Part shown: positions 1 to 64,000 of the stretch, one piece after another | Position numbering within the stretch: the first letter of the stretch is position 1 | Layout of the letters: each line of letters opens with the position of its first letter | IMG/VR virus record: IMGVR_UViG_3300017763_000002 | Location: 62,001 to 126,000 of that record | Strand: one strand, 5' to 3' | DNA length: 64,000 bases | Program-made: the position numbers and the translations under genes | Notes under the pieces: model-generated | What the model saw: only the letters and a program-made list of their open reading frames with translations | Told to the model about the DNA's origin: nothing | The model's database searches: none

Positions 1-397
1 CTATGTATTGGCTTTTAAAATACCCGCATTCAGTGTGCTCGTAATCTAAATTGATAGTTTCCATTCTTTCTAGTGGATATTCAAATAGCGACAAGTCTCT
101 AATTCTTGACAAAATTTTTAATTTATTTTCATCTATAATTAAACCTGTCTCTTCTAAAACTTCCCTGCATGCCGCTTTCTCGAGAGATTCTCCAGCTTCT
201 ACTGCTCCACAAAATGGAGACCAGTAACCTCCGAATGGAACTTTAAAATTATTATGTGGGCATACTTCAATTCTCTTAGCTAAAACCACTAACTGACCAA
301 GCCTTAGAATAACCCCTACATTAGTTGATGATCTAAAGTTCGAAGTCGTTATGTCTGCACTGGAATGATGGGCATCCGCTATATTGTCTTTTTTCAA
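1..397 (-). CDS. Nudix hydrolase (3' end truncated by window edge; start uncertain, possibly TTG at 397)
   Basis: Not in the ORF track. Manual minus-strand translation from 322 to 2 is open: NVGVILRLGQLVVLAKR...GGYWSPFCGAVEAGESLEKAACREVLEETGLIIDE..., containing a Nudix box GX5EX7REUXEEXGU. The frame stays open upstream to a TTG at 397-395, overlapping the nuclease 3' end. Confidence 0.85.
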   Translation of the reverse strand, partial: MKKDNIADAHHSSADITTSNFRSSTNVGVILRLGQLVVLAKRIEVCPHNNFKVPFGGYWSPFCGAVEAGESLEKAACREVLEETGLIIDENKLKILSRIRDLSLFEYPLERMETINLDYEHTECGYFKSQYI

Positions 398-1406
398 TTG
401 TAAATCCTTTCTCTAATTTTTGATCTAATGAATCTTTGTCTTCTGGGTATACACTTTTTTTGATGCTTCCCTCTTCATCCAAAAGCACATAGTACTCAAA
501 AGGTTTACGGAACTGACATATGTAGGCTTTGATTGGGCTTCCATCTTTATCTAAAACTTCCTTACCCTTAGACATCTTGTAGCCATCTTTACCGCAAGAC
601 AAAGGCCCTCCAAATGTGCCGTCTTTAGGGTAAGACTGATCTGAAGCAAAATTGGATTTTGCATTATTTTCTGAAAAATTTTCTAAATAATTCTGTACGC
701 CAGACAGCTCATACTCAAACCCCTCAAGAACATCATCTGATAATTCTTTCATTTTTATTACTCCTGGGCCAGATTCACCCAGCATATCTTTTTCTAGAAC
801 AAATTTTAAAAACAAAAACTCACTAATACTTTTATACTTTGGGTATAATTTTTTAATCGCTAGACAATACATTAAGTCTTGCATGTTGTCGCTGATTTCC
901 TTGCCTTTAAATTTTTGCTTGCTTGATTTGAAGTCTCTTATTATTGCGGATCCGTCTGCGTAAAGAAATAATTTATCGATAAACCCTCTTATGTTATATC
1001 TTTTTTCTCCTTCTTCAATCTGTAAATTAAACTCTTTTTCGGAGAAAGACTTGTCGAGTTTTCCTGGGTCTTTTCCGAAAAAATCGTAGTTTAAACCGTT
1101 GACTACCATTTTGTTTATGTCATCTAGGCTTTCTTGGTTAAAAACGCTTAAGCGCTTTGCATGTTTGTGTACCATTTTTTCGATAGAAGGAACGCACCAA
1201 ATAGTTTGCTCTTTGATTATTAAATCAAAATATTTTTTCCTTCTTACGTTTCCAAGCACTTCAAAAATAAGGTGACATATCCATCCTTTTGATGCGCCAT
1301 CATTGCTTTTGTCTGGAAGTTTTAATACGTACTTGGCCCAATATAACCAAGAACATTGTTGCGCAGTTTTAATTCTGCTGGCGGATAGGAAAATGGGTTT
1401 TTTCAT
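333..1406 (-). CDS. PD-(D/E)XK exonuclease, Cas4/AddB/RecB-like
   Basis: N-terminal LSASRIKTAQQCSW; catalytic RGFIDKLF...IIRDFKSSK; Q/Y motif QDLMYCLA; one N-terminal and several C-terminal Cys that could form an Fe-S staple. Confidence 0.75.
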   Translation of the reverse strand: MKKPIFLSASRIKTAQQCSWLYWAKYVLKLPDKSNDGASKGWICHLIFEVLGNVRRKKYFDLIIKEQTIWCVPSIEKMVHKHAKRLSVFNQESLDDINKMVVNGLNYDFFGKDPGKLDKSFSEKEFNLQIEEGEKRYNIRGFIDKLFLYADGSAIIRDFKSSKQKFKGKEISDNMQDLMYCLAIKKLYPKYKSISEFLFLKFVLEKDMLGESGPGVIKMKELSDDVLEGFEYELSGVQNYLENFSENNAKSNFASDQSYPKDGTFGGPLSCGKDGYKMSKGKEVLDKDGSPIKAYICQFRKPFEYYVLLDEEGSIKKSVYPEDKDSLDQKLEKGFTIEKRQYSGCPSFQCRHNDFEL

Positions 1407-2443
1407 AAAATTGATTTAATGTTTTTTGATAGATTAGCGCTAAGCTTTCCGCTTCGCGACATTTGTTTACAAGCAGATTTTATTTCAGACAAAGAATCGT
1501 ATTGAATACAAGATTGCAAGTTGTCTTTCCAGCTGATAAATTCATTAGAATTCATATCTCCAAAATCATTTTGTAATGGTTGGTGAATTTTAATTTTACT
1601 TGGCATAAATAAATGAGATATCATTTTTAAAAAATTCTTATAGGAGGCTTCTAGGCCTCGATTATCTTTAGATAAAGCGTCATTATTAAGCGATAATACT
1701 ATGTGGCTAGGGTTAATAAATGTTAGATAATTTAATAGTTTCTTAGAAAGATCTAGCCCGAAAGAAACTAAAACGTTATGTATTCCGTGCGTTTTTAAAT
1801 TTAATAAATCCCCAATACTTTCTACGATAATTACATGCCCGCAATCGCTGATTGATTGTTCTGTTAAAGGGTCTGCGAAAGCAGGATAAACCCAATTGCT
1901 TTTTCTACCTATGTGCTTCCATTTGGGTCTGCTGTCATTGTTATAAATATCTCTGCCAGAAAAACCATGTATTTGTTTATTTTCATTAAAAATTGGAAAC
2001 ACAAACCTGCCATTAAGTTTGCCCGATGTGGCTAAACCTCCTTTTAAGTTTTTTAAAACTTCTGTATCAATGCCTTTGTTGTTATAAAATTTATAATGGG
2101 GTAATAGTCTTGATAGCATATCTTCGGGGTATACTTCTTCCATTTCTATTTTAGATATACTTTCTGATATAATTTTGTCATACTTAAAACCTTTATCGTC
2201 GCTAATATATTTCTTAATTTCTTTAGGGTCATTTGTTCCTAGCGTGACTTGAACTAATTTTTGGAAACTATTAAAAGTAGTATCTTGAACATAATCTTTC
2301 CATACTCCAGAGTTTTTATAAATCTGTAATGCGGTAGGGTTATCTCCATTTCTGAATAGCGCGCTAGTCTGCCAATAGGAGCCTCTATCGCTTAATTTAT
2401 AACCCAGCCTTAATAGGCTGTCTTTAATTTCTTCGGGTTCCAT
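1403..2443 (-). CDS. dnaG: DNA primase (DnaG-like, Toprim)
   Basis: RFVFPIFNENKQIHGFSGR, KWKH and Toprim IIVESIGDLL...LSLNND motifs; directly downstream of the helicase. Start moved to the ATG at 2443, 1 nt after the helicase stop. Confidence 0.8.
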   Translation of the reverse strand: MEPEEIKDSLLRLGYKLSDRGSYWQTSALFRNGDNPTALQIYKNSGVWKDYVQDTTFNSFQKLVQVTLGTNDPKEIKKYISDDKGFKYDKIISESISKIEMEEVYPEDMLSRLLPHYKFYNNKGIDTEVLKNLKGGLATSGKLNGRFVFPIFNENKQIHGFSGRDIYNNDSRPKWKHIGRKSNWVYPAFADPLTEQSISDCGHVIIVESIGDLLNLKTHGIHNVLVSFGLDLSKKLLNYLTFINPSHIVLSLNNDALSKDNRGLEASYKNFLKMISHLFMPSKIKIHQPLQNDFGDMNSNEFISWKDNLQSCIQYDSLSEIKSACKQMSRSGKLSANLSKNIKSIL

Positions 2444-2444
2444 T

Positions 2445-3965
2445 TTATGAAAAGTTCGGCGCTTGGAAAAAGTTTTCTGCATTATTTAAATTTACGTCTT
2501 CTACATTCATACTATCGGACAAATCTTTCATGTCCCCTTTATCACTAATATTAAAATTAACTATATCCAGATTAATTGAATTCCTGACTTTTGTTCCATC
2601 TGGCATTTCAACTAAACTTAAAGCTCGCACAACGTCTTTTCCTAAATCTCTATGCTTGAGGCAGGTTAATCTATGCGAGCCAAACTCTTCGGGTTCGTTT
2701 TGCAATTCATCTGCAGTCTTTTTTCTTAAGCTAAACAAATGAGAAGAGAACTGCGTGATTCTATCAGAAAGCGAAACAATACTTTCGTCGTCTACTATGT
2801 TATTTGAATTCCTGTTGCCTACTATTCCTGTTCTATTGCTTTGTACGCTAGTCAACATAGCGATCATTGGTTCGTTCTCGAATACGATATCTTTCATAAC
2901 AAGCCTTTTGAACTTATCGACCATTTCTCCTACGACCTGCCATTCAGTCTTAGAACTAAAATTTTCAAAAGTAGTTTTGATATAGTCAAAGTTTAAAATC
3001 ATTCTATTGCCCCTACCAACCTTTGAGTAGTAAAATCTTCTAACTAAATTAATCATATTATCTACAGACATGCCGCCCACATTGTAATAATAGAACTGCA
3101 AGTTTTCTATTTTTTCTAAACCCTGCCTCATTTGATTAACGATTTCCTTGCCCGCGTTTCTCCATTTTCCTGTTTGAACTAAGTGAAGAGGTACTCCTGT
3201 CATAGCCGCGCACTGACGATTCATTATTTCTTCTTTACTCATTTCTCCATTGTCTAAATGGAGCACTGGCACGTTATTATATTTGGATGAAGTTTTTGTA
3301 CAAAAATCCATACAGAACTGAGTTTTTCCAACGCCAGAACGAGCGACAACTACAGTTATATTGCCAGGCTTCAATAGGGATCCATAAAGGTTATTAATTG
3401 ATTCGTGTGGCCCCATGAATCCAAATTCTTCTATTGGGTTTTCGCCCCGCTCCTCCATGATATCTTTCATTTCTGAGAAAATATTTTCTGGGTTATCAGA
3501 CTCCTCCTGGAATACATTGATGTTTTTATTATATATTGAATCAGCGGTATCAACAATCTCAGAATAGGAAGCTGTATTTGGTAGGGATTTAACTTGGTCA
3601 ATTATATCTGATGAAGCTTGGCACAAGATTCTTTTAACTGAAAGTTTTTTAAGTTCTCTTGCGGATGTTAAGACTGAATTCTCAGAGGTCTTTCTCATAG
3701 ATAAAGCCTTAATGTAATCTGCTATGTTTATGTTATCTTCAAAATCTATACCTAAAGATTTTACTCTTTCAGATAAGACTATTTCGTCTACGCTTTCTGT
3801 GTTTTCTAAACTTTGCCTTAGTACGCAAAATATAGTCTTATTAACCTGGCTAGCTTCACTGAAGAAATCATCGTCAGAAATATGATGTGCTATTTCTGGA
3901 TATATTTCAGGGAATTTTATTAAGCCTGATAGAAATTGCTGTTCGCAGTCGTAAGAATAAATCAT
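2445..3965 (-). CDS. dnaB: Replicative DNA helicase, DnaB family
   Basis: N-terminal DnaB-like domain (EQQFLSGLI); Walker A VVARSGVGKT; EMSKEEIMNR; Walker B ILNFDYIK; SVQSNR; ITQFSSHLF. Confidence 0.9.
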   Translation of the reverse strand: MIYSYDCEQQFLSGLIKFPEIYPEIAHHISDDDFFSEASQVNKTIFCVLRQSLENTESVDEIVLSERVKSLGIDFEDNINIADYIKALSMRKTSENSVLTSARELKKLSVKRILCQASSDIIDQVKSLPNTASYSEIVDTADSIYNKNINVFQEESDNPENIFSEMKDIMEERGENPIEEFGFMGPHESINNLYGSLLKPGNITVVVARSGVGKTQFCMDFCTKTSSKYNNVPVLHLDNGEMSKEEIMNRQCAAMTGVPLHLVQTGKWRNAGKEIVNQMRQGLEKIENLQFYYYNVGGMSVDNMINLVRRFYYSKVGRGNRMILNFDYIKTTFENFSSKTEWQVVGEMVDKFKRLVMKDIVFENEPMIAMLTSVQSNRTGIVGNRNSNNIVDDESIVSLSDRITQFSSHLFSLRKKTADELQNEPEEFGSHRLTCLKHRDLGKDVVRALSLVEMPDGTKVRNSINLDIVNFNISDKGDMKDLSDSMNVEDVNLNNAENFFQAPNFS

Positions 3966-3975
3966 GTTAAGAATG

Positions 3976-4004
3976 ATAATACCACAGGTTTAACTGTATG
4001 TCAA
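3976..4004 (-). promoter_or_regulatory. sigma70-type promoter for helicase-primase operon
   Basis: Minus strand TTGACA-17 nt-TATTAT; the -10 ends 11 nt before the helicase ATG. Confidence 0.7.
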
Positions 4005-4258
4005 TCTTCTTCTGGGTTGATATTGGGTCTTGTGGCTTCTTCAACTTCACACAAGTAACTTTCCGCAGCTTTCCTGATCCCCATCTCAACTATAGCAGAA
4101 GAACTTTGAGACACAACTTCCGGGACTCCGTTTTGATCTACAAAGAACAAAAGAAAGCCTCCGCTTTCTTCTGATGATCCTGAGAATTCATATATTTTTT
4201 GCAGTACAGACTCGGGCATACTGAACTTTGGGATTTTATCTGGATTAAAATCTTCCAC
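4001..4258 (-). CDS. Small hypothetical protein
   Basis: 85-aa ORF, GTG start, packed between neighbours in the same operon; preceded by the GTGTA motif. Confidence 0.65.
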   Translation of the reverse strand: MEDFNPDKIPKFSMPESVLQKIYEFSGSSEESGGFLLFFVDQNGVPEVVSQSSSAIVEMGIRKAAESYLCEVEEATRPNINPEED

Positions 4259-4663
4259 CTATTTAAGTACACCTTTATTTATTAGCTCATCTATTTCTTT
4301 TTCTGAGAACACTTCAATTAGCTTAATGTCGTTCATGTCGCAAAACTCTCGCTTTTGATGGTCTCGCCTCATTTGTGATATGAAATTAATTTTATTTTTA
4401 CCATGAAAAAAGGGGACATACTTTACATGTTGTCTGCCCTGAACTTCTATAGCCACTCTTTTGTTGGCATTATAAAAATCAAAAGACATTTTTGTTCCAG
4501 CTAGAGGGAACTCTTCAAATACGATATGGTTGTTCCATATTTTATTTAATTTTGATTTTACTCTAAATTGAATTTTACTTCGACTAGGCCCTGACCAGTC
4601 AATTCTATACTTGTGGGGTTTAGTGATTTTTTTGACAGAACCTAATAAGGTTTTAAATTCCAT
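4259..4663 (-). CDS. Vsr/DUF559-like PD-(D/E)XK endonuclease
   Basis: FEEFPLAG..MSFDFYNANKRVAIEVQGRQH...RDHQKREFC matches the restriction-endonuclease-like E...D...ExxGxxH pattern. Confidence 0.65.
   Translation of the reverse strand: MEFKTLLGSVKKITKPHKYRIDWSGPSRSKIQFRVKSKLNKIWNNHIVFEEFPLAGTKMSFDFYNANKRVAIEVQGRQHVKYVPFFHGKNKINFISQMRRDHQKREFCDMNDIKLIEVFSEKEIDELINKGVLK
4265..4272 (-). promoter_or_regulatory. GTGTA motif (candidate late promoter)
   Basis: GTGTACTT starting 14 nt before the GTG at 4258, embedded in the 3' end of the upstream CDS. Confidence 0.5.
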
Positions 4664-5750
4664 CTACTAAATTTTTAAACTCAAGATAGAGAAAATCAAG
4701 CAATTCTTGGTTCTGTTCTAAATAATTTAAGAACTTTTGTTCGCCTTGGAATTTGCTTTCGCATTCAATATTTTTAGCTTTTAACTCTTCTTTGATTTCT
4801 TCTGATAAAGATATCCACGCTCCGCTTTTAGATGCCATTTGAAATGTAAACATTAAGTCAGATATTTCCCTAGACTTCCAGATGGAGTTGCCATCTTTTT
4901 GTCCGTATCTAACTGGGTACCTTACAAGGCTACCAGTCTTTTCATTAACACTTTTTCTGAACCTGATTCTACAATAGTGTCCAAGAGGATCTCCTTTATC
5001 GTCTATTCTCGTGGCCGATGGATTACTGTACATCACATCCCCGCTCCACCTTTCTTCAAATTCTAGGATGAAATTAGCATAGTGTTTTACAGCATTACCT
5101 CCTGCTTGTTTTACTTTTGGGCCACCTCTTGAAGCATAAGGGTTTGTTGCAACTTCAACTCTAACTTGAGAAGTTAAAATCATCATATGCCCCATTTTGC
5201 TGATTGGCAGAACCATTTTTTTTAAGAAAACAGATGTTATGAGCGCTCCGCCTGCAACTTGCTCAGGCTCGTCAAAACCTTTATCTATGTCATTAATTCT
5301 GCAAAGTGCATCAACACTATCCACAATGAACATGAATTTTCTACCTTCTTTATTATTGAATACAAGCTCTCTTATGAGTTCAAAAACTTTTTCAAAAATA
5401 TTACAGTCAAATACAAAAAATCTTTCAGGGGCAGGGTCTATCCCGCTTCTAGAAATTATTTCAGGACTTAGCCTACCTTCGCTTTTTATTACTATGATCA
5501 TGGCATCATCCCCAAAATGATCTTGAAAATGCTTGGCAAACCCAAGCGCACAGCTAGTCTTCCCCCCTTCATTTACCCCAGTAAACCTATGTGCTCCTGG
5601 CGTTAATCCACCCCCCAGGGCAATATCTAGATTAATACTTCCAGATGGAATTTTATAATTTAAGTCTTCAAAATTATTGAAATGATATTTTTTATTGTTT
5701 TTGTCAGATAAAAAAGAATTGATCTGATCTAAAGCTTCTGTCTTAGCCAT
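4653..5750 (-). CDS. recA: RecA/UvsX-like recombinase
   Basis: IPSGSINLDIALGGG; Walker A GVNEGGKTS; Walker B FIVDSVDAL; ILTSQVR; GGNAVKHYA; C-terminal GAWIS. Confidence 0.85.
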   Translation of the reverse strand: MAKTEALDQINSFLSDKNNKKYHFNNFEDLNYKIPSGSINLDIALGGGLTPGAHRFTGVNEGGKTSCALGFAKHFQDHFGDDAMIIVIKSEGRLSPEIISRSGIDPAPERFFVFDCNIFEKVFELIRELVFNNKEGRKFMFIVDSVDALCRINDIDKGFDEPEQVAGGALITSVFLKKMVLPISKMGHMMILTSQVRVEVATNPYASRGGPKVKQAGGNAVKHYANFILEFEERWSGDVMYSNPSATRIDDKGDPLGHYCRIRFRKSVNEKTGSLVRYPVRYGQKDGNSIWKSREISDLMFTFQMASKSGAWISLSEEIKEELKAKNIECESKFQGEQKFLNYLEQNQELLDFLYLEFKNLVDGI

Positions 5751-6075
5751 TTAGGAACCTCCTTGTTGTTAGTTTATTTATTTTTTTATGTGGAACACTT
5801 CCGCCGGATTTTCTCCCAATCCTGTAGTTTTTATATTTACTTTCTGGGCTCTGGCAAAATTCTTTATATTGTCTTTGTATTATTCTTCTCCCTTGGTCTG
5901 TTTTAAAGAAGAATAGTGATTTAATTTTTTCTTTTAAAGAAAACTTTTCCCAAAATAATGGGTGTTCATATTTTTTAAGTAAACTATTTAAAATACTATA
6001 CTGCTTTACATAGTCTTGCTTGCAGGTTAAGCTTTCTTTTATTAATAGCTTTTCTAGAACTGTTTTCTTTTTCAC
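5743..6075 (-). CDS. Hypothetical basic protein
   Basis: 110-aa Lys-rich ORF, GTG start, overlaps the recA start, directly downstream of a sigma70 promoter. Confidence 0.6.
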   Translation of the reverse strand: MKKKTVLEKLLIKESLTCKQDYVKQYSILNSLLKKYEHPLFWEKFSLKEKIKSLFFFKTDQGRRIIQRQYKEFCQSPESKYKNYRIGRKSGGSVPHKKINKLTTRRFLNG

Positions 6076-6081
6076 TCAGGA

Positions 6082-6110
6082 AGTATAACACATAAATTAA
6101 ACTATGTCAA
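6082..6110 (-). promoter_or_regulatory. sigma70-type promoter (extended -10)
   Basis: Minus strand TTGACA-17 nt-TATACT with TGn; the predicted +1 falls at about the GTG start at 6075. Confidence 0.7.
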
Positions 6111-8012
6111 TACATTATATTTCGGGGGAGCGGACCTGATAAACTTTTGCATTTCATCTTTGTACTCGTGAGGCAAGTATTCTTCGTTTTCTATAGCCTC
6201 TAATTTTTTAACCACAGAATGGTAGTATTTGTGACTAAGGTCAAAGTGTTCAGTAGGTATTACAAATTGATGTACCCTACCTAGATTGTCTCCAATTGAA
6301 ACAATCTTTTCTGAATTATCTAAGATGCAAACTGTTTCAGATAAATTAAAATTTTTAAATAAAGATTTTAATTCTGAAGTGTTTCTTGTTTCTGCGTAAG
6401 TGTTTTTTAGGGAATCTATTAATTTTTCTTGAGCTGAAACCTCTTCTTTGAGTAATTCAATTTCTTTTTTAATTTCGTCTTTGTCTTTTTCTAGATCTAT
6501 TTTTTGTTTAGAAAGGGATTCAGACTCTTGTTTTAATTTTAATATTTTTTGACTGACTTCATCTTTCTTCTGATTTAAATTATTTTGTAAAGAGATTACA
6601 TTCTCTCTTTCGATTTTTAGAGAATCTTCTTTACCTTTGATTATTATATTTTGTTCTTGTACTTGAGCCTTTTTTGAATTAATTTTATTTTTGATTTGAA
6701 CCAGCTTAGCGTTATGGTTTAATGATTCTTTTTTTAGTTCGTCTAACTGTTCATGTTTAGATCTTAATTCTCTTTCCATCATTTCTAGCTCTGTCTTTTT
6801 CGAGTCTACATCTTCTTCTGTTTTATTATAAAGAACTTCATAATTTTCTATTTTGTTTTTAAGATCATTTAATTCTAAGGTTTTTTCTTCAACACCTTTC
6901 TTTGCCGCTTCGTATTGTTCTCTTATTTTATTGTTAGCTTTTTTAGATACAGGGAAATGTTTTTCAATACTAATATTTGCGGCGATAACTAAAAGTATAG
7001 CCAAGGGGTCAAAAACTAATACGAGAATGATAATAACAATCCTAACTGCTTGAGAGATATCAAACTCTTTACCCGTAAAGTCAGCAATAGCTTCCGCAAC
7101 ATATTTAACTGGACCGACTTCAGCTTCTAGCTGTCTTGCGCTATCAGCAAAACCTATTTTACCAGTTTCTAGTTCGTCTATTCTTCCGTAAGCTTCGGAT
7201 ATCTTGAGATTAAATTGTTCTATTTGGGGTTGAACTGAGGTGTCTTTATTAGAGCTAGATTCTCTAAAGTTTGTTATTTTTTGTTCTATGGTATTAATTT
7301 TTTCGTTTGCAGACTGCCTAAAGGAATTTATGTTATTGTTATAATTTTTAATTTCATTTGATGTCGCTTCTCTTTCAGGAGATTGGCTGGATTTTAGTTC
7401 TTCAATTTTTTTCTTTTTGCTTGAAAATAAACCGCCAGAAGAACTTTCTAAATCAGATAAAACTTTATCCATTTTTATAATTTTATTATTAGATTCATCA
7501 ATTCTATTTTGTTCAAAAGCAATATCCTTATTAAGCTGTGATGTTATGTCTTTTATTTTTTGATTTTCAGAATCAATATCAAGTCTACTTGTAGATTGCT
7601 TGTTAGACATACTAGACTTTAATCTATTTATATTTTCTTGCTGTCTTGTTATATATTCATTTTCTCTAGATATTTTGTTATCTATAACTTCTATTTTGGC
7701 AACAGTTTTTTCTGTTGTTGTTTGGTGTTCTATATGTGCTTTAGATAAAAAGCCAAAAATTCCCATGCTGGTTATTGCCATAAGAGTTAAGGTTGCAAAG
7801 CTTAGGTAGCTTTTTATTAGTAGCGGAGAACTTTTCCAATTTCTATGGAGCCATATAGCGGTAACTATTTTTCCTACTTCGAGCACTCCACCCATTATAA
7901 TAACAGATTTTATAGAACCTGGAAAAATTGTGGCAAGACCAATAACACTAAAGTAAGCAGCTATAGAAGAAATGCTTAGTGCAGATAGAATATATAATAA
8001 ACAAAAAAACAT
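6102..8012 (-). CDS. Membrane-anchored long coiled-coil protein, function unknown
   Basis: About three N-terminal hydrophobic helices, a coiled coil, a further hydrophobic segment (VRIVIIILVLVFDPLAILLVIAA) and a second coiled coil. Confidence 0.7.
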   Translation of the reverse strand: MFFCLLYILSALSISSIAAYFSVIGLATIFPGSIKSVIIMGGVLEVGKIVTAIWLHRNWKSSPLLIKSYLSFATLTLMAITSMGIFGFLSKAHIEHQTTTEKTVAKIEVIDNKISRENEYITRQQENINRLKSSMSNKQSTSRLDIDSENQKIKDITSQLNKDIAFEQNRIDESNNKIIKMDKVLSDLESSSGGLFSSKKKKIEELKSSQSPEREATSNEIKNYNNNINSFRQSANEKINTIEQKITNFRESSSNKDTSVQPQIEQFNLKISEAYGRIDELETGKIGFADSARQLEAEVGPVKYVAEAIADFTGKEFDISQAVRIVIIILVLVFDPLAILLVIAANISIEKHFPVSKKANNKIREQYEAAKKGVEEKTLELNDLKNKIENYEVLYNKTEEDVDSKKTELEMMERELRSKHEQLDELKKESLNHNAKLVQIKNKINSKKAQVQEQNIIIKGKEDSLKIERENVISLQNNLNQKKDEVSQKILKLKQESESLSKQKIDLEKDKDEIKKEIELLKEEVSAQEKLIDSLKNTYAETRNTSELKSLFKNFNLSETVCILDNSEKIVSIGDNLGRVHQFVIPTEHFDLSHKYYHSVVKKLEAIENEEYLPHEYKDEMQKFIRSAPPKYNVLT

Positions 8013-8023
8013 AATTTTATATA

Positions 8024-8248
8024 TTAATATGGGCCGCCTAGATTGGAATTTGGATATCTATCTGACCTTGGATTTTTGCTGTTAGTATTATTACCACTAT
8101 TTGAATTAGGGTAATAGTTCGAGTCATTATCGTTGCCGTAATAGCCTCGATCTTGTTTTCTTTTGGATGAATTAAACACTCCTTGGTTGGAGTAGTTTGG
8201 CTTAGTTAAACTTGTAGGGGTTTGGTTGTTTGGGTAATTGATACTCAT
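8024..8248 (-). CDS. Small Asn/Ser/Tyr-rich low-complexity protein
   Basis: 74 aa, about 17 Asn, no hydrophobic core; preceded by GTGTAATA at the conserved spacing. Confidence 0.55.
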   Translation of the reverse strand: MSINYPNNQTPTSLTKPNYSNQGVFNSSKRKQDRGYYGNDNDSNYYPNSNSGNNTNSKNPRSDRYPNSNLGGPY

Positions 8249-8255
8249 ACAAGAG

Positions 8256-8263
8256 TATTACAC
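8256..8263 (-). promoter_or_regulatory. GTGTA motif (candidate late promoter)
   Basis: GTGTAATA starting 15 nt before the ATG at 8248. Confidence 0.6.
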
Positions 8264-8269
8264 GTATTT

Positions 8270-9283
8270 TTAAAAATCGTCTTCTAAAGAGCCGCTTTGT
8301 TGATATTCTCTGACCCTTCTTTCGAAGAAATTACCCATGGCCTGCACGTCAACAACTTCTCCAAGCCAAGGAAATGGGTTTTTATCACTAGGGAATCTGT
8401 AATCTAAACCGATCGCTTCAAGCCTTCTGTTTCCAATATAATACATATAATCGACAAACATTTCTGCATTTAAACCTAATATTCCTGTTGGTAGAACGTC
8501 GTGTGCATAAGCAATTTCTAGTTCAACAGCCTTTTTAATATGCTCTACAAATTCATCTTGAATTTTTTTAGTCCATATTGTAGGGTTCTGCTCTATTAAG
8601 GTATTAATTAAATATGTACCAAAGGCTATGTGGGAGCTTTCGTCCCTAAGGGTGTACTTGATTTGATCTGAAATGCCTTGTAGTTTGTTTTGCCTGCCTA
8701 ATGCAAGCAACATTGCGAAGCCGCTAAAAAAGAAAGTTCCTTCGCAAACAATCCAGTAGGTAAGAAAGTTTCTTAGTATTTCTTGCTTTCCTTCTTTAGA
8801 GTGTGGGTTAAAATCTTGTCTTCCTATGTCGTTGGTTATAGCCATAAGAAAGTCGTCTTTAGCTTTAATACTTGGAATATTCTCGTAGGCGGTAAACACT
8901 TCATCAATATCTAAATCTAAACTATCACAAACGTATACTACCGTAAGGTTGTGAAGGCTTTCTTCAAATGCTTGACGAAGGATATACTGGCGGCACTCAG
9001 CGTCAGTAATGTATTTAAAGGCACTAAGCAAAAGATTATTACCAACCAAAGACTCGCTTCCAGCAAAAAATCCAAGACAGCGCTTAACAAGTAATTTTTC
9101 ATCTTCTGTAATATCTCCATTTTTCCATTGTTGAATGTCGTTTTGCATGGATATTTCTGTGGGCATCCAATTGTTCGCACAGCTTTTCAGGAAAAGGTCC
9201 CATGCATATTTGTGTTTATGTGGCAGTATTCTATTTACACCTGCAATATTTTCTGTTAAAAGTTCTCCTGTTTTATCGTTCAT
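8270..9283 (-). CDS. nrdB: Ribonucleotide reductase beta subunit with class Ic-like signatures
   Basis: WMPTEISM; metal ligands SESL (E), EESLH, CEGTFF, RDESSH; C-terminal FFERRVREYQ. Val sits at the radical-Tyr position. Confidence 0.93.
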   Translation of the reverse strand: MNDKTGELLTENIAGVNRILPHKHKYAWDLFLKSCANNWMPTEISMQNDIQQWKNGDITEDEKLLVKRCLGFFAGSESLVGNNLLLSAFKYITDAECRQYILRQAFEESLHNLTVVYVCDSLDLDIDEVFTAYENIPSIKAKDDFLMAITNDIGRQDFNPHSKEGKQEILRNFLTYWIVCEGTFFFSGFAMLLALGRQNKLQGISDQIKYTLRDESSHIAFGTYLINTLIEQNPTIWTKKIQDEFVEHIKKAVELEIAYAHDVLPTGILGLNAEMFVDYMYYIGNRRLEAIGLDYRFPSDKNPFPWLGEVVDVQAMGNFFERRVREYQQSGSLEDDF

Positions 9284-9290
9284 GTTTTTT

Positions 9291-9319
9291 ATATTACAGC
9301 ATATAACGAATTAAGTCAA
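9291..9319 (-). promoter_or_regulatory. sigma70-type promoter for nrdB
   Basis: Minus strand TTGACT-17 nt-TAATAT; the -10 ends 8 nt before the ATG. Confidence 0.6.
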
Positions 9320-9327
9320 GAAAAAGT

Positions 9328-9966
9328 TCAATCTTTTTGTTCTGGGCACATCAATTTTATTAAATCATTCTGCTGTGTTTTTGAGGCCTTGTTCCATTGA
9401 AGGGCTATATCTTTTCTTTTTTCTTGTATAGTTTTTTCTTTTTCGCATAATTCTTTTTCTATTTTTTCTAAAAAATCAATAGATATTTCTGAAAGATCAA
9501 TGTCTAGATCAAAAGATATTTCTATTAAATCTTCTATCTTGTTAGTCTCTTTAGCCTCTGTAGCGCTTATGAACATCTCTGTAAGCTCTTCGTCTTTTAA
9601 GTCTGGGTGGGTTACTTTCGCGATCTCTCTATATAAAGACTTGACTTCATCAGCTTCTGAGTCTGTCACTTCTTTTGCTTCTGGTTTATCATGAGCTTTA
9701 TCTGCAACAAGCGGGTTTTTGCAATTAGGGTTATTAGCGCAATATTCTATGATTGATGCAAACATTTTTTGTTTAGCTTCGGAAAGCTCTTCTTCTAGGA
9801 TTTCCATTTCTATACTTAAGTATTTGCTTTTATGCTTTAGTCTTAATAAAAATTTATTTTTTTCTGAATTGTTGGTTTTTTTACGTTTGCGTTTTTTATT
9901 GGAAGATGGTCTGTATTTACCAAGCTCCTCTTTTTCCCATTTTTTAAAAGATTCAAAAAAGTCCAT
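9328..9966 (-). CDS. J-domain (DnaJ-like HPD) protein
   Basis: EVKSLYREIAKVTHPDL...FISATEA is J-domain helix II, the HPD loop and helix III, flanked by helical segments. Confidence 0.7.
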   Translation of the reverse strand: MDFFESFKKWEKEELGKYRPSSNKKRKRKKTNNSEKNKFLLRLKHKSKYLSIEMEILEEELSEAKQKMFASIIEYCANNPNCKNPLVADKAHDKPEAKEVTDSEADEVKSLYREIAKVTHPDLKDEELTEMFISATEAKETNKIEDLIEISFDLDIDLSEISIDFLEKIEKELCEKEKTIQEKRKDIALQWNKASKTQQNDLIKLMCPEQKD

Positions 9967-9972
9967 AAGGTT

Positions 9973-9980
9973 TTTTACAC
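9973..9980 (-). promoter_or_regulatory. GTGTA motif (candidate late promoter)
   Basis: GTGTAAAA starting 14 nt before the ATG at 9966, immediately after a terminator T-tract. Confidence 0.6.
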
Positions 9981-10003
9981 AAAAAAACCCCCCTTGCGGG
10001 GGG
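9981..10003 (-). terminator. Rho-independent terminator
   Basis: Minus strand CCCCCC-GCAA-GGGGGG (GNRA loop) followed by T7, 30 nt after the stop of 10034..11431. Confidence 0.85.
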
Positions 10004-10033
10004 CGTAGTAACTAAACTATCTTTAATTTTAAA

Positions 10034-11431
10034 TCAGGAATCATGCCCCTGAGGCTCTACAGATAGAATAATATCCATACTGTATCCAGTACCTGCAATG
10101 TTATCCGAAAAATCGAATATTGCTTGGGTATTGCTAACGCTCCTCAACTGGCAGATCACGATTGGATCTCCAGAAACACTGTTCTTGATTTGCCCCATAA
10201 CCTTTGGAGACTGAGTAGCTGTGAAGCCAAACCCAGTATAATCGCAGGTAATGGACTGCGCTCCGCTAGAGATAGCAAAGTTCGATACGCGAATATTGTT
10301 ATCAATTCTTTGTATCGTTCCTTGGATCGATACTTCGGAGGCACTAATTCTTGTTGTAAGGGAGCCAGTCTTGCTGTCCATTTCAACTTCTTCAGCACTC
10401 AAGCGAGTTGTAAGGGAACCAGCTTTGCTGTCCATTTCAACTTCTTCAGCACTCAAGCGAGTTGTAAGGGAACCAGTCTTGCTGTCCATTTCAACTTCTT
10501 CAGCACTTACGCGAGTTGTAAGGGAAGTTTCAGCGGCACTTACACGAGTTGTAAGAGAGCCAGCTTTGCTGTCCATTTCAACTTCTTCAGCACTCAAGCG
10601 AGTTGTAAGGGAACCAGCTTTGCTGTCCATCTCAACTTCTTCAGCACTCAAGCGAGTTGTAAGAGAACCAGCTTTGCTGTCCATTTCAACTTCTTCAGCA
10701 CTCAAGCGGGTCTCAATAGAATCAACTTGACTACCTTCTGATCCTGTAGCAACTTCGTTAGCACTTAAACGAGTTGTAAGGGAAGCTGTCTTGCTGTCCA
10801 TTTCAACTTCTTCAGCACTTACGCGAGTTGTAAGGGAAGTTTCAGCGGCACTTACACGAGTTGTAAGAGAACCAGCTTTGCTGTCCATTTCAACTTCTTC
10901 AGCACTCAAACGAGTTGTAAGGGAACCAGTCTTGCTGTCCATTTCAACTTCTTCAGCACTTACGCGAGTTGTAAGGGAATCAGCTTTGCTGTCCATTTCA
11001 ACTTCTTCAGCACTTACGCGAGTTGTAAGGGAACCAGCTTTGCTGTCCATTTCAACTTCTTCAGCACTTACGCGAGTTGTAAGGGAATCAGCTTTGCTGT
11101 CCATTTCAACTTCTTCAGCACTTACGCGAGTTGTAAGGGAATCAGCTTTGCTGTCCATTTCAACTTCTTCAGCACTTAATCGGGTCTCAATAGAGTCGAC
11201 GCCGTTATTTTGAATGTCAGAAGCAGTACTTTCTTGAACACTTACTCTGGTTTCCAGAGAAGATGTTAAGGATGTCTGTGCGACTTCTGTAACGCTTTGT
11301 CGAGATTCAAGAGAACCTGTGACGCTTACATCAGCTTGAACTACATTATCAAATACTAGTTTACCACCAGCATTTTTTTCGATTGTTACACTGTCCAGCT
11401 TTATCTTTTCAGCAGCAATAATTTTTGCCAT
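10034..11431 (-). CDS. Fibre-like virion protein with 18-aa coiled-coil repeats and a C-terminal beta domain
   Basis: 13 copies of SLTTR(V/L)SAEEVEMDSK(A/T)x, two 11-aa SLTTRVSAAET units and a C-terminal domain of about 85 aa. Confidence 0.75.
   Translation of the reverse strand: MAKIIAAEKIKLDSVTIEKNAGGKLVFDNVVQADVSVTGSLESRQSVTEVAQTSLTSSLETRVSVQESTASDIQNNGVDSIETRLSAEEVEMDSKADSLTTRVSAEEVEMDSKADSLTTRVSAEEVEMDSKAGSLTTRVSAEEVEMDSKADSLTTRVSAEEVEMDSKTGSLTTRLSAEEVEMDSKAGSLTTRVSAAETSLTTRVSAEEVEMDSKTASLTTRLSANEVATGSEGSQVDSIETRLSAEEVEMDSKAGSLTTRLSAEEVEMDSKAGSLTTRLSAEEVEMDSKAGSLTTRVSAAETSLTTRVSAEEVEMDSKTGSLTTRLSAEEVEMDSKAGSLTTRLSAEEVEMDSKTGSLTTRISASEVSIQGTIQRIDNNIRVSNFAISSGAQSITCDYTGFGFTATQSPKVMGQIKNSVSGDPIVICQLRSVSNTQAIFDFSDNIAGTGYSMDIILSVEPQGHDS
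10345..11197 (-). repeat. 54-bp coding tandem repeat (with 33-bp variant units)
   Basis: Near-identical gctgtccatttcaacttcttcagcact units recur every 54 nt, in frame with the CDS. Confidence 0.95.
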
Positions 11432-11438
11432 TGAATGT

Positions 11439-11446
11439 ATGTACCC
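11439..11446 (-). promoter_or_regulatory. GTGTA motif variant (candidate late promoter)
   Basis: GGGTACAT starting 15 nt before the ATG at 11431; one mismatch to the consensus. Confidence 0.4.
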
Positions 11447-11467
11447 TAAAAGCGATAGAATGGGAAT

Positions 11468-12601
11468 TTAAATATTCTCAAACAGTTGTGAAGTTTTTTT
11501 AATATTGTCTGGATTGTTCGGGCTGTATTTCCAGCACAACTCTTTTCCTTGTTCTAGTTTTATATCCAAATTATCGTTGTGTTCTTCTGTGGCAAGCTTT
11601 AATTGTTCTGCAGCTTCAATCATATTAAAATCTTCGTAGTAATATCCAAAATCTTTTATAAATTCAGAGTTATGAACTAAAGGGTATCCAAAATGGGCAG
11701 CTTCTAAATACGTATAATTTAATGCATTTAAATGTTGGTGGCTGAGAAAAATGGGGTTATCTTTACTCATAATTTTTGGCATAGCTTCTCGTGGATCGAA
11801 TATCATTCTTTTTATATGGTTTCTGAAAACCCTATCATTTAATATTCTAGATCTTAGTTGATCTTTTTCATCATTGATTAATTTTAATGTGCCAAAGAAT
11901 ATAGCTTTTTCAAAAATATCTGGATAATGTACTAATAAATGTTTAACTGTAAATAATGGAGGTATAAAAGTTTTACTAAAGTTAATATTGGGTTCAACTA
12001 TAGCAATATTATTTTTTTCTTTTATATTGTATTTTAAATCTTTTTCTTGTATATTAAGAACTTGTGCTGAACCATATATAAATTTAGGATCCCATATATA
12101 TGGTAGCTCAAAAGTATTTGGCGAAGTATTTATTTTTAAATAATCTTCACAGAAGTCGTAATGGGGAGAATATAGAACTGCGTCATGAATTAAAGAACTT
12201 GGCTCGGAAGCCCAGCCTCCATGGTTTTCTTCACTGCAAATATAATTACAAATATCTGTAACTAAAACATTTCCATAATTAATGGCAGCAATTTTACATT
12301 CTGAATTCACTGATTTGTATTTTTCTGCATGCTCTGGATTGCATGCTATGCCTGGGGTACAAACGACATCTAAATGGTGCTTTATTGGTGACAATTCATC
12401 GTAAGATATAATGTTTTTATTATTTAAAAAACTTTGTTCAATGTCTGTTTTAATTATAGACTCTTCTTGGTTTCCGCAAAAATCTATAAAAAATACATCG
12501 TGCCCAGCGGATTCAAGTATTTCATAAAGTAGTATTATGTTCTGGTACAACCCGTTAGAAAAAAATCCGTAATTAAATCTAGTAGTTATTCCTATATGCA
12601 T
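11468..12601 (-). CDS. DUF2827-like putative GT-B glycosyltransferase
   Basis: MHIGIT..FFSNGLYQNIILLY; IAIVEPNINFSK; SHQHLNALNYTYLEAAHFGYPLVHNS..GYYY, recognised as the DUF2827 pattern with a GT-B donor-binding-like ExxxxGxP. Confidence 0.65.
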   Translation of the reverse strand: MHIGITTRFNYGFFSNGLYQNIILLYEILESAGHDVFFIDFCGNQEESIIKTDIEQSFLNNKNIISYDELSPIKHHLDVVCTPGIACNPEHAEKYKSVNSECKIAAINYGNVLVTDICNYICSEENHGGWASEPSSLIHDAVLYSPHYDFCEDYLKINTSPNTFELPYIWDPKFIYGSAQVLNIQEKDLKYNIKEKNNIAIVEPNINFSKTFIPPLFTVKHLLVHYPDIFEKAIFFGTLKLINDEKDQLRSRILNDRVFRNHIKRMIFDPREAMPKIMSKDNPIFLSHQHLNALNYTYLEAAHFGYPLVHNSEFIKDFGYYYEDFNMIEAAEQLKLATEEHNDNLDIKLEQGKELCWKYSPNNPDNIKKTSQLFENI

Positions 12602-12607
12602 GAATAT

Positions 12608-12615
12608 TGTTACAC
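12608..12615 (-). promoter_or_regulatory. GTGTA motif (candidate late promoter)
   Basis: GTGTAACA starting 14 nt before the ATG at 12601. Confidence 0.6.
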
Positions 12616-12631
12616 ATAATGTTTTTTAATA

Positions 12632-12668
12632 AAAGTTAAAAGTTAACTTTAGACTTTACTTAGACTTT
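12632..12668. repeat. Short direct and inverted repeats in the divergent intergenic region
   Basis: AAAGTTAA twice (12632, 12639); palindrome AAAGTTAACTTT (12639-12650); TTAGACTTT twice, 11 bp apart (12649, 12660). Confidence 0.6.
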
Positions 12669-12680
12669 TATATAATATAG

Positions 12681-12688
12681 GTGTACAG
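12681..12688 (+). promoter_or_regulatory. GTGTA motif (candidate late promoter)
   Basis: GTGTACAG starting 15 nt before the GTG at 12696. The ORF track uses this GTG as the start codon. Confidence 0.55.
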
Positions 12689-12695
12689 ATATAGC

Positions 12696-14741
12696 GTGAG
12701 CAAAAGAAAATATAATAAAAAGTCTGACTATTGGAAAAAATTCGACAAGCCTAATTCACCAGCAATCCCTATAGTCTCTGAGGATCAAGTGCCTCCTGCT
12801 TTTGCTGGAGAGTCTTATTATTCTGAAACCACAAATGCGTCGGTAATATTGCAGCAATCTAATGCGAACAGAAATGAACCAGGGCAAAGTAGGACAAATA
12901 GAAGGTCTAATACTAAAGCTAAAGCTCAAAAGAAAGATAAGTATGAAAATATAAGAAGCGGGGTATTGCCTTATGATTTTTCTTCTAGCGGAATTTCTAT
13001 AAGAGATTCTGTTGAACTCTGCCAGAAGGCCTACGCTAATATATCAATTTTTAGAAACGCAATAGATATTATGTCTGAGTTCGCCAACTCAAATATACAG
13101 CTTCAAGGCGGCAATCAGAAGTCAAGAGAATTTGTATATAAGTGGTTTGATAAAGTTAATTTATGGAAAATTAGAGACCAATACTTTCGAGAGTATTACA
13201 GGTCTGGGAATATCTTCATGTATAGAGTGGACGGAAAATTCACGCGAGAAGACTTTGCTAAAATGTCTAAGGTTTATGGCGGTTTGGAGCCTGGTAGAAT
13301 ACCAATAAGATACATATTTCTTAACCCTTATGATATTATGGCTCATCGGGCGACAACTTTTAGTGAGGGCCAGTATTTTAAAGTCTTATCTGAATACGAT
13401 TTAGAAAGACTGAAGAGCCCCAAGACAGAATATGATCAGCAGGTATTTGATAGTATGCCTAAGGAAGTAAAAGAAATATTAGATACTAATTCTTTTCCAA
13501 GAGATGGGGTTAAAGTTCCTCTTCCTGATGATAAAATTATTCACTCTTTTTATAAAAAGCAGGATTACGAACCGTTTGCAATACCTTTCGGCTTCCCCGT
13601 GTTAGATGATATAAATTACAAAATAGAACTTAAAAAAATAGATCAGGCTATATGTAGAACTATAGAAAATGTTATATTGCTTATTACTATGGGCGCTGAA
13701 CCTGAAAAAGGGGGGATAAATCCTAGAAATTTAGAAGCCATGCAGAAGCTTTTTCAAAACGAAAGCGTTGGGAGGGTTTTGGTTAGTGACTATACTACTA
13801 AGGCAGATTTTGTTATACCAGATATAAGGAAGGTTGTTGGCCCAGATAAATATCAGATAGTTAATCAAGATATTAGGGAGGGATTACAAAACATTATTGT
13901 TGGAGACGAAAGATATAGTAATACTCAAGTAAAAGCAGAAATCTTTTTAGAAAGATTAAAAGAAGCAAGGAACGCTTTTCTTAATGATTTCTTGCAAGAT
14001 CAAATTAAAATGGTTTGCGAAAATATGGGCTTTAGGCAATACCCTGTAGCTCATTTTGAAGAGATTGATATTAAAGACGAAGTCCAATTACAAAGAGTCG
14101 CCACAAGACTGATTGAATTAGGCATACTTACTCCTGAACAAGGAATTAATGCAATTAAATCTGGAATATATCCTGCGGGGGAAGATTTAGATCTCGCTCA
14201 AGAAGAATTTTTGTCTCAAAGAAAAGAGGGTAAATTTAATCCATTAGTCGGAGGAGTTCCTTCTGTTGAGAATCCAGGGGCAGAAAAAGATAGGGCTCTT
14301 CAGAAAGAAACTATGCAAAAAGCTGCACCTCCTGTCCAACAAAGTGCACCTACAAAAGAAAGCGGTAGGCCTACTGGCACTAATGGAATTCCGCAAGAAA
14401 ATAAATCAACAGAAAAAATTACACCTTCAGATATAAAAGATGTTATATTTAAAATAGAAAATTTAAACAAAGCTGTTAAGTCTCAAGTATTAAAAAAGCA
14501 TTCTGTAAAAAAACTTAATAAAGCACAAAATAAAATGGTAGACGAATTATGCGAATCTATTATATGCTCTTCTAGTCAAAATGAATGGGAAAAAGTTGCG
14601 CAATGCTGTATGGATGATAATAATCAAATCGCTAAGTTACAAGTAATTCCTGAGATACTAGATATAAGTCAAGAGAAGGAGCTGGGTTTGTATCCGTCGG
14701 CTATATTTTATCATAGTATGGGGGAATTTACTGATGATTAA
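12696..14741 (+). CDS. Probable portal protein
   Basis: Size and portal-like pattern (FRNAIDIMSEFAN...QYFREYYRSGNIFMY; PFAIPFGFPVL; helical C-half; GRP tail); first gene of a structural block. Start refined to GTG 12696 (MSKRKY). Confidence 0.6.
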   Translation: MSKRKYNKKSDYWKKFDKPNSPAIPIVSEDQVPPAFAGESYYSETTNASVILQQSNANRNEPGQSRTNRRSNTKAKAQKKDKYENIRSGVLPYDFSSSGISIRDSVELCQKAYANISIFRNAIDIMSEFANSNIQLQGGNQKSREFVYKWFDKVNLWKIRDQYFREYYRSGNIFMYRVDGKFTREDFAKMSKVYGGLEPGRIPIRYIFLNPYDIMAHRATTFSEGQYFKVLSEYDLERLKSPKTEYDQQVFDSMPKEVKEILDTNSFPRDGVKVPLPDDKIIHSFYKKQDYEPFAIPFGFPVLDDINYKIELKKIDQAICRTIENVILLITMGAEPEKGGINPRNLEAMQKLFQNESVGRVLVSDYTTKADFVIPDIRKVVGPDKYQIVNQDIREGLQNIIVGDERYSNTQVKAEIFLERLKEARNAFLNDFLQDQIKMVCENMGFRQYPVAHFEEIDIKDEVQLQRVATRLIELGILTPEQGINAIKSGIYPAGEDLDLAQEEFLSQRKEGKFNPLVGGVPSVENPGAEKDRALQKETMQKAAPPVQQSAPTKESGRPTGTNGIPQENKSTEKITPSDIKDVIFKIENLNKAVKSQVLKKHSVKKLNKAQNKMVDELCESIICSSSQNEWEKVAQCCMDDNNQIAKLQVIPEILDISQEKELGLYPSAIFYHSMGEFTDD

Positions 14742-15045
14742 TAATATTGTAAGTCAAGCAGGTTATTTAGAATTAGTAAAAGCTAGCTCCACAACGATCG
14801 CTAATTTAGGTATTTTTTTATGTAATATAGATACAAAAAACGCTGATGTTATTGATCTTTTTATTGTGCCATCTGGAGGAACCCCCGGAAACGAAAACAA
14901 AATATTATCAGAACTTTATATTCCCCCAAGTCAAACTTTTAGTTTTGGGGAAGAAAAATTTATATTGGAGCCTGGAGACTCAATAGGCTTCTCATCTCAG
15001 GTTGGAGGCAGAATTACTGCAACCGTAACTTTTACTGAATTATAA
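14734..15045 (+). CDS. Small beta-rich putative virion protein
   Basis: 103 aa, FLCN...DLFIVPSGG...IPPSQTF...LEPGDSI; translationally coupled to the portal. Confidence 0.6.
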   Translation: MINNIVSQAGYLELVKASSTTIANLGIFLCNIDTKNADVIDLFIVPSGGTPGNENKILSELYIPPSQTFSFGEEKFILEPGDSIGFSSQVGGRITATVTFTEL

Positions 15046-16943
15046 TGGCCGGCTTTGTTCCAAAAGAAGATGCTATATCCGGAGCCTACCTTAGGCTTAA
15101 CGGAGACGACGAAGTATTTGGGCATAAGGATTTTATTAACGATGTAACTATTCGTGGTGATCTTCAAGTTTCTGGAGATATGCGTGTTTCTCAAATAGTA
15201 GATTTTACTAGTGAGTCTGGAGATATTAGCGGGCATATATTTAGGGGTAGTACAGCATATTTTGATGAAGTGGTCGTAGGCCAATTATCTGCGCTAGAAA
15301 CTTCTGGGGGTTCTTCTGGTGAAACTTCTGGAGGATTAGATACTGGGCCGGTTTTTGTAAGATCAGTGAGTGCTGTTAATGGAGTAAGGGAAATATTGGA
15401 GTCGGAATACAATGGGGAGATTATAAGAAAAGTTAAAACTGCAAGCGATCAAGTGGATGTGGGACTTATGTTAGAGCGCGGAGATGCTCAATCATATAAA
15501 CCTTCAATTTTCTATTCTGTAAGCGGGGTAGATAATTCCGATCAAGCGATTGACCCCTCCTCGTTATCAACGCATTCTAATGGGTATTCTTTTAATTCAA
15601 CAGTTAGGCTTGATGCTTCGACTCCTAAAACTTATTTATTTAAAAACGGATCAAGGCAAACTTATTTAATAATAGAAAAAGATACTCCCCCGCAAATTAT
15701 ATCTGCAGAATTTGTTAACAAGTTAGGGACTGGCAGTTTTTATGGAACTGCTTCTTTTAATTCCGAATCTGGAGCGGTGACAGTACAGCAGACTGAAGCT
15801 AGAAATGGCGATGTTGCTAGGGTTAAGGTAGTTGCAAATAAAGCTATAGGGCAAATACATATATCGGGGGCAGCAGTGTCAAGTAAAACTGTAAACTCTC
15901 CTTCTTATATAGATAATCTAGATGGAACTTATACGCATGAATTTGATGTAAATGTTTCCGCTTCAAACTCTGTATCTGATAGAAGTTTTACTATAAGAGT
16001 GAATGATTTAGTTGGTAATCCTTCTGAAAATTACAATTCAGATAATACAATTAAAACAAATAATCAATCTCCGTCTGGCAGTATATCTATATCTTATCCT
16101 AATAATACGGGATTAATGAATAATACTACTGACATAGTTTCTTTTAATGTAAGTGCTAATAATTTTGATCATTATAATTTTAGTAATAGTGGTATTTTTT
16201 CTATTAAAGAGGAGCCTACTACTTTAACTGGTGGACCTTTTAAATTTTCTGCAGAAAACGCAAACTCTAGAACTAGTGGTAGTTTTTCTGTGCAAGTATT
16301 TAAAGCTTCGAATGGGCGAACGGCTAGTTTTTCCAGCTCATCCGTGCAAGTCCAGTCTTTTGGAACTACGCCTTCTTTAAATTTTTCTCCAAACCTTTTT
16401 AGTTCTTCAAATTCAGGGGCTGTTTTGAATAATGTAAATATAACCTTAAGCGAAGAAGTAGATGTATTGACCGTAGATTCGGTTTCTGATACAAGTATAT
16501 CAATACAAAACTTAACAAAGAATAATAATAAATCTTTTTCTTTTCAAATATCTGTAGATGATTCTTCTCCAAGAGGAACTTTTACAATTAATTTTGCAGG
16601 CACAAAAATAATAGGAGATAGTTTTAGTAAAAGTGATACTGGATCTATTAGAGGGTTTAATCAAAGAACAGTGACCGCTCTTGCGACTGCATATGAGCCA
16701 GTAGATATTGGGGTAAATGTATTTAATACTTCACGATTAGTGGTTTCTGTCCAGCCTGACGGAGGTAATTCTTTTTCGGTGAACTATGACTCAAATATTA
16801 CTGGACCAAAACAAGATGGAACAAGTAATCTTGAGGCTGCATTTGGGATAATAGATGATAATAAAATAGTAATAGATAATCAAGTTATTACTAACGCTGG
16901 GAATGTAAGTGATGTTTTTATAACCGTGGAGGAGTTGCAGTGA
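15045..16943 (+). CDS. Ser/Gly/Asn-rich putative virion structural protein (Ig-like domains)
   Basis: 632 aa; N-terminal fibre-like GDLQVSG; beta-strand-rich segments such as PPQIISAEF and IRVNDLVGN. Confidence 0.6.
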   Translation: MAGFVPKEDAISGAYLRLNGDDEVFGHKDFINDVTIRGDLQVSGDMRVSQIVDFTSESGDISGHIFRGSTAYFDEVVVGQLSALETSGGSSGETSGGLDTGPVFVRSVSAVNGVREILESEYNGEIIRKVKTASDQVDVGLMLERGDAQSYKPSIFYSVSGVDNSDQAIDPSSLSTHSNGYSFNSTVRLDASTPKTYLFKNGSRQTYLIIEKDTPPQIISAEFVNKLGTGSFYGTASFNSESGAVTVQQTEARNGDVARVKVVANKAIGQIHISGAAVSSKTVNSPSYIDNLDGTYTHEFDVNVSASNSVSDRSFTIRVNDLVGNPSENYNSDNTIKTNNQSPSGSISISYPNNTGLMNNTTDIVSFNVSANNFDHYNFSNSGIFSIKEEPTTLTGGPFKFSAENANSRTSGSFSVQVFKASNGRTASFSSSSVQVQSFGTTPSLNFSPNLFSSSNSGAVLNNVNITLSEEVDVLTVDSVSDTSISIQNLTKNNNKSFSFQISVDDSSPRGTFTINFAGTKIIGDSFSKSDTGSIRGFNQRTVTALATAYEPVDIGVNVFNTSRLVVSVQPDGGNSFSVNYDSNITGPKQDGTSNLEAAFGIIDDNKIVIDNQVITNAGNVSDVFITVEELQ

Positions 16944-16944
16944 T

Positions 16945-19068
16945 ATGAGTTTATCTAATGTACAAGCTCAATTGGGTAATATTTTAGCGGCAATGCCGTT
17001 GAAATTGCAAAAGGTAGACGCTGCATTTTTAGATGATTCTACCCCTCCTTTTGAGGGCGCTGTTGTGTCCGATGAGCAAGGTCAGTTTTATATTGGAGAT
17101 TTTAATAGTAACGGAGATTTATTTTGGAAACCAATTAGAGATACAATTTCAATGTCAGAAAGCTCTACTTCGGAAGCTTTTGTAACTTATAATCTTCCTG
17201 TAGGTTTTGAATCTTCTACAATATCTTTTGGAAAAACTCTTACTGGGGACTTGGTTTCTGTTTTTGTACAAATAGAAACTCCTGTTGCAGCTAATATTTT
17301 ATTTTACGCGACAACAATAGCTAACATACAAAAAGATAAGTTTGATTTATTTATCAGTGACACGATAAGAACCACTGGTTTTAAATTACATGTATTTGCT
17401 AGAGCTTATGCTAATCCAGATTCTGATGGAGATGGAGTGCTTGATAATGAAGACGCTTTCCCTTATGATGCAAGCGAAACAATAGATACTGACTCAGATG
17501 GTATTGGAGATAATGCAGATGCGTTTCCTGATGACCCAACAGAAAGTCTTGATACTGATGGAGATGGAGTTGGAGATAATACGGATCCAGATGTAGATGG
17601 AGATGGAATACCTAACGAAAGCGATGCTGATTATTCAGTAACTCTATCTTCTACTTTTAGTGGAGTTTCTTTTGTTACTGAAGCTGTTGGGTCGGGCACA
17701 AATCTATTACAAGTAAATGACGTTTCTGGATTATCTCTTGGAGACACAATTATAATAGATGAAGGCACTGCTCAAGAAGAAGAAGCTGTTATCGCTGGAT
17801 TTGGATCTTTGGTATTATCTTCTCCATTAAACCAACCGCATAATATTGGCGCTACTATTAGGAAGAAAGATACTTTATCTTTAATATCTTTGCCAAGCGG
17901 TGTGATTTATAATTCAGATGGATCTAATATTATAAGTATATCTGTAGATGGAATAATATTTAATGCTGCCGACGGAGTCTATAGTAATTCTACTTATGCA
18001 CCTCATGACTTTAATGGAAATAGTGTGCCTTCGTCTTCTTTGATTCAAGGCTTTGATACTTCGTATCGAACTCCTGGGGGTTCGGTTTTAAATTTAACAT
18101 TCACAAGAATTAATGGTTATCTAGAAGTCCAATCTATGTCAGTAGGATGGTCTGATGTTGATGGTGATGGATATGGAGAGCATGCGGACGCTTTTCCTAA
18201 TGACGCAACAGAAAATGTTGATACTGACGGAGATGGAGTAGGTGATAATTCTGACGCTTTTCCGAATAATCCGTCTGAAAGTTCTGATTCTGATAGCGAC
18301 GGCGTCGGGGATAATGCCGATGATGCGCCTAATGATCCAGGGATACAAACTGACTCAGACGGAGATGGAATAGATGATTCTGTTGATCCTAGTTTTGTTG
18401 ATAGTGACGCTGATGGAGTTGTTGATGAACTGGATGACGCTCCTAATGATCCAGGGATACAAACTGACTCAGACGGAGATGGAATAGATGATTCTGTGGA
18501 TCCTAGTTTTGTGGACAGTGATGGTGATGGTGTTGTTGATGAATTAGATGCATTCCCTAATGACCCAGACGAAGACACAGACACAGACTCAGATGGCGTT
18601 GGCGATAATGCAGATGCGTTTCCTAATGACCCAGACGAAGATACAGACACAGACTCCGATGGCGTTGGAGATAATGCAGATGCGTTTCCTAATGACCCAG
18701 ACGAAGACACAGACACAGACTCAGATGGTGTTGGAGATAATGCTGATGACTTCCCTCAAGATGCATTAAGATCTTGGTCTGAAGTTGAATTCTCAGCGTT
18801 AGGTTCAGAAATATTATTATCTGCAAACGATTTATCTGCTTCTGTGGGTAGTGTTGGCGCAGAACTTTTATTATCTTCTTCTGTAGATGAATTAATGTTA
18901 TTTGGTTTTGATACTCAAGTTGGAGTTGAAAATGTAGGTCCTGATCCAGATGAATTTAATATTAGTTCAATAATTTCTCAAATTGATATTGGGGATATTT
19001 CTAGCGCAAGTAGTGACAGCACTACAATATCAAGCTTAAGTATCCAGATTGTTTTGGAGGAAGTGTAA
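16945..19068 (+). CDS. Putative virion protein with thrombospondin type-3-like Ca-binding repeats
   Basis: Many DxDxDGVGDNADAFPxDP repeats; very acidic. Confidence 0.75.
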   Translation: MSLSNVQAQLGNILAAMPLKLQKVDAAFLDDSTPPFEGAVVSDEQGQFYIGDFNSNGDLFWKPIRDTISMSESSTSEAFVTYNLPVGFESSTISFGKTLTGDLVSVFVQIETPVAANILFYATTIANIQKDKFDLFISDTIRTTGFKLHVFARAYANPDSDGDGVLDNEDAFPYDASETIDTDSDGIGDNADAFPDDPTESLDTDGDGVGDNTDPDVDGDGIPNESDADYSVTLSSTFSGVSFVTEAVGSGTNLLQVNDVSGLSLGDTIIIDEGTAQEEEAVIAGFGSLVLSSPLNQPHNIGATIRKKDTLSLISLPSGVIYNSDGSNIISISVDGIIFNAADGVYSNSTYAPHDFNGNSVPSSSLIQGFDTSYRTPGGSVLNLTFTRINGYLEVQSMSVGWSDVDGDGYGEHADAFPNDATENVDTDGDGVGDNSDAFPNNPSESSDSDSDGVGDNADDAPNDPGIQTDSDGDGIDDSVDPSFVDSDADGVVDELDDAPNDPGIQTDSDGDGIDDSVDPSFVDSDGDGVVDELDAFPNDPDEDTDTDSDGVGDNADAFPNDPDEDTDTDSDGVGDNADAFPNDPDEDTDTDSDGVGDNADDFPQDALRSWSEVEFSALGSEILLSANDLSASVGSVGAELLLSSSVDELMLFGFDTQVGVENVGPDPDEFNISSIISQIDIGDISSASSDSTTISSLSIQIVLEEV
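18320..18750 (+). repeat. Coding tandem repeats (2 x 114 bp, then 3 x 66 bp)
   Basis: cctaatgatccaggg at 18328 and 18442; cctaatgacccagacgaaga at 18556, 18622 and 18688. Confidence 0.9.
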
Positions 19069-19074
19069 AAAAAG

Positions 19075-19082
19075 GTGTAATA
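19075..19082 (+). promoter_or_regulatory. GTGTA motif (candidate late promoter)
   Basis: GTGTAATA starting 14 nt before the ATG at 19089; a second GTGTAAAA lies at 19063. Confidence 0.6.
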
Positions 19083-19088
19083 AAAAAT

Positions 19089-20378
19089 ATGGCAAGAAAA
19101 TTAAGAATTGGTTTTGATGGAGGTTTAGATGTTTACCCTAATCCTTATACTGATAGTTCCTTTTATGCCTGTGATGGTAGAAATGATCATTTTGACGCGA
19201 ATGGTGTTAGATATAATAATTACCACATCATGGGAAGATATCCTGTGAATACTTACACTAGACCAGGATGGTATTCTGGATCTAGGCATGCCTGGTATTA
19301 TGTTAACACATCAACCAATGGTGGCACTGTAAATTATGCAGGAGCAGGTAAGTGCGCTACTTGGTATAATGGTCAGAATTGTATACCCCGCTGGAATGTC
19401 AATGCTTTTGATCAAGGGTTTTTTGCTAGATACGATCAACGCACTGTAGGAGTTTATACTGATGAAAACGACGTTTCACCAAGCGGTGGGCTTGTTCTGT
19501 TTGTCGCTGGCGACGCAAGCGGAAATGTGGTTATCGCCTATATTGCAGCAGATTTAGAAGGAGGAGGCGACGTATTAAAAACTACTCCTGGATTTCAAAA
19601 TAAGAAAATTTTTATTGCGACTAGAAAAAGTGGAGAATTTAATCCCGATAGTACATCTGATAACATCTTGGAATCAGAGATCGTTGCCTCAAGCCCTAAT
19701 TTAAATATTCTTAAGAACGAATGGGCGGATGTAAAATTATCTATAAATAATTCTGGAGAAATTTATATTTCTTATCACGGCGTAGAAGTAGAATATGATT
19801 TGAAGCAGGAAGATTGGGTTACTGATGGATCTTTTAGTTCTTGGGATTGGTTGATGGCCCTAGGATCAAGTAGGCAGAATGATTATATTGATAATTTATC
19901 TATAAATGACGGATCTGGATCGAGTGATAATGGAATTCCAAACCGATCAAAAATGTATATTCTTAGCGATTCAATGTCTTACGAAGCAGGTCAGTCTTCT
20001 TTGGTTAGCGATAATGGTTTTGGTGCAATAGGAACAATTTTATCCGACGGACAAGACGACACTTATGTTACTGTCTCAAAGGGCGGTAGTATTGTGATGA
20101 AATTAAATAACTTGAATTTTTTACCAGCTGAAGGGCATGGGTTTTCTAATGCAAAAATAACAGGAATTGCTACTAAATTCTCTGGATTAAGAGCTGTAAA
20201 CTCGGGGCAAAAAATAAATTTAAAAATAAATAATATTTATTCTGGGACGGAAACTTCAGAAGTTAAATACCTTTCCCTTACTCAGGGGTACGAAATAATG
20301 CAGGATTATGTTTTTCCGCAAAATATAACAGACACATCTTCAGCTGTATTTGAATTAAAACTGGAGTACGAGTCTTAA
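19089..20378 (+). CDS. Putative virion protein (beta-sandwich/lectin-like), paralogue of the next gene's N-half
   Basis: Aromatic/Gly/Asn-rich; shares the MAxK.R.GF start and S(I/V)NDGSGS.DNG motif with 20380..24435. Confidence 0.6.
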   Translation: MARKLRIGFDGGLDVYPNPYTDSSFYACDGRNDHFDANGVRYNNYHIMGRYPVNTYTRPGWYSGSRHAWYYVNTSTNGGTVNYAGAGKCATWYNGQNCIPRWNVNAFDQGFFARYDQRTVGVYTDENDVSPSGGLVLFVAGDASGNVVIAYIAADLEGGGDVLKTTPGFQNKKIFIATRKSGEFNPDSTSDNILESEIVASSPNLNILKNEWADVKLSINNSGEIYISYHGVEVEYDLKQEDWVTDGSFSSWDWLMALGSSRQNDYIDNLSINDGSGSSDNGIPNRSKMYILSDSMSYEAGQSSLVSDNGFGAIGTILSDGQDDTYVTVSKGGSIVMKLNNLNFLPAEGHGFSNAKITGIATKFSGLRAVNSGQKINLKINNIYSGTETSEVKYLSLTQGYEIMQDYVFPQNITDTSSAVFELKLEYES

Positions 20379-20379
20379 A

Positions 20380-23300
20380 ATGGCTAAGAAGTGCAGGTTT
20401 GGTTTTTTTATAAATCCAGAAAATGGCTACCCTCGTATGACTGACAATACGTTAATCACTAGTTATCAATTAAATAATTATTCTGGGGGTATATTAAATG
20501 GAAAATACACATCTTCTGAAATTACCGCAGTCACAACACTAGATACGCACGGAGCCTCAAATTATTTTTGGAAAGAAAATCAAGAAAGTAATTGGGTTGA
20601 GGAGGGTGACGAAAATACGAATTATTTAATTGGTGGAAATGGTGATAGTGCTGGCTATAATTGGAATCCATCAAGAATTAATCTTTTGGCGCACGCATCA
20701 GATGACGGGTTGCCTGTTGGCGCTGTTAATCCGCAGCCTCAAGTTTATCAATCTACAGGATCTTCATTTTACGGAGCTGAAGGTTCCGGCAAAAGAACAA
20801 TAATTGGAGTTGATTTAAATAAAATTTCCGATGGTTTTTATGCTAATTTTTGGATGAGTTTCGCTAGAAATACTGTAGTTGATAGAAATACATATTCAAT
20901 TAAAGACGTAGTTAAATTTAAGCTTAATGATAAGTATTATTCTGTTCACATAGACATAACTGATAATGAATTAAGGATATTAAATCATACAGATAAATTA
21001 ATTCTATCATCTTCACCTTTTCAGCCTACCGATAATACTTATAATTGGCATAATTTTGATTTGAGAATTAGTTCAACATGTAAAATTGAATGTTCTTATA
21101 AAAATGCATATGTTAGTTGTCAATTATCAAATTTATCTTTTGAGCAAATGCAGGAGTTATATACTTTTCCTGGTGCGGTTCATGCGGCTTCTCATTTAAT
21201 GAGTACAAACTGGTCTGTTAATGATGGATCTGGTAGTGAAGATAATGGGCCAGCGAAACCTTTTATTGCTGTGCCTTATCATTATCATAAAAAAATTGAC
21301 AACATGAGTAATTTTGAATTAGCAAGTTACCCTGGAGCTAAAGCGTGGGCTACGTGGGGTGGCGCTTATGAATATAGAGCTAGAAATGTCGGGGCGGAGG
21401 GTAACAAATATAGATGCCAAGTAAAGGTTAATACTGCTAATACTGAAGATTTTGAATGGTTGATTATCGATCAGGATGGTCAGGTTTTTATAACATTACA
21501 TTGCAAAAATCATCCAAATACTTATACTCGAGCAGAGATAAGAGAATTTTATAATAATACCCCTGGTAACCCTTATACCATGATACCTTATGATGATGAT
21601 AATTGGGCCTATCCAGCTGAAGCAGCTGGTATATCTACTTGGGGGTGGGGTTCATTATCGGGAGGTATAGACGCTGGAATCGATCCTGCGTTATCAATGA
21701 AAACTATTAAGTCTAAAATAGAATCCGAAACAGGAGAAATCAACTTATCTTTATCAAGTTTAGATAAAATGTATTGGGGGCATGCCGACACTTCTATAGT
21801 GATGAGTGATTTTAATAATGTTGAAGCTTTTAATGTAATTGTTAATGGTTTAAAAACTGAAGTGCTAACTTCTGCTAAAATTAATGCGGTTCTTTTTGAT
21901 GATGATTCTAATTCATCAGTATCAGAAGATTTTACTTTTGTAGGATTAAGTGATGTTAGTAATTTATTTTCTATTTATAAGCCGCAAGTAACAAAAAGCA
22001 AATTTAATTCTGGGTTGGCAAAACTTAGATTAAATCTTCATCGAGGCGATCCCTTACTTATATATGATGCTGATGGAGACGGAATAGAAGATTCTCAAGA
22101 TCCAAGCTTTATGGATGCCGATGGAGATGGTGTTGTTGATGAATTGGATGCACTTCCTAATGACCCCAATGAGTCTGTAGATTCTGACGGAGATGGAGTA
22201 GGGGATAATTCAGATTCTCAGCCAAATAACCCAGGAGTTTCTACTCCTCCTGCGCATTTTGTTTATGGAGATGATGGATCTAATGGGATTGGATATTATT
22301 ATCCTGTATATTTAACAACAAATGGTCTTGGGCCTTACCATTCTCATGTAATTAACGGACAAACCGTTTACATGGAAGACGCTAACGCAAATCACGCGCA
22401 AGCAAGTTTATCTGGAAGTTATACAATTTTACCAGGCACAACAGTTCCTGATGCAGACGGAGATGGTGTTCCTGATGATTTAGACGCGTTTCCTAACGAC
22501 GCTTCTTTAAGTGCTAAACAAAATTACTCTTTAACTTGGAACCAATCGTCTGGATCATTGAACACTTCTGCAGGAACTCATGCTTTGGTTGCAACTAACG
22601 AATCAAATAGTGAACCTATCGTTTGGAATATAACCAGTGGAAGCGGTGCCTACGTAGGCGTAGATGGTAATGGTAATCCAGCTTTAATACTAACAGGTAA
22701 TGGTAGCGTATCAGTTTCTCCAAGTATAGCGGGTACTTCAGAATACAATGAGCTAGCCGCAGGTGTTGTAGTTAAAGATTTTCACATATTAGATAATACT
22801 ACGGACACTGATGGAGATGGAGTTGCTGATTTTTATGATTCGTATCCAAATGCGTCTTCTGTTTTAGATAGTGACGGTGATGGATTAACTGATGAAGAAG
22901 AGGCCTCTATAGGCAGTGATCCTAATAATACTGATTCCGACGGAGACGGACTAGATGATTACGAAGAAGAAATGGGTTGGGGAATAGATCCTAATAACCC
23001 AGATACAGACGGTGATGGAATTGGCGATTATGAAGAAGCTACTGGAAATACAGACCCTGGAGACGCTGATACTGATGGAGACGGCGTGCAGGACGGGGTT
23101 GACGCTTTTCCGCTCGACGATAGTGAAGACACTGATACTGACGGAGATGGTACTGGAGACAATGCTGATGGCGCCCCAAATGATCCATCTAGCACTACTG
23201 CTGCAGTATTTGACGAATCATCTATAACTAGCCCAGATTTTGCCGCACTAACTGGGTCCAGAGCGGGCTGGGATTACGAAATTGTAGACCAAGCAGGCGC

Positions 23301-24435
23301 TACCCTTACATGGGACGCTGTTCCTGGCGCAACCGAATACAGTGTCACCTTAAACAGGTACAGTTACAGTGACCAAGCTGGAAATTCTACTATGATAGAT
23401 TCAGTTGTATACGATAAGGATAATGGTTATGTTTCCTACGGAGACTCTAATAACTCTACATATAGTTTTACATTACCTACGGAAACAGAAAGCACTGGCT
23501 ACATCATTAGGGTTAACCCTATAGGAAGTTCTTTTGCGCAAGTTAGGCTAGATGTTGTTTTTGTATTGTCTGCGCCTGTATCTGCAACACCCGCGCAATA
23601 TCAACAAGCAGAATCTTTGCTTCAGGGTAATCAAACAGAACCTTTAATTGTGGCTTTAGAGATAGTTCAATCTGAAAACTTTTTCGGCTCTCCAACAAAT
23701 GGTGTTCAAGCTAAGTTGCTTGATACTAGAAATTTTACTGACGTTTCTTTTAAAATCAATTTCGGAGATACAGGAGGAAGTAACGCCGCGATAACTGGCT
23801 GGGTAAGTGCTGAAGGAGAGGCGTCAGCAGACGGGGATGTGAACCCTTTAAGTGGGAATACAGTAAATCAATTTACTAAGGAGGGCTCATTGTATACATT
23901 TACTCTTCCGTTGAGCGGCAATCATTCTGGGGTTAAAGGGTTCTCGGCGCGTGCTTTTGAAAATGGGGTTACAGTTGGTGATGAGACGAGTAGGAGTGAT
24001 TTTGCTCCTGAATTAAATATAGATTCAATAGGAAATTCTTGGGAAATCTCAGAATACCACCCGAATGAAGTAAGAATAACTAGTTATTATAGTCCGTATT
24101 CTTGGAATTTTGCAAGCAACACTCAAAATGCTAGTGTGTTGTATGGAACTCTTAATGGCTCTAGTGGATATGGTCACTATTATGGTAATCATTTTAATAT
24201 AGCGTTGAGTGTAGAAACCGAATTTAAATTTGTAAACCAAACAAGTACTAATTTTTATGTTTATAGACCTAATGGAAACCATTTGTTTAGCGTAGAAGCT
24301 GGAGGAGAAACACTGATAACTTTAAATCAAGTAAGAGATTATAACGGTAGCGAGAGTGATGGATACGCTTGGTCTAGAGATAGTAATATAATGAGCGGTA
24401 GTACTGGTACCGAAGGCTTTATATACGTAGGTTAA
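20380..24435 (+). CDS. Large modular putative virion protein with TSP3-like repeats
   Basis: 1351 aa; N-half paralogous to 19089..20378; clusters of DxDGDG repeats (DSDGDGLTDEEE..DPNNTD); beta-rich C-terminus. Confidence 0.7.
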   Translation: MAKKCRFGFFINPENGYPRMTDNTLITSYQLNNYSGGILNGKYTSSEITAVTTLDTHGASNYFWKENQESNWVEEGDENTNYLIGGNGDSAGYNWNPSRINLLAHASDDGLPVGAVNPQPQVYQSTGSSFYGAEGSGKRTIIGVDLNKISDGFYANFWMSFARNTVVDRNTYSIKDVVKFKLNDKYYSVHIDITDNELRILNHTDKLILSSSPFQPTDNTYNWHNFDLRISSTCKIECSYKNAYVSCQLSNLSFEQMQELYTFPGAVHAASHLMSTNWSVNDGSGSEDNGPAKPFIAVPYHYHKKIDNMSNFELASYPGAKAWATWGGAYEYRARNVGAEGNKYRCQVKVNTANTEDFEWLIIDQDGQVFITLHCKNHPNTYTRAEIREFYNNTPGNPYTMIPYDDDNWAYPAEAAGISTWGWGSLSGGIDAGIDPALSMKTIKSKIESETGEINLSLSSLDKMYWGHADTSIVMSDFNNVEAFNVIVNGLKTEVLTSAKINAVLFDDDSNSSVSEDFTFVGLSDVSNLFSIYKPQVTKSKFNSGLAKLRLNLHRGDPLLIYDADGDGIEDSQDPSFMDADGDGVVDELDALPNDPNESVDSDGDGVGDNSDSQPNNPGVSTPPAHFVYGDDGSNGIGYYYPVYLTTNGLGPYHSHVINGQTVYMEDANANHAQASLSGSYTILPGTTVPDADGDGVPDDLDAFPNDASLSAKQNYSLTWNQSSGSLNTSAGTHALVATNESNSEPIVWNITSGSGAYVGVDGNGNPALILTGNGSVSVSPSIAGTSEYNELAAGVVVKDFHILDNTTDTDGDGVADFYDSYPNASSVLDSDGDGLTDEEEASIGSDPNNTDSDGDGLDDYEEEMGWGIDPNNPDTDGDGIGDYEEATGNTDPGDADTDGDGVQDGVDAFPLDDSEDTDTDGDGTGDNADGAPNDPSSTTAAVFDESSITSPDFAALTGSRAGWDYEIVDQAGATLTWDAVPGATEYSVTLNRYSYSDQAGNSTMIDSVVYDKDNGYVSYGDSNNSTYSFTLPTETESTGYIIRVNPIGSSFAQVRLDVVFVLSAPVSATPAQYQQAESLLQGNQTEPLIVALEIVQSENFFGSPTNGVQAKLLDTRNFTDVSFKINFGDTGGSNAAITGWVSAEGEASADGDVNPLSGNTVNQFTKEGSLYTFTLPLSGNHSGVKGFSARAFENGVTVGDETSRSDFAPELNIDSIGNSWEISEYHPNEVRITSYYSPYSWNFASNTQNASVLYGTLNGSSGYGHYYGNHFNIALSVETEFKFVNQTSTNFYVYRPNGNHLFSVEAGGETLITLNQVRDYNGSESDGYAWSRDSNIMSGSTGTEGFIYVG

Positions 24436-24443
24436 TTAACCTA
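24428..24443. other. Perfect 16-bp palindrome at a zero-gap convergent gene junction
   Basis: TAGGTTAATTAACCTA; the + strand TAA (24433-35) abuts the - strand TAA (24436-38). Confidence 0.8.
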
Positions 24444-25956
24444 ATATTATTGCCCATTTTTTTGCTAACTGCGCAGCTTGAGTGTAAGTTACGCTTCCTG
24501 TGCCTATTGAATTGTCTATTTTTTGGTCCAATATTCCACTGGCGTTTTGCAAGTTAGTATTTGTACTTATAATTTGTTGTTCGAAATCTGTTCTATTAGA
24601 TTGAACATTCGCACTAACGTCATCTATCTGCTGCTCAAGGTCAGACCTAAGAATTGCATCAGCGTTTTCTAAGTCTGTTCGAAGTATACCGCTGGCAGAC
24701 TGCATGTCTGTGTTAACGTTGTCTATCTGTTGCTCAAGGTCAGACCTAAGAATTGCATCAGCGTTTTCTAAGTCTGTTCTAAGTATACCGCTAGCAGACT
24801 GCATGTCTGTGTTAACGTTATCTATCTGTTGCTCAAGGTCAGACCTAAGAATTGCATCAGCGTTTTCTAAGTCTGTTCTAAGTATACCGCTGGCAGACTG
24901 TATGTCTGTGTTAACGTTGTCTATCTGTTGCTCAAGGTCAGACCTAAGAATTGCATCAGCGTTTTCTAAGTCTGTTCGAAGTATACCGCTAGCAGACTGC
25001 ATGTATGTGTTAACGTTATCTATCTGTTGCTCAAGGTCAGACCTAAGAATTGCATCAGCGTTTTCTAAGTCTGTTCGAAGTATACCGCTAGCAGACTGCA
25101 TGTCTGTGTTAACGTTATCTATCTGTTGCTCAAGGTCAGACCTAAGAATTGCATCAGCGTTTTCTAAGTCTGTTCTTAGAGCGATCCTTGCAGATGTAGA
25201 ATCGTATTCTAAATCATCAATTTGTTCTTCTAAATCAAATCTTAAAATTCCACTAGTATTTTTTAAAGAACTTTGTAAAGTAGATATTTCATTATTTAAA
25301 TCGCTTCTTAATATCCCACTTGCAATAATTAATGAATCACTTAAGGAGTCAATTTCATCTGATAATATTCCGCTAGCATTAGTGAGTAATGAATTTAAAT
25401 AATTATCTGCGTCAATTCTTTCTTGTATTTCTATATCTATTTCGCCTTGTAAATAATTAACATCTGATATTCTATTTTGAGTTTCAGTGTCTAAATCTGT
25501 TCTTAATATACCGCTAGCTTTAAAAAGTTCAAAATGTAAATCATTAACATCATTGATTCTTTCTCGTTCTTCATTTTTTATGGCATTATCAAGATTAATT
25601 AATTCAGCATCTATTCTGTTGATTTCTGGATCTAAATCTCCAGATAACATAATTGGTATATTCTCTGCGGAAGGTCTAGTTTTAAAATAACCACTAGCAA
25701 TGACTGCACTATCAAAATCTAATGAGGACCCATGTATGTCTAATAAATGACCGCTTTCTATTATTGCCTGCTTGTAGTTTAAGTGGCTGCCAGATATATT
25801 ATCTAAATCTTTATTTAATACTACAGGCTCGCCTCCTACATTGGCTCTACCTAATAAGTCATCCAGCATTAAAGTCGGCGCAAAAGGATTATTACCTATC
25901 TGGATTACGCCGGGAGATATTTCCCTTATTAACTCTTTGTGTTTTTTAATTATCAT
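24436..25956 (-). CDS. Long coiled-coil fibre-like protein with 33-aa (3 x 11) repeats
   Basis: About 5.7 copies of SASGILRTDLENADAILRSDLEQQIDNVNTDMQ, with degenerate ASG(I/L)L units upstream. Confidence 0.75.
   Translation of the reverse strand: MIIKKHKELIREISPGVIQIGNNPFAPTLMLDDLLGRANVGGEPVVLNKDLDNISGSHLNYKQAIIESGHLLDIHGSSLDFDSAVIASGYFKTRPSAENIPIMLSGDLDPEINRIDAELINLDNAIKNEERERINDVNDLHFELFKASGILRTDLDTETQNRISDVNYLQGEIDIEIQERIDADNYLNSLLTNASGILSDEIDSLSDSLIIASGILRSDLNNEISTLQSSLKNTSGILRFDLEEQIDDLEYDSTSARIALRTDLENADAILRSDLEQQIDNVNTDMQSASGILRTDLENADAILRSDLEQQIDNVNTYMQSASGILRTDLENADAILRSDLEQQIDNVNTDIQSASGILRTDLENADAILRSDLEQQIDNVNTDMQSASGILRTDLENADAILRSDLEQQIDNVNTDMQSASGILRTDLENADAILRSDLEQQIDDVSANVQSNRTDFEQQIISTNTNLQNASGILDQKIDNSIGTGSVTYTQAAQLAKKWAIILG
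24622..25179 (-). repeat. 99-bp coding tandem repeat
   Basis: tgctcaaggtcagacctaagaattgcatcagcg starts at 24632, 24731, 24830 ... 25127 (six occurrences, period 99). Confidence 0.95.
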
Positions 25957-26681
25957 TCGGAGTTCATCTTTCCTTCAACAACATACTTGACGGTGTATCC
26001 AGAAATTGTATGATCTCTTTTGAATGATAAGATATTATCTCTTTCAATATCTGAAAAACCCATTGAAAATCCATCTTCAATAAAAACGTAATCAGGTTGA
26101 TCATCCATTCTGAATTTTAATTTATATAATGTATCGTTGATAATAAAAACGTCTGAACTTGGGTTTTCATCATGACCGTAAGCATCAAAGTAACCAAAAC
26201 TATCTCCAGAGTACTGATCTAACCTTATTGCAAATTTTTGATCTGTGTCAAAATTAAATATTCTTTCGCTGCAATGTAGTTCGTCTATATCTTCTTGTAG
26301 TATAAAGAATTGTTCTTTTTCTTTTAGAGCTGTTGTTGGATTAAATACTGTTTCACATTCATCTGGTAAAGAAAATAGTTCGTCGGTTGTTTCTAATATT
26401 AATATATCTTCGTCAATTTTTTGATTAAAGATTTTTGTTCTTTCTGATCTTGCTTGAAGACCGCTAATATTAAACTTTATTTTTTCTAAATCTTGATTGA
26501 TTTCATTAAAATTATTATTATCATTTTGTATTAAAATACTATTTTCTTCAGAGATTTTATCTAGTAAGGTTGAATTTAAATTTTCGTTTTGAGTATACAA
26601 ACTACCAAGAGAACTCATTACAGAATTTTGGTAATCTATTTGCTCTCGACTTTGACTGCTTCTGAAATTAGATATATTCAT
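25953..26681 (-). CDS. Hypothetical protein, paralogous domain to the upstream gene
   Basis: Start refined to ATG 26681 (ATGA overlap); N-terminal coiled coil; C-terminal ...KRDHTISGYTVKYVVE. Confidence 0.65.
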   Translation of the reverse strand: MNISNFRSSQSREQIDYQNSVMSSLGSLYTQNENLNSTLLDKISEENSILIQNDNNNFNEINQDLEKIKFNISGLQARSERTKIFNQKIDEDILILETTDELFSLPDECETVFNPTTALKEKEQFFILQEDIDELHCSERIFNFDTDQKFAIRLDQYSGDSFGYFDAYGHDENPSSDVFIINDTLYKLKFRMDDQPDYVFIEDGFSMGFSDIERDNILSFKRDHTISGYTVKYVVEGKMNSE

Positions 26682-28573
26682 TTTATAAATTCCCCTAAAG
26701 CGTATCTTCTCCATTCGTCTCTGCCTTTATCGCCACCTACCTTAACAGATCCACCTGCGTGTTTTAAATATATAAAATACTTATCTGCCCAAAAATTATT
26801 ATGACCCTGCATTGGTATTTGAGCTGTATACGCCCACTCTACCAAAGGTATTCTGCGGTCTATTTCCTGCCTGACATAAAGCCATTGATTGTCTACGTAA
26901 GTGTCATAATAGTCCAGTGGGAAAGCTCTTTCTCCTCTTCTTAAGCAATGCTCCCAAGCGGCAATAGCCATTCTTTTCCATCCTGTTCCATAAGCGACAT
27001 AAACATAAGTGTTATCGGCTATTATAGACCCAAGTCCAAGTCTTGAATGAGTTTGCTCTGGGCTCATGATGTGAGCATCTTTTTCGTCAAATAGATTTTC
27101 TTCAGGAGTGTACATTCTTTCTATACTATAACGAACTTCAAAGCCAGATATGGTATATTGTCTTCTTAGAAAAGTTTGATACGCTTCATCTTTAGTTAGC
27201 TCCATTTTTTGACCTTCATGTAAACTGAAATCTGAACCTCCGCCTCTAAAATAAACTTCCAGTGGGAATGGGCTATCATTATATATTGTAACTTTATCGT
27301 CACTACCCATTCTTTTGGGAAATGGAAATAGGGATTGGTATCCATCTGTATTTCCCTTGTAATCTTCAAACCTAATTGAATGTGGCATTACTTCGTCAAA
27401 AACAAACAGCCTATCTTTGTTCATTTCTCCTTGGAAGTCTTCAGCTAATAACATTTCCTGTGATAATTCAGGCGTTGCTGTAGAATCGTAACGACCGTTG
27501 TATGTTACTTTGTTGAATAATTTATCATACAAAGATGCATCTTCTGGCTTATCATAATCGATTGTCGTCTCTTGAATCATACCTTCTTCTTCAAATTTTT
27601 TTACATAAAAAGTTAAGTCTCTGAAATTACCCTTTAGCTCTTCTAGGGTTAGGTTTGATTGTTCTGTATTAACGCTAACATTTCTTAGGTTTCTTTCGTT
27701 TTCTATATAATGCAACTCGTTGTGTCCAGATATACCAGATAGTAATCTATGCGTTTCTGGATCTGCCCCCAGTTCTACATTAAGTTTTTCTAAAGTTCCA
27801 GAGATGCCAGATAACCATTCGTTCGAATCTTCTATTAGGTCTTCTATTTCTTCAGAAGAATCTAATATTCCAGAGCCAACTTCTAGATTATCTTGATGTA
27901 TTAAGTTTGCATCTTCTAGCTCTTCTAGAATTAAATTTTTAACATCTATTTGCTCTTGCTGTTTTTGAAGTTGGACTTCTTGGTTTTCTCTTATTTTTCT
28001 AGAATCTTCTTGGTTAGATTCTTTCAACTCATCTATAGAGAACTCTATGTCTTGAAGATGTGTGTGGGTCTGATTGATCATTACATGAGTATGACCAAAT
28101 CCTGTTGCTACTGTGTTTTGTAAATCGTCTAAGTTCTCGTTTATTTCATCTGCGCTAGATTCTATAACACCAGAAATACCTGATAATATTCTGTGGGTTT
28201 CTATATCTTGAGTGTCTAAACTCTCTTGAAGTAATCCAGATATTGCGGATAATAAATTGTGTGTTTTTATATCTTCTGGATTTAAGTTTTCCAGTATACC
28301 TGATATTCCAGAAAGTAAACTATGCGTTTGCTCATCAGAGGAACTGCCATCTAGATTAGATAGCTCTCCTGATATTCCAGATAAAATTCTATGTGTATTT
28401 ACATCATTAGGCTCTAGATTTAACTCAAGATTATCGATGTTAATCGCAGCGCCGGTGTTAGGGACCCATTGCCCCATCTTTTCGTCCCATTGAAATGTAA
28501 AAGCTACATTATGGGAGGGGTCCAGCTTTTGTATCTGGCTGTTAAAAAGAGGGTTATTTTGGAAATCCGGCAT
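26678..28573 (-). CDS. Putative fibre-like virion protein
   Basis: Five THx(I/L)LS(G/A)ISG units, an acidic coiled coil, a central domain shared with the next gene, and three C-terminal beta-hairpin units (DNTYVYVA..WKRMAIAAW type). Confidence 0.65.
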   Translation of the reverse strand: MPDFQNNPLFNSQIQKLDPSHNVAFTFQWDEKMGQWVPNTGAAINIDNLELNLEPNDVNTHRILSGISGELSNLDGSSSDEQTHSLLSGISGILENLNPEDIKTHNLLSAISGLLQESLDTQDIETHRILSGISGVIESSADEINENLDDLQNTVATGFGHTHVMINQTHTHLQDIEFSIDELKESNQEDSRKIRENQEVQLQKQQEQIDVKNLILEELEDANLIHQDNLEVGSGILDSSEEIEDLIEDSNEWLSGISGTLEKLNVELGADPETHRLLSGISGHNELHYIENERNLRNVSVNTEQSNLTLEELKGNFRDLTFYVKKFEEEGMIQETTIDYDKPEDASLYDKLFNKVTYNGRYDSTATPELSQEMLLAEDFQGEMNKDRLFVFDEVMPHSIRFEDYKGNTDGYQSLFPFPKRMGSDDKVTIYNDSPFPLEVYFRGGGSDFSLHEGQKMELTKDEAYQTFLRRQYTISGFEVRYSIERMYTPEENLFDEKDAHIMSPEQTHSRLGLGSIIADNTYVYVAYGTGWKRMAIAAWEHCLRRGERAFPLDYYDTYVDNQWLYVRQEIDRRIPLVEWAYTAQIPMQGHNNFWADKYFIYLKHAGGSVKVGGDKGRDEWRRYALGEFIK

Positions 28574-28580
28574 ACATTAT

Positions 28581-28588
28581 ATGTACAC
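28581..28588 (-). promoter_or_regulatory. GTGTA motif (candidate late promoter)
   Basis: GTGTACAT starting 15 nt before the ATG at 28573. Confidence 0.6.
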
Positions 28589-28605
28589 CTAACTGAACTT
28601 ATGTG

Positions 28606-28950
28606 TTAATCTTTGTCCAAGTGGTGTTTTATTCCGTTTCTTTTAGCGGAATATTCTTTGAAGTACTTTTTCCTTAATGGATCATACCCGTATTTATCTT
28701 TTCTTTGCTGACTTAGTTCCGAACTTTTATCTACCATTTCTCCGTAAGTGCCTTTAGTATTACCTGTTTTATTAATAAAAGCAACGTTATCCATTGGGTC
28801 GATATCACTATCAATACTGCAATTAGGATTTAAGAAGACCCTTTTCCATTCAATATCATCTTGGTCTTTAAATGATTTTTCATCATTCATATGAAAGAAA
28901 ATTTCTTGATATTCTTCTTTCTCAGGATGTTTGAATATATATATTGGCAT
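28606..28950 (-). CDS. Small protein with degenerate FmdB-like N-terminus
   Basis: MPIYIFKHPE...EIFFHMND resembles MPxYxYxC zinc-ribbon starts but lacks the Cys pairs. Confidence 0.5.
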   Translation of the reverse strand: MPIYIFKHPEKEEYQEIFFHMNDEKSFKDQDDIEWKRVFLNPNCSIDSDIDPMDNVAFINKTGNTKGTYGEMVDKSSELSQQRKDKYGYDPLRKKYFKEYSAKRNGIKHHLDKD

Positions 28951-30038
28951 TATAATGAATTAATTATGGAATCAACTGTATTAGAATATGTGAATTTATT
29001 TTTTAATTTGGTTCCATTTATATTATATTTGTTTTTACTTATAATATCTAGTGCTTTATCTAGTGCAGAATTAAATTGATCTTTATTGAATGTATACATG
29101 TATCCCTGATTAAACTCTAAGTCTTTGTAAAAAAACTTTTGGTCATATATTTCTATTCTTTCTTTTGGTTCGACTAATACAGAATTATCTTCTGTGGCCC
29201 AGTCTTTATGTGAGGAGCAGTTTAGTACTATGGGTAATTTACCTAAGCAGGTAGAATTGAAGACAGGTAGATTCCAGCCTTCTCCACCACTGAGACCTCC
29301 AAGGTCTATGTCTATAGAGTTGAGATAGTCATTTACTTGAGCATTGGTTTTTAACCAAGGCAGGAAGTTTATATTGTGGTACTGTCTGTTGTTTAATGTA
29401 GATTTTTTGAGCTTTGCAATTTCTTCGTTCTTTAAAAATTTATTTCCTACGCAACAAGTAAGCTGGTACTTTGGGTCATCTCCAAATCTTTCGCTCCACA
29501 TTCTTATTATCTTTTCTGTGTTTTTTCTTTTTTCCCATTTACCCATTAATCCGAAATGTATTTTATCGGACATATATTCTTTCTTGGTTTCAAAAAAGTC
29601 TTCATCAAATCCAAGTGGACTATGATTTGAATTTTCTACACCGGCATCACTAAAGTAATCCTTACTAAAATTACTACTAAAGACGCATCTATCGTAGGTA
29701 TTTAATATGTTAACTTCTTGAGGTGTTGCTTGTCCAGTTTCGTGGAATGTATATAGTATATTGTAGTCAGACATTTTATCTTCTGCTCCATTAATATGCC
29801 ATATATTTAAGAAGGGAGTGTTTTTATTAATTTTATTATATCTATTTTTTATTGCTTCGTTGATATAGGATGATAAATCATTATCTATATTAGAAAAGCT
29901 AGATAAGTCTACTGTGTTTTTTGTAGGAAATAAAGCTAAATTAATATTTTTTCTATATAATTCTCTTATTATATTGTACGATACGTTACCTAGTGATAGG
30001 TTGTTGATCGGAGCTTTTAATATTAAATTATTAATCAA
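28950..30038 (-). CDS. Glycosyltransferase, GT4-like (GT-B)
   Basis: YTFHET; VFSSNFSK; PLGFD; GLMGKWEKRKNT; GGEGWNLPVFNSTCLGK. TTG start overlapping the ssb stop. Confidence 0.75.
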   Translation of the reverse strand: MINNLILKAPINNLSLGNVSYNIIRELYRKNINLALFPTKNTVDLSSFSNIDNDLSSYINEAIKNRYNKINKNTPFLNIWHINGAEDKMSDYNILYTFHETGQATPQEVNILNTYDRCVFSSNFSKDYFSDAGVENSNHSPLGFDEDFFETKKEYMSDKIHFGLMGKWEKRKNTEKIIRMWSERFGDDPKYQLTCCVGNKFLKNEEIAKLKKSTLNNRQYHNINFLPWLKTNAQVNDYLNSIDIDLGGLSGGEGWNLPVFNSTCLGKLPIVLNCSSHKDWATEDNSVLVEPKERIEIYDQKFFYKDLEFNQGYMYTFNKDQFNSALDKALDIISKNKYNINGTKLKNKFTYSNTVDSIINSL

Positions 30039-30424
30039 AATGGCACCTCATCTTCGTCTTCTTCAAAAGCTTCTTCTTCAACCTTAGCTTTAGGTTTTTG
30101 ATCATTTGTTGGTTGGCTAGAGTCTATTCTTAAAAATTGAACAGTGTCTGCAACACAAAATATTTTAGATCTACTTTCTCCAGACTGAGATTTCCATTGA
30201 TTAAGCTCTAGTCTTCCATCCACGCAAACCGCAGATCCTTTTTTTAAAAATTTATGACAATTAACCGCAGTTTTATTCCAACATTCAATATCAATATAAA
30301 GTACTGATTTTTTAATTGGATTATTTACAGCTATACTAAACCTACATACAGACATTTGATCTGAAATGTTTTTTATTTCTGGGTCTTTTGTTAAGTTTCC
30401 AATGATTGATAGTCTATTTAACAT
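30035..30424 (-). CDS. ssb: Single-stranded DNA-binding protein
   Basis: NRLSIIGNLTKDPE; FLKKGSAVCVDGRL; acidic tail EDEDEVPF. Confidence 0.93.
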   Translation of the reverse strand: MLNRLSIIGNLTKDPEIKNISDQMSVCRFSIAVNNPIKKSVLYIDIECWNKTAVNCHKFLKKGSAVCVDGRLELNQWKSQSGESRSKIFCVADTVQFLRIDSSQPTNDQKPKAKVEEEAFEEDEDEVPF

Positions 30425-31010
30425 TTTTAATTCCTTCTTGTTTGAGTTTTTCTTTAATAAATTTTATGCCAACAGAGTGTAAATTTATACACCCTTGGGA
30501 GCTTAAGCCCATAACCGTACCAACTTCATGCCAAGGCATTACTTTATTAGAATTGCTTTTTCCTATATGGTATCTTAGTTTAAAAATTTTTATAACTCTC
30601 ACATCATGAATATGATTTAACATATCCATTGAGATGTTATATATAGATTCTGAAGTTTGATCTTTTTGGTCTTCTTGATTTATACTTATAAAATCATTAA
30701 GCTTGATGTGGTTTTGGTTTTTAATTAACTTGTTCATCTTATTAAAGAAAGCCCATTTCATTTCGTTAGCTAGAAAGGTAGAAAACTTAGTGGATCTAAG
30801 TGGATCGTATTTTTTAGCAGAAAGATATATAGTATGATGCATTTCGTCCTTAAGCTCATCCAATAATATGTAGGTGTTAAACCTTTTTGATAGTTTATAA
30901 ATTATCGACATGCATAGTTTTTGATGGCGTTCAAAAAGTTTTACAACTGAGTCGTTACAATTAGACTGTTTAACTTCCGCCACCAAATCTATGTCTTTTG
31001 TTTTGTTCAT
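30414..31010 (-). CDS. Phage RNA polymerase sigma factor (sigma70 family, regions 2 and 4)
   Basis: Region 2: LFERHQKLCMSII...AKKYDPLRSTKFSTFL. Region 4 HTH: IFKLRY..MPWHEVGTVMGLSSQGC. Start refined to ATG 31010 (ATGA overlap). Confidence 0.75.
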   Translation of the reverse strand: MNKTKDIDLVAEVKQSNCNDSVVKLFERHQKLCMSIIYKLSKRFNTYILLDELKDEMHHTIYLSAKKYDPLRSTKFSTFLANEMKWAFFNKMNKLIKNQNHIKLNDFISINQEDQKDQTSESIYNISMDMLNHIHDVRVIKIFKLRYHIGKSNSNKVMPWHEVGTVMGLSSQGCINLHSVGIKFIKEKLKQEGIKNVK

Positions 31011-31552
31011 TTGAAGCATAGCTCCCCCTTTTTTTGTATAATATTTTTCACTTGCGACATATAGTCATCTTTGAAAGTTGGAACGTCCACTTTTATGTCT
31101 GACATGGATTTTAATATTGGATCTTGTTCACTTTCATCTTTATTAGCAGGAAGTATGCCTTGCCTACTTAAATGCACTAAGATACCTTTTTTATTTTTTA
31201 TCCACTTAGCTTCGTTTTCAAATCTAACATCTGTGATAATAAAAGATTCAGATTCTTCTGAAGCGTTAATTTTTTCGTTTAGCTTTTTTATCCAGCAATT
31301 CTTATCAAGCTTCCTTCTAATATGCGTTCCATATGTAACTAAAAAAGGACGGATAATACTTTTCTCTTCGTCTCTTTCTGTGAATGCAGATATATTTATA
31401 TTCTTTCTTAAAAAATCATCACACTCATTTTTAAGTTCATCAGCAAAGGCTGCCCTCCTGACTCTAATACTAGAATTTATATCGCTAATACATTTAAATA
31501 ATGTATCCTTTCCTACTCGAGCAACCCCAGTTATACCTATTATTTTATACAT
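31007..31552 (-). CDS. Deoxynucleoside monophosphate kinase
   Basis: P-loop IIGITGVARVGKDT; AFADELK; RPFLVTYGT; ITDVRFENEA. Confidence 0.85.
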   Translation of the reverse strand: MYKIIGITGVARVGKDTLFKCISDINSSIRVRRAAFADELKNECDDFLRKNINISAFTERDEEKSIIRPFLVTYGTHIRRKLDKNCWIKKLNEKINASEESESFIITDVRFENEAKWIKNKKGILVHLSRQGILPANKDESEQDPILKSMSDIKVDVPTFKDDYMSQVKNIIQKKGELCFK

Positions 31553-31841
31553 CCTTAAAAAGCGTTTTAATTGCCTCTCCCAACCTTTTGTCTCCGATGT
31601 AGTCTGCCACTTCTACTACAGACGTAAATTTTAACGAGTTCTCTAGAGATAGTTCTTTGATAGTTTGTTCTATATTCATTATTATTATTATTTTTGATAA
31701 TTTGTATCGTTCTGGCTCCTCCGTGATTTCCTCAAAAGCTTGCTTTACTGCGCTTTGCTTACTTTCTGCGTTAACAATCTTTTGCCAATTACCGGAGCTA
31801 ATAAGGAAAAAGTCATTTTTGTCGTCATCTATTTTGATCAT
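31545..31841 (-). CDS. Hypothetical protein
   Basis: About 98 aa; the ATG at 31841 is preferred over the TTG at 31877; overlaps the kinase start. Confidence 0.55.
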   Translation of the reverse strand: MIKIDDDKNDFFLISSGNWQKIVNAESKQSAVKQAFEEITEEPERYKLSKIIIIMNIEQTIKELSLENSLKFTSVVEVADYIGDKRLGEAIKTLFKDV

Positions 31842-31892
31842 TGGTTGAATACTACCATATCTACAAGTAATAGTCAAGTCATAACATATCTA

Positions 31893-31906
31893 ATATCAAT
31901 TGATAT
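31893..31906. promoter_or_regulatory. 14-bp palindrome in a very AT-rich divergent intergenic region (candidate operator or origin element)
   Basis: ATATCAATTGATAT; only 5 G/C in 31881-31930. Confidence 0.45.
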
Positions 31907-31972
31907 ATATTATATAAATATTATATAGTAATAGACGATTCAAAAATCAACCGACCCTAGTTTAAAAAAAAC

Positions 31973-32001
31973 TTGACTTTATTGGAATCCTGTTATATCA
32001 T
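31973..32001 (+). promoter_or_regulatory. sigma70-type promoter
   Basis: TTGACT-17 nt-TATCAT; the predicted +1 falls at about the ATG at 32008. Confidence 0.65.
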
Positions 32002-32007
32002 CATCTC

Positions 32008-32337
32008 ATGAAACAAAAATTCATAACAATACCAGTTTCAATTATGGATGATGTTATTTCTGGAAAGTTAATATCAACAGATGTAATGATCTATATGTTC
32101 TTAAGTAGTAAGTGTAGTCATGGGAAGAGGGTTTTCATGAGTCGTAAAAAAATGAGAGACGGACTTGGCGGGGTATCTGTTAGCAGGCTTTCTGCTAGTT
32201 TAGGTAGGCTTTCTTCCGCTGGCCATCTAGAGAGAGAAAAATTAAACGGGATAACCTCCACAAGACTATTGACGTTCGTTAAAGATAGGTACAATATATA
32301 TACAAAAGGAAAGAATATTTATGAGAATATCAGTTAA
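32008..32337 (+). CDS. Winged helix-turn-helix DNA-binding protein
   Basis: STDVMIYMFL...FMSRKKMRDGLGGVSVSRLSASLGRLSSAGHL, typical of the N-terminal HTH of phage replication initiators. Confidence 0.6.
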   Translation: MKQKFITIPVSIMDDVISGKLISTDVMIYMFLSSKCSHGKRVFMSRKKMRDGLGGVSVSRLSASLGRLSSAGHLEREKLNGITSTRLLTFVKDRYNIYTKGKNIYENIS

Positions 32338-33247
32338 ATTTGAGGGCGGGCTAGGAGATCATGTTTTAGCCAATAGATTTATTCCCGCTATATTGGAAAC
32401 ATATCCAGGAGCAGAAATCCATTTATTCTCAGATACAAATGGATCATCTTTTCAGAGCGATGTTATAACTTCTTTGTATAATTTTTATAAAGAAGTACAT
32501 TTAGTAAAAAGAAAATCTGAAAAATATGAAATATTAAGTCAATTCGGAAAAGAAAACTACCCACCGCATCCGCCTAATCTAGATGACGAACAAAGAGAAT
32601 ACATGGAATCTTTTGATAAATTTTATAATTTACATATCGACTGGCTACAGTGGATGGATTATGAATTTCCTTGGCAGAAATATTTTAGCTTTTTCCCGAC
32701 GCCGCATTCTGATATTAAAAATTTTAATCATGATAAAGATTATATCATTTTACATATCGCCTCAGACAATAGAGGCAACAATCATAGAATGAGTAAAGAG
32801 TACATTCACAGCATAATTAAAAAATGCACAAAAGAATATGATGTTTTCCTTTTATCAACTGACTCTACAGACGATTTTGTAAGAAAAGTGTGTCCAGATA
32901 TAGATGGCGTTTTTGTATTGAAAGAAAACATTAACACTGTTATTTCTGCATGCAAAAGTGCCTCTGGTATTTTTGCTATAGATTCCGCAATCAAATACTT
33001 TGGATATACTTTTAACGTACCCACTTTGTGTTGGGCTAAAGAATCTACTGCAGCACACTCGTGCCCGACTTCATTCAAGATGCGCTGGTTAACTTTCCCA
33101 CTATTAACATTTCCCTTAGAGCATGACTCAAATTACATGTGGGGCGCAATGAATAACTTAATAAACAATAACAACAATATTTTTTGCCCACACCTTCAAG
33201 AGCCAGAATTATCGAACACTTTAATCAGAAGGAGGATATGGACTTAA
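32321..33247 (+). CDS. GT9 (heptosyltransferase)-like glycosyltransferase
   Basis: GGLGDHVLA..IPAILETYPGAEIHL; YIILHIAS; IFAIDSAIKYFGYTFNVPT, a variant of GxDSGxxHxAxAxxxPT. Confidence 0.65.
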   Translation: MRISVKFEGGLGDHVLANRFIPAILETYPGAEIHLFSDTNGSSFQSDVITSLYNFYKEVHLVKRKSEKYEILSQFGKENYPPHPPNLDDEQREYMESFDKFYNLHIDWLQWMDYEFPWQKYFSFFPTPHSDIKNFNHDKDYIILHIASDNRGNNHRMSKEYIHSIIKKCTKEYDVFLLSTDSTDDFVRKVCPDIDGVFVLKENINTVISACKSASGIFAIDSAIKYFGYTFNVPTLCWAKESTAAHSCPTSFKMRWLTFPLLTFPLEHDSNYMWGAMNNLINNNNNIFCPHLQEPELSNTLIRRRIWT

Positions 33248-33981
33248 ATCCAAAAATAGCCCTTTTATTTAGTGGCAAACTTGGAGCGTGGGAAGAATGC
33301 TCAATGTCAATAGTAGAAAATATCATATGGCCACTAAGACCAGATGTTTTCGTAACAACTTGGGACGATCAACCATCTTACGATTTCTGTAAATATTACA
33401 ACCCAGTAAAAAGAGAAATACTAAATTTTAAAAACACAATGGACTATCTAGGCCCTACAGATACATTATCCTGTCAACCTAACCCCGGCTTGATACCCAT
33501 GCTTGCTGGCTTCAAGGTTGCAAACACAATGCTTCAGAATCACCGCAAGAAGTATGATTTAGTTATAAGACTACGCCCCGACGTTCAGGTTTTAGATTCT
33601 ATAAAAATTCATGAAAAAAAAGACTGCCTAAAAAACAAACATATAAGACTACCTCTCTTCGAAAGTACAAATATATATAATCATGAAGAAGAGTTAAAAA
33701 AAGAATTTAACTTTAGTTTTGTTTATGAAAAAGCTTCACTACCAGATCAAGTTAATGACCAAATAGCTATAGGACATCCAGATCAAATGAATAAATACCT
33801 AAATTCTCTTTTTAGTGTTGCTACAGTTATAAATGAAATGTGGGATCAGGGTTATCCAGAATACATGATGAAAGTTCCAGAATCTGTACTCACAATGTGC
33901 TTAAAAAAACAACAATGTAAATACAAAAGATTAACTGGATCCTCACAGCAGGGAAATATAAAAACCAAACTAATAAAATGA
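33238..33981 (+). CDS. Putative glycosyltransferase-like protein (KIALxxSG family)
   Basis: KIALLFSGKL; DVFVTTW; KYDLVIRLRPD; NDQIAIG. Start refined to ATG 33238 after AGGAGG. Confidence 0.55.
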   Translation: MDLNPKIALLFSGKLGAWEECSMSIVENIIWPLRPDVFVTTWDDQPSYDFCKYYNPVKREILNFKNTMDYLGPTDTLSCQPNPGLIPMLAGFKVANTMLQNHRKKYDLVIRLRPDVQVLDSIKIHEKKDCLKNKHIRLPLFESTNIYNHEEELKKEFNFSFVYEKASLPDQVNDQIAIGHPDQMNKYLNSLFSVATVINEMWDQGYPEYMMKVPESVLTMCLKKQQCKYKRLTGSSQQGNIKTKLIK

Positions 33982-35363
33982 TTAATCTTGTAATATTCGA
34001 TTTGGATGGAGTGCTTATAGACTCTAGGGAACTCCACTTTAAATCCTTCAACGAAGCACTTCTTAATATTTGCCCTGATTACGCTATAGCTAAAGACGAA
34101 CACCTTTCTACTTATGATGGTCTACCCACCAAAAGAAAGCTAGCGTTATTAACAGAAAACAAAGGGTTGCCAAGTTCTAAATACAATGATATCTGGCAAG
34201 AAAAACAGAAAATTACATTAAAATTAATGAACGAGTATACTAAAGATGATAAATTGTACGAAATACTTTCCGAACTTAAAGAAATGAATCTTAAAATAGG
34301 TTTAGCCTCTAATTCCATAAGGCAAACTATACTATCAGCCATGCACAATAAAGGCGTTTTGCATTTCTTTGATTATATTTACAGTAATGAAGATGTTATA
34401 AGACCAAAACCAAACCCAGAAATGTATTATAAAATAATGATTCAAAGCGGCATACCTTCTAGTGAAACTTTAATATTAGAGGATTCCAATACAGGTAGGC
34501 GAGCTGTTTATAATTCTGGAGCACATCTAGGCGCAATTAAAGATCCCGACGATTTAACAAAAGACAAAGTTATGAGCTATATACAAACAATAAAACAAAA
34601 AACCAACGCAAAAACAAAATGGGAAGGGGGAGATATGAACGTATTAATCCCTATGGCTGGAGCAGGAAGCAGGTTCGAACAAGCGGGGTATTCTTTTCCT
34701 AAGCCGCTGATTGACGTCAAAGGTCACCCAATGATTAAGATCGTAGTGGACAGTTTAAATATTAACGCTAATTATATATTCATTGTGCAAAAATCACATT
34801 ATGAAAAATATGCATTAAAACATACATTAAACTTGATAGCTCCTAATTGCAAAATCATTCAAGTAGACGGTCTCACAGAAGGAGCAGCATGCACAACTCT
34901 ACTCGCAAAAGAATTAATAAATAATAATAAACCATTATTAATTGCAAACTCAGATCAATATCTAGACTGGGACAGCAATCAATTTATGTATTCAGTTACT
35001 GCAGATAATGTAGATGGAGGCATACTCACCTTTCCCTCCACCCACCCAAAGTGGAGTTATGCAAAATTAGCACCTGATGGATTTGTCAAAGAAGTTGCAG
35101 AGAAAAAACCCATTAGCGAACATGCTACCGTAGGAGTTTATTTTTTCAGAAAAGGCGAGGATTATGTTTCAGGAGCAGAACAAATGATAAGTAAAAATAT
35201 TAGAACTAACAACGAGTTCTATGTTTGCCCTGTATATAATCAGTGTATTAATAATAATAAGAAATATAAAATCTTCAATATAACAGAAGATAGCATGTGG
35301 GGTTTAGGTACTCCTGAAGATTTAGAATTCTTTATTAAAAACAATGAAACTTATAGCTCATAG
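33978..35363 (+). CDS. HAD phosphatase fused to a sugar/polyol nucleotidyltransferase
   Basis: HAD motifs FDLDGVL, KPNP and ILEDS; C-half LIPMAGAGSRF..PKPLIDV..TEGAACT..ANSDQ..VKEVAEKK..EFYVCPVYN..GLGTPEDL. Confidence 0.85.
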   Translation: MINLVIFDLDGVLIDSRELHFKSFNEALLNICPDYAIAKDEHLSTYDGLPTKRKLALLTENKGLPSSKYNDIWQEKQKITLKLMNEYTKDDKLYEILSELKEMNLKIGLASNSIRQTILSAMHNKGVLHFFDYIYSNEDVIRPKPNPEMYYKIMIQSGIPSSETLILEDSNTGRRAVYNSGAHLGAIKDPDDLTKDKVMSYIQTIKQKTNAKTKWEGGDMNVLIPMAGAGSRFEQAGYSFPKPLIDVKGHPMIKIVVDSLNINANYIFIVQKSHYEKYALKHTLNLIAPNCKIIQVDGLTEGAACTTLLAKELINNNKPLLIANSDQYLDWDSNQFMYSVTADNVDGGILTFPSTHPKWSYAKLAPDGFVKEVAEKKPISEHATVGVYFFRKGEDYVSGAEQMISKNIRTNNEFYVCPVYNQCINNNKKYKIFNITEDSMWGLGTPEDLEFFIKNNETYSS

Positions 35364-35766
35364 AGGAAACACTAATGGAAGAAACAGAAGAGAAGAAAAC
35401 AAGCCCGACTACATCAAGAAAGCCTTAGCCCAAGGCTTTGACGTTGAAGTTGACGTTTGGTTAATGGACGGCATTTATTTCGGGCATGATGAGCCTCAGT
35501 ATGAATGTGATATGGATTTTTTATTAAATAATCATGAAAAGCTTTGGATACATTGTAAAAACTTATCAGCATTAAATAGCCTCTCAGACTTCTTTAATCT
35601 AAATGTATTCTGGCACGAAGAAGACAAGTTTACCTTAACATCTCAAGGTTTCATATGGACTTACCCTCACAACACAATATGTTCAAAATCTGTCATTGTT
35701 TGCAGTGACTCAAAATATTCAAAATACCAAGACTGTTACGGAGTGTGTTCCGATTTTCTAAGATGA
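35344..35766 (+). CDS. Glycerophosphodiester-phosphodiesterase-like small protein
   Basis: LIAHRG; GFDVEVDVW; GHD; WIHCKN; GVCSD. Confidence 0.7.
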   Translation: MKLIAHRGNTNGRNRREENKPDYIKKALAQGFDVEVDVWLMDGIYFGHDEPQYECDMDFLLNNHEKLWIHCKNLSALNSLSDFFNLNVFWHEEDKFTLTSQGFIWTYPHNTICSKSVIVCSDSKYSKYQDCYGVCSDFLR

Positions 35767-36626
35767 ACTACAAAATTTGGTATAAAAGATTCTTAGAGAA
35801 TATGTTAGAGAGATATCAAGCTCTCGAAAAAAGCGTTTCAATTCTAATACAAGGCCCGCTTCACGAAAGAATGAGGGAATCTATACCACTCTATTTAGAT
35901 ATAGTCAAAAACCATCAACACTTTCAGCCAAAACTCAAAAACAATCCCTACTCAAAAGATTCCTTCTTAGGTAATTTAGTAATATCTTACTGGGATAATG
36001 ATGACGAAAGTATAATCAATGATTATAAATCTAATCAAGATATTTTTTTATTAAAAAACAGTCAAAAAGAAGTCAACGAACACTTGTACAAAAAAACAGG
36101 TAGGGGTAGCGCTCCATGGGTTTATCAAAATCATTCCAGCTATTACGGAACAAAATCTTGCACAGGACATCTTTGTATAAAAGTAAGAAGTGATGAGTTT
36201 TATCCTAGCTTAGAAAGCTTTTATGTAGATATAAAAAATGAAAACGAAAAACCCGGAGAAGTCGGAAAGTATACAACTTGTGATATTTTTTTTAGAAAAG
36301 ATTCTGTTGAAAAATTTCACCCGTCTGACCATATTATTGGAGGGCCAACTTATTTACTTAAATCAGGTTTCCAGACTTCTCTTTATAGGTGTAAACAAAA
36401 GATACCCGAATACATTAAGTTTCCAGAACAATTAATATGCAGAAGTTTTTTAGAGTCAAGAAATGTAGATGTAAAGGATTATAGATCAGCAGAAATAATG
36501 AAGAAATATTTTAAAATATACCCAATAAAAAATATGCCAAATAGTATCTGGACTTGTAGTTACAGAAATTATGCACCGCTAAAAGGCACAGAGCCTGGAT
36601 GGCTGCACGATATTAATCAAATATAG
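35763..36626 (+). CDS. WavE-like LPS biosynthesis protein
   Basis: SILIQGP; LVISYW; IKVRSDE; SDHIIGG; PEQLI. Start refined to ATG 35763 (ATGA overlap). Confidence 0.55.
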   Translation: MNYKIWYKRFLENMLERYQALEKSVSILIQGPLHERMRESIPLYLDIVKNHQHFQPKLKNNPYSKDSFLGNLVISYWDNDDESIINDYKSNQDIFLLKNSQKEVNEHLYKKTGRGSAPWVYQNHSSYYGTKSCTGHLCIKVRSDEFYPSLESFYVDIKNENEKPGEVGKYTTCDIFFRKDSVEKFHPSDHIIGGPTYLLKSGFQTSLYRCKQKIPEYIKFPEQLICRSFLESRNVDVKDYRSAEIMKKYFKIYPIKNMPNSIWTCSYRNYAPLKGTEPGWLHDINQI

Positions 36627-36650
36627 TTATTAACATTGCGAATTATTATC

Positions 36651-36679
36651 TTGATCTAATGCCTAAAATTTAGTAAAAT
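36651..36679 (+). promoter_or_regulatory. sigma70-type promoter for nrdA
   Basis: TTGATC-17 nt-TAAAAT; the -10 ends 9 nt before the ATG. Confidence 0.55.
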
Positions 36680-36687
36680 TAAAGAAC

Positions 36688-39123
36688 ATGCAAGTAAAAA
36701 AAAGAAACGGACGATTAGAAGATTTTAATGTAGAAAAGATAAACCTGTGCGCAGAAAGAGCCTGCGAAGGAATCGAAGATGTATCGGCAAGTGAAATACT
36801 GCTCGATGCACAATTACAAATATTTAACAAAATTACTACAGCAGAAATAGACCAGGCTTTAATTTTTTCAGCAAGAGATAAAATTTACAAAGAGCCAAAT
36901 TATTCTTACGCAGCAGCAAAACTACTACTCAATTGCTTGTATAAAGAAGTTTTCAAAGAGGGTGCAGACTCAGATATCTTAGGCCTTCAATACAAAAAAA
37001 GCTTCGTACAAAATATTAAATTTTTAGTAAAAAGCCAAAGGCTTAGCAAAGAAATGCTAGACTTTGATTTGAAAATGCTTTCTGAAGCTTTGGTTATATC
37101 TAGAGATAATAATTTTAAATATCTAGGCATTAAAACTTTACATGATAGGTATTTTATTAGAGATGAAAACAAAATAATGGAATCCCCCCAAGGCTTTTGG
37201 ATGAGAGTTGCTATGGGAATTTCTATAAACGAAAAAAATAAAAATGAAAAAGCTATAGAATTTTATAACTTAATGTCACAATTTCTATACACTCCATCAA
37301 CACCCACGCTATTTAATAGTGGCTCAGTAAGATCTCAATTAAGTTCTTGTTACCTTAACACTTTTGACGATAGCATAGATGGTATATTTGATGGGGCTTG
37401 GCAAGAAGCTAGAAAATCAAAGTATGCTGGAGGTCTTGGGTTAGATGTTACTCCATTCAGATCTACTGGATCACACATCAAAGGAACAAATGGAATCTCT
37501 AGCGGTCTAGTCCCTTGGTTAAAAATTTATAATGATTTATTAGTTGCAGTAAACCAAGGAGGAAAAAGACCTGGAGCAGGGTGTGCGTATTTAGAACCTT
37601 GGCACTTAGACTTTGAAGATTTCTTGAATCTAAGAAGAAATACTGGAGACGAAAGACTACGCTGTCACGATATGAATACTGCATCTTGGATACCCGATGA
37701 ATTCATGAGGAGAGTTAAAAACGATGACGTTTGGTATTTCTTCGACCCTAAAGAGTCTGGCCTGCATGATTGTTTTGGTGAAGAGTTTGATAATAAATAT
37801 AATGATCTTTGTGATAAAGCAGAAGATGGTTTAGTTAAAAATTATAGAACAACTACCGCAAAAGAATTGTGGAAAAAAATGCTAAAAGTTTTGTTCGAAA
37901 CCTCCCATCCATGGAATACATTTAAAGACCCTTGTAATATTAGATATACAAATCAACACCAAGGGGTCGTCCATAGCTCAAACTTATGCACAGAAATAAC
38001 GCTTCACACCAAAGCTTCAACTTACGATAAAGGAGAAAAACAAGATACAGGAGAAACTGCAGTCTGCAACCTCGGGTCTATTAATCTAGTAAACCACATC
38101 AGAGAAATGATAAACTCAGAAGGATCTCCCACATTCAGCATTAACTGGACCCAATTTGCCGAGACAACAAAAACAGCAATTAGAATGTTAGATAATGTAA
38201 TAGATTTGAATTTCTATCCCACAAAAGAATCTGAAAAATCCAACATACAACACCGACCAATAGGCTTAGGCATGATGGGTCTTCATGATATACTTCACAT
38301 ACTCAATATACGCATAGACTCTAAAGAGGCCGTAGATTTCAGTGATAAATTATTTGAGTCTTATAGCAGACATGCAATTTCTGCCAGCTGTGACTTAGCT
38401 TCAGAACGCGGAGCGTACAATACTTACTCTGGATCACTCTGGGATCAAAACGTCTTTCCTATTGATAGCTATAACCAATTAATGCAGTATAGAAAAAAAG
38501 ATCAAGTAGAAGAAAATGAAAATGCCTGGGAAGAAGTAAGGAATAATGTTAAAAAATATGGAATGAGAAACTCAAACGTTATGGCAATAGCTCCTACAGC
38601 AACTATTGGCTATATTAACGGAGTAGAGCAAAGCATTGAACCTAACTTCTCAACTCTATTTGTATACGAAAACAAATCTGGAAACTTTTATATAATCAAT
38701 CAATACTTTGTTTCAGATATGAAAAAATTAAATCTGTGGAACCAAGACATGGCTGACTTAGTAAAAAGCGTAGACGGAGACCTTTCAATGTTAAACGGAG
38801 AAATACCTCAAGATATCAAAGATAAATATAAAACAGTTTTTGACAGGGATATGTTCTCCTTAATAGAATCTAATGCAGCAAGACAGAAGTGGATGGATCA
38901 ATCAATTAGCTTTAATTTATACAACAAAGAAACTTCTTTAAAATACCTTAATGATATATATATGGAATGCTGGGAAAAAGGACTTAAGACAACTTATTAC
39001 TTAAGAAATAGAGCAGCCACAAAAGTAGAAAAATCTACAGAAGAATCCAAGAAAGAAGAAAAGATTGAATCTTGCAGCATAGAAGCTATGAAAAATGGTG
39101 AAGCTTGCGAAAGCTGTCAATAA
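36688..39123 (+). CDS. nrdA: Ribonucleotide reductase class I alpha subunit with ATP cone
   Basis: ATP cone VKKRNGRLE; PSTPTLFN; SSCY; SNLCTEI; VCNLGS; APTATI; TTYYLR; C-terminal CESC. Confidence 0.95.
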   Translation: MQVKKRNGRLEDFNVEKINLCAERACEGIEDVSASEILLDAQLQIFNKITTAEIDQALIFSARDKIYKEPNYSYAAAKLLLNCLYKEVFKEGADSDILGLQYKKSFVQNIKFLVKSQRLSKEMLDFDLKMLSEALVISRDNNFKYLGIKTLHDRYFIRDENKIMESPQGFWMRVAMGISINEKNKNEKAIEFYNLMSQFLYTPSTPTLFNSGSVRSQLSSCYLNTFDDSIDGIFDGAWQEARKSKYAGGLGLDVTPFRSTGSHIKGTNGISSGLVPWLKIYNDLLVAVNQGGKRPGAGCAYLEPWHLDFEDFLNLRRNTGDERLRCHDMNTASWIPDEFMRRVKNDDVWYFFDPKESGLHDCFGEEFDNKYNDLCDKAEDGLVKNYRTTTAKELWKKMLKVLFETSHPWNTFKDPCNIRYTNQHQGVVHSSNLCTEITLHTKASTYDKGEKQDTGETAVCNLGSINLVNHIREMINSEGSPTFSINWTQFAETTKTAIRMLDNVIDLNFYPTKESEKSNIQHRPIGLGMMGLHDILHILNIRIDSKEAVDFSDKLFESYSRHAISASCDLASERGAYNTYSGSLWDQNVFPIDSYNQLMQYRKKDQVEENENAWEEVRNNVKKYGMRNSNVMAIAPTATIGYINGVEQSIEPNFSTLFVYENKSGNFYIINQYFVSDMKKLNLWNQDMADLVKSVDGDLSMLNGEIPQDIKDKYKTVFDRDMFSLIESNAARQKWMDQSISFNLYNKETSLKYLNDIYMECWEKGLKTTYYLRNRAATKVEKSTEESKKEEKIESCSIEAMKNGEACESCQ

Positions 39124-39127
39124 ATGC

Positions 39128-39156
39128 TTGACATTAATTTTATTATAGTATATAAT
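39128..39156 (+). promoter_or_regulatory. Perfect sigma70 consensus promoter
   Basis: TTGACA-17 nt-TATAAT. Confidence 0.85.
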
Positions 39157-39172
39157 TTATAGCTAATAAACT

Positions 39173-39709
39173 ATGAATCTAAGTCTATATAAACCAAACA
39201 GTAAGAATACTGGGTGCGCTTTTAATTTTAGTATTGGTCAAGGATCTAAAAACCTTCCTGCACTTTATGTCAGCGCTATTCAGCAGCATAGCTGGGACTC
39301 TAAAACCAAAAAAGGTAGTTTCTCAGAGAGTAAAGAAGATCCTAATAAAAACATCAATGTTAAGTTCAATGAGTGGGAGGTAGGATCAATGATTTCTGCC
39401 TTTAACAATCGTCACGAATACTCAGCGTATCATACTTTTGATGAAAATTCTACAACAATCAAACTAACCCCTTGGGATAAAGTAACCAAGTCTGGGGATA
39501 AAAGCATTACTCTTCCAGCTTTTGGAGTAGTATTTACCAGAAACGGCAATCAACAATTTAGACTACCATTAGAGCCCGGAGAAGTAGAAGCTCTTAAAAT
39601 ATTTTTTAAAAAATATCTCGAAGAATACATATTAGCAACTCGACAGAATTATAAACAAAACAATACAAAAACAAAAAGCGTTACAGACTCAGATGAAGCG
39701 CCTTTTTGA
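39173..39709 (+). CDS. Hypothetical protein with an SSB-like acidic C-terminal tip
   Basis: 178 aa beta/alpha protein ending TDSDEAPF; downstream of a consensus sigma70 promoter. Confidence 0.65.
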   Translation: MNLSLYKPNSKNTGCAFNFSIGQGSKNLPALYVSAIQQHSWDSKTKKGSFSESKEDPNKNINVKFNEWEVGSMISAFNNRHEYSAYHTFDENSTTIKLTPWDKVTKSGDKSITLPAFGVVFTRNGNQQFRLPLEPGEVEALKIFFKKYLEEYILATRQNYKQNNTKTKSVTDSDEAPF

Positions 39710-41655
39710 TGAATAAAAAAAAGATACTATTTCATAGTAATTCATCTAAAGCTTTAACTGGTTTTGGAAAAAACGCTAGAAACATATTATCTTATCTATA
39801 CTTAACAGAAAAATATGATATTGTAGAAATATCCAACGGCATACAAGAGAACGATCCAAAGTTAAATCTTATGCCGTGGAAGTGTTTAGGTGGGATTCCC
39901 TCTGACCCAGATTCAATAAATAGAATCAAGACTGATAGTAGTTTTAAATCTAAAGCGCTTTATGGTGGATTAAGAATAAAAGAAATAATAGAAGAAGAAA
40001 AACCTGATGTTTACATTGGTTCGGAAGATATATGGGCTTTTTCAGACTGGTGGAATAGTAGGTGGTGGAAAAAAATAAACACTATTCTCTGGACTACCAT
40101 TGACTCTGTGCCAATTCTACCTGCAGCTATAGATGGTTACGAAAATTCAACTCATTTTTTTACTTGGTCTAAGTTTGCAGCAAAAGAAATGGTTAATTCT
40201 GGATGCGCAGAAGTATCACACCTTCACGGGCCAGTAGACTGTAAAAATTTTTATAAATTAAATAAAGACAAAAAAAATAAAATAAGAGAATCTTTCAATA
40301 TAAGTAGCGATACTTTTATTATCGGGTTTGTTTTTAGAAACCAATTACGCAAAACTGTACCAAACTTACTAGACGGCTTTAAAAAGTTTAAAGAAAAATC
40401 TCAATCAAACGCTAAACTCTTATTACATACTAATTGGCAAGAAGGTTGGGATATACCAAAACTACTAAAAGAAAAAGGTATAGCTAACAACGAAATATTA
40501 ACAACTTATTATTGCAAAAAATGCAAAAAATATGAAATAAAACCTTTTGCGTCAGATGAAAAATCTAAAGGTGAAAACTTAACCTGCCCCTTTTGCTTTT
40601 CAAAAAAATCTCAAAACACAATAAGTATTGATGCTGGTCTATCAGAGTCTCAGTTAAATGAGATATATAATGTAATGGATGTATATTGCCACCCTTTTAC
40701 CAGTGGTGGGCAAGAAATACCTATACAAGAAGCTAAGCTTTGCGGCTTGATTACCTTAGTTACAAATTACAGTTGTGGAGAAGACTGTGCGCACAAAGAT
40801 TCTGGAGGCATACCTTTAAAATGGAATGAATATCGGGAGCCAGGAACCCAGTTCATCAAGGCTAGCACCTGCCCAAATAGTATCTGCAGTAGCTTACTCA
40901 AGGTATATGTAATGAGTGAAGAAGAAAAAAATAAAATGTCAGAACAAGCAATTAATTTTGTATTAAAAAACTATTCCATCGAAAATACTTGCAATAAACT
41001 AATGAGCTTTATAGATGAATATAAAAAAGTCGATTGGGATTTTAAAATATCTAAACTTAAACCTGATATATCCTACGCAATGCCCACTAAATGTAGCGAC
41101 AAAGACTTTATATTAAATATATACAGCAACATGCTCAAGATGGAAATTAGTGAAAAAAATAAAATATATAAATTTTTACTAGAAAAATTAAAATCTGGTA
41201 CAAAACGAGAGCAACTCTTCCAAGCTCTCAAAAAAACCGCAACACAAGAATTAGAACAGCTTTCAAAAACAAACAAAAGCCTTGAAGAAGTATTGTTAGA
41301 AGATAAAGAAAGTAAAAAAATAGCTATCGTCTTACCGAAAAGTATTGGAGATGTTTTCCTATCTACATCTTTATTTCCAGAGATAAGAAAAAATTATCCA
41401 GACTACAAAATATATTATGTAACCAACCCAGAATTTTTTAGCATACTAGAAGGCAACCCATATATACATAAAGTATTACCCTATACCTATCAATTTTTAG
41501 ATTCTCTGTATCTCGAAGGATTCTCTAATCGTACAGACAGAAAGGATCATGATGGCTTCTTTGACATATCAATCCTACTCAATACACACACACAAAGAAT
41601 ACCTAATTATACCAGAAACGGAATTGATAAAATAGGGATAGAATTATGCACTTAA
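39706..41655 (+). CDS. GT4-like glycosyltransferase with a CxxC..CxxC insert, fused to a GT9 N-terminal lobe
   Basis: TGFGKNA; GFVFRNQLRK; CKKC..CPFC; HPFTSGGQEIPIQEAKLCG. C-terminus KKIAIVLPKSIGDVFLSTSLFPEIRKNYPDYKIYYVT..LEGNPYIHKV. Confidence 0.75.
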   Translation: MMNKKKILFHSNSSKALTGFGKNARNILSYLYLTEKYDIVEISNGIQENDPKLNLMPWKCLGGIPSDPDSINRIKTDSSFKSKALYGGLRIKEIIEEEKPDVYIGSEDIWAFSDWWNSRWWKKINTILWTTIDSVPILPAAIDGYENSTHFFTWSKFAAKEMVNSGCAEVSHLHGPVDCKNFYKLNKDKKNKIRESFNISSDTFIIGFVFRNQLRKTVPNLLDGFKKFKEKSQSNAKLLLHTNWQEGWDIPKLLKEKGIANNEILTTYYCKKCKKYEIKPFASDEKSKGENLTCPFCFSKKSQNTISIDAGLSESQLNEIYNVMDVYCHPFTSGGQEIPIQEAKLCGLITLVTNYSCGEDCAHKDSGGIPLKWNEYREPGTQFIKASTCPNSICSSLLKVYVMSEEEKNKMSEQAINFVLKNYSIENTCNKLMSFIDEYKKVDWDFKISKLKPDISYAMPTKCSDKDFILNIYSNMLKMEISEKNKIYKFLLEKLKSGTKREQLFQALKKTATQELEQLSKTNKSLEEVLLEDKESKKIAIVLPKSIGDVFLSTSLFPEIRKNYPDYKIYYVTNPEFFSILEGNPYIHKVLPYTYQFLDSLYLEGFSNRTDRKDHDGFFDISILLNTHTQRIPNYTRNGIDKIGIELCT

Positions 41656-42809
41656 TAGAAAATTACGCGTTAAATGCAGGGGTAAAAATAGATCGACCTT
41701 TTATCGATCCTTCTTTCTTTCCAGTGCCCTCAGATAATTATATTACTATACATTGCTCTTCAGGAATGCAGTCTAAAAACTTTGATTATTATGAAGACGT
41801 AGTAAGATTAATAAAACCATATTTAGACGACAAAGGTATAGATATTTTTCAAATAGGTTTAGAAGGGGAGCCTATCATTAACAATGCAAACACTTTATTA
41901 GGACAAACAAACATCAGGCAAGCGGCATATGTAATCAAGAACTCAAAGCTTCATTTAGGAAACGATTCTTTTGCATGTCATTTTGCTAGCCACTTTGATA
42001 TACCCATTGTAGCACTATATGGTCCAGCAGTCAAAGAGACCTGTAAACCTTATTGGGGAGACAAGTCTAAGCACATACTACTTGAGCCAGAACTAAAAGG
42101 GTTTAAGCCGTCTTATAGCGCACAAGAAAGAACGAAAAGAGTAAACACTATATGCACTTTCAAAATCGCTTCCGCAGTATTAGACTTACTTCACATTAAA
42201 CACAATATAAACAATAAACAAATTTTCATTGGAGATAGTTATCATTTACCAACAATTGATGTAGTACCAAACTTCGATCGTTCTAATAAAAAAGAGCTAG
42301 ACGAAATTAACGGCATTAATATAAGGCTCGATTATGAAGAAGACAATTCATATATAGAACAATGGTTATCATCCAATCCTGTAAATATTTATATTAATTC
42401 TCATAAACAATTAGATTATATTAAAAAATACATTGATAATATAAAACAAATCCATGTTACGCTAGACTTAAATTCAATTGACTCCCTAGCAGCAGAGGTC
42501 TACTCCCTCAACAAACCATGCTTCTTTTATAGCAAAAATAATAAAGACCTCTCAAAGGTTAGAATTAAATTTTTTGATGTAGATGTTATGGCTCTAGACT
42601 CTAAACAAGAAAATTACCTTGACATTTCTAAAGAAATATGCGATAATTACTTTCAATCATCACTTAAACTATATTCAAATAATAAAATATATCCATGCAA
42701 AGCATATCTAAATATCGACAAAAGCCCCAGCGACAAACAAAAATGCTTAAGTACAGATGACTTTTATACAGAACTAGTATTCTTTAAAATTTATAAAACA
42801 AATGACTAA
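41646..42809 (+). CDS. GT9 C-terminal lobe plus additional domain
   Basis: MHLIENYA (interlobe linker-like); YITIHCSSG..SK; IFQIG; TNIRQAAYVIKNSKLHLGNDSFACHFASHFDIPIVALYGP. Confidence 0.7.
   Translation: MHLIENYALNAGVKIDRPFIDPSFFPVPSDNYITIHCSSGMQSKNFDYYEDVVRLIKPYLDDKGIDIFQIGLEGEPIINNANTLLGQTNIRQAAYVIKNSKLHLGNDSFACHFASHFDIPIVALYGPAVKETCKPYWGDKSKHILLEPELKGFKPSYSAQERTKRVNTICTFKIASAVLDLLHIKHNINNKQIFIGDSYHLPTIDVVPNFDRSNKKELDEINGINIRLDYEEDNSYIEQWLSSNPVNIYINSHKQLDYIKKYIDNIKQIHVTLDLNSIDSLAAEVYSLNKPCFFYSKNNKDLSKVRIKFFDVDVMALDSKQENYLDISKEICDNYFQSSLKLYSNNKIYPCKAYLNIDKSPSDKQKCLSTDDFYTELVFFKIYKTND
42619..42647 (+). promoter_or_regulatory. Intragenic sigma70-type promoter
   Basis: TTGACA-17 nt-GATAAT with TGn, inside the upstream CDS, about 155 nt before the ATG at 42802. 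Confidence 0.5.
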
Positions 42810-43563
42810 AACAAAAACAGCAAAATTAGGCCCAGACATGTTTTCCAGAGATGAAAACGGTTTACTAAGTAATTCAGATTACCATTTTAATGAAGATGGA
42901 TCTGTAAATTGGAGGTCTATGATACAAAACGAACATTTATTTCCAAACAGAGATTGGTTTAAAACTAGAAGCCAAACCATGCCCAGGACAGTAGAAGGAC
43001 TAAAGGATCATCAACTCTTAATTAAACTTAGCGGTATCAAAGAGCTCGCAAGACTAAGAGGATTTAAATCAATTAATTATAAAGTAGTAAAGTGTGAACA
43101 AGATCACGTCGCAGTAATTTGTGAAATCGCTTTTCTTCCAAACTATGAAACCGGAGGTGAAGAGGTGGTTTTTCAAGACATGGCCAATGCTACCATTCAC
43201 AACACTAGTGATTTTGGCCAAATCTTTTTAGAAACGATTGCATGCAATCGTGCGTTTGTTCGCTGCGTAAGAAACTTTTTAAATATTCACATTGTGGGGG
43301 ATGATGAAATCAATAAAAACAATGGTAAGACCAACCCAAATTTAACCAAAGATTCTAGCCCAAGCTCAATATCTCCATCAGAAATATTAAAAACTAGTGC
43401 TTCTAATAAAATGAATTGCTCTGATTTTGAAGACTTCAAGCAAGTTCTTAGAGACTGGTGGAGAGAAGAAAAGTATAGACACGAACAAGCTTCAGCATGG
43501 GAAGATTGGAGTGATATACCTGCCTCAGAACTAAGAGTTTTACTTAAGCTTATCAACGGCTAA
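42802..43563 (+). CDS. Putative single-strand annealing recombinase (Rad52/ERF/RecT-like)
   Basis: LLIKLSGIKELAR..HVAVICEI..DMANAT..LETIACNRAFVRCVRNFLNI..DEI matches the AETRAxxRAxRxxLGI...EE pattern. Confidence 0.5.
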   Translation: MTKTKTAKLGPDMFSRDENGLLSNSDYHFNEDGSVNWRSMIQNEHLFPNRDWFKTRSQTMPRTVEGLKDHQLLIKLSGIKELARLRGFKSINYKVVKCEQDHVAVICEIAFLPNYETGGEEVVFQDMANATIHNTSDFGQIFLETIACNRAFVRCVRNFLNIHIVGDDEINKNNGKTNPNLTKDSSPSSISPSEILKTSASNKMNCSDFEDFKQVLRDWWREEKYRHEQASAWEDWSDIPASELRVLLKLING

Positions 43564-46500
43564 AGATAATTCTTTTATTTTTTCTTCTAAATATTCTATT
43601 TTAGAATTTTGTTCCTTCATAGCTTCGATTAACAAAGGAGTAATTTTTTCATATTTTACTTTTAAACCCAGCCTTCCTTCTTCAACAACTTCAGGTAATA
43701 CTTCTTTTATTTCTTGCGCAATAACCCCAACGTCATTGCCTGAATAGATACTTTGGTTATCTTTCCATTTAAAAGATACTCCAGATATTTTCATTAGTTT
43801 ATCTATTGAATTACTTATTGGTAGAATATTAGTTTTGTATTTTTTATCTGACAAAGCAAATGATATAACGTCTCCAGTAAAAAACGCTCCACCGTCAGCA
43901 GCAACAAATACTCTAGTTAATTTTGATATCTCTACAGTGTCATCAACCATAGGATTACCAATATAAAAACTGTTTTGAACCATTTCTGTTTCAGTTAAAT
44001 TAAAGTTAGTTCCAAAAATACCCAAGTTGGACACTTCCACTTGATCAGAAATTCTAATTTTATTATCTGTACCTAATATAGTTACCTCTGAAGCGACTTG
44101 AGCTATAGATGCAGCAGCAGTATTACCATCAGCTTGCTTGATTAGCAGTTCATTATTCGAACCCAATATAGAAAGTTTAGATGCATTTCTAACTAAGTTA
44201 GCTCCCCCAAATATAACGTTTGACATTTGTCCGTAATCAGTAGGTGTCCCAGACGCACCATTAACGGCTTGCCAGCTAGACGTATATCCAGAAGAAGCTG
44301 CAGTAGAGCTTTCTCCTAAAGAAGACAACACTGCTTGATTATCTCTACCAAATACTATAAACCCTTGAGCTAAAGACTCGCTTGAAGTTTTTTGCTCTCC
44401 AATAATAAGGTTATCTACCCCACTTATTAAGCCTCGTTCAATGAATTTTATTTTATTATTACGCCCTCCAACAACCGTAGATCTTCTTGATGAAATTACT
44501 TGATTGTAATCTCCCCCGAATATACTATTAAAAGAAAAATGTCCTATAGAAGACGAAGAAGGGTCAGGTACAGCTACAGATATTTGTTTTTCTGTTGGCG
44601 TGTCCAAAGTACTACTGGCTGTAAAATTGGCAACGGGGGTGTCAGCGGCATCAATCGTCGCTGCGTTTCTGTGTGTTGCCGTTTCAAAACTACTTTGAAC
44701 ATCACTTTTATTTGATAATTTAATTTGCTTAGTCGTTTGGTCTATTTGTATTTTATAAGTATTATCAAGTCCTTGAATTTTTATATAAGGCCATAAACTA
44801 GTGTGGGTTTTTACGACGCAGTATTTAAATGTATTACCATCAATAAACCCAAGCTTAAAAGTTCTTGTGGATTGCTGAGTGCTATCTCCCACTCTTATGC
44901 ATACAGGTTTGTTATTTTCAGTTAAATATCCTGTATCAAAAGTTCTTTCTGGAGAAGAAGCCGCCTGTTGCTGTGACTCATTAAAACAAAGCTCCCCAAA
45001 TATATTAAACGCATCATTAGCATAATTAGAAGCTTTATCAAAACCCAAGTAAAGTTTGTATGAACTAATTGATTTATATAAATTAAAATCAGCATCAGTT
45101 CTCCATCCTGCTACATAGGACGGATGAGTTTCACCAACTTTAGCGTTAATCTTTCCAGGGTCTGAAAATTTTTCTTGTAAAATAATTTTATATCTCTGAT
45201 TATTTGTAACAGCGGCATTATTTAAAACATCTGTATTTACTCCATCAACTGAAGCGAATCCTTTTACATATATTTCGGTAATAACATCATTTGTATCATA
45301 AGTTATATTTGAAGGAGATATAGAACTTTGTGTTGTTCCTCCTCCAATATAATTATTAAATCCATTTATAATAGATCCATATATAGAATGCTCAATAGTA
45401 TTTGCAAAACCAGAACCAACAAATGAATAACTAGAATTTTCTATTGAATTATTTGAACCAGACAATACAGCGTTTATTCCTGAAGTATTAACTCCTGAAT
45501 TAGATTCTGTCCTATCTACTCCAATGCTATTATAATAACCCCCTCCTATAGTTGAAAAAGAATCGCCTATAGCGTTACCAAACCCGCCGCAAATAGATGA
45601 AAATCTGGCGGGATATGAAACCCCATAAGAAGAGATTACATTATTACCTCCACCCACAATAGATGATGCCAAAGTTCCATAATAAGCAGCTGCCATATTT
45701 CCGCTTGAGTCAAGATTACTAAGGTCAACTTCATTTAATATTTTATTATTAAAACCGCCACCAATAAATGTTTGATTGCCTACTTGAGGGTTAGTTGGTT
45801 TTAAAGTTAATGCTGTAGACGAAGAACTCATAACTCCAAATAAATCGTCTTTCACTGAAGCCTCTATGATGCCTCCTCGGATAATTAAATTCTTACCATC
45901 CCATCTTAAATAATTACCAAAAGGACTATACATTTCTAGTTGCGAAGTTAAGTAAGTTTCATACGCATTACCTGAGCTTTTTAAATATTGTGCAGTAGTA
46001 GACCCTAAGAAAAATCCTGGAAGAAAGTCTCGAGGTGTTTTGTAAGTTTTTCCTGAGGCGACAGCTTTACTTAAATCGCTAAGCCCCATGAAATCTCCAC
46101 CGTCAAAAACTTGAGCTTCAACTCTCGTTGCGCTAGTCACAGTATTACCGCTATTGTCTGTTATATCACCAGTATCTATAATGTTTCCTCTTGGATTATC
46201 AGGAATAAATCTTGGTTCTAATTGACTAGCAATAAATCCAGATTGCCCAGAGCCTGCGGACTCTATTGCGGTATCAATACCAACAACTATACCTTTCTTT
46301 ACAAGTATATCATCTGCAAGCAACAAGCTTGTTGCGGTAGGCTGAAGAACATTATCTATTTCTTGCCAGTATTGTTCTTGTTGTGTTGATTGAGTTCCAT
46401 CTAAAGCTGCCGGTGTTATTCCGCTTATATAATTAGTGGTCTGTTGAGTTGAGCTATCATACCCCTTACTAACTCCCCCTTGAGAAGTAGAACCTCTAAT

Positions 46501-49500
46501 AATATAATAAAACCTAGTTACATTATTACCGCTAACAGTAACTTCCCATGACACCATATCTTGACTAGTATCGTCTCCAAAATATTTTGACTCAGGAGTA
46601 TACCCTCCTCTAAATTGAAAGCTAGGACCAGCTTTACCTTGTTGACTAATTCCTAAATTCATTCTCGGCACAAGAGATTGTACTTGAGACAATTTATTAA
46701 TGTATACTTTAATTGGGAATCCAAAAGACATAGAAGTGTGCTCGTTTCCGCTAGTATCTTTAATCGCATTCTTTTCATTCATGCCAGTTAAATCAACACA
46801 GGCTTCGATTGAATTGTTTCTTGTATACAAAGTTACTAAAGGTTTATTAGCTGCTGGTGTTAGTGGCGTAGCGGGTTCCGTAGCGCCGACATCTTTATCA
46901 AAATTTAAATTAGAAACACTACAATCTATATTATTAGCAGCAGAATCAACAGCGGAAAATGGCTGTATAAAATCATCTTCTGAAAGAGAAACGTCATATC
47001 CATCTTGATGCCAGTTTAAAGTAAAATGCCCTACAGGTTGACTCGAATTATTTAATAATACCATTTTCTTTTTACGAGCGTCATCGCTAGGTAAAAAAGT
47101 GGTTGTATTTTCCACAATCAAGCTGGTAGCATTCACATCGCTCAAGGATATAGACTCATAATTGTTAATTGCAGAACTTGATATAGTAATATCATTACCT
47201 TCTGGATCTTTTAGCGAAAAAGAATCAGGAGCAGTAGATGCATTCATAATCCCATCGTATTTTATGTAATTAACAGTAGTATCCAGAGTAAATACATAAT
47301 TCGTCCCGCTCTTAGACAGAGTAATTTTATTAGGAGCTAGGAAAACTTTTTTATTACCTCTAAAGATTTCTACTTCAGATAATCCAGCCCCTCTTGTAGC
47401 GTTTACAATGTTCTTTGATTCATCAGCATTACCAGTAACCGAAGAATTTGTTAGCGCAGATAGTAATGGGTTTTCTCCGTCTTTAGCTAGCTCTATAATG
47501 TTAAGTTGTTGTACGTCTTTATGTGTTATTTTATTAGCTGTAATGCCTTGGTCGTTTATATTTAATGTAGCTTTTAAACTAATTTTTCCTGCTTTTTTAG
47601 CAGCCTCATCTCCTACTGCAGATTTTGGAATAAAATAATAATAATCATCACTCTCGCTTACAATAATAGTTGTTGAAATTCCAGCTTCATTTTTTTCTTT
47701 AAAACACCATTCGTTCGAACTTGTAGACCCAATGTATTTTTGAAAGAGTTGGTATTCTTGAGTTTTGTCTTCAGCCAAAGACGCAGGAAGAGTTCCGAAA
47801 GTATTTTGAATATCTGTTTCAATATTAGGGTAGTCTCCCACCGTTGTACCAAAATCCATTGTTGCTCCATCGTAATTATATCCATACAACAATCCTTTCA
47901 AAGCTTTTCCATTAACAATATACCCAAAACTAGGAACAACAACAAGAACATCATCACTATTAATTGGCGCTGTATCCTGTCCATATAAAACTTGAAATGG
48001 CACAATATTTTCTAACCTTAATATATTATTTTTTACAGACCCTTGCTCTCTAGAGAAAAATATAAATTGTCTAGGCAGCACAACATTAAGGTTCTTAGGC
48101 ACATCTATTTCGTTTACTATAGATATTTCTTCTTTAGCAGATGCCCCGCTGTCTCTAGATTTAATTAATAAAGATATTCTTCTTACATCATTTGTATTAT
48201 CAACATCAACAATAGCTTCGTAACCTGTATCGTTAGAAGTATCTGTGCTTACAGTGATATTGCTCTTAGTTAAAGTTGCCCCGCTAGCAGCCTCTAGCTC
48301 TATAGTGCCTTGTAATGTCTGAATTAGATCATTATTACCAGCACTATAGTTTGCTTCCCAATATATTGTCTTTTTGTCATTAGGTCCAAATGCTGAGATT
48401 TGTCTATTTGTCCCAGAAACTCCAATCGAACGCTCAATTACATTTAATAAATCATCATTATCTCTATCTGTAGTACTATGAAAAGTTAATACTCCTGAGT
48501 TTACTCCAGATGGAACCATATCCACAGTTTCTGCGGCGATTTCATTTGATCCGTAAAACGCTGAAAATTTTATTTGCAGTCCGGCGATTTGATTATAACC
48601 AAAACTCTCTCGATATAATTTATTAGCAGTATCTAGAGTCGTTGCTCCTTCTTGTGAAAGTCTAAAGTTTATATATTCTATTTTATTTTTTGCAGCATTA
48701 GCTTTGCCTATTAAAATTTTACTAACAGGATTCCATTTTGTTGACGCTGTAATTGTTACTTCAAAATCACTTACAGCTGGAGGCGCGCTGCCAGTATTAT
48801 TCTGCACACACATGTACTTATTACTATTATGAACTACAACATCTCCAGCAACATACGCTTTCGCAGGGTCATAGCTTGTAGGAGTAACGCCCAGTATCAT
48901 TTCCCTGTATATTTCAATTTCGTCTATTCCATTTAAAGCCCATACATCTAATACTGTTTGATCTAATTTAATTCTAGCTTCAGTGCCATAATTAGCAAAC
49001 ATATTTACTTCCGACAAAACTCCAGATCCGTTTCGACTATTTTGCATTACTTGCGAACTAGGCGAGCCTTTTAACTCATAAGCTATAGCACTAGCTGGCT
49101 CGATAAATGATTCTATAATTTTTCTTTGTGATGCGACCAATCTGTCTTCTCCAGCGCCCTCATTCTCCCAATAGGTTGAGCCAACAACCCCGTCAAGTGC
49201 AATGTTTTGGTTCGAAGAGTCCTTGCTAGGAACATTTCTTTTTGCCGTATACTTATTACCGCTATCCAACACAACATCTCCCGCATGATACTCACGACCT
49301 GGAACGTGATCAATTAAACCACTATCATAATATAATTCAACATCAACAGTAAAATATTCAGGTATTCTAATTACCCCATTTTCTTTTATTAAAAATTTAT
49401 GATTGTATATTCCATCTGCTTGTTCTTTGGGAGTAGGATCAACATTAGCTTCGTCTGTAAAATTTAAACTAAATTGAGTAGTTCCGTTGTTTATATCATC

Positions 49501-52500
49501 GGTATCATTATAAGATATACTATTTCCATCAGGCTCTACAGAATTTATATAACAAGTGCCAGTTGTACTTGATTTAAAATTTGCTAGAGTTACAGCTGAT
49601 GCGTCTGTTTTATCTTCTGGATATACTTTTACTCTAAAGTTTGCGTTAGTTAGAGGTGTGCCGTCACTAAAAACGGCGTTATCAATGTCCACGAATATAT
49701 TTACTATCTCTGAAGACGGAGATTCTATCAAAGAGCTTTCTGGATGCCCTTCAACTTGTATTTCATTGAATACTACAGTATCTATGTCAGATCTAATATC
49801 AACGCTCGCTACAGCCTTTCCAGACGGCTGCACTAACCTACCCCGAAGAACCAGTTCGTCGTTTTGAAAACTTAAAGAACTACCAGATGTAGTAGAAAAA
49901 GAAAATGTTCCGTCTCCGTTTATCCAAAAACCAGGATATCCTCCATATATACCACCATAGTTTTCACTTTTAATTATTCCGTATTTACTAAATTTATTTT
50001 CGTTAGCACCTGGAGAATTTCCTGTGATTGTATTAGAATGCTGAACTGCGGTTTCTGCTTTTTGTCCTAAAATAATTTCATGACCTTGTATTGTTCCACC
50101 TGTAATTGTGTCTGCTGTAAGGTCGTTGACATGAGCGCTTTTTATAGAAGCTTCGTCTATCATTGCAGAGCCAATTACCGCATTAGCGAATGCGTGCCAT
50201 GCAGATGATACAGAATACGAACTACCTATCTTATTAACTCTAGCAATTACTATAGATCCAGACTGAGTATTTCCCGAAGAGTCTTTAGAATTTGCGCCAA
50301 CAAGAGAAGTTCTTTCTCCATGAGAATTCATTTCTCCATCGGCTTCCAAAGGCATGTGCATGCCATAATGTTTTCTTATTCCAACGTTTACAGGGTCAGT
50401 AGTTACAGCTGTTCCTGCTCCGTATTTTTTATGACTTTTCCAAGTATTATCGTTAAAAACTTCTAGATCTAAATCTTTTTTTACAGGATTGGCTCCAAAA
50501 TAATCTTCATGAGTCAATCCAGATCCATTATACAAAGAATTATTCCCAAGATCACTTATATTATATGCAGCGCTTGAAGGATTAAACATTGAAAAAGAAT
50601 AATATCCCTGAGTTTGAAATGTAATATTCTGATCAACGTCATTTAGCTTCTTCCATGCAGCTTCATCAGTTGCGTCTACAGCTTTTTTAAATTCTTGATT
50701 AGCAGAATCATAACCACCATCTTTATTCCAATAGATATATTTTATAAATCTATTAGCATTTGCGCTAGCCCACTCATCATGGCCGCTTACCACCGAAGAA
50801 GGAATATCAGTTCCCACAAATAATTCTTTTGTTAAGCTAATAGAGCCTGCCGGAATATAATGTGATTCTCCGTCTTTATATATAAAATGATTACTCCAAG
50901 ATAAATCAGATCCAGATACAGAAAAAGGATCACTTGGCACAAGAGCTACAGCCCCTGGCAGTTTTCCAGTGATATCTTGTTCAAAACTTGCTATATCTGT
51001 AACTTTAGTTTGCCCTAAAGTATATCCAGCATCTAATTCTAAAAACCCACTACGATTTCCAGCTTTATCTATAGCTTCAATAAAGAAATATCCCGTTTGA
51101 TTTGTCTCTCCTTCGATTTGGAGAGAGGTAGTAGAACACATAAATTGCTCTACTGTAACATAATTAGTAGGGCTTAAGGGAGATACTGGTAAAGAAGAAT
51201 TGAATCCATCTAAAGTTAACACTCCTGAAGTATTAGTTATATTTGTGATCCTTCTATCCAAATAAATAGAATCTGTTGTATTTTCCACCACCGATATTTC
51301 AGCCCTACTTCCATCGGCTTTAAAAATAGTAGCCATGTGAAGATCGTTTACTGCTGTTCCAGTAACATCTCGACTCCATTTTACATAATCTTTATTGGTA
51401 GTAGCTTTAGTAAAAGAAATGTTAGAACCAGAGTCAATATCCTGCGCAGTTCTATGATCTCTAACCATAGTAACTTTATACTCTATTGACTTTTCTCCGT
51501 CAGCTGGGGTGTCCCATTCTAAAAACCAGTTTTTAAATGATGTTTTTACTCCTCCGCTTGCTGGAGCAGAAGGAGCACTAGTGTCTAGAGCGCCAACAAA
51601 ACCCCTGTCGTTTCTACTGAACAACTTATAACTCGCAACCTTTACTTGATTTACAATAAAATTATCGCCAGGACCAAAATCATCGTAAGGCACCAATATA
51701 TAATCATATTCTGTAAAGTTCTCTAATATTTTTTTACCAGAAGAATCCGAGGTTCTAAGTAAAGGTACATTTTCATCAAACAAGGTTGACTGATTATCGT
51801 CATTAATAGATAAAGAGTTCGCTCCTTCAGTCGTTTGTGTCTTTACTAAATATTTAGCTTTTTTAAAATTAAATCCAGCGCCAGTAGATCTGTTTTTTAC
51901 TCCGGCGTCTTCACCAAAATCTATTGTAGCTGGATCAGCATTATATTGAGCTGCTTTTACCGTATCTTCTGTTAAAGAATAATCTCCTTCTCCAGTTCCA
52001 CTAGGAGATTTTTGTCCATAAGTTTTTGTTGATGTTGGCTTTAGTTGTGGCCTTCTATAAATTTCTATATGGCTAATTTCTTCATTAAATTCTAAATTGA
52101 ACTTAACAGACCCAATAGTATCAAACACATCAAAACTAAATTCCTGTCCGCCAGTGCCAGTACCGTCTCTTTTAATTACTGGCTTAGCATTAGTCCCAGA
52201 AGCCGTGTCTTCATCAATAACTTGTCCAGCAGCGTCAAGAATTGCTAATCTAAAATTTAAAGTTCTATTAGCTTCAGTAGCGTTACCTCCATTTAGTTCA
52301 GTTTGTATTACAGCATTTTCTTCAAAAGTTATATTATCTATAATAGTTTTAAATGTTTCTTGTTTTAGATCTATTAACCTTAAGTCGCTTTTATTTATTT
52401 TTGACTTAAACCTACTATCGTCGGTTATTTTAAATGCATCGACCACATGAGTTCCAGACGCATCATAAAAGTACCCAACAATACCTTTGATAACTGCTAT

Positions 52501-53796
52501 CTGATCCAGCTCGTCTTCCTTAAATACTATAGAATTACCGTTTAAATCTGTAAGAGCCCACGAAACATTAAATTTATTTTGAACAGGAGTTACTGCAATA
52601 TTATCTATCTTTACAGTAGACTCAAAAATTTTACCTGTAGTATCAGTCACACTATAATTTTCATCTATTTCTACTAATCCAGTAGATTTAGGGCAATAAA
52701 CTGCAGATAACCCAAACGCATCATGTACTTCAATTACATATTGATATTGATTTCTATATTCTGAATTAGAGCGCCCATTAGACCACTTCTGTGGCACTAC
52801 TATAGATGCTGATTTCTTCTCTGCAGAAGATAAATTAGCTACTTCTTTTTTAGATGCAAGACTCCAACTAGAACTCAATCCATTCTTAATATATTGCTTT
52901 AATAATACTCTCTTAAAATCTATATCATCAGCTTCAAAAGAAAAATGAAAGTCATTCTTAATAGTATTAATAAATTGAGAAAGTAATTTAGTTTTTTCGT
53001 TTTCTAAAATTAAATTTAATGTACATGTTTTTTCTACGGAGTCTGCAGCAAAAGTTAAAGTTCTAGCTGTAAGTTCTAATTTTAATTTCCTATTATTAAA
53101 TGTACCAGAAAGAGCCCGAAATATAGTTTCTGAAAAATCTATCTCAAACAGAAAACCTATCCACCATTTGCCATTGTCATAATCCCAGTTTGGAAACGCG
53201 TCTTGTATTATTTTTTGTTCTGCAACAGAATCTACTTTTGTAAAAACGCCTGCAGAAGTCTCTCGATATATACATAGGTCAAAACCCCTTAATAACCTAT
53301 CAAAAGAAGTATTAGAGCTAATTGATTCGCCTTCAGAAGGGTGCCCTGGAGGAGCGTACAAAGACCAACTGATAGTAGGAGCGTTTCCTGCGAAATTTAA
53401 ACTAAGATCTACAGTATTTCCTGGGGTAAACATTGTTCCAGATATAGACCTTGAAGTTATTTCCGAATCTTCACAAAAAACTTCTGCAAAAGAAAAAGTA
53501 TTATCCCCCAAATCATTACCCATTATTTGAGTTACCTTTTCATCATACGCAGATCTAATTCCTAATTCATTTTCAGCGTACAGTCTTACATTAAAATTAC
53601 CAAAAGTACCACCCAGGTCTATAGAAGCATAAACTTCTATGCCAGCGCTTAAATTATTACTAGACCTACCAGCTAAAAGATCCCTACCCGTCCCTAGGTT
53701 TTTATTAAATGAACCTCGAGAAGAAGAGCCTACGGCAAAATAAGAATCAGTTAAACTGAAAATCTTAAACTTAATAAATATTCCTGAAGATGCCAT
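43540..53796 (-). CDS. Giant tail fibre/tip protein (gpJ C-terminal part) with C-terminal peptidase S74 chaperone
   Basis: 3418 aa; FN3-like segments (FNVRLYAENELGIRS; APSAPASG..FLEW); J-type IGSAMIDEASIKSAHVNDLTADTITGGTI; GG.NN beta-repeats; FALSDKKYK..GVIAQE..VKYEKITPLLIEAMKE. Confidence 0.85.
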   Translation of the reverse strand: MASSGIFIKFKIFSLTDSYFAVGSSSRGSFNKNLGTGRDLLAGRSSNNLSAGIEVYASIDLGGTFGNFNVRLYAENELGIRSAYDEKVTQIMGNDLGDNTFSFAEVFCEDSEITSRSISGTMFTPGNTVDLSLNFAGNAPTISWSLYAPPGHPSEGESISSNTSFDRLLRGFDLCIYRETSAGVFTKVDSVAEQKIIQDAFPNWDYDNGKWWIGFLFEIDFSETIFRALSGTFNNRKLKLELTARTLTFAADSVEKTCTLNLILENEKTKLLSQFINTIKNDFHFSFEADDIDFKRVLLKQYIKNGLSSSWSLASKKEVANLSSAEKKSASIVVPQKWSNGRSNSEYRNQYQYVIEVHDAFGLSAVYCPKSTGLVEIDENYSVTDTTGKIFESTVKIDNIAVTPVQNKFNVSWALTDLNGNSIVFKEDELDQIAVIKGIVGYFYDASGTHVVDAFKITDDSRFKSKINKSDLRLIDLKQETFKTIIDNITFEENAVIQTELNGGNATEANRTLNFRLAILDAAGQVIDEDTASGTNAKPVIKRDGTGTGGQEFSFDVFDTIGSVKFNLEFNEEISHIEIYRRPQLKPTSTKTYGQKSPSGTGEGDYSLTEDTVKAAQYNADPATIDFGEDAGVKNRSTGAGFNFKKAKYLVKTQTTEGANSLSINDDNQSTLFDENVPLLRTSDSSGKKILENFTEYDYILVPYDDFGPGDNFIVNQVKVASYKLFSRNDRGFVGALDTSAPSAPASGGVKTSFKNWFLEWDTPADGEKSIEYKVTMVRDHRTAQDIDSGSNISFTKATTNKDYVKWSRDVTGTAVNDLHMATIFKADGSRAEISVVENTTDSIYLDRRITNITNTSGVLTLDGFNSSLPVSPLSPTNYVTVEQFMCSTTSLQIEGETNQTGYFFIEAIDKAGNRSGFLELDAGYTLGQTKVTDIASFEQDITGKLPGAVALVPSDPFSVSGSDLSWSNHFIYKDGESHYIPAGSISLTKELFVGTDIPSSVVSGHDEWASANANRFIKYIYWNKDGGYDSANQEFKKAVDATDEAAWKKLNDVDQNITFQTQGYYSFSMFNPSSAAYNISDLGNNSLYNGSGLTHEDYFGANPVKKDLDLEVFNDNTWKSHKKYGAGTAVTTDPVNVGIRKHYGMHMPLEADGEMNSHGERTSLVGANSKDSSGNTQSGSIVIARVNKIGSSYSVSSAWHAFANAVIGSAMIDEASIKSAHVNDLTADTITGGTIQGHEIILGQKAETAVQHSNTITGNSPGANENKFSKYGIIKSENYGGIYGGYPGFWINGDGTFSFSTTSGSSLSFQNDELVLRGRLVQPSGKAVASVDIRSDIDTVVFNEIQVEGHPESSLIESPSSEIVNIFVDIDNAVFSDGTPLTNANFRVKVYPEDKTDASAVTLANFKSSTTGTCYINSVEPDGNSISYNDTDDINNGTTQFSLNFTDEANVDPTPKEQADGIYNHKFLIKENGVIRIPEYFTVDVELYYDSGLIDHVPGREYHAGDVVLDSGNKYTAKRNVPSKDSSNQNIALDGVVGSTYWENEGAGEDRLVASQRKIIESFIEPASAIAYELKGSPSSQVMQNSRNGSGVLSEVNMFANYGTEARIKLDQTVLDVWALNGIDEIEIYREMILGVTPTSYDPAKAYVAGDVVVHNSNKYMCVQNNTGSAPPAVSDFEVTITASTKWNPVSKILIGKANAAKNKIEYINFRLSQEGATTLDTANKLYRESFGYNQIAGLQIKFSAFYGSNEIAAETVDMVPSGVNSGVLTFHSTTDRDNDDLLNVIERSIGVSGTNRQISAFGPNDKKTIYWEANYSAGNNDLIQTLQGTIELEAASGATLTKSNITVSTDTSNDTGYEAIVDVDNTNDVRRISLLIKSRDSGASAKEEISIVNEIDVPKNLNVVLPRQFIFFSREQGSVKNNILRLENIVPFQVLYGQDTAPINSDDVLVVVPSFGYIVNGKALKGLLYGYNYDGATMDFGTTVGDYPNIETDIQNTFGTLPASLAEDKTQEYQLFQKYIGSTSSNEWCFKEKNEAGISTTIIVSESDDYYYFIPKSAVGDEAAKKAGKISLKATLNINDQGITANKITHKDVQQLNIIELAKDGENPLLSALTNSSVTGNADESKNIVNATRGAGLSEVEIFRGNKKVFLAPNKITLSKSGTNYVFTLDTTVNYIKYDGIMNASTAPDSFSLKDPEGNDITISSSAINNYESISLSDVNATSLIVENTTTFLPSDDARKKKMVLLNNSSQPVGHFTLNWHQDGYDVSLSEDDFIQPFSAVDSAANNIDCSVSNLNFDKDVGATEPATPLTPAANKPLVTLYTRNNSIEACVDLTGMNEKNAIKDTSGNEHTSMSFGFPIKVYINKLSQVQSLVPRMNLGISQQGKAGPSFQFRGGYTPESKYFGDDTSQDMVSWEVTVSGNNVTRFYYIIRGSTSQGGVSKGYDSSTQQTTNYISGITPAALDGTQSTQQEQYWQEIDNVLQPTATSLLLADDILVKKGIVVGIDTAIESAGSGQSGFIASQLEPRFIPDNPRGNIIDTGDITDNSGNTVTSATRVEAQVFDGGDFMGLSDLSKAVASGKTYKTPRDFLPGFFLGSTTAQYLKSSGNAYETYLTSQLEMYSPFGNYLRWDGKNLIIRGGIIEASVKDDLFGVMSSSSTALTLKPTNPQVGNQTFIGGGFNNKILNEVDLSNLDSSGNMAAAYYGTLASSIVGGGNNVISSYGVSYPARFSSICGGFGNAIGDSFSTIGGGYYNSIGVDRTESNSGVNTSGINAVLSGSNNSIENSSYSFVGSGFANTIEHSIYGSIINGFNNYIGGGTTQSSISPSNITYDTNDVITEIYVKGFASVDGVNTDVLNNAAVTNNQRYKIILQEKFSDPGKINAKVGETHPSYVAGWRTDADFNLYKSISSYKLYLGFDKASNYANDAFNIFGELCFNESQQQAASSPERTFDTGYLTENNKPVCIRVGDSTQQSTRTFKLGFIDGNTFKYCVVKTHTSLWPYIKIQGLDNTYKIQIDQTTKQIKLSNKSDVQSSFETATHRNAATIDAADTPVANFTASSTLDTPTEKQISVAVPDPSSSSIGHFSFNSIFGGDYNQVISSRRSTVVGGRNNKIKFIERGLISGVDNLIIGEQKTSSESLAQGFIVFGRDNQAVLSSLGESSTAASSGYTSSWQAVNGASGTPTDYGQMSNVIFGGANLVRNASKLSILGSNNELLIKQADGNTAAASIAQVASEVTILGTDNKIRISDQVEVSNLGIFGTNFNLTETEMVQNSFYIGNPMVDDTVEISKLTRVFVAADGGAFFTGDVISFALSDKKYKTNILPISNSIDKLMKISGVSFKWKDNQSIYSGNDVGVIAQEIKEVLPEVVEEGRLGLKVKYEKITPLLIEAMKEQNSKIEYLEEKIKELSLAVDKLK

Positions 53797-53797
53797 A

Positions 53798-56700
53798 TTA
53801 GGTACTCTGTGTTAAATCTACTATCTCCACTATTTCTGGAGCCACTGGAGCCTCCATAGAAACTTGTGGGGGTATAGGGAATACTGGCTTTTGTATAGCA
53901 AGATCTTTTTCTATTAAGTCAAATTTGTCCCTATTATATTCTGAAGCTTTAATTTTATATTTTCCGGGATCCACTTCATCAATAGACACAATTCTATATT
54001 GCATTCTGCCCACATTTTTAAAGCTGTTTATATTTGCAACCATGTCGTTCTCAAAATTCTGGATTGAACTTTGTGAGCTATATGTATCAGGAGAAAAACC
54101 AGACAAATCACTTTCTAAAACTTCTCTATTTGAAATTCTAATATACTTTCCAGAACCAATTGCAGATACATCGAAAGAAGATTGACCAAGAACGATTGTT
54201 CCTGGCAACGTCGATCCTGTAGCTGAAGAGATATGGTATATGTCAGAATCTAATTCAACTCTCTCTAAAAAATATTTAGGCTCTAGAGTTACATTACCAG
54301 ATCCTATGGGCTCATGAACTAAGAATACATTTTGAGATATTTGCTTAATCCAACCTCCGTTTTCTCGATCCCCTCCAAGCCTAAAACTTTTTAACCAGCT
54401 GGCGTTCGGCGTGTTATATTTATATTGAAATTTGCTTTGATCAAAAGAGCCACCAACATCTATAATAACCTGTATATCTCCCAACCCTAAACCCTTCGAA
54501 GACTTCTGCCTAAGAGTTACCTTCTTTTGTGTTGAAGAGCTATCAAAATTTGATATATCAAAAATTTTATACCTCCCTAGCCAAGGAGACTTTTTATATA
54601 CTGAATCAGGTATATCCTCTCCGCCTAACTGCTGGTGAATAAAGTCTGTTTCTGCTGTGTCGTATTCTTGTATTGATTGTAAAGCATTTCTTTTGTATCC
54701 TCTTATCGACCAGACTGCGCCAATAGGTATTTCTGATAAATTTTGCAAAGTTTTTTGATTGTTTCCATATACATAATAATAATGCTCTCCACCTGGAATT
54801 TCTGGATATTCATTACCAGTCTCAACTTGAAAACCTCCGTCTTGAATTTGAACTAAAGTGCCACCATCAGAAATTTCAAAAGTATTTTTTTGTTGTGCTG
54901 CATCACTAATTAAAACTGTATAGTCTTTATTAGATTCTATTCCTGTAGGAAGCCTTCCGAAAGTTGTAAACCTTATAACGTCTCCATTAATAAGCCCATG
55001 GCTATTACTTAGAATGGTTGAGCCTCCAACGATCACATTAAATTTAAACTTAGATTTTAAATCTATTATAGAGTTAGAAACGTGATCAACAAATCCATCA
55101 AAATAAAGTAGTTGCGGACGAGATATTCCAGATATCATAGACATTTGCTCTTGAACATCAAAAGAATCTAAATTTTTTGCAAGACCAAACATTTTTTTAT
55201 ATAAACCAGTTTTATCTTTAGCCCCTTCTGAATTCTCTCCAACACTCTCATATCCCCTACCACACATAATTGTCAGCTCTACAGGATTTCTAGCGTCATT
55301 AGGCATGCTAGGGTTGTAAAAAGACAAATCATCCATAACTTTATCTACCAATACAGATCTTGAAGAAGTTTGTATTTTCTTAATTCTTCCATTTGCATTC
55401 TCTCCGTAGCGTCGAGAATCAGACACTTCAATTATCGCCCCTGGAGCAAGTAAAGAAGCTTCCATTCCAGTCTCAAAAGTAACATATTCATTTTCTAAGT
55501 TTGGAGCAAGAACCGTAAACTTAGCCAGCCTTCTGGCTTGTCCCCTAGAGGTGCATCCTACAGCCAGGATCTCTTCTAATTTATAACCAAACTTATCAAT
55601 TCCACCAGAATCTTCGTAGTACTCTACCTTACTCCTAAAATCATCAAACTTATCTGCGTACCTAACCTTACAAGCTGTAACTCTAGATGTCCTAGGGCTG
55701 CCAGCGTAACTAAAACCTTCTTCCGTTACATTTGAATCGGCGAATATCATGGATGGGTCCTTTTTAAACTCAGAAGCAAAAGATACTTTTCCTGCGCTGT
55801 AGGCAACAACCGTTCTAAATACAGTACATATTTCTTTTACAGCTCTCAACGCTTCTTCTTTTTCTTTGAATAACATATTAGCAGAAAACCTAGGCTCAAC
55901 GATTGGGTAACTAACAGACATCACGCAGCTGCCAGTAGAAATTCCAGTTGATTTGTCAGTAGACACGCTATCCCAAAAGTTAGGTCCAATTAAATTTATT
56001 TGTTGAGTTTCAGCATTCACGCTAACAACAGTTCTCTCCTCAATTGATCCGTCGCTCATAAAAAAAGCTATTTTTCTTCCTGCAGCGTACTTAGAATTAC
56101 TATTACCAAGATTAAATTCACTAATAAATGATAGTCGTTTTTCGCTTTGAGAGTTCGTATAGTCGTAATTTATTGTAACTGAAAATGTATTCTCACTTGG
56201 CTTTGTAGACAAAAAGATATTTCTACTTTGTTGAGACGCGGTGCTTGTAAATTTTCTTTTTGGATTTTCTAAAGGAAATCCTGTTTCAACTAGTTCGTCA
56301 CAAAATTTAGCTGCTGCGTAAAGCTTCCATATATCAATGTCTGCTATAGTAAACCCAAAAGAACCAACACCATAACGTCTATTGAGTAATATATCGGCCA
56401 ATATCCAAGCTGGATTATCAGTCCACTCTAAATATTCTTCTGTGATTGCTCCGTATGATAAGTCTTGTTTGCTCTGACCTTTAAAAAGCCCGTCCCAGGC
56501 GCCATGATATTTTCTAGACAAAGGGTTATAATTAGAAGGTACGGCGATTTTCTTTAGTTTCGCTATATAATTTCTTTCTGGAAGTTGCGGGAAGTTTACA
56601 GCGTCAAAAGGAACTTTAACACAAGCCACTCCTGGGTGAGAATATTTTATCGTCTTACCCATTAATCCGTCCATCGAAGTTATAGCAGACAAACTCATGT

Positions 56701-58696
56701 TTGTAGATTTCTCTCTAAGATCTTTTGGGTCGCTAAGTTCTCTTGTTAAGCGACAAAGAGTAAGAACCAAGCTTTCGTTTGGACCAAAATAAGGTAGAGC
56801 AAAATGCATATCCAATCCAGCGGGGCTTGTACATATTCCGTTGATAATTATTTCGGAGTGCTGAGTCTTACCACACAAGTAAATCATTCCATCAGCACCC
56901 AAAACACGGAATCCCCCTCTATTACTTGTTCCGTATTTTTTGTAAGTTTCTTTCTTTATCAAAGGCATAATCTTGTCATAATAATTATACGAGACTTCAG
57001 TCGCAGATTTACCAGTCCTCAAAGACGAAACTATATCTACTAATATTTCCCCTGTACTAGTTCTTTCATTTCTATATTGATCGTCTGCATAAATATCATC
57101 TATCGCCTCAATTAAATTCTTACCTCCTAAGTTTGCAAAATTATTAGAACCGCTAAGAATTTCAGTAGATGATATTGCTAATCTAAATTTCTCCACGAAA
57201 TTAAATATGCTATTACAAAGCGAAAATACCGAGTTATCCCCAAAAAATATTGCTCTTGAAAATTGAATAATTAAAAAAGAAGAGCTTGATGACCATGTAA
57301 CTGGATCTTGTGCTTGATTTTCAGAACTTAAAAAACTAAGCACTCTTCTTTGTGAATTGCTGGTAGAAGACCAGGTTGTTCCTCCGTCTCCTCCGCCCCA
57401 GCCCTTTTCCCTGGGATATACCAATGGTATTGTTGCTGGCCCATCTCGAAGACAAGCTACCACCTTAATCTCCATACCGCTAGTTCCCGATACAGACTTA
57501 GACCTTGCGCCAATACCAAAAAACCCTCTCCTCACCCTTTGATCTGTCCAATTATGAAACATTTGTTTGGGCGAAAAGGTGACTTTAAGCATTTGAGTGT
57601 GAGTTCTAGTGATTGGGTAAGAAAATACCTTAGCTCCATTTGCTTGGGCATCCTGAAATACCGTAGGCAGTCCAGTCAGTACGGCTGGAGGTTTATTAGA
57701 TCCTTTGTCTGGCCCAGGCAGACCAGAAGAAGAAGAGCTCTCGGATTCTCCCGCAACAAAAAAACCATAAGCTGGCTCAAATCTTCCATCCATATAACCA
57801 AGAGTTCCCGTAGGCTGCACATCGTTTTCATTAAGTAAAAAATTTAAAGTTTGAGTTGGATGGTTCATTATAGCCATGTCCGATAAAAATATTGACTTTA
57901 ATGCTAAGTTGTCATTAAAAGTTCTATATGAATTCATATCTCCGTCGTTTTTAACTCCGCAGATATTACCAGCACCATCACATAGCCCTGCTATTGGTCC
58001 TTCAGATATTACATCATATACATTATATGTAGTAAAAGTTTCTATCAGTGCTCCTTTGGCCGCCCCAGACTTATCTTTATTAGTTCTATTGTATGATATT
58101 GTATTAGACCCTATTTTAAGAGTTCCGTACCCCACAGGAATAGGGGCTCCTTGAGCGGTAGTGTTCGGCCGATCGTCAAACAGATATGATTTTGTTCTTC
58201 GCGTTTGATCGCTAACCTTAGGAGATGGAAACAATGCGTTAGCAATGCCTGATATAGCTATTGGGGCTAATATACTAAAAGCCATACTACTTAAACTCAT
58301 GCCTCCTATAGCGGTCGCAGCAGCACCTATGCCTGCAGCCGCAGCACCAATCAAAGGAGCAACAATAAACTTACCATCAACTATAGGTATAAAATGTATT
58401 TCATCATCACTAGAACTGCAGCTTAAATTTTTATCAGTACAAAATATATCTTTTAATAAATCTTCATCAAACTTATCTTTTTTTAAAAAATTAGATATTT
58501 TCTTTCTTTTCTTCTCTCCTATAGAAGCTATTGCAAAATCACCGCCTTCTTGAGCTAGATTTATTAACACTTGTCTAAACCTTCCATCAGTGTTTACATC
58601 TATGGCTTCTACAGCTTCTGAAGGAGACGCAACATTAAGCTCCCACTCTTCATCAAAGTGATCCTTAAAAACGCCGTGCAAGAAAATCTTTTTCAT
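53798..58696 (-). CDS. Tail tip protein: lambda gpI-like N-terminus fused to gpJ-like core
   Basis: gpI-like MKKIFLHG..WELNVASPSEAVEAI..IHFIPIVDG; QGAPIPVGYG; DVISEGPIAGL; WTDNPAWIL..RYGVG..FCDELV..EPRF; GCTSRGQARR; YRIVSIDE..ASEYNRDKF. Confidence 0.88.
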   Translation of the reverse strand: MKKIFLHGVFKDHFDEEWELNVASPSEAVEAIDVNTDGRFRQVLINLAQEGGDFAIASIGEKKRKKISNFLKKDKFDEDLLKDIFCTDKNLSCSSSDDEIHFIPIVDGKFIVAPLIGAAAAGIGAAATAIGGMSLSSMAFSILAPIAISGIANALFPSPKVSDQTRRTKSYLFDDRPNTTAQGAPIPVGYGTLKIGSNTISYNRTNKDKSGAAKGALIETFTTYNVYDVISEGPIAGLCDGAGNICGVKNDGDMNSYRTFNDNLALKSIFLSDMAIMNHPTQTLNFLLNENDVQPTGTLGYMDGRFEPAYGFFVAGESESSSSSGLPGPDKGSNKPPAVLTGLPTVFQDAQANGAKVFSYPITRTHTQMLKVTFSPKQMFHNWTDQRVRRGFFGIGARSKSVSGTSGMEIKVVACLRDGPATIPLVYPREKGWGGGDGGTTWSSTSNSQRRVLSFLSSENQAQDPVTWSSSSSFLIIQFSRAIFFGDNSVFSLCNSIFNFVEKFRLAISSTEILSGSNNFANLGGKNLIEAIDDIYADDQYRNERTSTGEILVDIVSSLRTGKSATEVSYNYYDKIMPLIKKETYKKYGTSNRGGFRVLGADGMIYLCGKTQHSEIIINGICTSPAGLDMHFALPYFGPNESLVLTLCRLTRELSDPKDLREKSTNMSLSAITSMDGLMGKTIKYSHPGVACVKVPFDAVNFPQLPERNYIAKLKKIAVPSNYNPLSRKYHGAWDGLFKGQSKQDLSYGAITEEYLEWTDNPAWILADILLNRRYGVGSFGFTIADIDIWKLYAAAKFCDELVETGFPLENPKRKFTSTASQQSRNIFLSTKPSENTFSVTINYDYTNSQSEKRLSFISEFNLGNSNSKYAAGRKIAFFMSDGSIEERTVVSVNAETQQINLIGPNFWDSVSTDKSTGISTGSCVMSVSYPIVEPRFSANMLFKEKEEALRAVKEICTVFRTVVAYSAGKVSFASEFKKDPSMIFADSNVTEEGFSYAGSPRTSRVTACKVRYADKFDDFRSKVEYYEDSGGIDKFGYKLEEILAVGCTSRGQARRLAKFTVLAPNLENEYVTFETGMEASLLAPGAIIEVSDSRRYGENANGRIKKIQTSSRSVLVDKVMDDLSFYNPSMPNDARNPVELTIMCGRGYESVGENSEGAKDKTGLYKKMFGLAKNLDSFDVQEQMSMISGISRPQLLYFDGFVDHVSNSIIDLKSKFKFNVIVGGSTILSNSHGLINGDVIRFTTFGRLPTGIESNKDYTVLISDAAQQKNTFEISDGGTLVQIQDGGFQVETGNEYPEIPGGEHYYYVYGNNQKTLQNLSEIPIGAVWSIRGYKRNALQSIQEYDTAETDFIHQQLGGEDIPDSVYKKSPWLGRYKIFDISNFDSSSTQKKVTLRQKSSKGLGLGDIQVIIDVGGSFDQSKFQYKYNTPNASWLKSFRLGGDRENGGWIKQISQNVFLVHEPIGSGNVTLEPKYFLERVELDSDIYHISSATGSTLPGTIVLGQSSFDVSAIGSGKYIRISNREVLESDLSGFSPDTYSSQSSIQNFENDMVANINSFKNVGRMQYRIVSIDEVDPGKYKIKASEYNRDKFDLIEKDLAIQKPVFPIPPQVSMEAPVAPEIVEIVDLTQST

Positions 58697-58699
58697 ACC

Positions 58700-59044
58700 T
58701 TATACCTTTATAGGTTTACACCCTTCCTCATTAAAAAATACAAAATTATCATAAATACAACTATATATTAAAAGAGGAATGGCATGATTACGAAAGATAT
58801 CCTTATCTTTCTCAGAAGGGTGTGCGTCAGATTGAGGGTGGGAATGAAAAATTGAGTGGATTTTATCTTTAAGTAAAATAACCTTTGGGTCTATCTTGAA
58901 ATTGCTACTTTTATCTTCAGCAAGATTCTCCATTTTCATAAACACTAGTTCATCAAACTGGAATATGACTCCAGCGATTTCGTTAGAACTTAACCTGGAC
59001 TCGGCTTTAATTCCTTCAAGTAATAGAGTAGAATATTCACACAT
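58700..59044 (-). CDS. JAB/MPN-domain tail assembly protein (gpK N-domain-like)
   Basis: EIAGVI..IFHSHPQSDAHPSEKD is a JAMM motif. Start refined to ATG 59044 after AGGTGA. Confidence 0.75.
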   Translation of the reverse strand: MCEYSTLLLEGIKAESRLSSNEIAGVIFQFDELVFMKMENLAEDKSSNFKIDPKVILLKDKIHSIFHSHPQSDAHPSEKDKDIFRNHAIPLLIYSCIYDNFVFFNEEGCKPIKV

Positions 59045-59045
59045 C

Positions 59046-60077
59046 TCACCTGTGCTTAAAGCTAGCGGTTTCTGGAAAACCACCAAAAGGTACAGCTTCT
59101 CCGTTAGATAAGTTGGCTCCCCACCTTTTCAAGCAAGAAGATAAAGTTCTCTCGCAACTATCTAGTATCCAAAAGTCTTTAGATATATATGGATTAGGAG
59201 ATGGATCTTCGTGCGCTTGAATACACACAAATATAGAAGGCACGTATGGTTCTTTGTGTCCTGGCCAATTAACAACGTTACCTTTCTCGTAACCTCTATC
59301 AACGTCCCACTTAATACTGTCTAGAAAATGTTGCTTATTGCCACCCCAACTATTACTTTGTATAACCTCATTAGTTCTTGGGTCGGTAAATTTAGTTATA
59401 CCGTATTTTGCAAATGTAGATCCCGTTTCAGTGCCACAAGGTCCACCAGAATAACCACAACCAAGACCTCTATACCTAAACGAACAGTGGTCTGCTAGCA
59501 TTTCTCTCGCAGGAAATATAATACCCTCCATCTCCAACATGGAAGTTAGTTCAAATTCTATACTCTCTTTAGTTTCAGCGGTTTTCCTGTTTATATAAAA
59601 TATATCATCAGGCAAATGCGCGTTAGGGTCAGACATTTTACTTGGATTAACTGGCGCCCCGCTTCGAGATCTAAAATTAGCATCATCTAAAAATTTTACG
59701 AACGTTCTTTTTCTAGTTACCTTACATCCATGAAAATCATAATTCATCAAAACAATTGTAGATAGCAGTCCAGAAGGGTTAGCGATAGATAGCTTTGGCC
59801 TTGGTAGCCTTCCATCAGAAGGCAACTCAAAATCAGTTGTAAATATCGGTAGGGGTTGATAAGATTTACCCTGCCAAATAATAGGGTTGGTATTATTAAC
59901 AGAAGCACAAAATCTATATACAGGCTCGGGCCCCAAATCGGTCTTGTGTTTTTTACTTAAAAAAGAAAAATCATTTTGCAAATGAGAGAAATCTATTTCA
60001 AACATTTCTACAATCGCATCTGATTCTAGTTTAAATATTTCTTTTGTTATATTTTTTTCTGAACTTCCAGGTTCCAT
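59046..60077 (-). CDS. Minor tail protein L (lambda gpL-like)
   Basis: IVEMFEIDF; IIWQGKSYQPLPI; LPRPKLSIAN; KVTRKRTFVKFLD; IEFELTS; Fe-S Cys CSFRYRGLGCGY..C..C; PFGGFP. Confidence 0.88.
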   Translation of the reverse strand: MEPGSSEKNITKEIFKLESDAIVEMFEIDFSHLQNDFSFLSKKHKTDLGPEPVYRFCASVNNTNPIIWQGKSYQPLPIFTTDFELPSDGRLPRPKLSIANPSGLLSTIVLMNYDFHGCKVTRKRTFVKFLDDANFRSRSGAPVNPSKMSDPNAHLPDDIFYINRKTAETKESIEFELTSMLEMEGIIFPAREMLADHCSFRYRGLGCGYSGGPCGTETGSTFAKYGITKFTDPRTNEVIQSNSWGGNKQHFLDSIKWDVDRGYEKGNVVNWPGHKEPYVPSIFVCIQAHEDPSPNPYISKDFWILDSCERTLSSCLKRWGANLSNGEAVPFGGFPETASFKHR

Positions 60078-63000
60078 TACTTAATTTTCGAGCCTCCTTT
60101 TAAATTTGTAGAAGATTGGTTATTTATTGTTAAATTACCACTATAATATATTAGTGCAAACCCAGCTTTTCCACCACTCACAGCAAACATTTTTGATTGA
60201 TCATTATCACTTCCGTCTTCTCCTGGACCTCCTCCATTAGCCCCAGGCTGCATTTCATATAGAAGAGAATGTGTTTTTGCTGCGCCTCCTGTTCCTCCAG
60301 AATCTATACTGCCAGATACACCCATGATATTACCAGACTCCCCCATTCCAGCTCCACCACCGCCACCGCCACTAAAGTCTATAAAGGATGAAACAGATAT
60401 GGGCCAGTCAAAATATTGATCTTGATCTACATTGCCTCCTGCACCGCCACCACCGCCTCCAAAAACACCTCCGGATGCAGGTAGGTTTATAACAAAGTTA
60501 ACAAGAACATTTGTTTCAGAAATCTCTAAAGCATTTCCACCCTTATCCCCAGATTGCGGCGGCGTTAAATACGGAATGGAAGTTTTACTTCCGTCGTTTT
60601 CATCCATCTTTCCCTCAGAAAACATACCATCACCACCTCGACCTCCCTTTCCGATTACAAAAGCATTTTCTTTAATATTGATATTTACATTTTGATGAGC
60701 AAGAAACCCAGAACCTGATGTTATCGCTGGTTGATCAGTAGATTCTGATAATATCACCCCATATATATTAAAGTTTATTATTTTTATATCCGATAGAGCA
60801 AATCCTTGAGCGTTTGCCTCCTCAATTAATATAGATTTAAGATTTATATTTGCAAGAGAACTCACACCAAGATTTTCTATCACGATAGCATCTACTGTAG
60901 CAGAGTCTTCATTAGATATTGCCACAAAAGAATCCATCTCTCTAGCATTATCCCCAGTCTTTACAGCTAAAATATCTCCATCAGAACCAGATATCCCAGC
61001 AAAAGTAAAGGCAGATAAATCAGAAACATACCTCCATGACCCAGAATGAAAAACAACTCCCAGAGCCAGCAAACCCTCTACCCCATTATTTAAAAGTATA
61101 GAGTTTAATTCTTCTTGATTTTGAGGCTCTGCAAGTTTTCCAGACTCTCGCATTGCGCTTGCTTTAAAATTATCAATTTGATTTACTGGGTCTACAGCAT
61201 GAACTTCTGAGAATAAATCTGCTGAGTATTTCTTAATATATATATCTCCAGCCAATTCTGTTCCATTTATTTCTATATCTATCGTTTCTTCTTTAGATCT
61301 TTCGTAAGCTATGTGTGCGTTAACTTCGGCTGAATTAGTTTGAGTATCTGTAGATCCTTCGGTATTATATTGCAGGTTAAGTTTAGCCGCATAAGCTTCG
61401 TTTTGTTCAGAATCAGATGCGTTAGCAAAAATTTCTACATATATTTTTTCTCCAGGATCTAAATGTGTTTTATTTTGCAGCAAATATGCGCTTTGGTGAG
61501 TCGTGGGAGCCGACCTGCTTGTTAAAGTTCCATTTGCAGAATCAATTTGAGATATTCTCCCTAAATTATCTTGAGCGAACACATTTGATCCAGTAAGATA
61601 AATAAATACCCCGCTTTCAGAATTATTATAGTTTTCTACGGAAGTTAATAATTGTAAACCTCCAGCAGATGTAGAGTACTCGCCGATTATGCTTTTGGAA
61701 AATCTATTAGATGGATTATCAGTAATGGTTGCCGTTATATTTTCAGCTTTTTTCTCCCCAATGTTTTCTATTTCCACTATATTTCTAAGTTTAAAAGTTT
61801 GCCCAGAGGGAGGAGTTTGTGATGATCTTAAGTCAATATCTGTATTAAATACTAGCCTAGCCTCGTCTTTTTCTGCGGCCACGCTCAAGCCATCAATTTC
61901 GTCATCATCTAATGGGGTATTCTGACCGATGGTAAATTGTTCAAATTTAGCAGACACAGTATGACTATCCTTGAATGCGTAGGTATGAGTCCATTCTGTA
62001 CATACAAATCTACGCTTCCTATTGTATGGAGCAGGAGGAGTATACAAAAAAGATTTGTAACCTAAATGCGACTCTAAGAAATGTATTATTGCGTAAGCTT
62101 CTTCAGCGCTTCTATTTTCAAATTTCAAAGTGAACTTCAATACATTAATATTAACTTTATTTCCGGGCAAGTATTGAGTATACGCAGAGTTATTACCAGA
62201 TATTTCTATAATGTCAGGGTTATGCTGAACAGTAAATGTTGTAGATGGAAACCAGTGAAATTCTCTAGTCCATATATTTTGATTTATTGATGTAATTTTT
62301 CCTGTAATAAAATGCGTGCTAATAGGCGGATCTCCTCTTGAAGTAGATTCTCCTACATGATAATAGTATCCATCATTCTCTTCTACATATACAACATCAT
62401 TCTTTCTATATACTTTATCCTCGTCATATATATCAGGACGATTAACATACATATAATCATTTCTATTTAAAATGCTTGTGCTATTATTAAAAATACTTAA
62501 ATTTATATTATGAACATCTTCTGTTTCTATTGTATGATCAAATTGAAAGCAATAAAATTTTCTTACTAAGTTTTCTGTATTAAGATATGGAAAAAATAAT
62601 GTAGCACCATCAAGATAAAAACCTTCTATACCTTGATCATAGTCTAAAGTATATTGCCTACTTCCAGATTCTTCGTGTTGTCCTAATTTATTTTCTATAA
62701 AATGAAGTATGGCATTAGCCTCTCTCGAGCTTCTGTTTGTAAAGTTTAAATCAAATGTTGCCTTTAAACTGTTTGGGCCTTTTGGTCGATGAGCTTTGTA
62801 TCCGTCGCCGTATGCATTTTCTGTATTTTCTGAAGAGAATGTTACAGATGATCCGTAGTCTGGATCGAATATAAAATAATCTTTAGTCCAGTTTGCCTCG
62901 AACGTATTATCTAAAAATGGATCTACATCTGGGTCTTCAACAACCTTAACTAATATTCTTAAACTTTCTGGAGTACTTATAACAGGCATTAGATCTTCCT

Positions 63001-63967
63001 TGGTTATTTGGTGATAGTACTCTCCGCTTGTAGAATAATGAGCAAGGACCATCACAGAATTAGTAAGCCTAGCAATAGAAAAAGTGCCCAAGATTACCTG
63101 ATTTGATCTCTGTATTTGTACGGTCTGTCCTACAGCGAAAGCGTTAACCAAAGGAGTTCCATCATTAGCATGAGTAAAGCCTGTTACGCTACGGTATATC
63201 AATGTTCCCACGTGATTTTCAACTAACGGAACATCTGGAGGATAACATTCACAATTAAAAGTCCTGTCTGTTTCGTCATTAAAATTACGAATATCTTTTT
63301 TGGCATAATAAAAACTATTACTTTCTCTGTGCCTAACTATATCAAATTTTTTATAATCATTAGCTTTACTCCAATATCCTTTATAGTTCTGAACAGAGGA
63401 TATATAATAGTTATCCGCCTCAAGTTCTCCTCCTTCTGGCGAGTCACTGATATTATCAAAATTTATTTGCTCTGTTGTTTCTGTGTTGTATAAGCCTACG
63501 CTGGTAGTTGCCCTGGTTGTGGCAGTAAATCTTTGGTTGTCAACTGAAGCTTGATCTATATTAGATTGCGAGGGGGTTAAACTTTTCTTTACCCAAAAAG
63601 CATTTTGAATTTCTAGGTTAGAACCATTAGGTCCAGTCCAATGAGTAGAGTGATACCATTGATAAGTAGTCCAATCCCCCGTCTCTGACATAAGCTGCGC
63701 AGTAATTTCAACAAGCTTGTGGCCTTCTGTTGGGTTCCAAGAGCTTGAGTCTATAACTTCTGGGGTCATGCCCCCGCTCAACACTGGCATTTGAAAGTTT
63801 TTCAGAGGGCAGCCGCTGTACCCCAAATTGTTTTTAACAGACGACACGTTTTTTGTGCATTCATAAAAACAAGTCAAATTATATCCTGCGTCATCATAAT
63901 ACGTGACGATGTCTCCAACATGATAGTTGCGCTGTGGGTTCCAAAAGCCTGTGTATTTATTACTCAT
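60077..63967 (-). CDS. Minor tail protein with two gpM-like domains and a Gly-rich adhesin-like C-terminus
   Basis: gpM-like FIFDPDY..YGDGY..GPN..FDLNF..AILHFIE and FHWFPS..LKF..AIIHFLESHLGYKSFLYTPP..FVCTEW..VSAKFEQ; W(N/S)xxxxYxxGDIV repeats; polyglycine tail. Confidence 0.75.
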   Translation of the reverse strand: MSNKYTGFWNPQRNYHVGDIVTYYDDAGYNLTCFYECTKNVSSVKNNLGYSGCPLKNFQMPVLSGGMTPEVIDSSSWNPTEGHKLVEITAQLMSETGDWTTYQWYHSTHWTGPNGSNLEIQNAFWVKKSLTPSQSNIDQASVDNQRFTATTRATTSVGLYNTETTEQINFDNISDSPEGGELEADNYYISSVQNYKGYWSKANDYKKFDIVRHRESNSFYYAKKDIRNFNDETDRTFNCECYPPDVPLVENHVGTLIYRSVTGFTHANDGTPLVNAFAVGQTVQIQRSNQVILGTFSIARLTNSVMVLAHYSTSGEYYHQITKEDLMPVISTPESLRILVKVVEDPDVDPFLDNTFEANWTKDYFIFDPDYGSSVTFSSENTENAYGDGYKAHRPKGPNSLKATFDLNFTNRSSREANAILHFIENKLGQHEESGSRQYTLDYDQGIEGFYLDGATLFFPYLNTENLVRKFYCFQFDHTIETEDVHNINLSIFNNSTSILNRNDYMYVNRPDIYDEDKVYRKNDVVYVEENDGYYYHVGESTSRGDPPISTHFITGKITSINQNIWTREFHWFPSTTFTVQHNPDIIEISGNNSAYTQYLPGNKVNINVLKFTLKFENRSAEEAYAIIHFLESHLGYKSFLYTPPAPYNRKRRFVCTEWTHTYAFKDSHTVSAKFEQFTIGQNTPLDDDEIDGLSVAAEKDEARLVFNTDIDLRSSQTPPSGQTFKLRNIVEIENIGEKKAENITATITDNPSNRFSKSIIGEYSTSAGGLQLLTSVENYNNSESGVFIYLTGSNVFAQDNLGRISQIDSANGTLTSRSAPTTHQSAYLLQNKTHLDPGEKIYVEIFANASDSEQNEAYAAKLNLQYNTEGSTDTQTNSAEVNAHIAYERSKEETIDIEINGTELAGDIYIKKYSADLFSEVHAVDPVNQIDNFKASAMRESGKLAEPQNQEELNSILLNNGVEGLLALGVVFHSGSWRYVSDLSAFTFAGISGSDGDILAVKTGDNAREMDSFVAISNEDSATVDAIVIENLGVSSLANINLKSILIEEANAQGFALSDIKIINFNIYGVILSESTDQPAITSGSGFLAHQNVNINIKENAFVIGKGGRGGDGMFSEGKMDENDGSKTSIPYLTPPQSGDKGGNALEISETNVLVNFVINLPASGGVFGGGGGGAGGNVDQDQYFDWPISVSSFIDFSGGGGGGAGMGESGNIMGVSGSIDSGGTGGAAKTHSLLYEMQPGANGGGPGEDGSDNDQSKMFAVSGGKAGFALIYYSGNLTINNQSSTNLKGGSKIK

Positions 63968-64000
63968 CTTACAATTTGTGATACTGAAAACTCCCCGCTC
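63964..64000 (-). CDS. 3' end of an upstream gene (truncated)
   Basis: Open frame ...SGEFSVSQIVR* whose TGA overlaps the ATG at 63967 (ATGA coupling). Confidence 0.35.
   Translation of the reverse strand, partial: SGEFSVSQIVR

What the first reader, a model, noticed from the sequence alone, without database searches (positions are those of the whole stretch)
41314..42200. A GT9 heptosyltransferase-like enzyme split at its interlobe linker across two genes
The last ~110 aa of 39706..41655 are a GT9 N-lobe (IAIVLPKSIGDVFLST..YPDYKIYYVT..NPYIHKV) fused behind a GT4 enzyme. The next ORF starts at the linker-like HLIENY and supplies the C-lobe (GNDSFACH..PIVALYGP). The ORFs overlap by 10 nt in the -1 frame. 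That frame has a TAA at 41628-30 and no slippery heptamer is visible, so it looks like a true split rather than a frameshift. Inference: a heterodimeric GT4/GT9 assembly in which the GT9 active site forms only on complex formation.
Basis: partly seen in the sequence, partly recalled or inferred. Interest (0 to 1): 0.6.

Follow-up and report, generated by a model that had tools for sequence, protein, structure and literature searches.

The report
Phage glycosyltransferase split across two genes
In an uncultured 205-kb marine phage, one sugar-transferring enzyme (a GT9-type glycosyltransferase) is encoded in two pieces on neighbouring genes. The first piece is welded to the end of a second glycosyltransferase, an arrangement kept in hundreds of related phages, so the enzyme most likely works only when the two proteins dock.

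Summary
ORF1 (39706..41655, 649 aa) is a GT4-like glycosyltransferase with a DUF4214-like linker. Its last 113 aa (41314..41652) are the N-terminal Rossmann lobe of a GT9 enzyme. ORF2 (41646..42809, 387 aa) supplies the last N-lobe helix, the interlobe linker, the GT9 C-lobe and an extra 200-aa alpha/beta domain.

The split is not an error or a frameshift:
- Contigs from three independent studies cross the junction without an indel.
- All 84 fetched relatives that could be judged (75+) keep two genes. Their junctions vary: overlaps of 10, 13 or 14 nt and gaps of 4 or 14 nt, in both frame relations.
- In several phages an unrelated gene (cupin or DUF6165) sits between the two.

A sister clade has GT4, N-lobe and C-lobe in one chain. 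Other phages cut elsewhere: GT4 | N+C, or GT4 | LAGLIDADG endonuclease | N-lobe | C-lobe.

The catalytic Asp (HepI Asp13 equivalent) lies on ORF1. The donor-site Asp, His and Lys lie on ORF2. All are conserved.

Complex prediction gave ipSAE 0.85 against a best control of 0.05.

I read this as an obligate two-subunit, two-active-site glycosyltransferase. Donor and acceptor are unknown. It is a new variant of a known kind: Alg13/Alg14-type split GT-B enzymes and phage genes-in-pieces.

The parts
39706..41655 (+). ORF1, 649 aa: GT4-like glycosyltransferase, then a DUF4214-like helical linker, then the GT9 N-lobe. The true start is probably the ATG at 39709.
   Evidence: Homologues of 630-680 aa lie upstream of the ORF2 homologue in the related loci.
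39709..41025 (+). GT4-like GT-B domain (aa ~2-440). It contains a conserved CxxC...CxxC insertion at aa 270-297 (40513-40596).
   Evidence: phrog_2170 E 3.7e-23 over aa 4-437. Pfam PF00534 scores 30.4 bits, above the cut-off. The four Cys are conserved in L092.
41083..41295 (+). Helical linker region (aa ~460-530) with a weak DUF4214 signal.
   Evidence: PF13946 is weak here (E 0.081). It is clear at the same position in fused relatives (P0267 E 1.8e-11).
41314..41652 (+). GT9 N-terminal Rossmann lobe (ORF1 aa 537-649). The invariant catalytic-type Asp549 is at 41350-41352.
   Evidence: D549 in 20 of 20 sequences. It aligns with Asp13 of RfaF/HepII. The role of Asp13 is taken from bioRxiv 10.1101/2021.06.16.448588.
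41646..41655 (+). 10-nt overlap ATGCACTTAA. The ORF2 start lies 7 nt before the ORF1 stop, so translational coupling is likely.
   Evidence: The same ATGCACYTAR overlap occurs in 42 loci. Only 7 of 50 distinct junctions have a Shine-Dalgarno-like motif.
41646..42809 (+). ORF2, 387 aa: last N-lobe helix, linker, GT9 C-lobe and an extra C-terminal domain.
41646..41735 (+). ORF2 aa 1-30: the last helix of the N-lobe (aa 2-11) and the interlobe linker. It is disordered in the monomer model and forms the main contact with the ORF1 tail in the complex model.
   Evidence: pLDDT 48-58 when folded alone. VIA-align places ORF2 2..184 on 3tov 134..344. Interface residues 3-21. M1, L3, K14 and P18 are invariant.
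41736..42200 (+). GT9 C-terminal (donor-binding) lobe, aa 31-185. Key residues: Lys44 (41775-41777), Asp107 (41964-41966) and His112 (41979-41981).
   Evidence: PF01075 E 9.8e-9. RfaF 242-343 E 1.6e-10. Z 18.2 to RfaF. Conservation is 30 of 32 for each residue.
42201..42806 (+). Extra C-terminal alpha/beta domain (aa 186-387). Function unknown and no clear structural relative.
   Evidence: AF2 pLDDT 88.7. The best VIA Z is 7.9, to partial barrels of radical-SAM enzymes. The Atlas search gave only unnamed viral clusters.
39173..39709 (+). Conserved upstream cassette partner, 178 aa. Probably SSB-like.
   Evidence: A 173-189 aa gene is conserved at this place. A Pfam-recognised SSB occupies the place in L093, L095 and L096. 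The C-terminal D-E-A-P-F tip is like the SSB tail. The SSB assignment is inference.
42802..43563 (+). Conserved downstream cassette partner, 253 aa. Function unknown.
   Evidence: A 244-274 aa gene follows the ORF2 homologue in the related loci. No family match.

Best explanation
ORF1 and ORF2 are two real, separately translated genes of an uncultured ~205-kb marine tailed phage. Together they encode one GT9-type GT-B glycosyltransferase.

What each gene contributes:
- ORF1 carries a complete GT4-like glycosyltransferase. After a helical DUF4214-like linker it carries most of the acceptor-side N-lobe of the GT9 enzyme, including the catalytic-base Asp (D549).
- ORF2 begins with the last N-lobe helix and the interlobe linker. 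It then supplies the nucleotide-sugar-binding C-lobe (K44, D107, H112) and an extra domain of unknown role.

Proposed mechanism:
- The N-terminal helix of ORF2 completes the Rossmann lobe on ORF1, and the two lobes close over a shared cleft.
- GT9 catalysis therefore needs the heterodimer.
- The complex holds two active sites (GT4 and GT9) and probably adds two sugars in succession to one acceptor.
- The 10-nt stop/start overlap probably couples translation of the two subunits.

Shown here: the gene structure, its conservation, homology of both halves to GT9, the natural fusions and the conserved catalytic residues.

Inferred: binding, activity, translational coupling and sequential action.

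Open: the donor sugar and the acceptor (host envelope glycan, virion protein or DNA).
For: The split is real.
- Contigs from three other studies cross the junction with 0 gaps.
- ORF2-type proteins of 379-412 aa cover 89-100% of ORF2 down to 33% identity and share the same first residues.
- 315 relatives were found in IMG/VR.
- In the 84 loci the upstream ~640-aa gene ends at the same motif, but the junctions differ: overlap 10 (42 loci), 14 (11) or 13 (6), and gap 4 (9) or 14 (3). Both frame relations occur and none is in frame.
- A cupin gene or a DUF6165 gene is inserted between the two genes in L060, L061 and L066-L071.

The two halves belong together.
- Single-chain relatives P0232, P0265, P0270, P0246 and P0267 run GT4, N-lobe, C-lobe without interruption.
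- P0148 (8 contigs) carries N-lobe, C-lobe and the C-terminal domain in one gene behind a separate 522-aa GT4.
- L092 has GT4 | LAGLIDADG gene | 147-aa N-lobe gene | C-lobe gene.
- ORF2 is the only PF01075 match in the genome.

Catalytic residues.
- D549 is present in 20 of 20 tails and aligns with RfaF Asp13.
- D107 and H112 are present in 30 of 32 sequences and align with RfaF D269 and H274.
- K44 is present in 30 of 32.

Structure.
- ORF2 aa 2-184 match 3tov 134-344 at Z 17.2, and the RfaF match is Z 18.2.
- ORF2 aa 1-20 have low confidence when folded alone.
- The complex of the ORF1 tail with ORF2 1-195 scored ipSAE 0.85, 0.85 and 0.87. The best of 3 controls was 0.05. That mark was reached by 58 of 80 solved complexes and 2 of 110 mismatched pairs. 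The runs agree in at least 86% of contacts and the partner pLDDT is at least 84.
- The interface is the GD loop and first helix of the N-lobe against ORF2 aa 3-21 and 108-116.
Against: - There is no experimental evidence of binding or activity.
- The complex score may partly come from the model's memory of single-chain GT9 folds, and my own alignments were used, so the calibration holds only roughly.
- The Pfam GT9 model does not detect the N-lobe piece. The sequence evidence for it is modest for a single sequence (E 0.013) and rests on profiles, NCBIfam partial hits and the fusions.
- NCBIfam equivalog scores are far below their cut-offs (30.7 against 134.6 bits), so heptose transfer cannot be assumed.
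- The phage has no GmhA-type gene.
- The mapping of K44 to HepI Lys192 is inferred from motif spacing, not from an alignment.
Confidence: 0.75

Rival explanations
1. The two ORFs are one gene. An assembly indel or a programmed -1 frameshift near 41631-41655 produces a single GT4-GT9 chain.
For: The ORFs overlap in the -1 frame. Fully fused relatives exist in a sister clade.
Against: - Independent contigs show no indel.
- The ORF2 frame has TAA 16 nt before its ATG and there is no X XXY YYZ slippery site.
- Relatives use overlaps and gaps in both frame relations.
- Some relatives have a whole gene inserted between the two ORFs.
- The Met start of ORF2 is invariant.
Confidence: 0.02
2. ORF2 is self-sufficient. 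Its own C-terminal domain, or a homodimer, replaces the missing N-lobe. The GT9-like tail of ORF1 is a vestige or has an unrelated role.
For: ORF2 carries an extra, well-folded 200-aa alpha/beta domain. The fused relatives P0232 and P0265 lack that domain.
Against: - The extra domain is not a GT-B Rossmann lobe. Its best Z is 7.9, to partial barrels.
- The ORF1 tail is strongly conserved, including the catalytic-type Asp (55% mean column identity, D549 in 20 of 20).
- The tail persists as a stand-alone gene when cut off from GT4 (L092, P0131 and others).
- The tail is always encoded next to the C-lobe gene.
- The disordered N-terminus of ORF2 is invariant in sequence and docks on the tail in the complex model.
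Confidence: 0.1
3. The complex forms, but the split GT9 module is catalytically dead. It serves only as a docking or scaffold module that attaches the ORF2 C-terminal domain to the GT4 enzyme.
For: Scores against the heptosyltransferase equivalog models are low. No ADP-heptose pathway gene was found in the phage.
Against: The Asp, Lys, Asp and His positions that bind and activate substrates in HepI/HepII are kept in 30 of 32 or 20 of 20 sequences over wide divergence (33% identity). A pure scaffold would not require that.
Confidence: 0.1
4. This is a decaying gene: a GT9 broken by a nonsense or frameshift mutation and on its way to loss.
For: None beyond the split itself.
Against: The same split is kept in hundreds of phages from marine and freshwater samples. 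Both halves are under clear constraint and the start and stop are preserved.
Confidence: 0.02

Closest known systems
GT9 heptosyltransferases (E. coli WaaC/HepI, WaaF/HepII; V. parvula 3tov; protein heptosyltransferase TibC)
   Same: The GT-B fold, the N-lobe GD motif with the catalytic-base Asp, and the C-lobe motif [GN]-D-S-x-x-x-H followed by a V-A-L-Y-G-P-like strand. Z 16-18 to these structures.
   Different: - The fold is spread over two polypeptides.
- The N-lobe is fused behind a GT4-like enzyme, and the C-lobe carries an extra 200-aa domain.
- Scores fall far below the LPS heptosyltransferase equivalog cut-offs.
- Donor and acceptor are unknown.
- It is of phage origin.
Alg13/Alg14 and bacterial/archaeal EpsF/EpsE: split GT-B UDP-sugar transferases (MurG relatives)
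   Same: One GT-B enzyme is encoded as two genes, one lobe each, and must associate to work. That family also shows one ancient split followed by several re-fusions (PMC8993221). Here the fused and split clades separate at 100/100 support, and P0148 is a re-fusion nested inside the split clade.
   Different: - It is a different GT family, with no Alg14 or Glyco_tran_28_C signal.
- The cut lies one helix before the linker.
- The N-lobe piece is covalently tied to another complete glycosyltransferase rather than to a membrane anchor.
Phage 'genes in pieces', e.g. Aeromonas phage Aeh1 NrdA split by the mobE homing endonuclease gene (PMC3045599, PMC2988022)
   Same: A phage enzyme gene is cut into separately translated pieces that reassemble. 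In relative L092 a LAGLIDADG endonuclease gene sits exactly at a cut (GT4 | N-lobe) and an HNH gene follows the C-lobe gene.
   Different: In the window no mobile element lies at the N-lobe/C-lobe cut, because the genes overlap by 10 nt. Whether an endonuclease caused the original fission is unknown.

Membership tests
CAZy GT9 / Pfam PF01075 Glyco_transf_9 | Pfam model match above the gathering score | tested here: met
   ORF2 scores 35.3 bits against a cut-off of 22, but only over profile positions 165-229. The ORF1 tail is not detected by the Pfam model.
CAZy GT9 / Pfam PF01075 Glyco_transf_9 | GT-B fold: two Rossmann lobes with a cleft between them | tested here: met
   The C-lobe and last N-lobe helix give Z 17-18 to RfaF, 3tov and WaaC. 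The N-lobe profile matches residues 2-67 of RfaF and 3tov. The two pieces are modelled together at ipSAE 0.85 against a control of 0.05. The fold is met only across two chains.
CAZy GT9 / Pfam PF01075 Glyco_transf_9 | Catalytic-base Asp in the N-lobe G-D motif (HepI Asp13) | tested here: met
   ORF1 D549 aligns with RfaF D13 and is invariant in 20 of 20 tails.
CAZy GT9 / Pfam PF01075 Glyco_transf_9 | C-lobe donor-binding residues (HepI Lys192, Asp261, His266) | tested here: met
   D107 and H112 align with RfaF D269 and H274 and are present in 30 of 32 sequences. The equivalence of K44 to Lys192 is inferred from motif spacing only.
CAZy GT9 / Pfam PF01075 Glyco_transf_9 | Both lobes on one polypeptide | tested here: not met
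   This is an architectural habit of the family rather than a formal criterion.
LPS heptosyltransferases I/II/III (NCBIfam equivalogs TIGR02193, TIGR02195, TIGR02201) | Score above the equivalog cut-off (orthology, ADP-heptose to LPS core) | tested here: not met
   ORF2 scores 30.7 bits against 134.6. The ORF1 tail scores 23.1 against 185.3.
LPS heptosyltransferases I/II/III | ADP-heptose as donor | not testable with these tools
   No GmhA-type SIS_2 gene in the phage. The host supply is unknown.
Alg13/Alg14 - EpsF/EpsE split GT-B | One GT-B enzyme encoded as two separately translated lobes | tested here: met
   The cut is one helix upstream of the linker.
Alg13/Alg14 - EpsF/EpsE split GT-B | Homology to Alg14 (PF08660) and Glyco_tran_28_C (PF04101) | tested here: not met
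   Neither family is listed for ORF1 or ORF2 at E up to 1.
Phage genes-in-pieces made by homing endonuclease insertion | A homing endonuclease gene between the pieces | tested here: not met
   In the window the pieces overlap by 10 nt. The feature is met only in relative L092, and at another cut: LAGLIDADG_3 E 1.7e-8.

The most novel reading that the evidence does not exclude
A large, so far uncultured group of aquatic tailed phages carries a modular 'glycosyltransferase in pieces'. One Rossmann lobe of a GT9 enzyme has been handed to a neighbouring GT4 enzyme, so the GT9 site exists only in a GT4/GT9 heterocomplex. The gene boundaries have moved repeatedly: fully fused, GT4+N | C, GT4 | N+C, and GT4 | N | C with a homing endonuclease at the cut. 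That makes a natural series of split and fused GT-B enzymes. The cassette always sits at the end of the replication module (DnaE or RNR, then an SSB-like gene) and faces a giant fibre gene. The complex might therefore glycosylate something unusual, such as phage DNA or the giant tail fibre, rather than LPS.
Probability: 0.3. Interest if true: 0.65.

Novelty: new variant of a known kind. Interest (0 to 1): 0.5.

Why it matters
- Split GT-B enzymes are known for the Alg13/Alg14-EpsE/F family. I found no report of a split GT9, nor of a GT-B lobe fused to a different glycosyltransferase (paper searches). This is absence in the held library, not proof.
- The family offers natural fused, two-piece and three-piece versions of one enzyme. 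That is useful for studying how GT-B lobes recognise each other and for engineering split glycosyltransferases.
- It warns annotators that a 'truncated GT9' next to a 'GT4 with an odd tail' can be a functional pair.
- The ORF2 family is absent from 50,697 deposited phage genomes but abundant in metagenomes. It therefore marks an unstudied glycosylation function of environmental phages.

Tried and rejected
- DNA similarity of 39000-43600 to GenBank phages gave no match. tblastn with ORF2 gave no match. ORF1 gave only distant GT4 hits in Synechococcus phages S-EIVl and S-CBS4.
- Donor pathway. There is no SIS_2/GmhA gene. The single CTP_transf_like hit is far away in the genome. There is no Epimerase-family gene. 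Nothing points to ADP-heptose synthesis by the phage.
- DNA-glycosylation idea. No thymidylate-synthase-type hydroxymethylase was found. No Tet_JBP was found, but that search rang in no control genome, so its negative is weak. The idea is not supported and not excluded.
- ORF2 C-terminal domain. The Atlas feature search gave only unnamed viral clusters scoring 0.83 or less. The best VIA Z was 7.9, to radical-SAM partial barrels, which is below the trust level. hhalign against the radical-SAM-like part of the fused relative P0246 gave probability 0.4%. No assignment was made.
- The 178-aa upstream protein against a Pfam-recognised SSB from L093 gave BLASTP E 0.14, not significant. Only the C-terminal tip is alike.
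- The 253-aa downstream protein has no family and no PDB sequence match.
- A Shine-Dalgarno motif before ORF2 is present in only 7 of 50 distinct junctions, so it cannot be used as evidence for independent initiation.
- Run X1, the possible source sample, gave almost no usable contigs over the stretch. The conclusion rests on X3, X4 and X6.
Only genetic code 11 was used.
Full report
**What is there**

The window is bases 62001-126000 of a 204,906-bp IMG/VR virus record that CheckV rates as complete. On the + strand lie ORF1 (39706..41655, 649 aa) and ORF2 (41646..42809, 387 aa). They overlap by 10 nt (ATGCACTTAA). ORF2 is in the -1 frame, and that frame has TAA at 41628-30.

**Domain content of ORF1**

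- It is a GT4-like GT-B enzyme: Pfam Glycos_transf_1 at 30.4 bits against a 26.4 cut-off, and phrog_2170 'glycosyltransferase' at E 3.7e-23 over aa 4-437.
- A helical region with a weak DUF4214 signal follows. The signal is strong at the same place in relatives.
- The last 113 aa are the GT9 N-lobe. They match positions 1-57 of the NCBIfam heptosyltransferase I, II and RfaQ models (E 3.8e-5 to 1e-3) and the first ~60 residues of the GT9 structures 3tov and RfaF. Those PDB hits are E 0.013 for the single sequence and 6.5e-4 for a profile of 20 homologous tails.

**Domain content of ORF2**

- It matches Pfam Glyco_transf_9 above the cut-off (35.3 bits against 22) over the C-lobe signature.
- Its family profile matches RfaF 242-343 at E 1.6e-10.
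- The AF2 model (pLDDT 86.9) aligns over aa 2-184 with 3tov 134-344 (Z 17.2), RfaF 156-345 (Z 18.2), WaaC 140-320 (Z 17.0) and TibC (Z 16.1).
- Residues 2-11 (the 'HLIENY' helix) are therefore the last helix of the N-lobe. Residues ~12-30 are the linker and 31-185 the C-lobe. The cut lies one helix before the linker, not in it.
- Residues 186-387 form a separate, confidently folded alpha/beta domain (pLDDT 88.7) with no clear relative. Its best Z is 7.9, to partial barrels of radical-SAM enzymes.

**It is not an artefact or a frameshift**

- Logan contigs from three studies other than the possible source cross the junction without any inserted or deleted base. X3 covers 40500-42716 with 2 substitutions. 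X4 covers 41481-43000 with 3 substitutions. X6 covers 41564-41714 and is identical.
- The word search with ORF2 found 204 proteins. The 120 listed are almost all 379-412 aa and cover 89-100% of ORF2 down to 33% identity.
- The aligned N-terminus begins at an invariant Met, followed by H-L-x-E-x-Y-A.
- IMG/VR holds 315 encoding loci.
- In the 84 loci fetched, a ~640-aa gene ending in the same N-lobe motif precedes the ORF2 homologue. The junction differs between lineages: overlap 10 nt (42 loci), 14 nt (11) or 13 nt (6), and gaps of 4 nt (9) or 14 nt (3). Both possible frame offsets occur and none is in frame.
- In L060 a cupin gene lies between the two genes, and in L061 and L066-L071 a DUF6165 gene does. 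No ribosomal slip can join genes that are 400 nt apart.

**The two halves belong to one enzyme**

An exhaustive profile search with the N-lobe tail (1,754 hits) found the domain almost always at the very C-terminus of ~640-aa proteins. The exceptions are informative.

- Five proteins (P0232 855 aa, P0265 836 aa, P0270 1171 aa, P0246 1106 aa, P0267 1564 aa) run GT4, N-lobe, C-lobe in one chain. The ORF1-like part ends within 2-10 residues of where the ORF2-like part starts, and there is no Met. They lie on phage-like contigs of up to 144 kb, again behind DnaE and SSB.
- P0148 (553 aa, 8 contigs) holds N-lobe, C-lobe and the C-terminal domain in one gene behind a separate 522-aa GT4.
- Many ~147-156-aa proteins are stand-alone N-lobes.
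- In L092 the order is GT4 (507 aa) | LAGLIDADG endonuclease gene on the other strand | N-lobe (147 aa) | C-lobe gene (391 aa) | HNH endonuclease gene.
- A tree of the C-lobe region puts the five fully fused forms in one clade and all split forms in the other, each at 100/100 support. P0148 and L092 are nested among the split forms. This fits one old fission (or fusion) followed by later boundary shifts. The root, and hence the direction, is not established. All other GT9 enzymes are single chains, so fission is the simpler reading (inference).
- ORF2 is the only PF01075 match in the six frames of the whole phage genome, so the ORF1 tail is the only candidate partner.

**Catalytic residues**

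[quoted passage not shown] Lys192, Asp261 and His266 in the C-lobe bind the donor (bioRxiv 10.1101/2021.06.16.448588, read).

- ORF1 D549 aligns with RfaF D13 and is invariant in 20 of 20 tails.
- ORF2 D107 and H112 align with RfaF D269 and H274 in the N-D-S-G-x-x-H motif and are kept in 30 of 32 sequences.
- K44 is kept in 30 of 32, with Arg in the other two. Its equivalence to Lys192 is my inference from motif spacing.
- The residues needed for one reaction are thus divided between two polypeptides, and both sets are under selection.

**Complex prediction**

The ORF1 tail (135 aa, 20-row alignment) was folded with ORF2 aa 1-195 (32-row alignment). The three runs gave ipSAE 0.85, 0.85 and 0.87, and the best of three controls was 0.05. 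That mark was reached by 58 of 80 solved complexes and 2 of 110 mismatched pairs. The runs agree in at least 86% of contacts, and the partner pLDDT is at least 84.

The contacts are the G-D loop and first helix of the N-lobe (tail residues 32-46, 65-72, 109-113) against ORF2 3-21, 89-91, 108-116 and 136-137. That is the completing helix plus the cleft faces. ORF2 aa 1-20 have pLDDT 48-58 when folded alone, as expected for a segment that needs its partner.

The tool warns that a pass can come from memory of like structures. Here the 'complex' is a cut monomer of a known fold, so I take the result as showing that the pieces fit the GT9 fold. It does not measure binding.

**Likely mechanism**

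ORF1 and ORF2 form a heterocomplex with two active sites, one GT4-type and one GT9-type. The GT9 site exists only in the complex. The stop/start overlap, together with the lack of a Shine-Dalgarno motif at most junctions (7 of 50), suggests translational coupling, but this is inferred.

Tethering the GT9 acceptor lobe to GT4 would hold two successive transfer steps on one acceptor (inference).

**Donor and acceptor remain open**

- The phage has no GmhA-type gene.
- A beta-phosphoglucomutase-like HAD fused to a sugar-1-phosphate nucleotidylyltransferase lies 4 kb upstream at 33978..35363. The phage may therefore make a hexose nucleotide itself.
- The cassette (178-aa SSB-like gene, ORF1, ORF2, 253-aa gene) is co-oriented with replication genes: RNR in the window, DnaE and SSB in relatives.
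- It is convergent with a giant fibre gene. In 54 of 64 distinct loci an open frame of 700 aa or more on the opposite strand starts within 2.5 kb. In the window this is the 3418-aa protein at 43540..53796.
- My rough odds for the acceptor are: host envelope glycan about 35%, virion protein about 30%, DNA about 20%, other about 15%. No hydroxymethylase or TET enzyme was found.

**Comparison with what is known**

- The closest functional analogue is the split GT-B pair Alg14/Alg13 and EpsE/EpsF. In that family, too, one old split was followed by several re-fusions (PMC8993221). This pair is not homologous to it.
- The closest homologues are GT9 heptosyltransferases. ORF1 and ORF2 are far below the equivalog cut-offs for these.
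- Phage 'genes in pieces' such as Aeh1 NrdA (PMC3045599) are the closest evolutionary analogue. L092 shows a homing endonuclease gene at one cut, but the window's cut has none.
- The ORF2 family has no match in 50,697 deposited phage genomes.

**Verdict**

It is a new variant of a known kind. Interest is moderate at 0.5: a clean, widespread and so far undescribed natural split of a GT-B enzyme, with an instructive series of architectures but unknown substrates.

Only genetic code 11 was used.

Noticed in passing
window 33978..35363 (+): A 461-aa fusion of a beta-phosphoglucomutase-like HAD hydrolase (HAD_2 E 2.6e-30) with a sugar-1-phosphate nucleotidylyltransferase (NTP_transferase E 2.2e-7, RmlA-like). 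It lies 4 kb upstream of the glycosyltransferase pair and could supply an NDP-hexose donor.
   Followed up: partly
window 39173..39709 (+): A 178-aa conserved gene directly upstream of ORF1. It ends in D-S-D-E-A-P-F, like the acidic tip of SSB proteins, and it occupies the place held by a Pfam-recognised SSB in L093, L095 and L096. There is no significant sequence match to SSB (BLASTP E 0.14).
   Followed up: partly
window 40513..40596 (ORF1 aa 270-297): A CxxC...CxxC motif (probable zinc ribbon) is inserted in the GT4-like domain. It is conserved in the 32%-identical homologue of L092.
   Followed up: no
window 43540..63967 (-): A run of very large tail genes: a 3418-aa fibre with a C-terminal S74-type chaperone region (PF13884 in the L001 homologue), a 1632-aa protein with Phage-tail_3, a tail protein L homologue, and a 1296-aa protein containing a Phage_min_tail domain. 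These are lambda-type tail-tip genes in greatly enlarged form.
   Followed up: partly
L092:2998-3948 (-) and L092:5634-6260 (+): A LAGLIDADG endonuclease gene sits between the GT4 piece and the N-lobe piece. An HNH-AP2 endonuclease gene follows the C-lobe gene. So there are homing endonuclease genes at two borders of the cassette in one phage.
   Followed up: yes
L093:6001-10695 (P0267) and L093:1-5365: The fused GT4-GT9-GT2 protein of this 144-kb phage contig carries an intein (Intein_splicing E 5e-12) near its N-terminus. The neighbouring DnaE gene also carries an intein with a LAGLIDADG domain.
   Followed up: no
P0246 aa 846-992 (L095:6001-9321); window 42201..42806: In the fused relative P0246 a Radical_SAM-like domain (28.2 bits, just under the 29.5 cut-off) follows the GT9 part, at the place where ORF2 has its unknown C-terminal domain. 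The best structural neighbours of that ORF2 domain are radical-SAM barrels (Z 7.9), but it lacks a CxxxCxxC motif. hhalign shows no relation (probability 0.4%).
   Followed up: partly
L060:5601-5993; L061:5609-5995; L066:5591-5998: Small genes are inserted between the two glycosyltransferase genes in some phages: a cupin (Cupin_2 E 3.5e-9) in L060, and DUF6165 (E 1e-9 to 4e-8) in L061 and L066.
   Followed up: yes
L096:9420-11493: The phage contig with the fused form P0265 carries two further single-chain GT9 genes (326 and 312 aa), another GT1-type gene and a thymidine kinase, all in the same operon-like run behind DnaE and SSB.
   Followed up: no
window 16945..19068 and 20380..24435 (+): Two large proteins (707 and 1351 aa) with thrombospondin type 3 (calcium-binding) repeats.
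   Followed up: no
window 41684, 42236, 42395: Single-base differences (A>C, T>C, T>C) appear in contigs of other marine samples (X3, X4). Near-identical strains of this phage occur in at least three further studies.
   Followed up: no

What the first reader, a model, noticed from the sequence alone, without database searches (positions are those of the whole stretch)
60077..60720. T-even gp38-like polyglycine adhesin domain grafted onto a gpM-like tail protein
The C-terminus reads VNINI..VIGKGGRGGDG..GGNALEI..INL..GGVFGGGGGGAGG..GGGGGGAGMG..GGTGG..GANGGGPG..GGKAG. This parallels the T2-type gp38 adhesin pattern (GRGGNGG..GGHCI..GAIAGGGGGGG), a polyglycine-II sandwich with variable loops. Here it ends a protein in the lambda gpM position rather than capping a long tail fibre. 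Inference: a receptor-binding module displayed from the distal-tail hub.
Basis: partly seen in the sequence, partly recalled or inferred. Interest (0 to 1): 0.6.

Follow-up and report, generated by a model that had tools for sequence, protein, structure and literature searches.

The report
Gp38-type adhesin fused to tail ring
A 205-kb uncultured marine phage with a lambda-like tail tip has a 1296-residue tail-ring protein (two tandem gpM domains) that ends in a domain of the same glycine-rich fold as the T-even gp38 receptor adhesin, so a module known from long tail fibre tips is here built into the tail ring itself.

Summary
The last ~257 residues of the minus-strand ORF 60077-63967 (1296 aa) form a glycine-rich domain (27% Gly against 6% elsewhere). 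It passes Pfam GP38 (PF05268: 29.1 bits, cut-off 25). Its family profile matches a T-even gp38 profile (hhalign 95.9%, E 5.5e-9). With a 26-row alignment it folds at pLDDT 93.5. The model matches only gp38 structures in the PDB: S16 6F45_D Z 20.1 (rmsd 2.6 Å, 186 aa), PP01 9V85 Z 19.8, next best Z 5.1.

The match covers the beta-helix and polyglycine sandwich. The N-terminal gp37-docking domain of gp38 is absent.

The carrier has two tandem gpM domains (residues 364-490 and 566-690). It lies after the tape measure gene (two unknown ORFs intervene) and directly before gpL, a gpK-like JAB protein and a gpI-J fusion.

The fusion is conserved in 16 of 19 related IMG/VR loci. The gene occurs in marine metagenomes from 13 studies.

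Glycine motifs are conserved and loops vary across the family. Close relatives show purifying selection (dN/dS 0.03), and the longest loop is conserved, so hypervariability is not shown.

Receptor binding is inferred, not tested. I rate this a new variant of known kinds, of moderate interest.

The parts
60077..63967 (-). Whole gene: 1296-aa 'evolved gpM' tail protein (P0001), stop codon included
   Evidence: ORF list and translation. The start MSNKYTG is conserved in relatives. Full-length homologues of 1272-2132 aa exist.
62888..63967 (-). N-terminal extension, residues 1-360, unknown fold, with a weak CBM5/12-like motif at residues 9-23
   Evidence: No family over threshold; CBM_5_12 E 0.018. 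25-94% identical to relatives.
62498..62878 (-). First gpM (Phage_min_tail) domain, residues 364-490, with a ~20-aa insertion
   Evidence: PF05939 E 6.3e-8 on the isolated piece. BLASTP to the second domain E 2e-8. 54-98% identical across the family.
62273..62497 (-). Insert between the two gpM domains, residues 491-565
   Evidence: No family hit. Diverges faster than the gpM cores.
61898..62272 (-). Second gpM (Phage_min_tail) domain, residues 566-690
   Evidence: PF05939 matches residues 569-677 to profile positions 2-106 of 108; E 4.5e-21 for the whole protein and E 2.1e-14 for the isolated piece.
60851..61897 (-). Arm or linker, residues 691-1039, unknown fold; the fastest-evolving part
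   Evidence: Only a sub-threshold MG2 hit. No Atlas lead. 18-85% identity. dN/dS 0.12-0.28.
60080..60850 (-). gp38-type adhesin domain, residues 1040-1296: capping helix, beta-helix and polyglycine sandwich
   Evidence: PF05268 29.1 bits. hhalign 95.9%. AF2 pLDDT 93.5. VIA Z 20.1 to 6F45_D residues 59-249.
60158..60652 (-). Glycine-rich motifs and intervening loops, residues 1106-1270 (the predicted PGII sandwich with distal loops)
   Evidence: 19 invariant and 11 near-invariant Gly columns shared with T-even-type gp38. Glycine motifs 0.5-0.8 and loops 0.2-0.4 mean pairwise identity.
59046..60077 (-). gpL-like minor tail protein (343 aa), directly downstream
   Evidence: PF05100 E 5.4e-45; phrog_18.
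58700..59086 (-). gpK-like JAB/MPN protein (128 aa)
   Evidence: PF14464 E 2.6e-6; phrog_30.
53798..58696 (-). gpI-gpJ fusion, central tail fibre or tip protein (1632 aa)
   Evidence: phrog_32 (tail assembly, residues 1-210) plus phrog_31 central tail fiber J and PF13550.

Best explanation
The gene encodes the distal tail ring protein of an uncultured marine jumbo phage with a lambda-like, apparently non-contractile tail.

Shown: the protein contains two tandem gpM domains. After a ~350-residue arm it ends in a domain homologous to the T-even gp38 adhesin. That domain is predicted to have the same fold (beta-helix plus three-layer polyglycine-II sandwich) but lacks gp38's N-terminal gp37-docking domain, because it is attached covalently instead.

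Inferred:
- Lambda's ring is six gpM copies in two alternating conformers. Three copies of this tandem protein would therefore build the ring and project three monomeric adhesin arms from the tube/tip junction, the place where Ur-lambda and T5 anchor their side fibres.
- The loops between the glycine motifs would bind a host surface component and give a first, probably reversible, attachment. The gpJ-like central fibre and the 3418-aa fibre would then act.
For: Homology and fold:
- Pfam GP38 is over its cut-off.
- Pfam hits precomputed by the database list PF05939 + PF05268 on seven homologues.
- 29 of 30 nearest ESM-Atlas clusters are GP38.
- The family profile reaches P0020 and P0021, which carry stronger GP38 hits.
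- The 26-sequence alignment keeps all glycine motifs in register with S16-type and T2-type gp38.
- hhalign gives 95.9%, E 5.5e-9.
- The AF2 model has pLDDT 93.5 and pTM 0.87.
- Foldseek finds only gp38 chains at E<1e-3. VIA gives Z 20.1 and 19.8 against 5.1 for the next chain.
- Atlas and BFVD fold hits are GP38 proteins.

Carrier and position:
- Two gpM domains.
- Gene order: tape measure, two ORFs, this gene, gpL, gpK-like, gpI-J.
- No sheath family hit in the genome.

Conservation:
- 16 of 19 IMG/VR loci with the tandem gpM core keep the domain.
- The ring domains are about twice as conserved as the displayed modules.

Glycine-motif versus loop contrast, as in gp38.

Literature:
- Lambda gpM ring stoichiometry and its two conformers: PMC10721106.
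- Side-fibre collar at the gpV/gpM junction: PMC12617516.
- gp38 architecture and role: PMC6851490, PMC12032242.
Against: - No binding data exist and the host is unknown.
- The nearest pair shows dN/dS 0.03 over the glycine motifs plus loops. A variant from another study differs by only ~1.5% there, no more than elsewhere in the gene. The rapid loop turnover typical of gp38 is therefore not seen at short range.
- The largest loop (residues 1115-1139; 25 aa against 4 in S16) is conserved across the whole family. This fits a constant ligand or an internal contact as well as it fits a variable receptor.
- The trimer test gave no verdict.
- The AF2 alignment contained four true gp38 sequences. No templates were used, but the model is not fully independent of the homology claim.
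Confidence: 0.7

Rival explanations
1. The gp38-like domain is a structural or docking element, not a host adhesin. It would hold another tail component (for example the 3418-aa fibre or the gpJ-like fibre) or stabilise the tip.
For: Strong purifying selection in close relatives. The 25-aa loop 1 with the motif GMxSEG...E..G...PP is conserved family-wide. The phage already has two large fibre proteins that could carry specificity.
Against: All characterised members of this fold family are receptor adhesins (PMC6851490, PMC12032242). The domain sits at the free C-terminal end of a long, fast-evolving arm. The other loops vary between subfamilies while the glycine motifs stay fixed. The three most distant relatives replace the domain with unrelated C-termini while keeping the ring, which is typical of exchangeable host-binding modules.
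Confidence: 0.17
2. The region is only a low-complexity, glycine-rich (collagen-like or disordered) tail, and its resemblance to gp38 is compositional.
For: Pairwise BLASTP with composition adjustment against S16 gp38 finds nothing. phmmer and hmmsearch against PDB sequences find nothing. The first AF2 run with 7 sequences was poor, at pLDDT 50.8.
Against: None of 1000 shuffles reach the real HMM score. Pfam is over its cut-off while no control genome is. The motifs are in register, including the non-glycine beta-helix rungs and the capping helix. The high-confidence fold has Z 20 to gp38 and nothing else above Z 5.1.
Confidence: 0.03
3. The fusion is an assembly or gene-calling artefact that joins a gpM gene to a separate gp38-like gene.
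For: Metagenomic contigs break inside the poly-Gly coding stretch (~60348-60461) in all four runs laid. One homologue (P0008) is truncated there.
Against: The same uninterrupted reading frame is found in 16 independent IMG/VR loci and in many protein clusters of 1272-2132 aa. A single contig from another study spans 60168-61405, from inside the glycine motifs, across the domain's N-terminal boundary, into the arm (record 21). The junction between arm and domain is not at a glycine run.
Confidence: 0.02

Closest known systems
T2/T6/S16/PP01-type gp38 long-tail-fibre adhesin (Pfam PF05268; PDB 6F45 chain D, 9V85)
   Same: Same beta-helix plus polyglycine-II sandwich fold (Z 20.1, rmsd 2.6 Å over 186 of 191 residues of the matched range). 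Same order of glycine-rich motifs separated by loops. One domain per polypeptide.
   Different: - No Gp38_N gp37-docking domain (PF21721).
- Not a free ~250-aa protein but the C-terminus of a 1296-aa protein.
- The carrier is a ring protein of a lambda-like tail, not a trimeric myovirus fibre.
- Loops 1 and 2 are much longer (25 and 21 aa), and loop 1 is conserved.
- No short-range hypervariability.
Lambda gpM distal tail protein (Pfam PF05939)
   Same: Two domains match the family. The gene lies directly upstream of gpL, gpK and gpI/J, and downstream of the tape measure gene.
   Different: Lambda gpM is a single 109-aa domain used six times in two conformers (PMC10721106). Here two domains are fused in tandem and carry about 1000 extra residues in four added segments.
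'Evolved' distal tail proteins (Dit) of siphophages of Gram-positive bacteria, which carry carbohydrate-binding modules (from my own knowledge of the literature, not checked here)
   Same: Same logic: the ring at the tube/tip junction itself displays host-binding modules.
   Different: They use a different Dit fold family (SPP1-type with a galectin domain). Their modules are insertions of CBM type, not a C-terminal gp38-type PGII domain. Their hosts and receptors differ.
Side-fibre attachment at the gpV/gpM junction in Ur-lambda (Stf collar) and T5 (p132/pb1)
   Same: Same location on the tail for accessory adhesion devices that speed up adsorption (PMC12617516).
   Different: There, separate trimeric fibre proteins dock non-covalently through a dodecameric collar. 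Here the adhesin is part of the ring polypeptide and is monomeric.
Other gp38-fold fusions in uncultured and marine phages (for example Prochlorococcus phage P-SSM2 Q58MW9, 1147 aa; DUF7483+GP38 clusters of ~629 aa; P0020 and P0021)
   Same: A gp38-type domain at the C-terminus of a longer tail protein.
   Different: None of those carriers has a gpM domain. P0021's neighbouring gene carries a tail-collar domain, which points to a fibre context.

Membership tests
GP38 adhesin family (Pfam PF05268) | Match to the family HMM above the curated gathering score | tested here: met
   29.1 bits vs 25, E 1.1e-6, profile positions 28-204 of 218. 28 bits in the six-frame genome scan, with 0 of 14 control genomes over the cut-off.
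GP38 adhesin family (Pfam PF05268) | Beta-helix with two extended turns that form a three-layer polyglycine-II sandwich | tested here: met
   AF2 model at pLDDT 93.5. Z 20.1 to 6F45_D residues 59-249 and Z 19.8 to 9V85_A; next best Z 5.1. This is a prediction only, and PGII backbone angles were not measured.
GP38 adhesin family (Pfam PF05268) | Ordered series of conserved glycine-rich motifs alternating with variable segments | tested here: met
   19 invariant Gly columns shared with T-even-type gp38. Glycine motifs 0.5-0.8 and loops 0.2-0.4 identity.
GP38 adhesin family (Pfam PF05268) | N-terminal attachment domain (PF21721) that docks on the gp37 trimer | tested here: not met
   No PF21721 hit, whereas S16 gp38 has it. 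The structural match starts at gp38 residue 59.
GP38 adhesin family (Pfam PF05268) | Free ~250-aa protein encoded next to the distal long-tail-fibre gene of a T-even-type myovirus | tested here: not met
   It is the C-terminal domain of a 1296-aa protein in a lambda-like tail-tip module. No sheath family hit in the genome.
GP38 adhesin family (Pfam PF05268) | Hypervariable loops that track host range | tested here: inconclusive
   Loops vary between subfamilies. However, dN/dS is 0.03 in the nearest pair, and contigs from another study show only ~1.5% difference. Raw reads were not available, so within-population diversity could not be measured.
GP38 adhesin family (Pfam PF05268) | Binds a host outer-membrane receptor | not testable with these tools
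   The phage is uncultured and its host is unknown.
Lambda gpM / Phage_min_tail (Pfam PF05939) | Match to the family HMM above the gathering score | tested here: met
   75.7 bits vs 39 for the whole protein, in two stretches. Domain 2 alone scores 54.2 bits. Domain 1 alone scores 33.4 bits (below the cut-off) but is a paralogue of domain 2, BLASTP E 2e-8.
Lambda gpM / Phage_min_tail (Pfam PF05939) | Gene position between the tape measure gene and gpL | tested here: met
   Tape measure protein of 2343 aa, then two ORFs of 338 and 337 aa, then this gene, then gpL.
Lambda gpM / Phage_min_tail (Pfam PF05939) | Forms the six-domain ring between tube and tip | tested here: inconclusive
   Three-copy complex prediction scored 0.32, below the mark of 0.42, so no verdict. 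The ring is inferred from the lambda structures (PMC10721106).

The most novel reading that the evidence does not exclude
A clade of abundant marine jumbo phages with lambda-like tails has hard-wired the two gpM conformers into one tandem polypeptide. Each of the three ring subunits would be a complete side fibre ending in a monomeric gp38-type polyglycine adhesin. If so, the PGII-sandwich adhesin works without any trimeric fibre or docking domain. Its enlarged, conserved first loop would recognise a conserved surface structure of a dominant marine bacterium.
Probability: 0.4. Interest if true: 0.6.

Novelty: new variant of a known kind. Interest (0 to 1): 0.5.

Why it matters
Gp38 is described in the recent literature as a receptor-binding protein of Straboviridae that caps the long tail fibre (PMC12032242). 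My full-text searches found no report of this fold on a distal tail ring protein.

If the reading is right:
- The PGII-sandwich adhesin is a portable module that needs no trimer-to-monomer adaptor.
- A lambda-type ring can be built from a duplicated subunit.
- The ring, not only fibres, can carry host specificity in phages of Gram-negative-type tail design.

The gene occurs in marine metagenomes from 13 studies. The adhesin could therefore be used as a probe to fish out the unknown host. It is also a compact, monomeric scaffold for engineered binders. It remains domain shuffling among known parts, which is a common theme for phage tail proteins.

Tried and rejected
Searches and tests that gave nothing usable:
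- phmmer of the domain and hmmsearch of its 7-sequence profile against PDB sequences: no hit.
- tblastn of the whole protein and of the domain against 50,697 phage records: no match. The low-complexity filter and the distance of this phage from cultured ones both contribute.
- Pairwise BLASTP against S16 gp38: nothing significant.
- First AF2 run with only the 7 close homologues: pLDDT 50.8, glycine part unmodelled. Adding distant family members and four T-even-type gp38 sequences solved this.
- Word-based protein search with the domain alignment: swamped by poly-Gly words, one hit only.
- IMG/VR scans with the distant-subfamily alignment and with P0021: no confirmed loci.
- Three-copy complex prediction of the tandem gpM region: no verdict (score 0.32, mark 0.42). 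This is not evidence either way.
- ESM-Atlas feature search of the arm (residues 691-1039): best score 0.77, no lead.
- Read laying: all runs are kept as contigs, so within-population variation in the loops could not be measured. The apparent 'joints' at 60367-60441 and the contig breaks there are best explained by the repetitive GGN coding stretch.

Readings rejected:
- Collagen-like or disordered glycine tail.
- T4-type gp38 chaperone, which is an unrelated protein that shares only the gene name.
- Assembly chimera.

Full report
**What is there**

The window is bases 62001-126000 of a 204,906-bp IMG/VR virus record that CheckV rates complete; G+C is about 35%. The finding lies at the 3' end of a minus-strand ORF, 60077..63967, of 1296 residues (P0001).

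Glycine makes up 27% of residues 1106-1270 and 6% of the rest of the protein. The glycine codons are mixed GGA/GGT/GGC/GGG, not a simple nucleotide repeat.

**Is it a gp38-type domain?**

Sequence evidence:
- On its own, residues 1040-1296 hit Pfam GP38 (PF05268) at 29.1 bits (cut-off 25, E 1.1e-6, profile positions 28-204 of 218).
- A six-frame scan of the whole genome with that family finds this one place (28 bits). None of 14 control genomes is over the cut-off.
- 29 of the 30 nearest ESM-Atlas clusters by language-model features are GP38 clusters.
- Direct BLASTP to Salmonella phage S16 gp38 (fetched from HQ331142) finds nothing. Searches against PDB sequences also find nothing.
- A 26-sequence MAFFT alignment puts all glycine motifs in register. 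It contains this family, two bridging proteins (P0020, P0021) and four T-even-type gp38 sequences. It has 19 invariant and 11 near-invariant glycine columns. The preceding helix and beta-strand rungs also align.
- hhalign of the family profile (no gp38 sequences in it) against a T-even-type gp38 profile gives 95.9% probability and E 5.5e-9 over 208 columns.
- A shuffle control shows that motif order, not composition, carries the signal: 0 of 1000 shuffles reach the real score.

Structural evidence:
- With only seven close homologues AlphaFold2 failed on the glycine part (pLDDT 50.8).
- With the 26-row alignment and no templates, all five models scored 86-93.5; the best had pLDDT 93.5 and pTM 0.87.
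- Foldseek against the PDB returns three hits at E<1e-3, all gp38: two chains of PP01 9V85, and S16 6F45_D.
- VIA-align gives Z 20.1 (rmsd 2.6 Å, 186 residues, 29% identity) to 6F45_D residues 59-249, and Z 19.8 to 9V85_A. The next chain scores Z 5.1.
- 186 of the 191 residues in the matched range of gp38 are aligned, so the match includes the polyglycine sandwich and not only the beta-helix.
- gp38's first 58 residues, the gp37-docking domain, have no counterpart. PF21721 is not detected here although it is in S16 gp38.
- Predicted-structure libraries agree.
- Caveats: four real gp38 sequences were in the AF2 alignment, and I had no access to coordinates to measure PGII angles.

**The carrier and its neighbourhood**

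- Pfam Phage_min_tail (lambda gpM) matches twice: residues 566-690 (E 2e-14) and 364-490 (E 6e-8, with a ~20-aa insertion). The two halves match each other at E 2e-8.
- Around these domains lie a 360-aa N-terminal extension, a 75-aa insert and a 350-aa arm without family assignment.
- Downstream on the same strand come gpL (PF05100, E 5e-45), a 128-aa JAB protein like the gpK N-domain, a 1632-aa protein that fuses a gpI-like N-terminus to gpJ, and a 3418-aa fibre with an S74 intramolecular chaperone.
- Upstream lie two unknown ORFs of 337 and 338 aa and a 2343-aa tape measure protein.
- No sheath family is detected in the genome.

This is therefore a lambda-type tail tip, and the gene occupies the gpM slot.

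**Relatives**

- The word search found seven full-length homologues. Their database-precomputed Pfam hits all list PF05939 + PF05268.
- The exhaustive profile search of 1.84 billion representatives found only 16 proteins at E<=0.001. Seven further tandem-gpM proteins of 1272-2132 aa were among them. So were the 573-aa and 535-aa proteins P0020 and P0021, which have clearer GP38 hits.
- A scan of IMG/VR with the gpM core gave 19 loci. Sixteen keep the glycine domain. The three most distant have unrelated C-termini on the same core.
- The ring domains stay 54-98% identical. The gp38-like domain falls to about 30% and the arm to about 18%.
- The gene is held at >=99% identity in contigs of three further studies and at ~95-98% in a fourth. 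Twenty runs from 13 marine or seawater studies carry at least part of it.

**Loop variability**

- Across the family the glycine motifs have mean pairwise identity 0.5-0.8 and the intervening segments 0.2-0.4. This is the gp38 pattern.
- Two features differ from T-even gp38. The first distal loop is 25 residues (4 in S16), is predicted to include a beta-hairpin, and carries a family-wide conserved motif. The second loop is 21 residues.
- Between the window and its nearest relative, dN/dS over residues 1106-1270 is 0.03, lower than in the arm at 0.12.
- The variant contig from a fourth study differs at 10 of 683 bases in the domain. By my reading four are amino-acid changes (V1159I, V1168I, D1181N, S1220N), no more than elsewhere in the gene.
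- Short-range hypervariability is therefore not shown. Raw reads, which could show it within populations, were not available.

**How it most likely works**

Shown: domain identities, gene order and conservation of the fusion.

Inferred:
- Lambda's gpM ring is six copies in two alternating conformers obeying three-fold symmetry (PMC10721106). A tandem gpM would fix the two conformers in one chain. Three chains would then make the ring and project three arms.
- The complex prediction neither supports nor contradicts this.
- The ring sits where Ur-lambda and T5 attach their side fibres (PMC12617516). The arms would thus serve as built-in side fibres whose gp38-type tips make the first contact with the cell.
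- Covalent attachment removes the need for gp38's docking domain.
- The main rival is that the domain is a docking or stabilising element. The conserved loop and the purifying selection keep this alive at roughly one chance in six.

**Novelty**

The parts are known. The combination is not in the literature I could search, and recent work describes gp38 as a Straboviridae fibre-tip protein (PMC12032242). gp38-fold domains on other long tail proteins do exist in databases, including marine cyanophages, so the module is clearly mobile. I rate this a new variant of known kinds, with moderate interest.

Noticed in passing
window 53798-58696 (-): The gpI-like tail assembly domain (phrog_32, residues 1-210) is fused to the gpJ-like central fibre protein in one 1632-aa ORF. 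In lambda, I and J are separate genes.
   Followed up: no
window 43540-53796 (-): A 3418-aa ORF directly after gpJ. It has a C-terminal Peptidase_S74 intramolecular chaperone and a CBM5/12 module at residues 1642-1669. It is probably a giant tail fibre.
   Followed up: partly
L008:2091-9119 (-) = G000:C1 ~127990-135018; L008:65-2091: The tape measure protein is 2343 aa, which by the usual ~1.5 Å per residue would mean a tail of roughly 350 nm (my inference). Two unknown ORFs (338 and 337 aa) lie between it and the gpM-like gene. One has a sub-threshold tail-tube-like hit, Phage_tube_2 at E 0.0012.
   Followed up: partly
window ~60348-60461 (-), and protein P0008: The poly-Gly coding stretch is a weak point for assembly and frame. 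Contigs of all four metagenomes laid break there or show spurious joints. Homologue P0008 leaves the frame right after the first GGV and ends early. This could be sequencing error or real slippage; I cannot tell which.
   Followed up: partly
window 58580-65467 vs L009: Nucleotide identity to the nearest IMG/VR relative is mosaic. It is 95-100% upstream of the gene and across the gpM core (about 62170-63370). It is 72-91% in the N-terminal extension and from the arm through the gp38-like domain into gpL and gpK. Synonymous divergence varies tenfold along the gene, from dS 0.13 to 1.36. This suggests recombination between lineages, with breakpoints near the ring-domain borders.
   Followed up: partly
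P0001 residues 9-23 (window ~63899-63943); relatives P0012, P0013, P0014, P0017: Weak to borderline CBM5/12 (chitin-binding type) motifs recur: at the N-terminus here, in the arms of relatives, and after the gp38-like domain of P0017. These evolved gpM proteins may carry several carbohydrate-binding modules.
   Followed up: no
L025, L026, L027: The three most distant loci with the tandem gpM core lack the glycine domain and have other C-terminal modules (950-1893 aa proteins). The ring appears to be a platform on which different end modules are exchanged.
   Followed up: partly
window 58700-59086 (-): The gpK-like protein is only 128 aa with a JAB/MPN domain and no NlpC/P60 half. Its start overlaps the end of gpL by 41 nt.
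   Followed up: no
window 16945-19068 (+), 20380-24435 (+), 36688-39123 (+), 2445-3965 (-): Other content of the window: two large proteins with thrombospondin type 3 (calcium-binding) repeats, a class I ribonucleotide reductase large subunit with an ATP cone, and a DnaB-type helicase. No tRNA genes in the window.
   Followed up: no
whole gene, window 60077-63967: The gene is present in marine, seawater and viral metagenomes of 13 studies from 2013 to 2025. The phage lineage seems widespread in the sea. The nearest cultured relatives of its gpL are only ~35% identical and infect Proteobacteria.
   Followed up: partly
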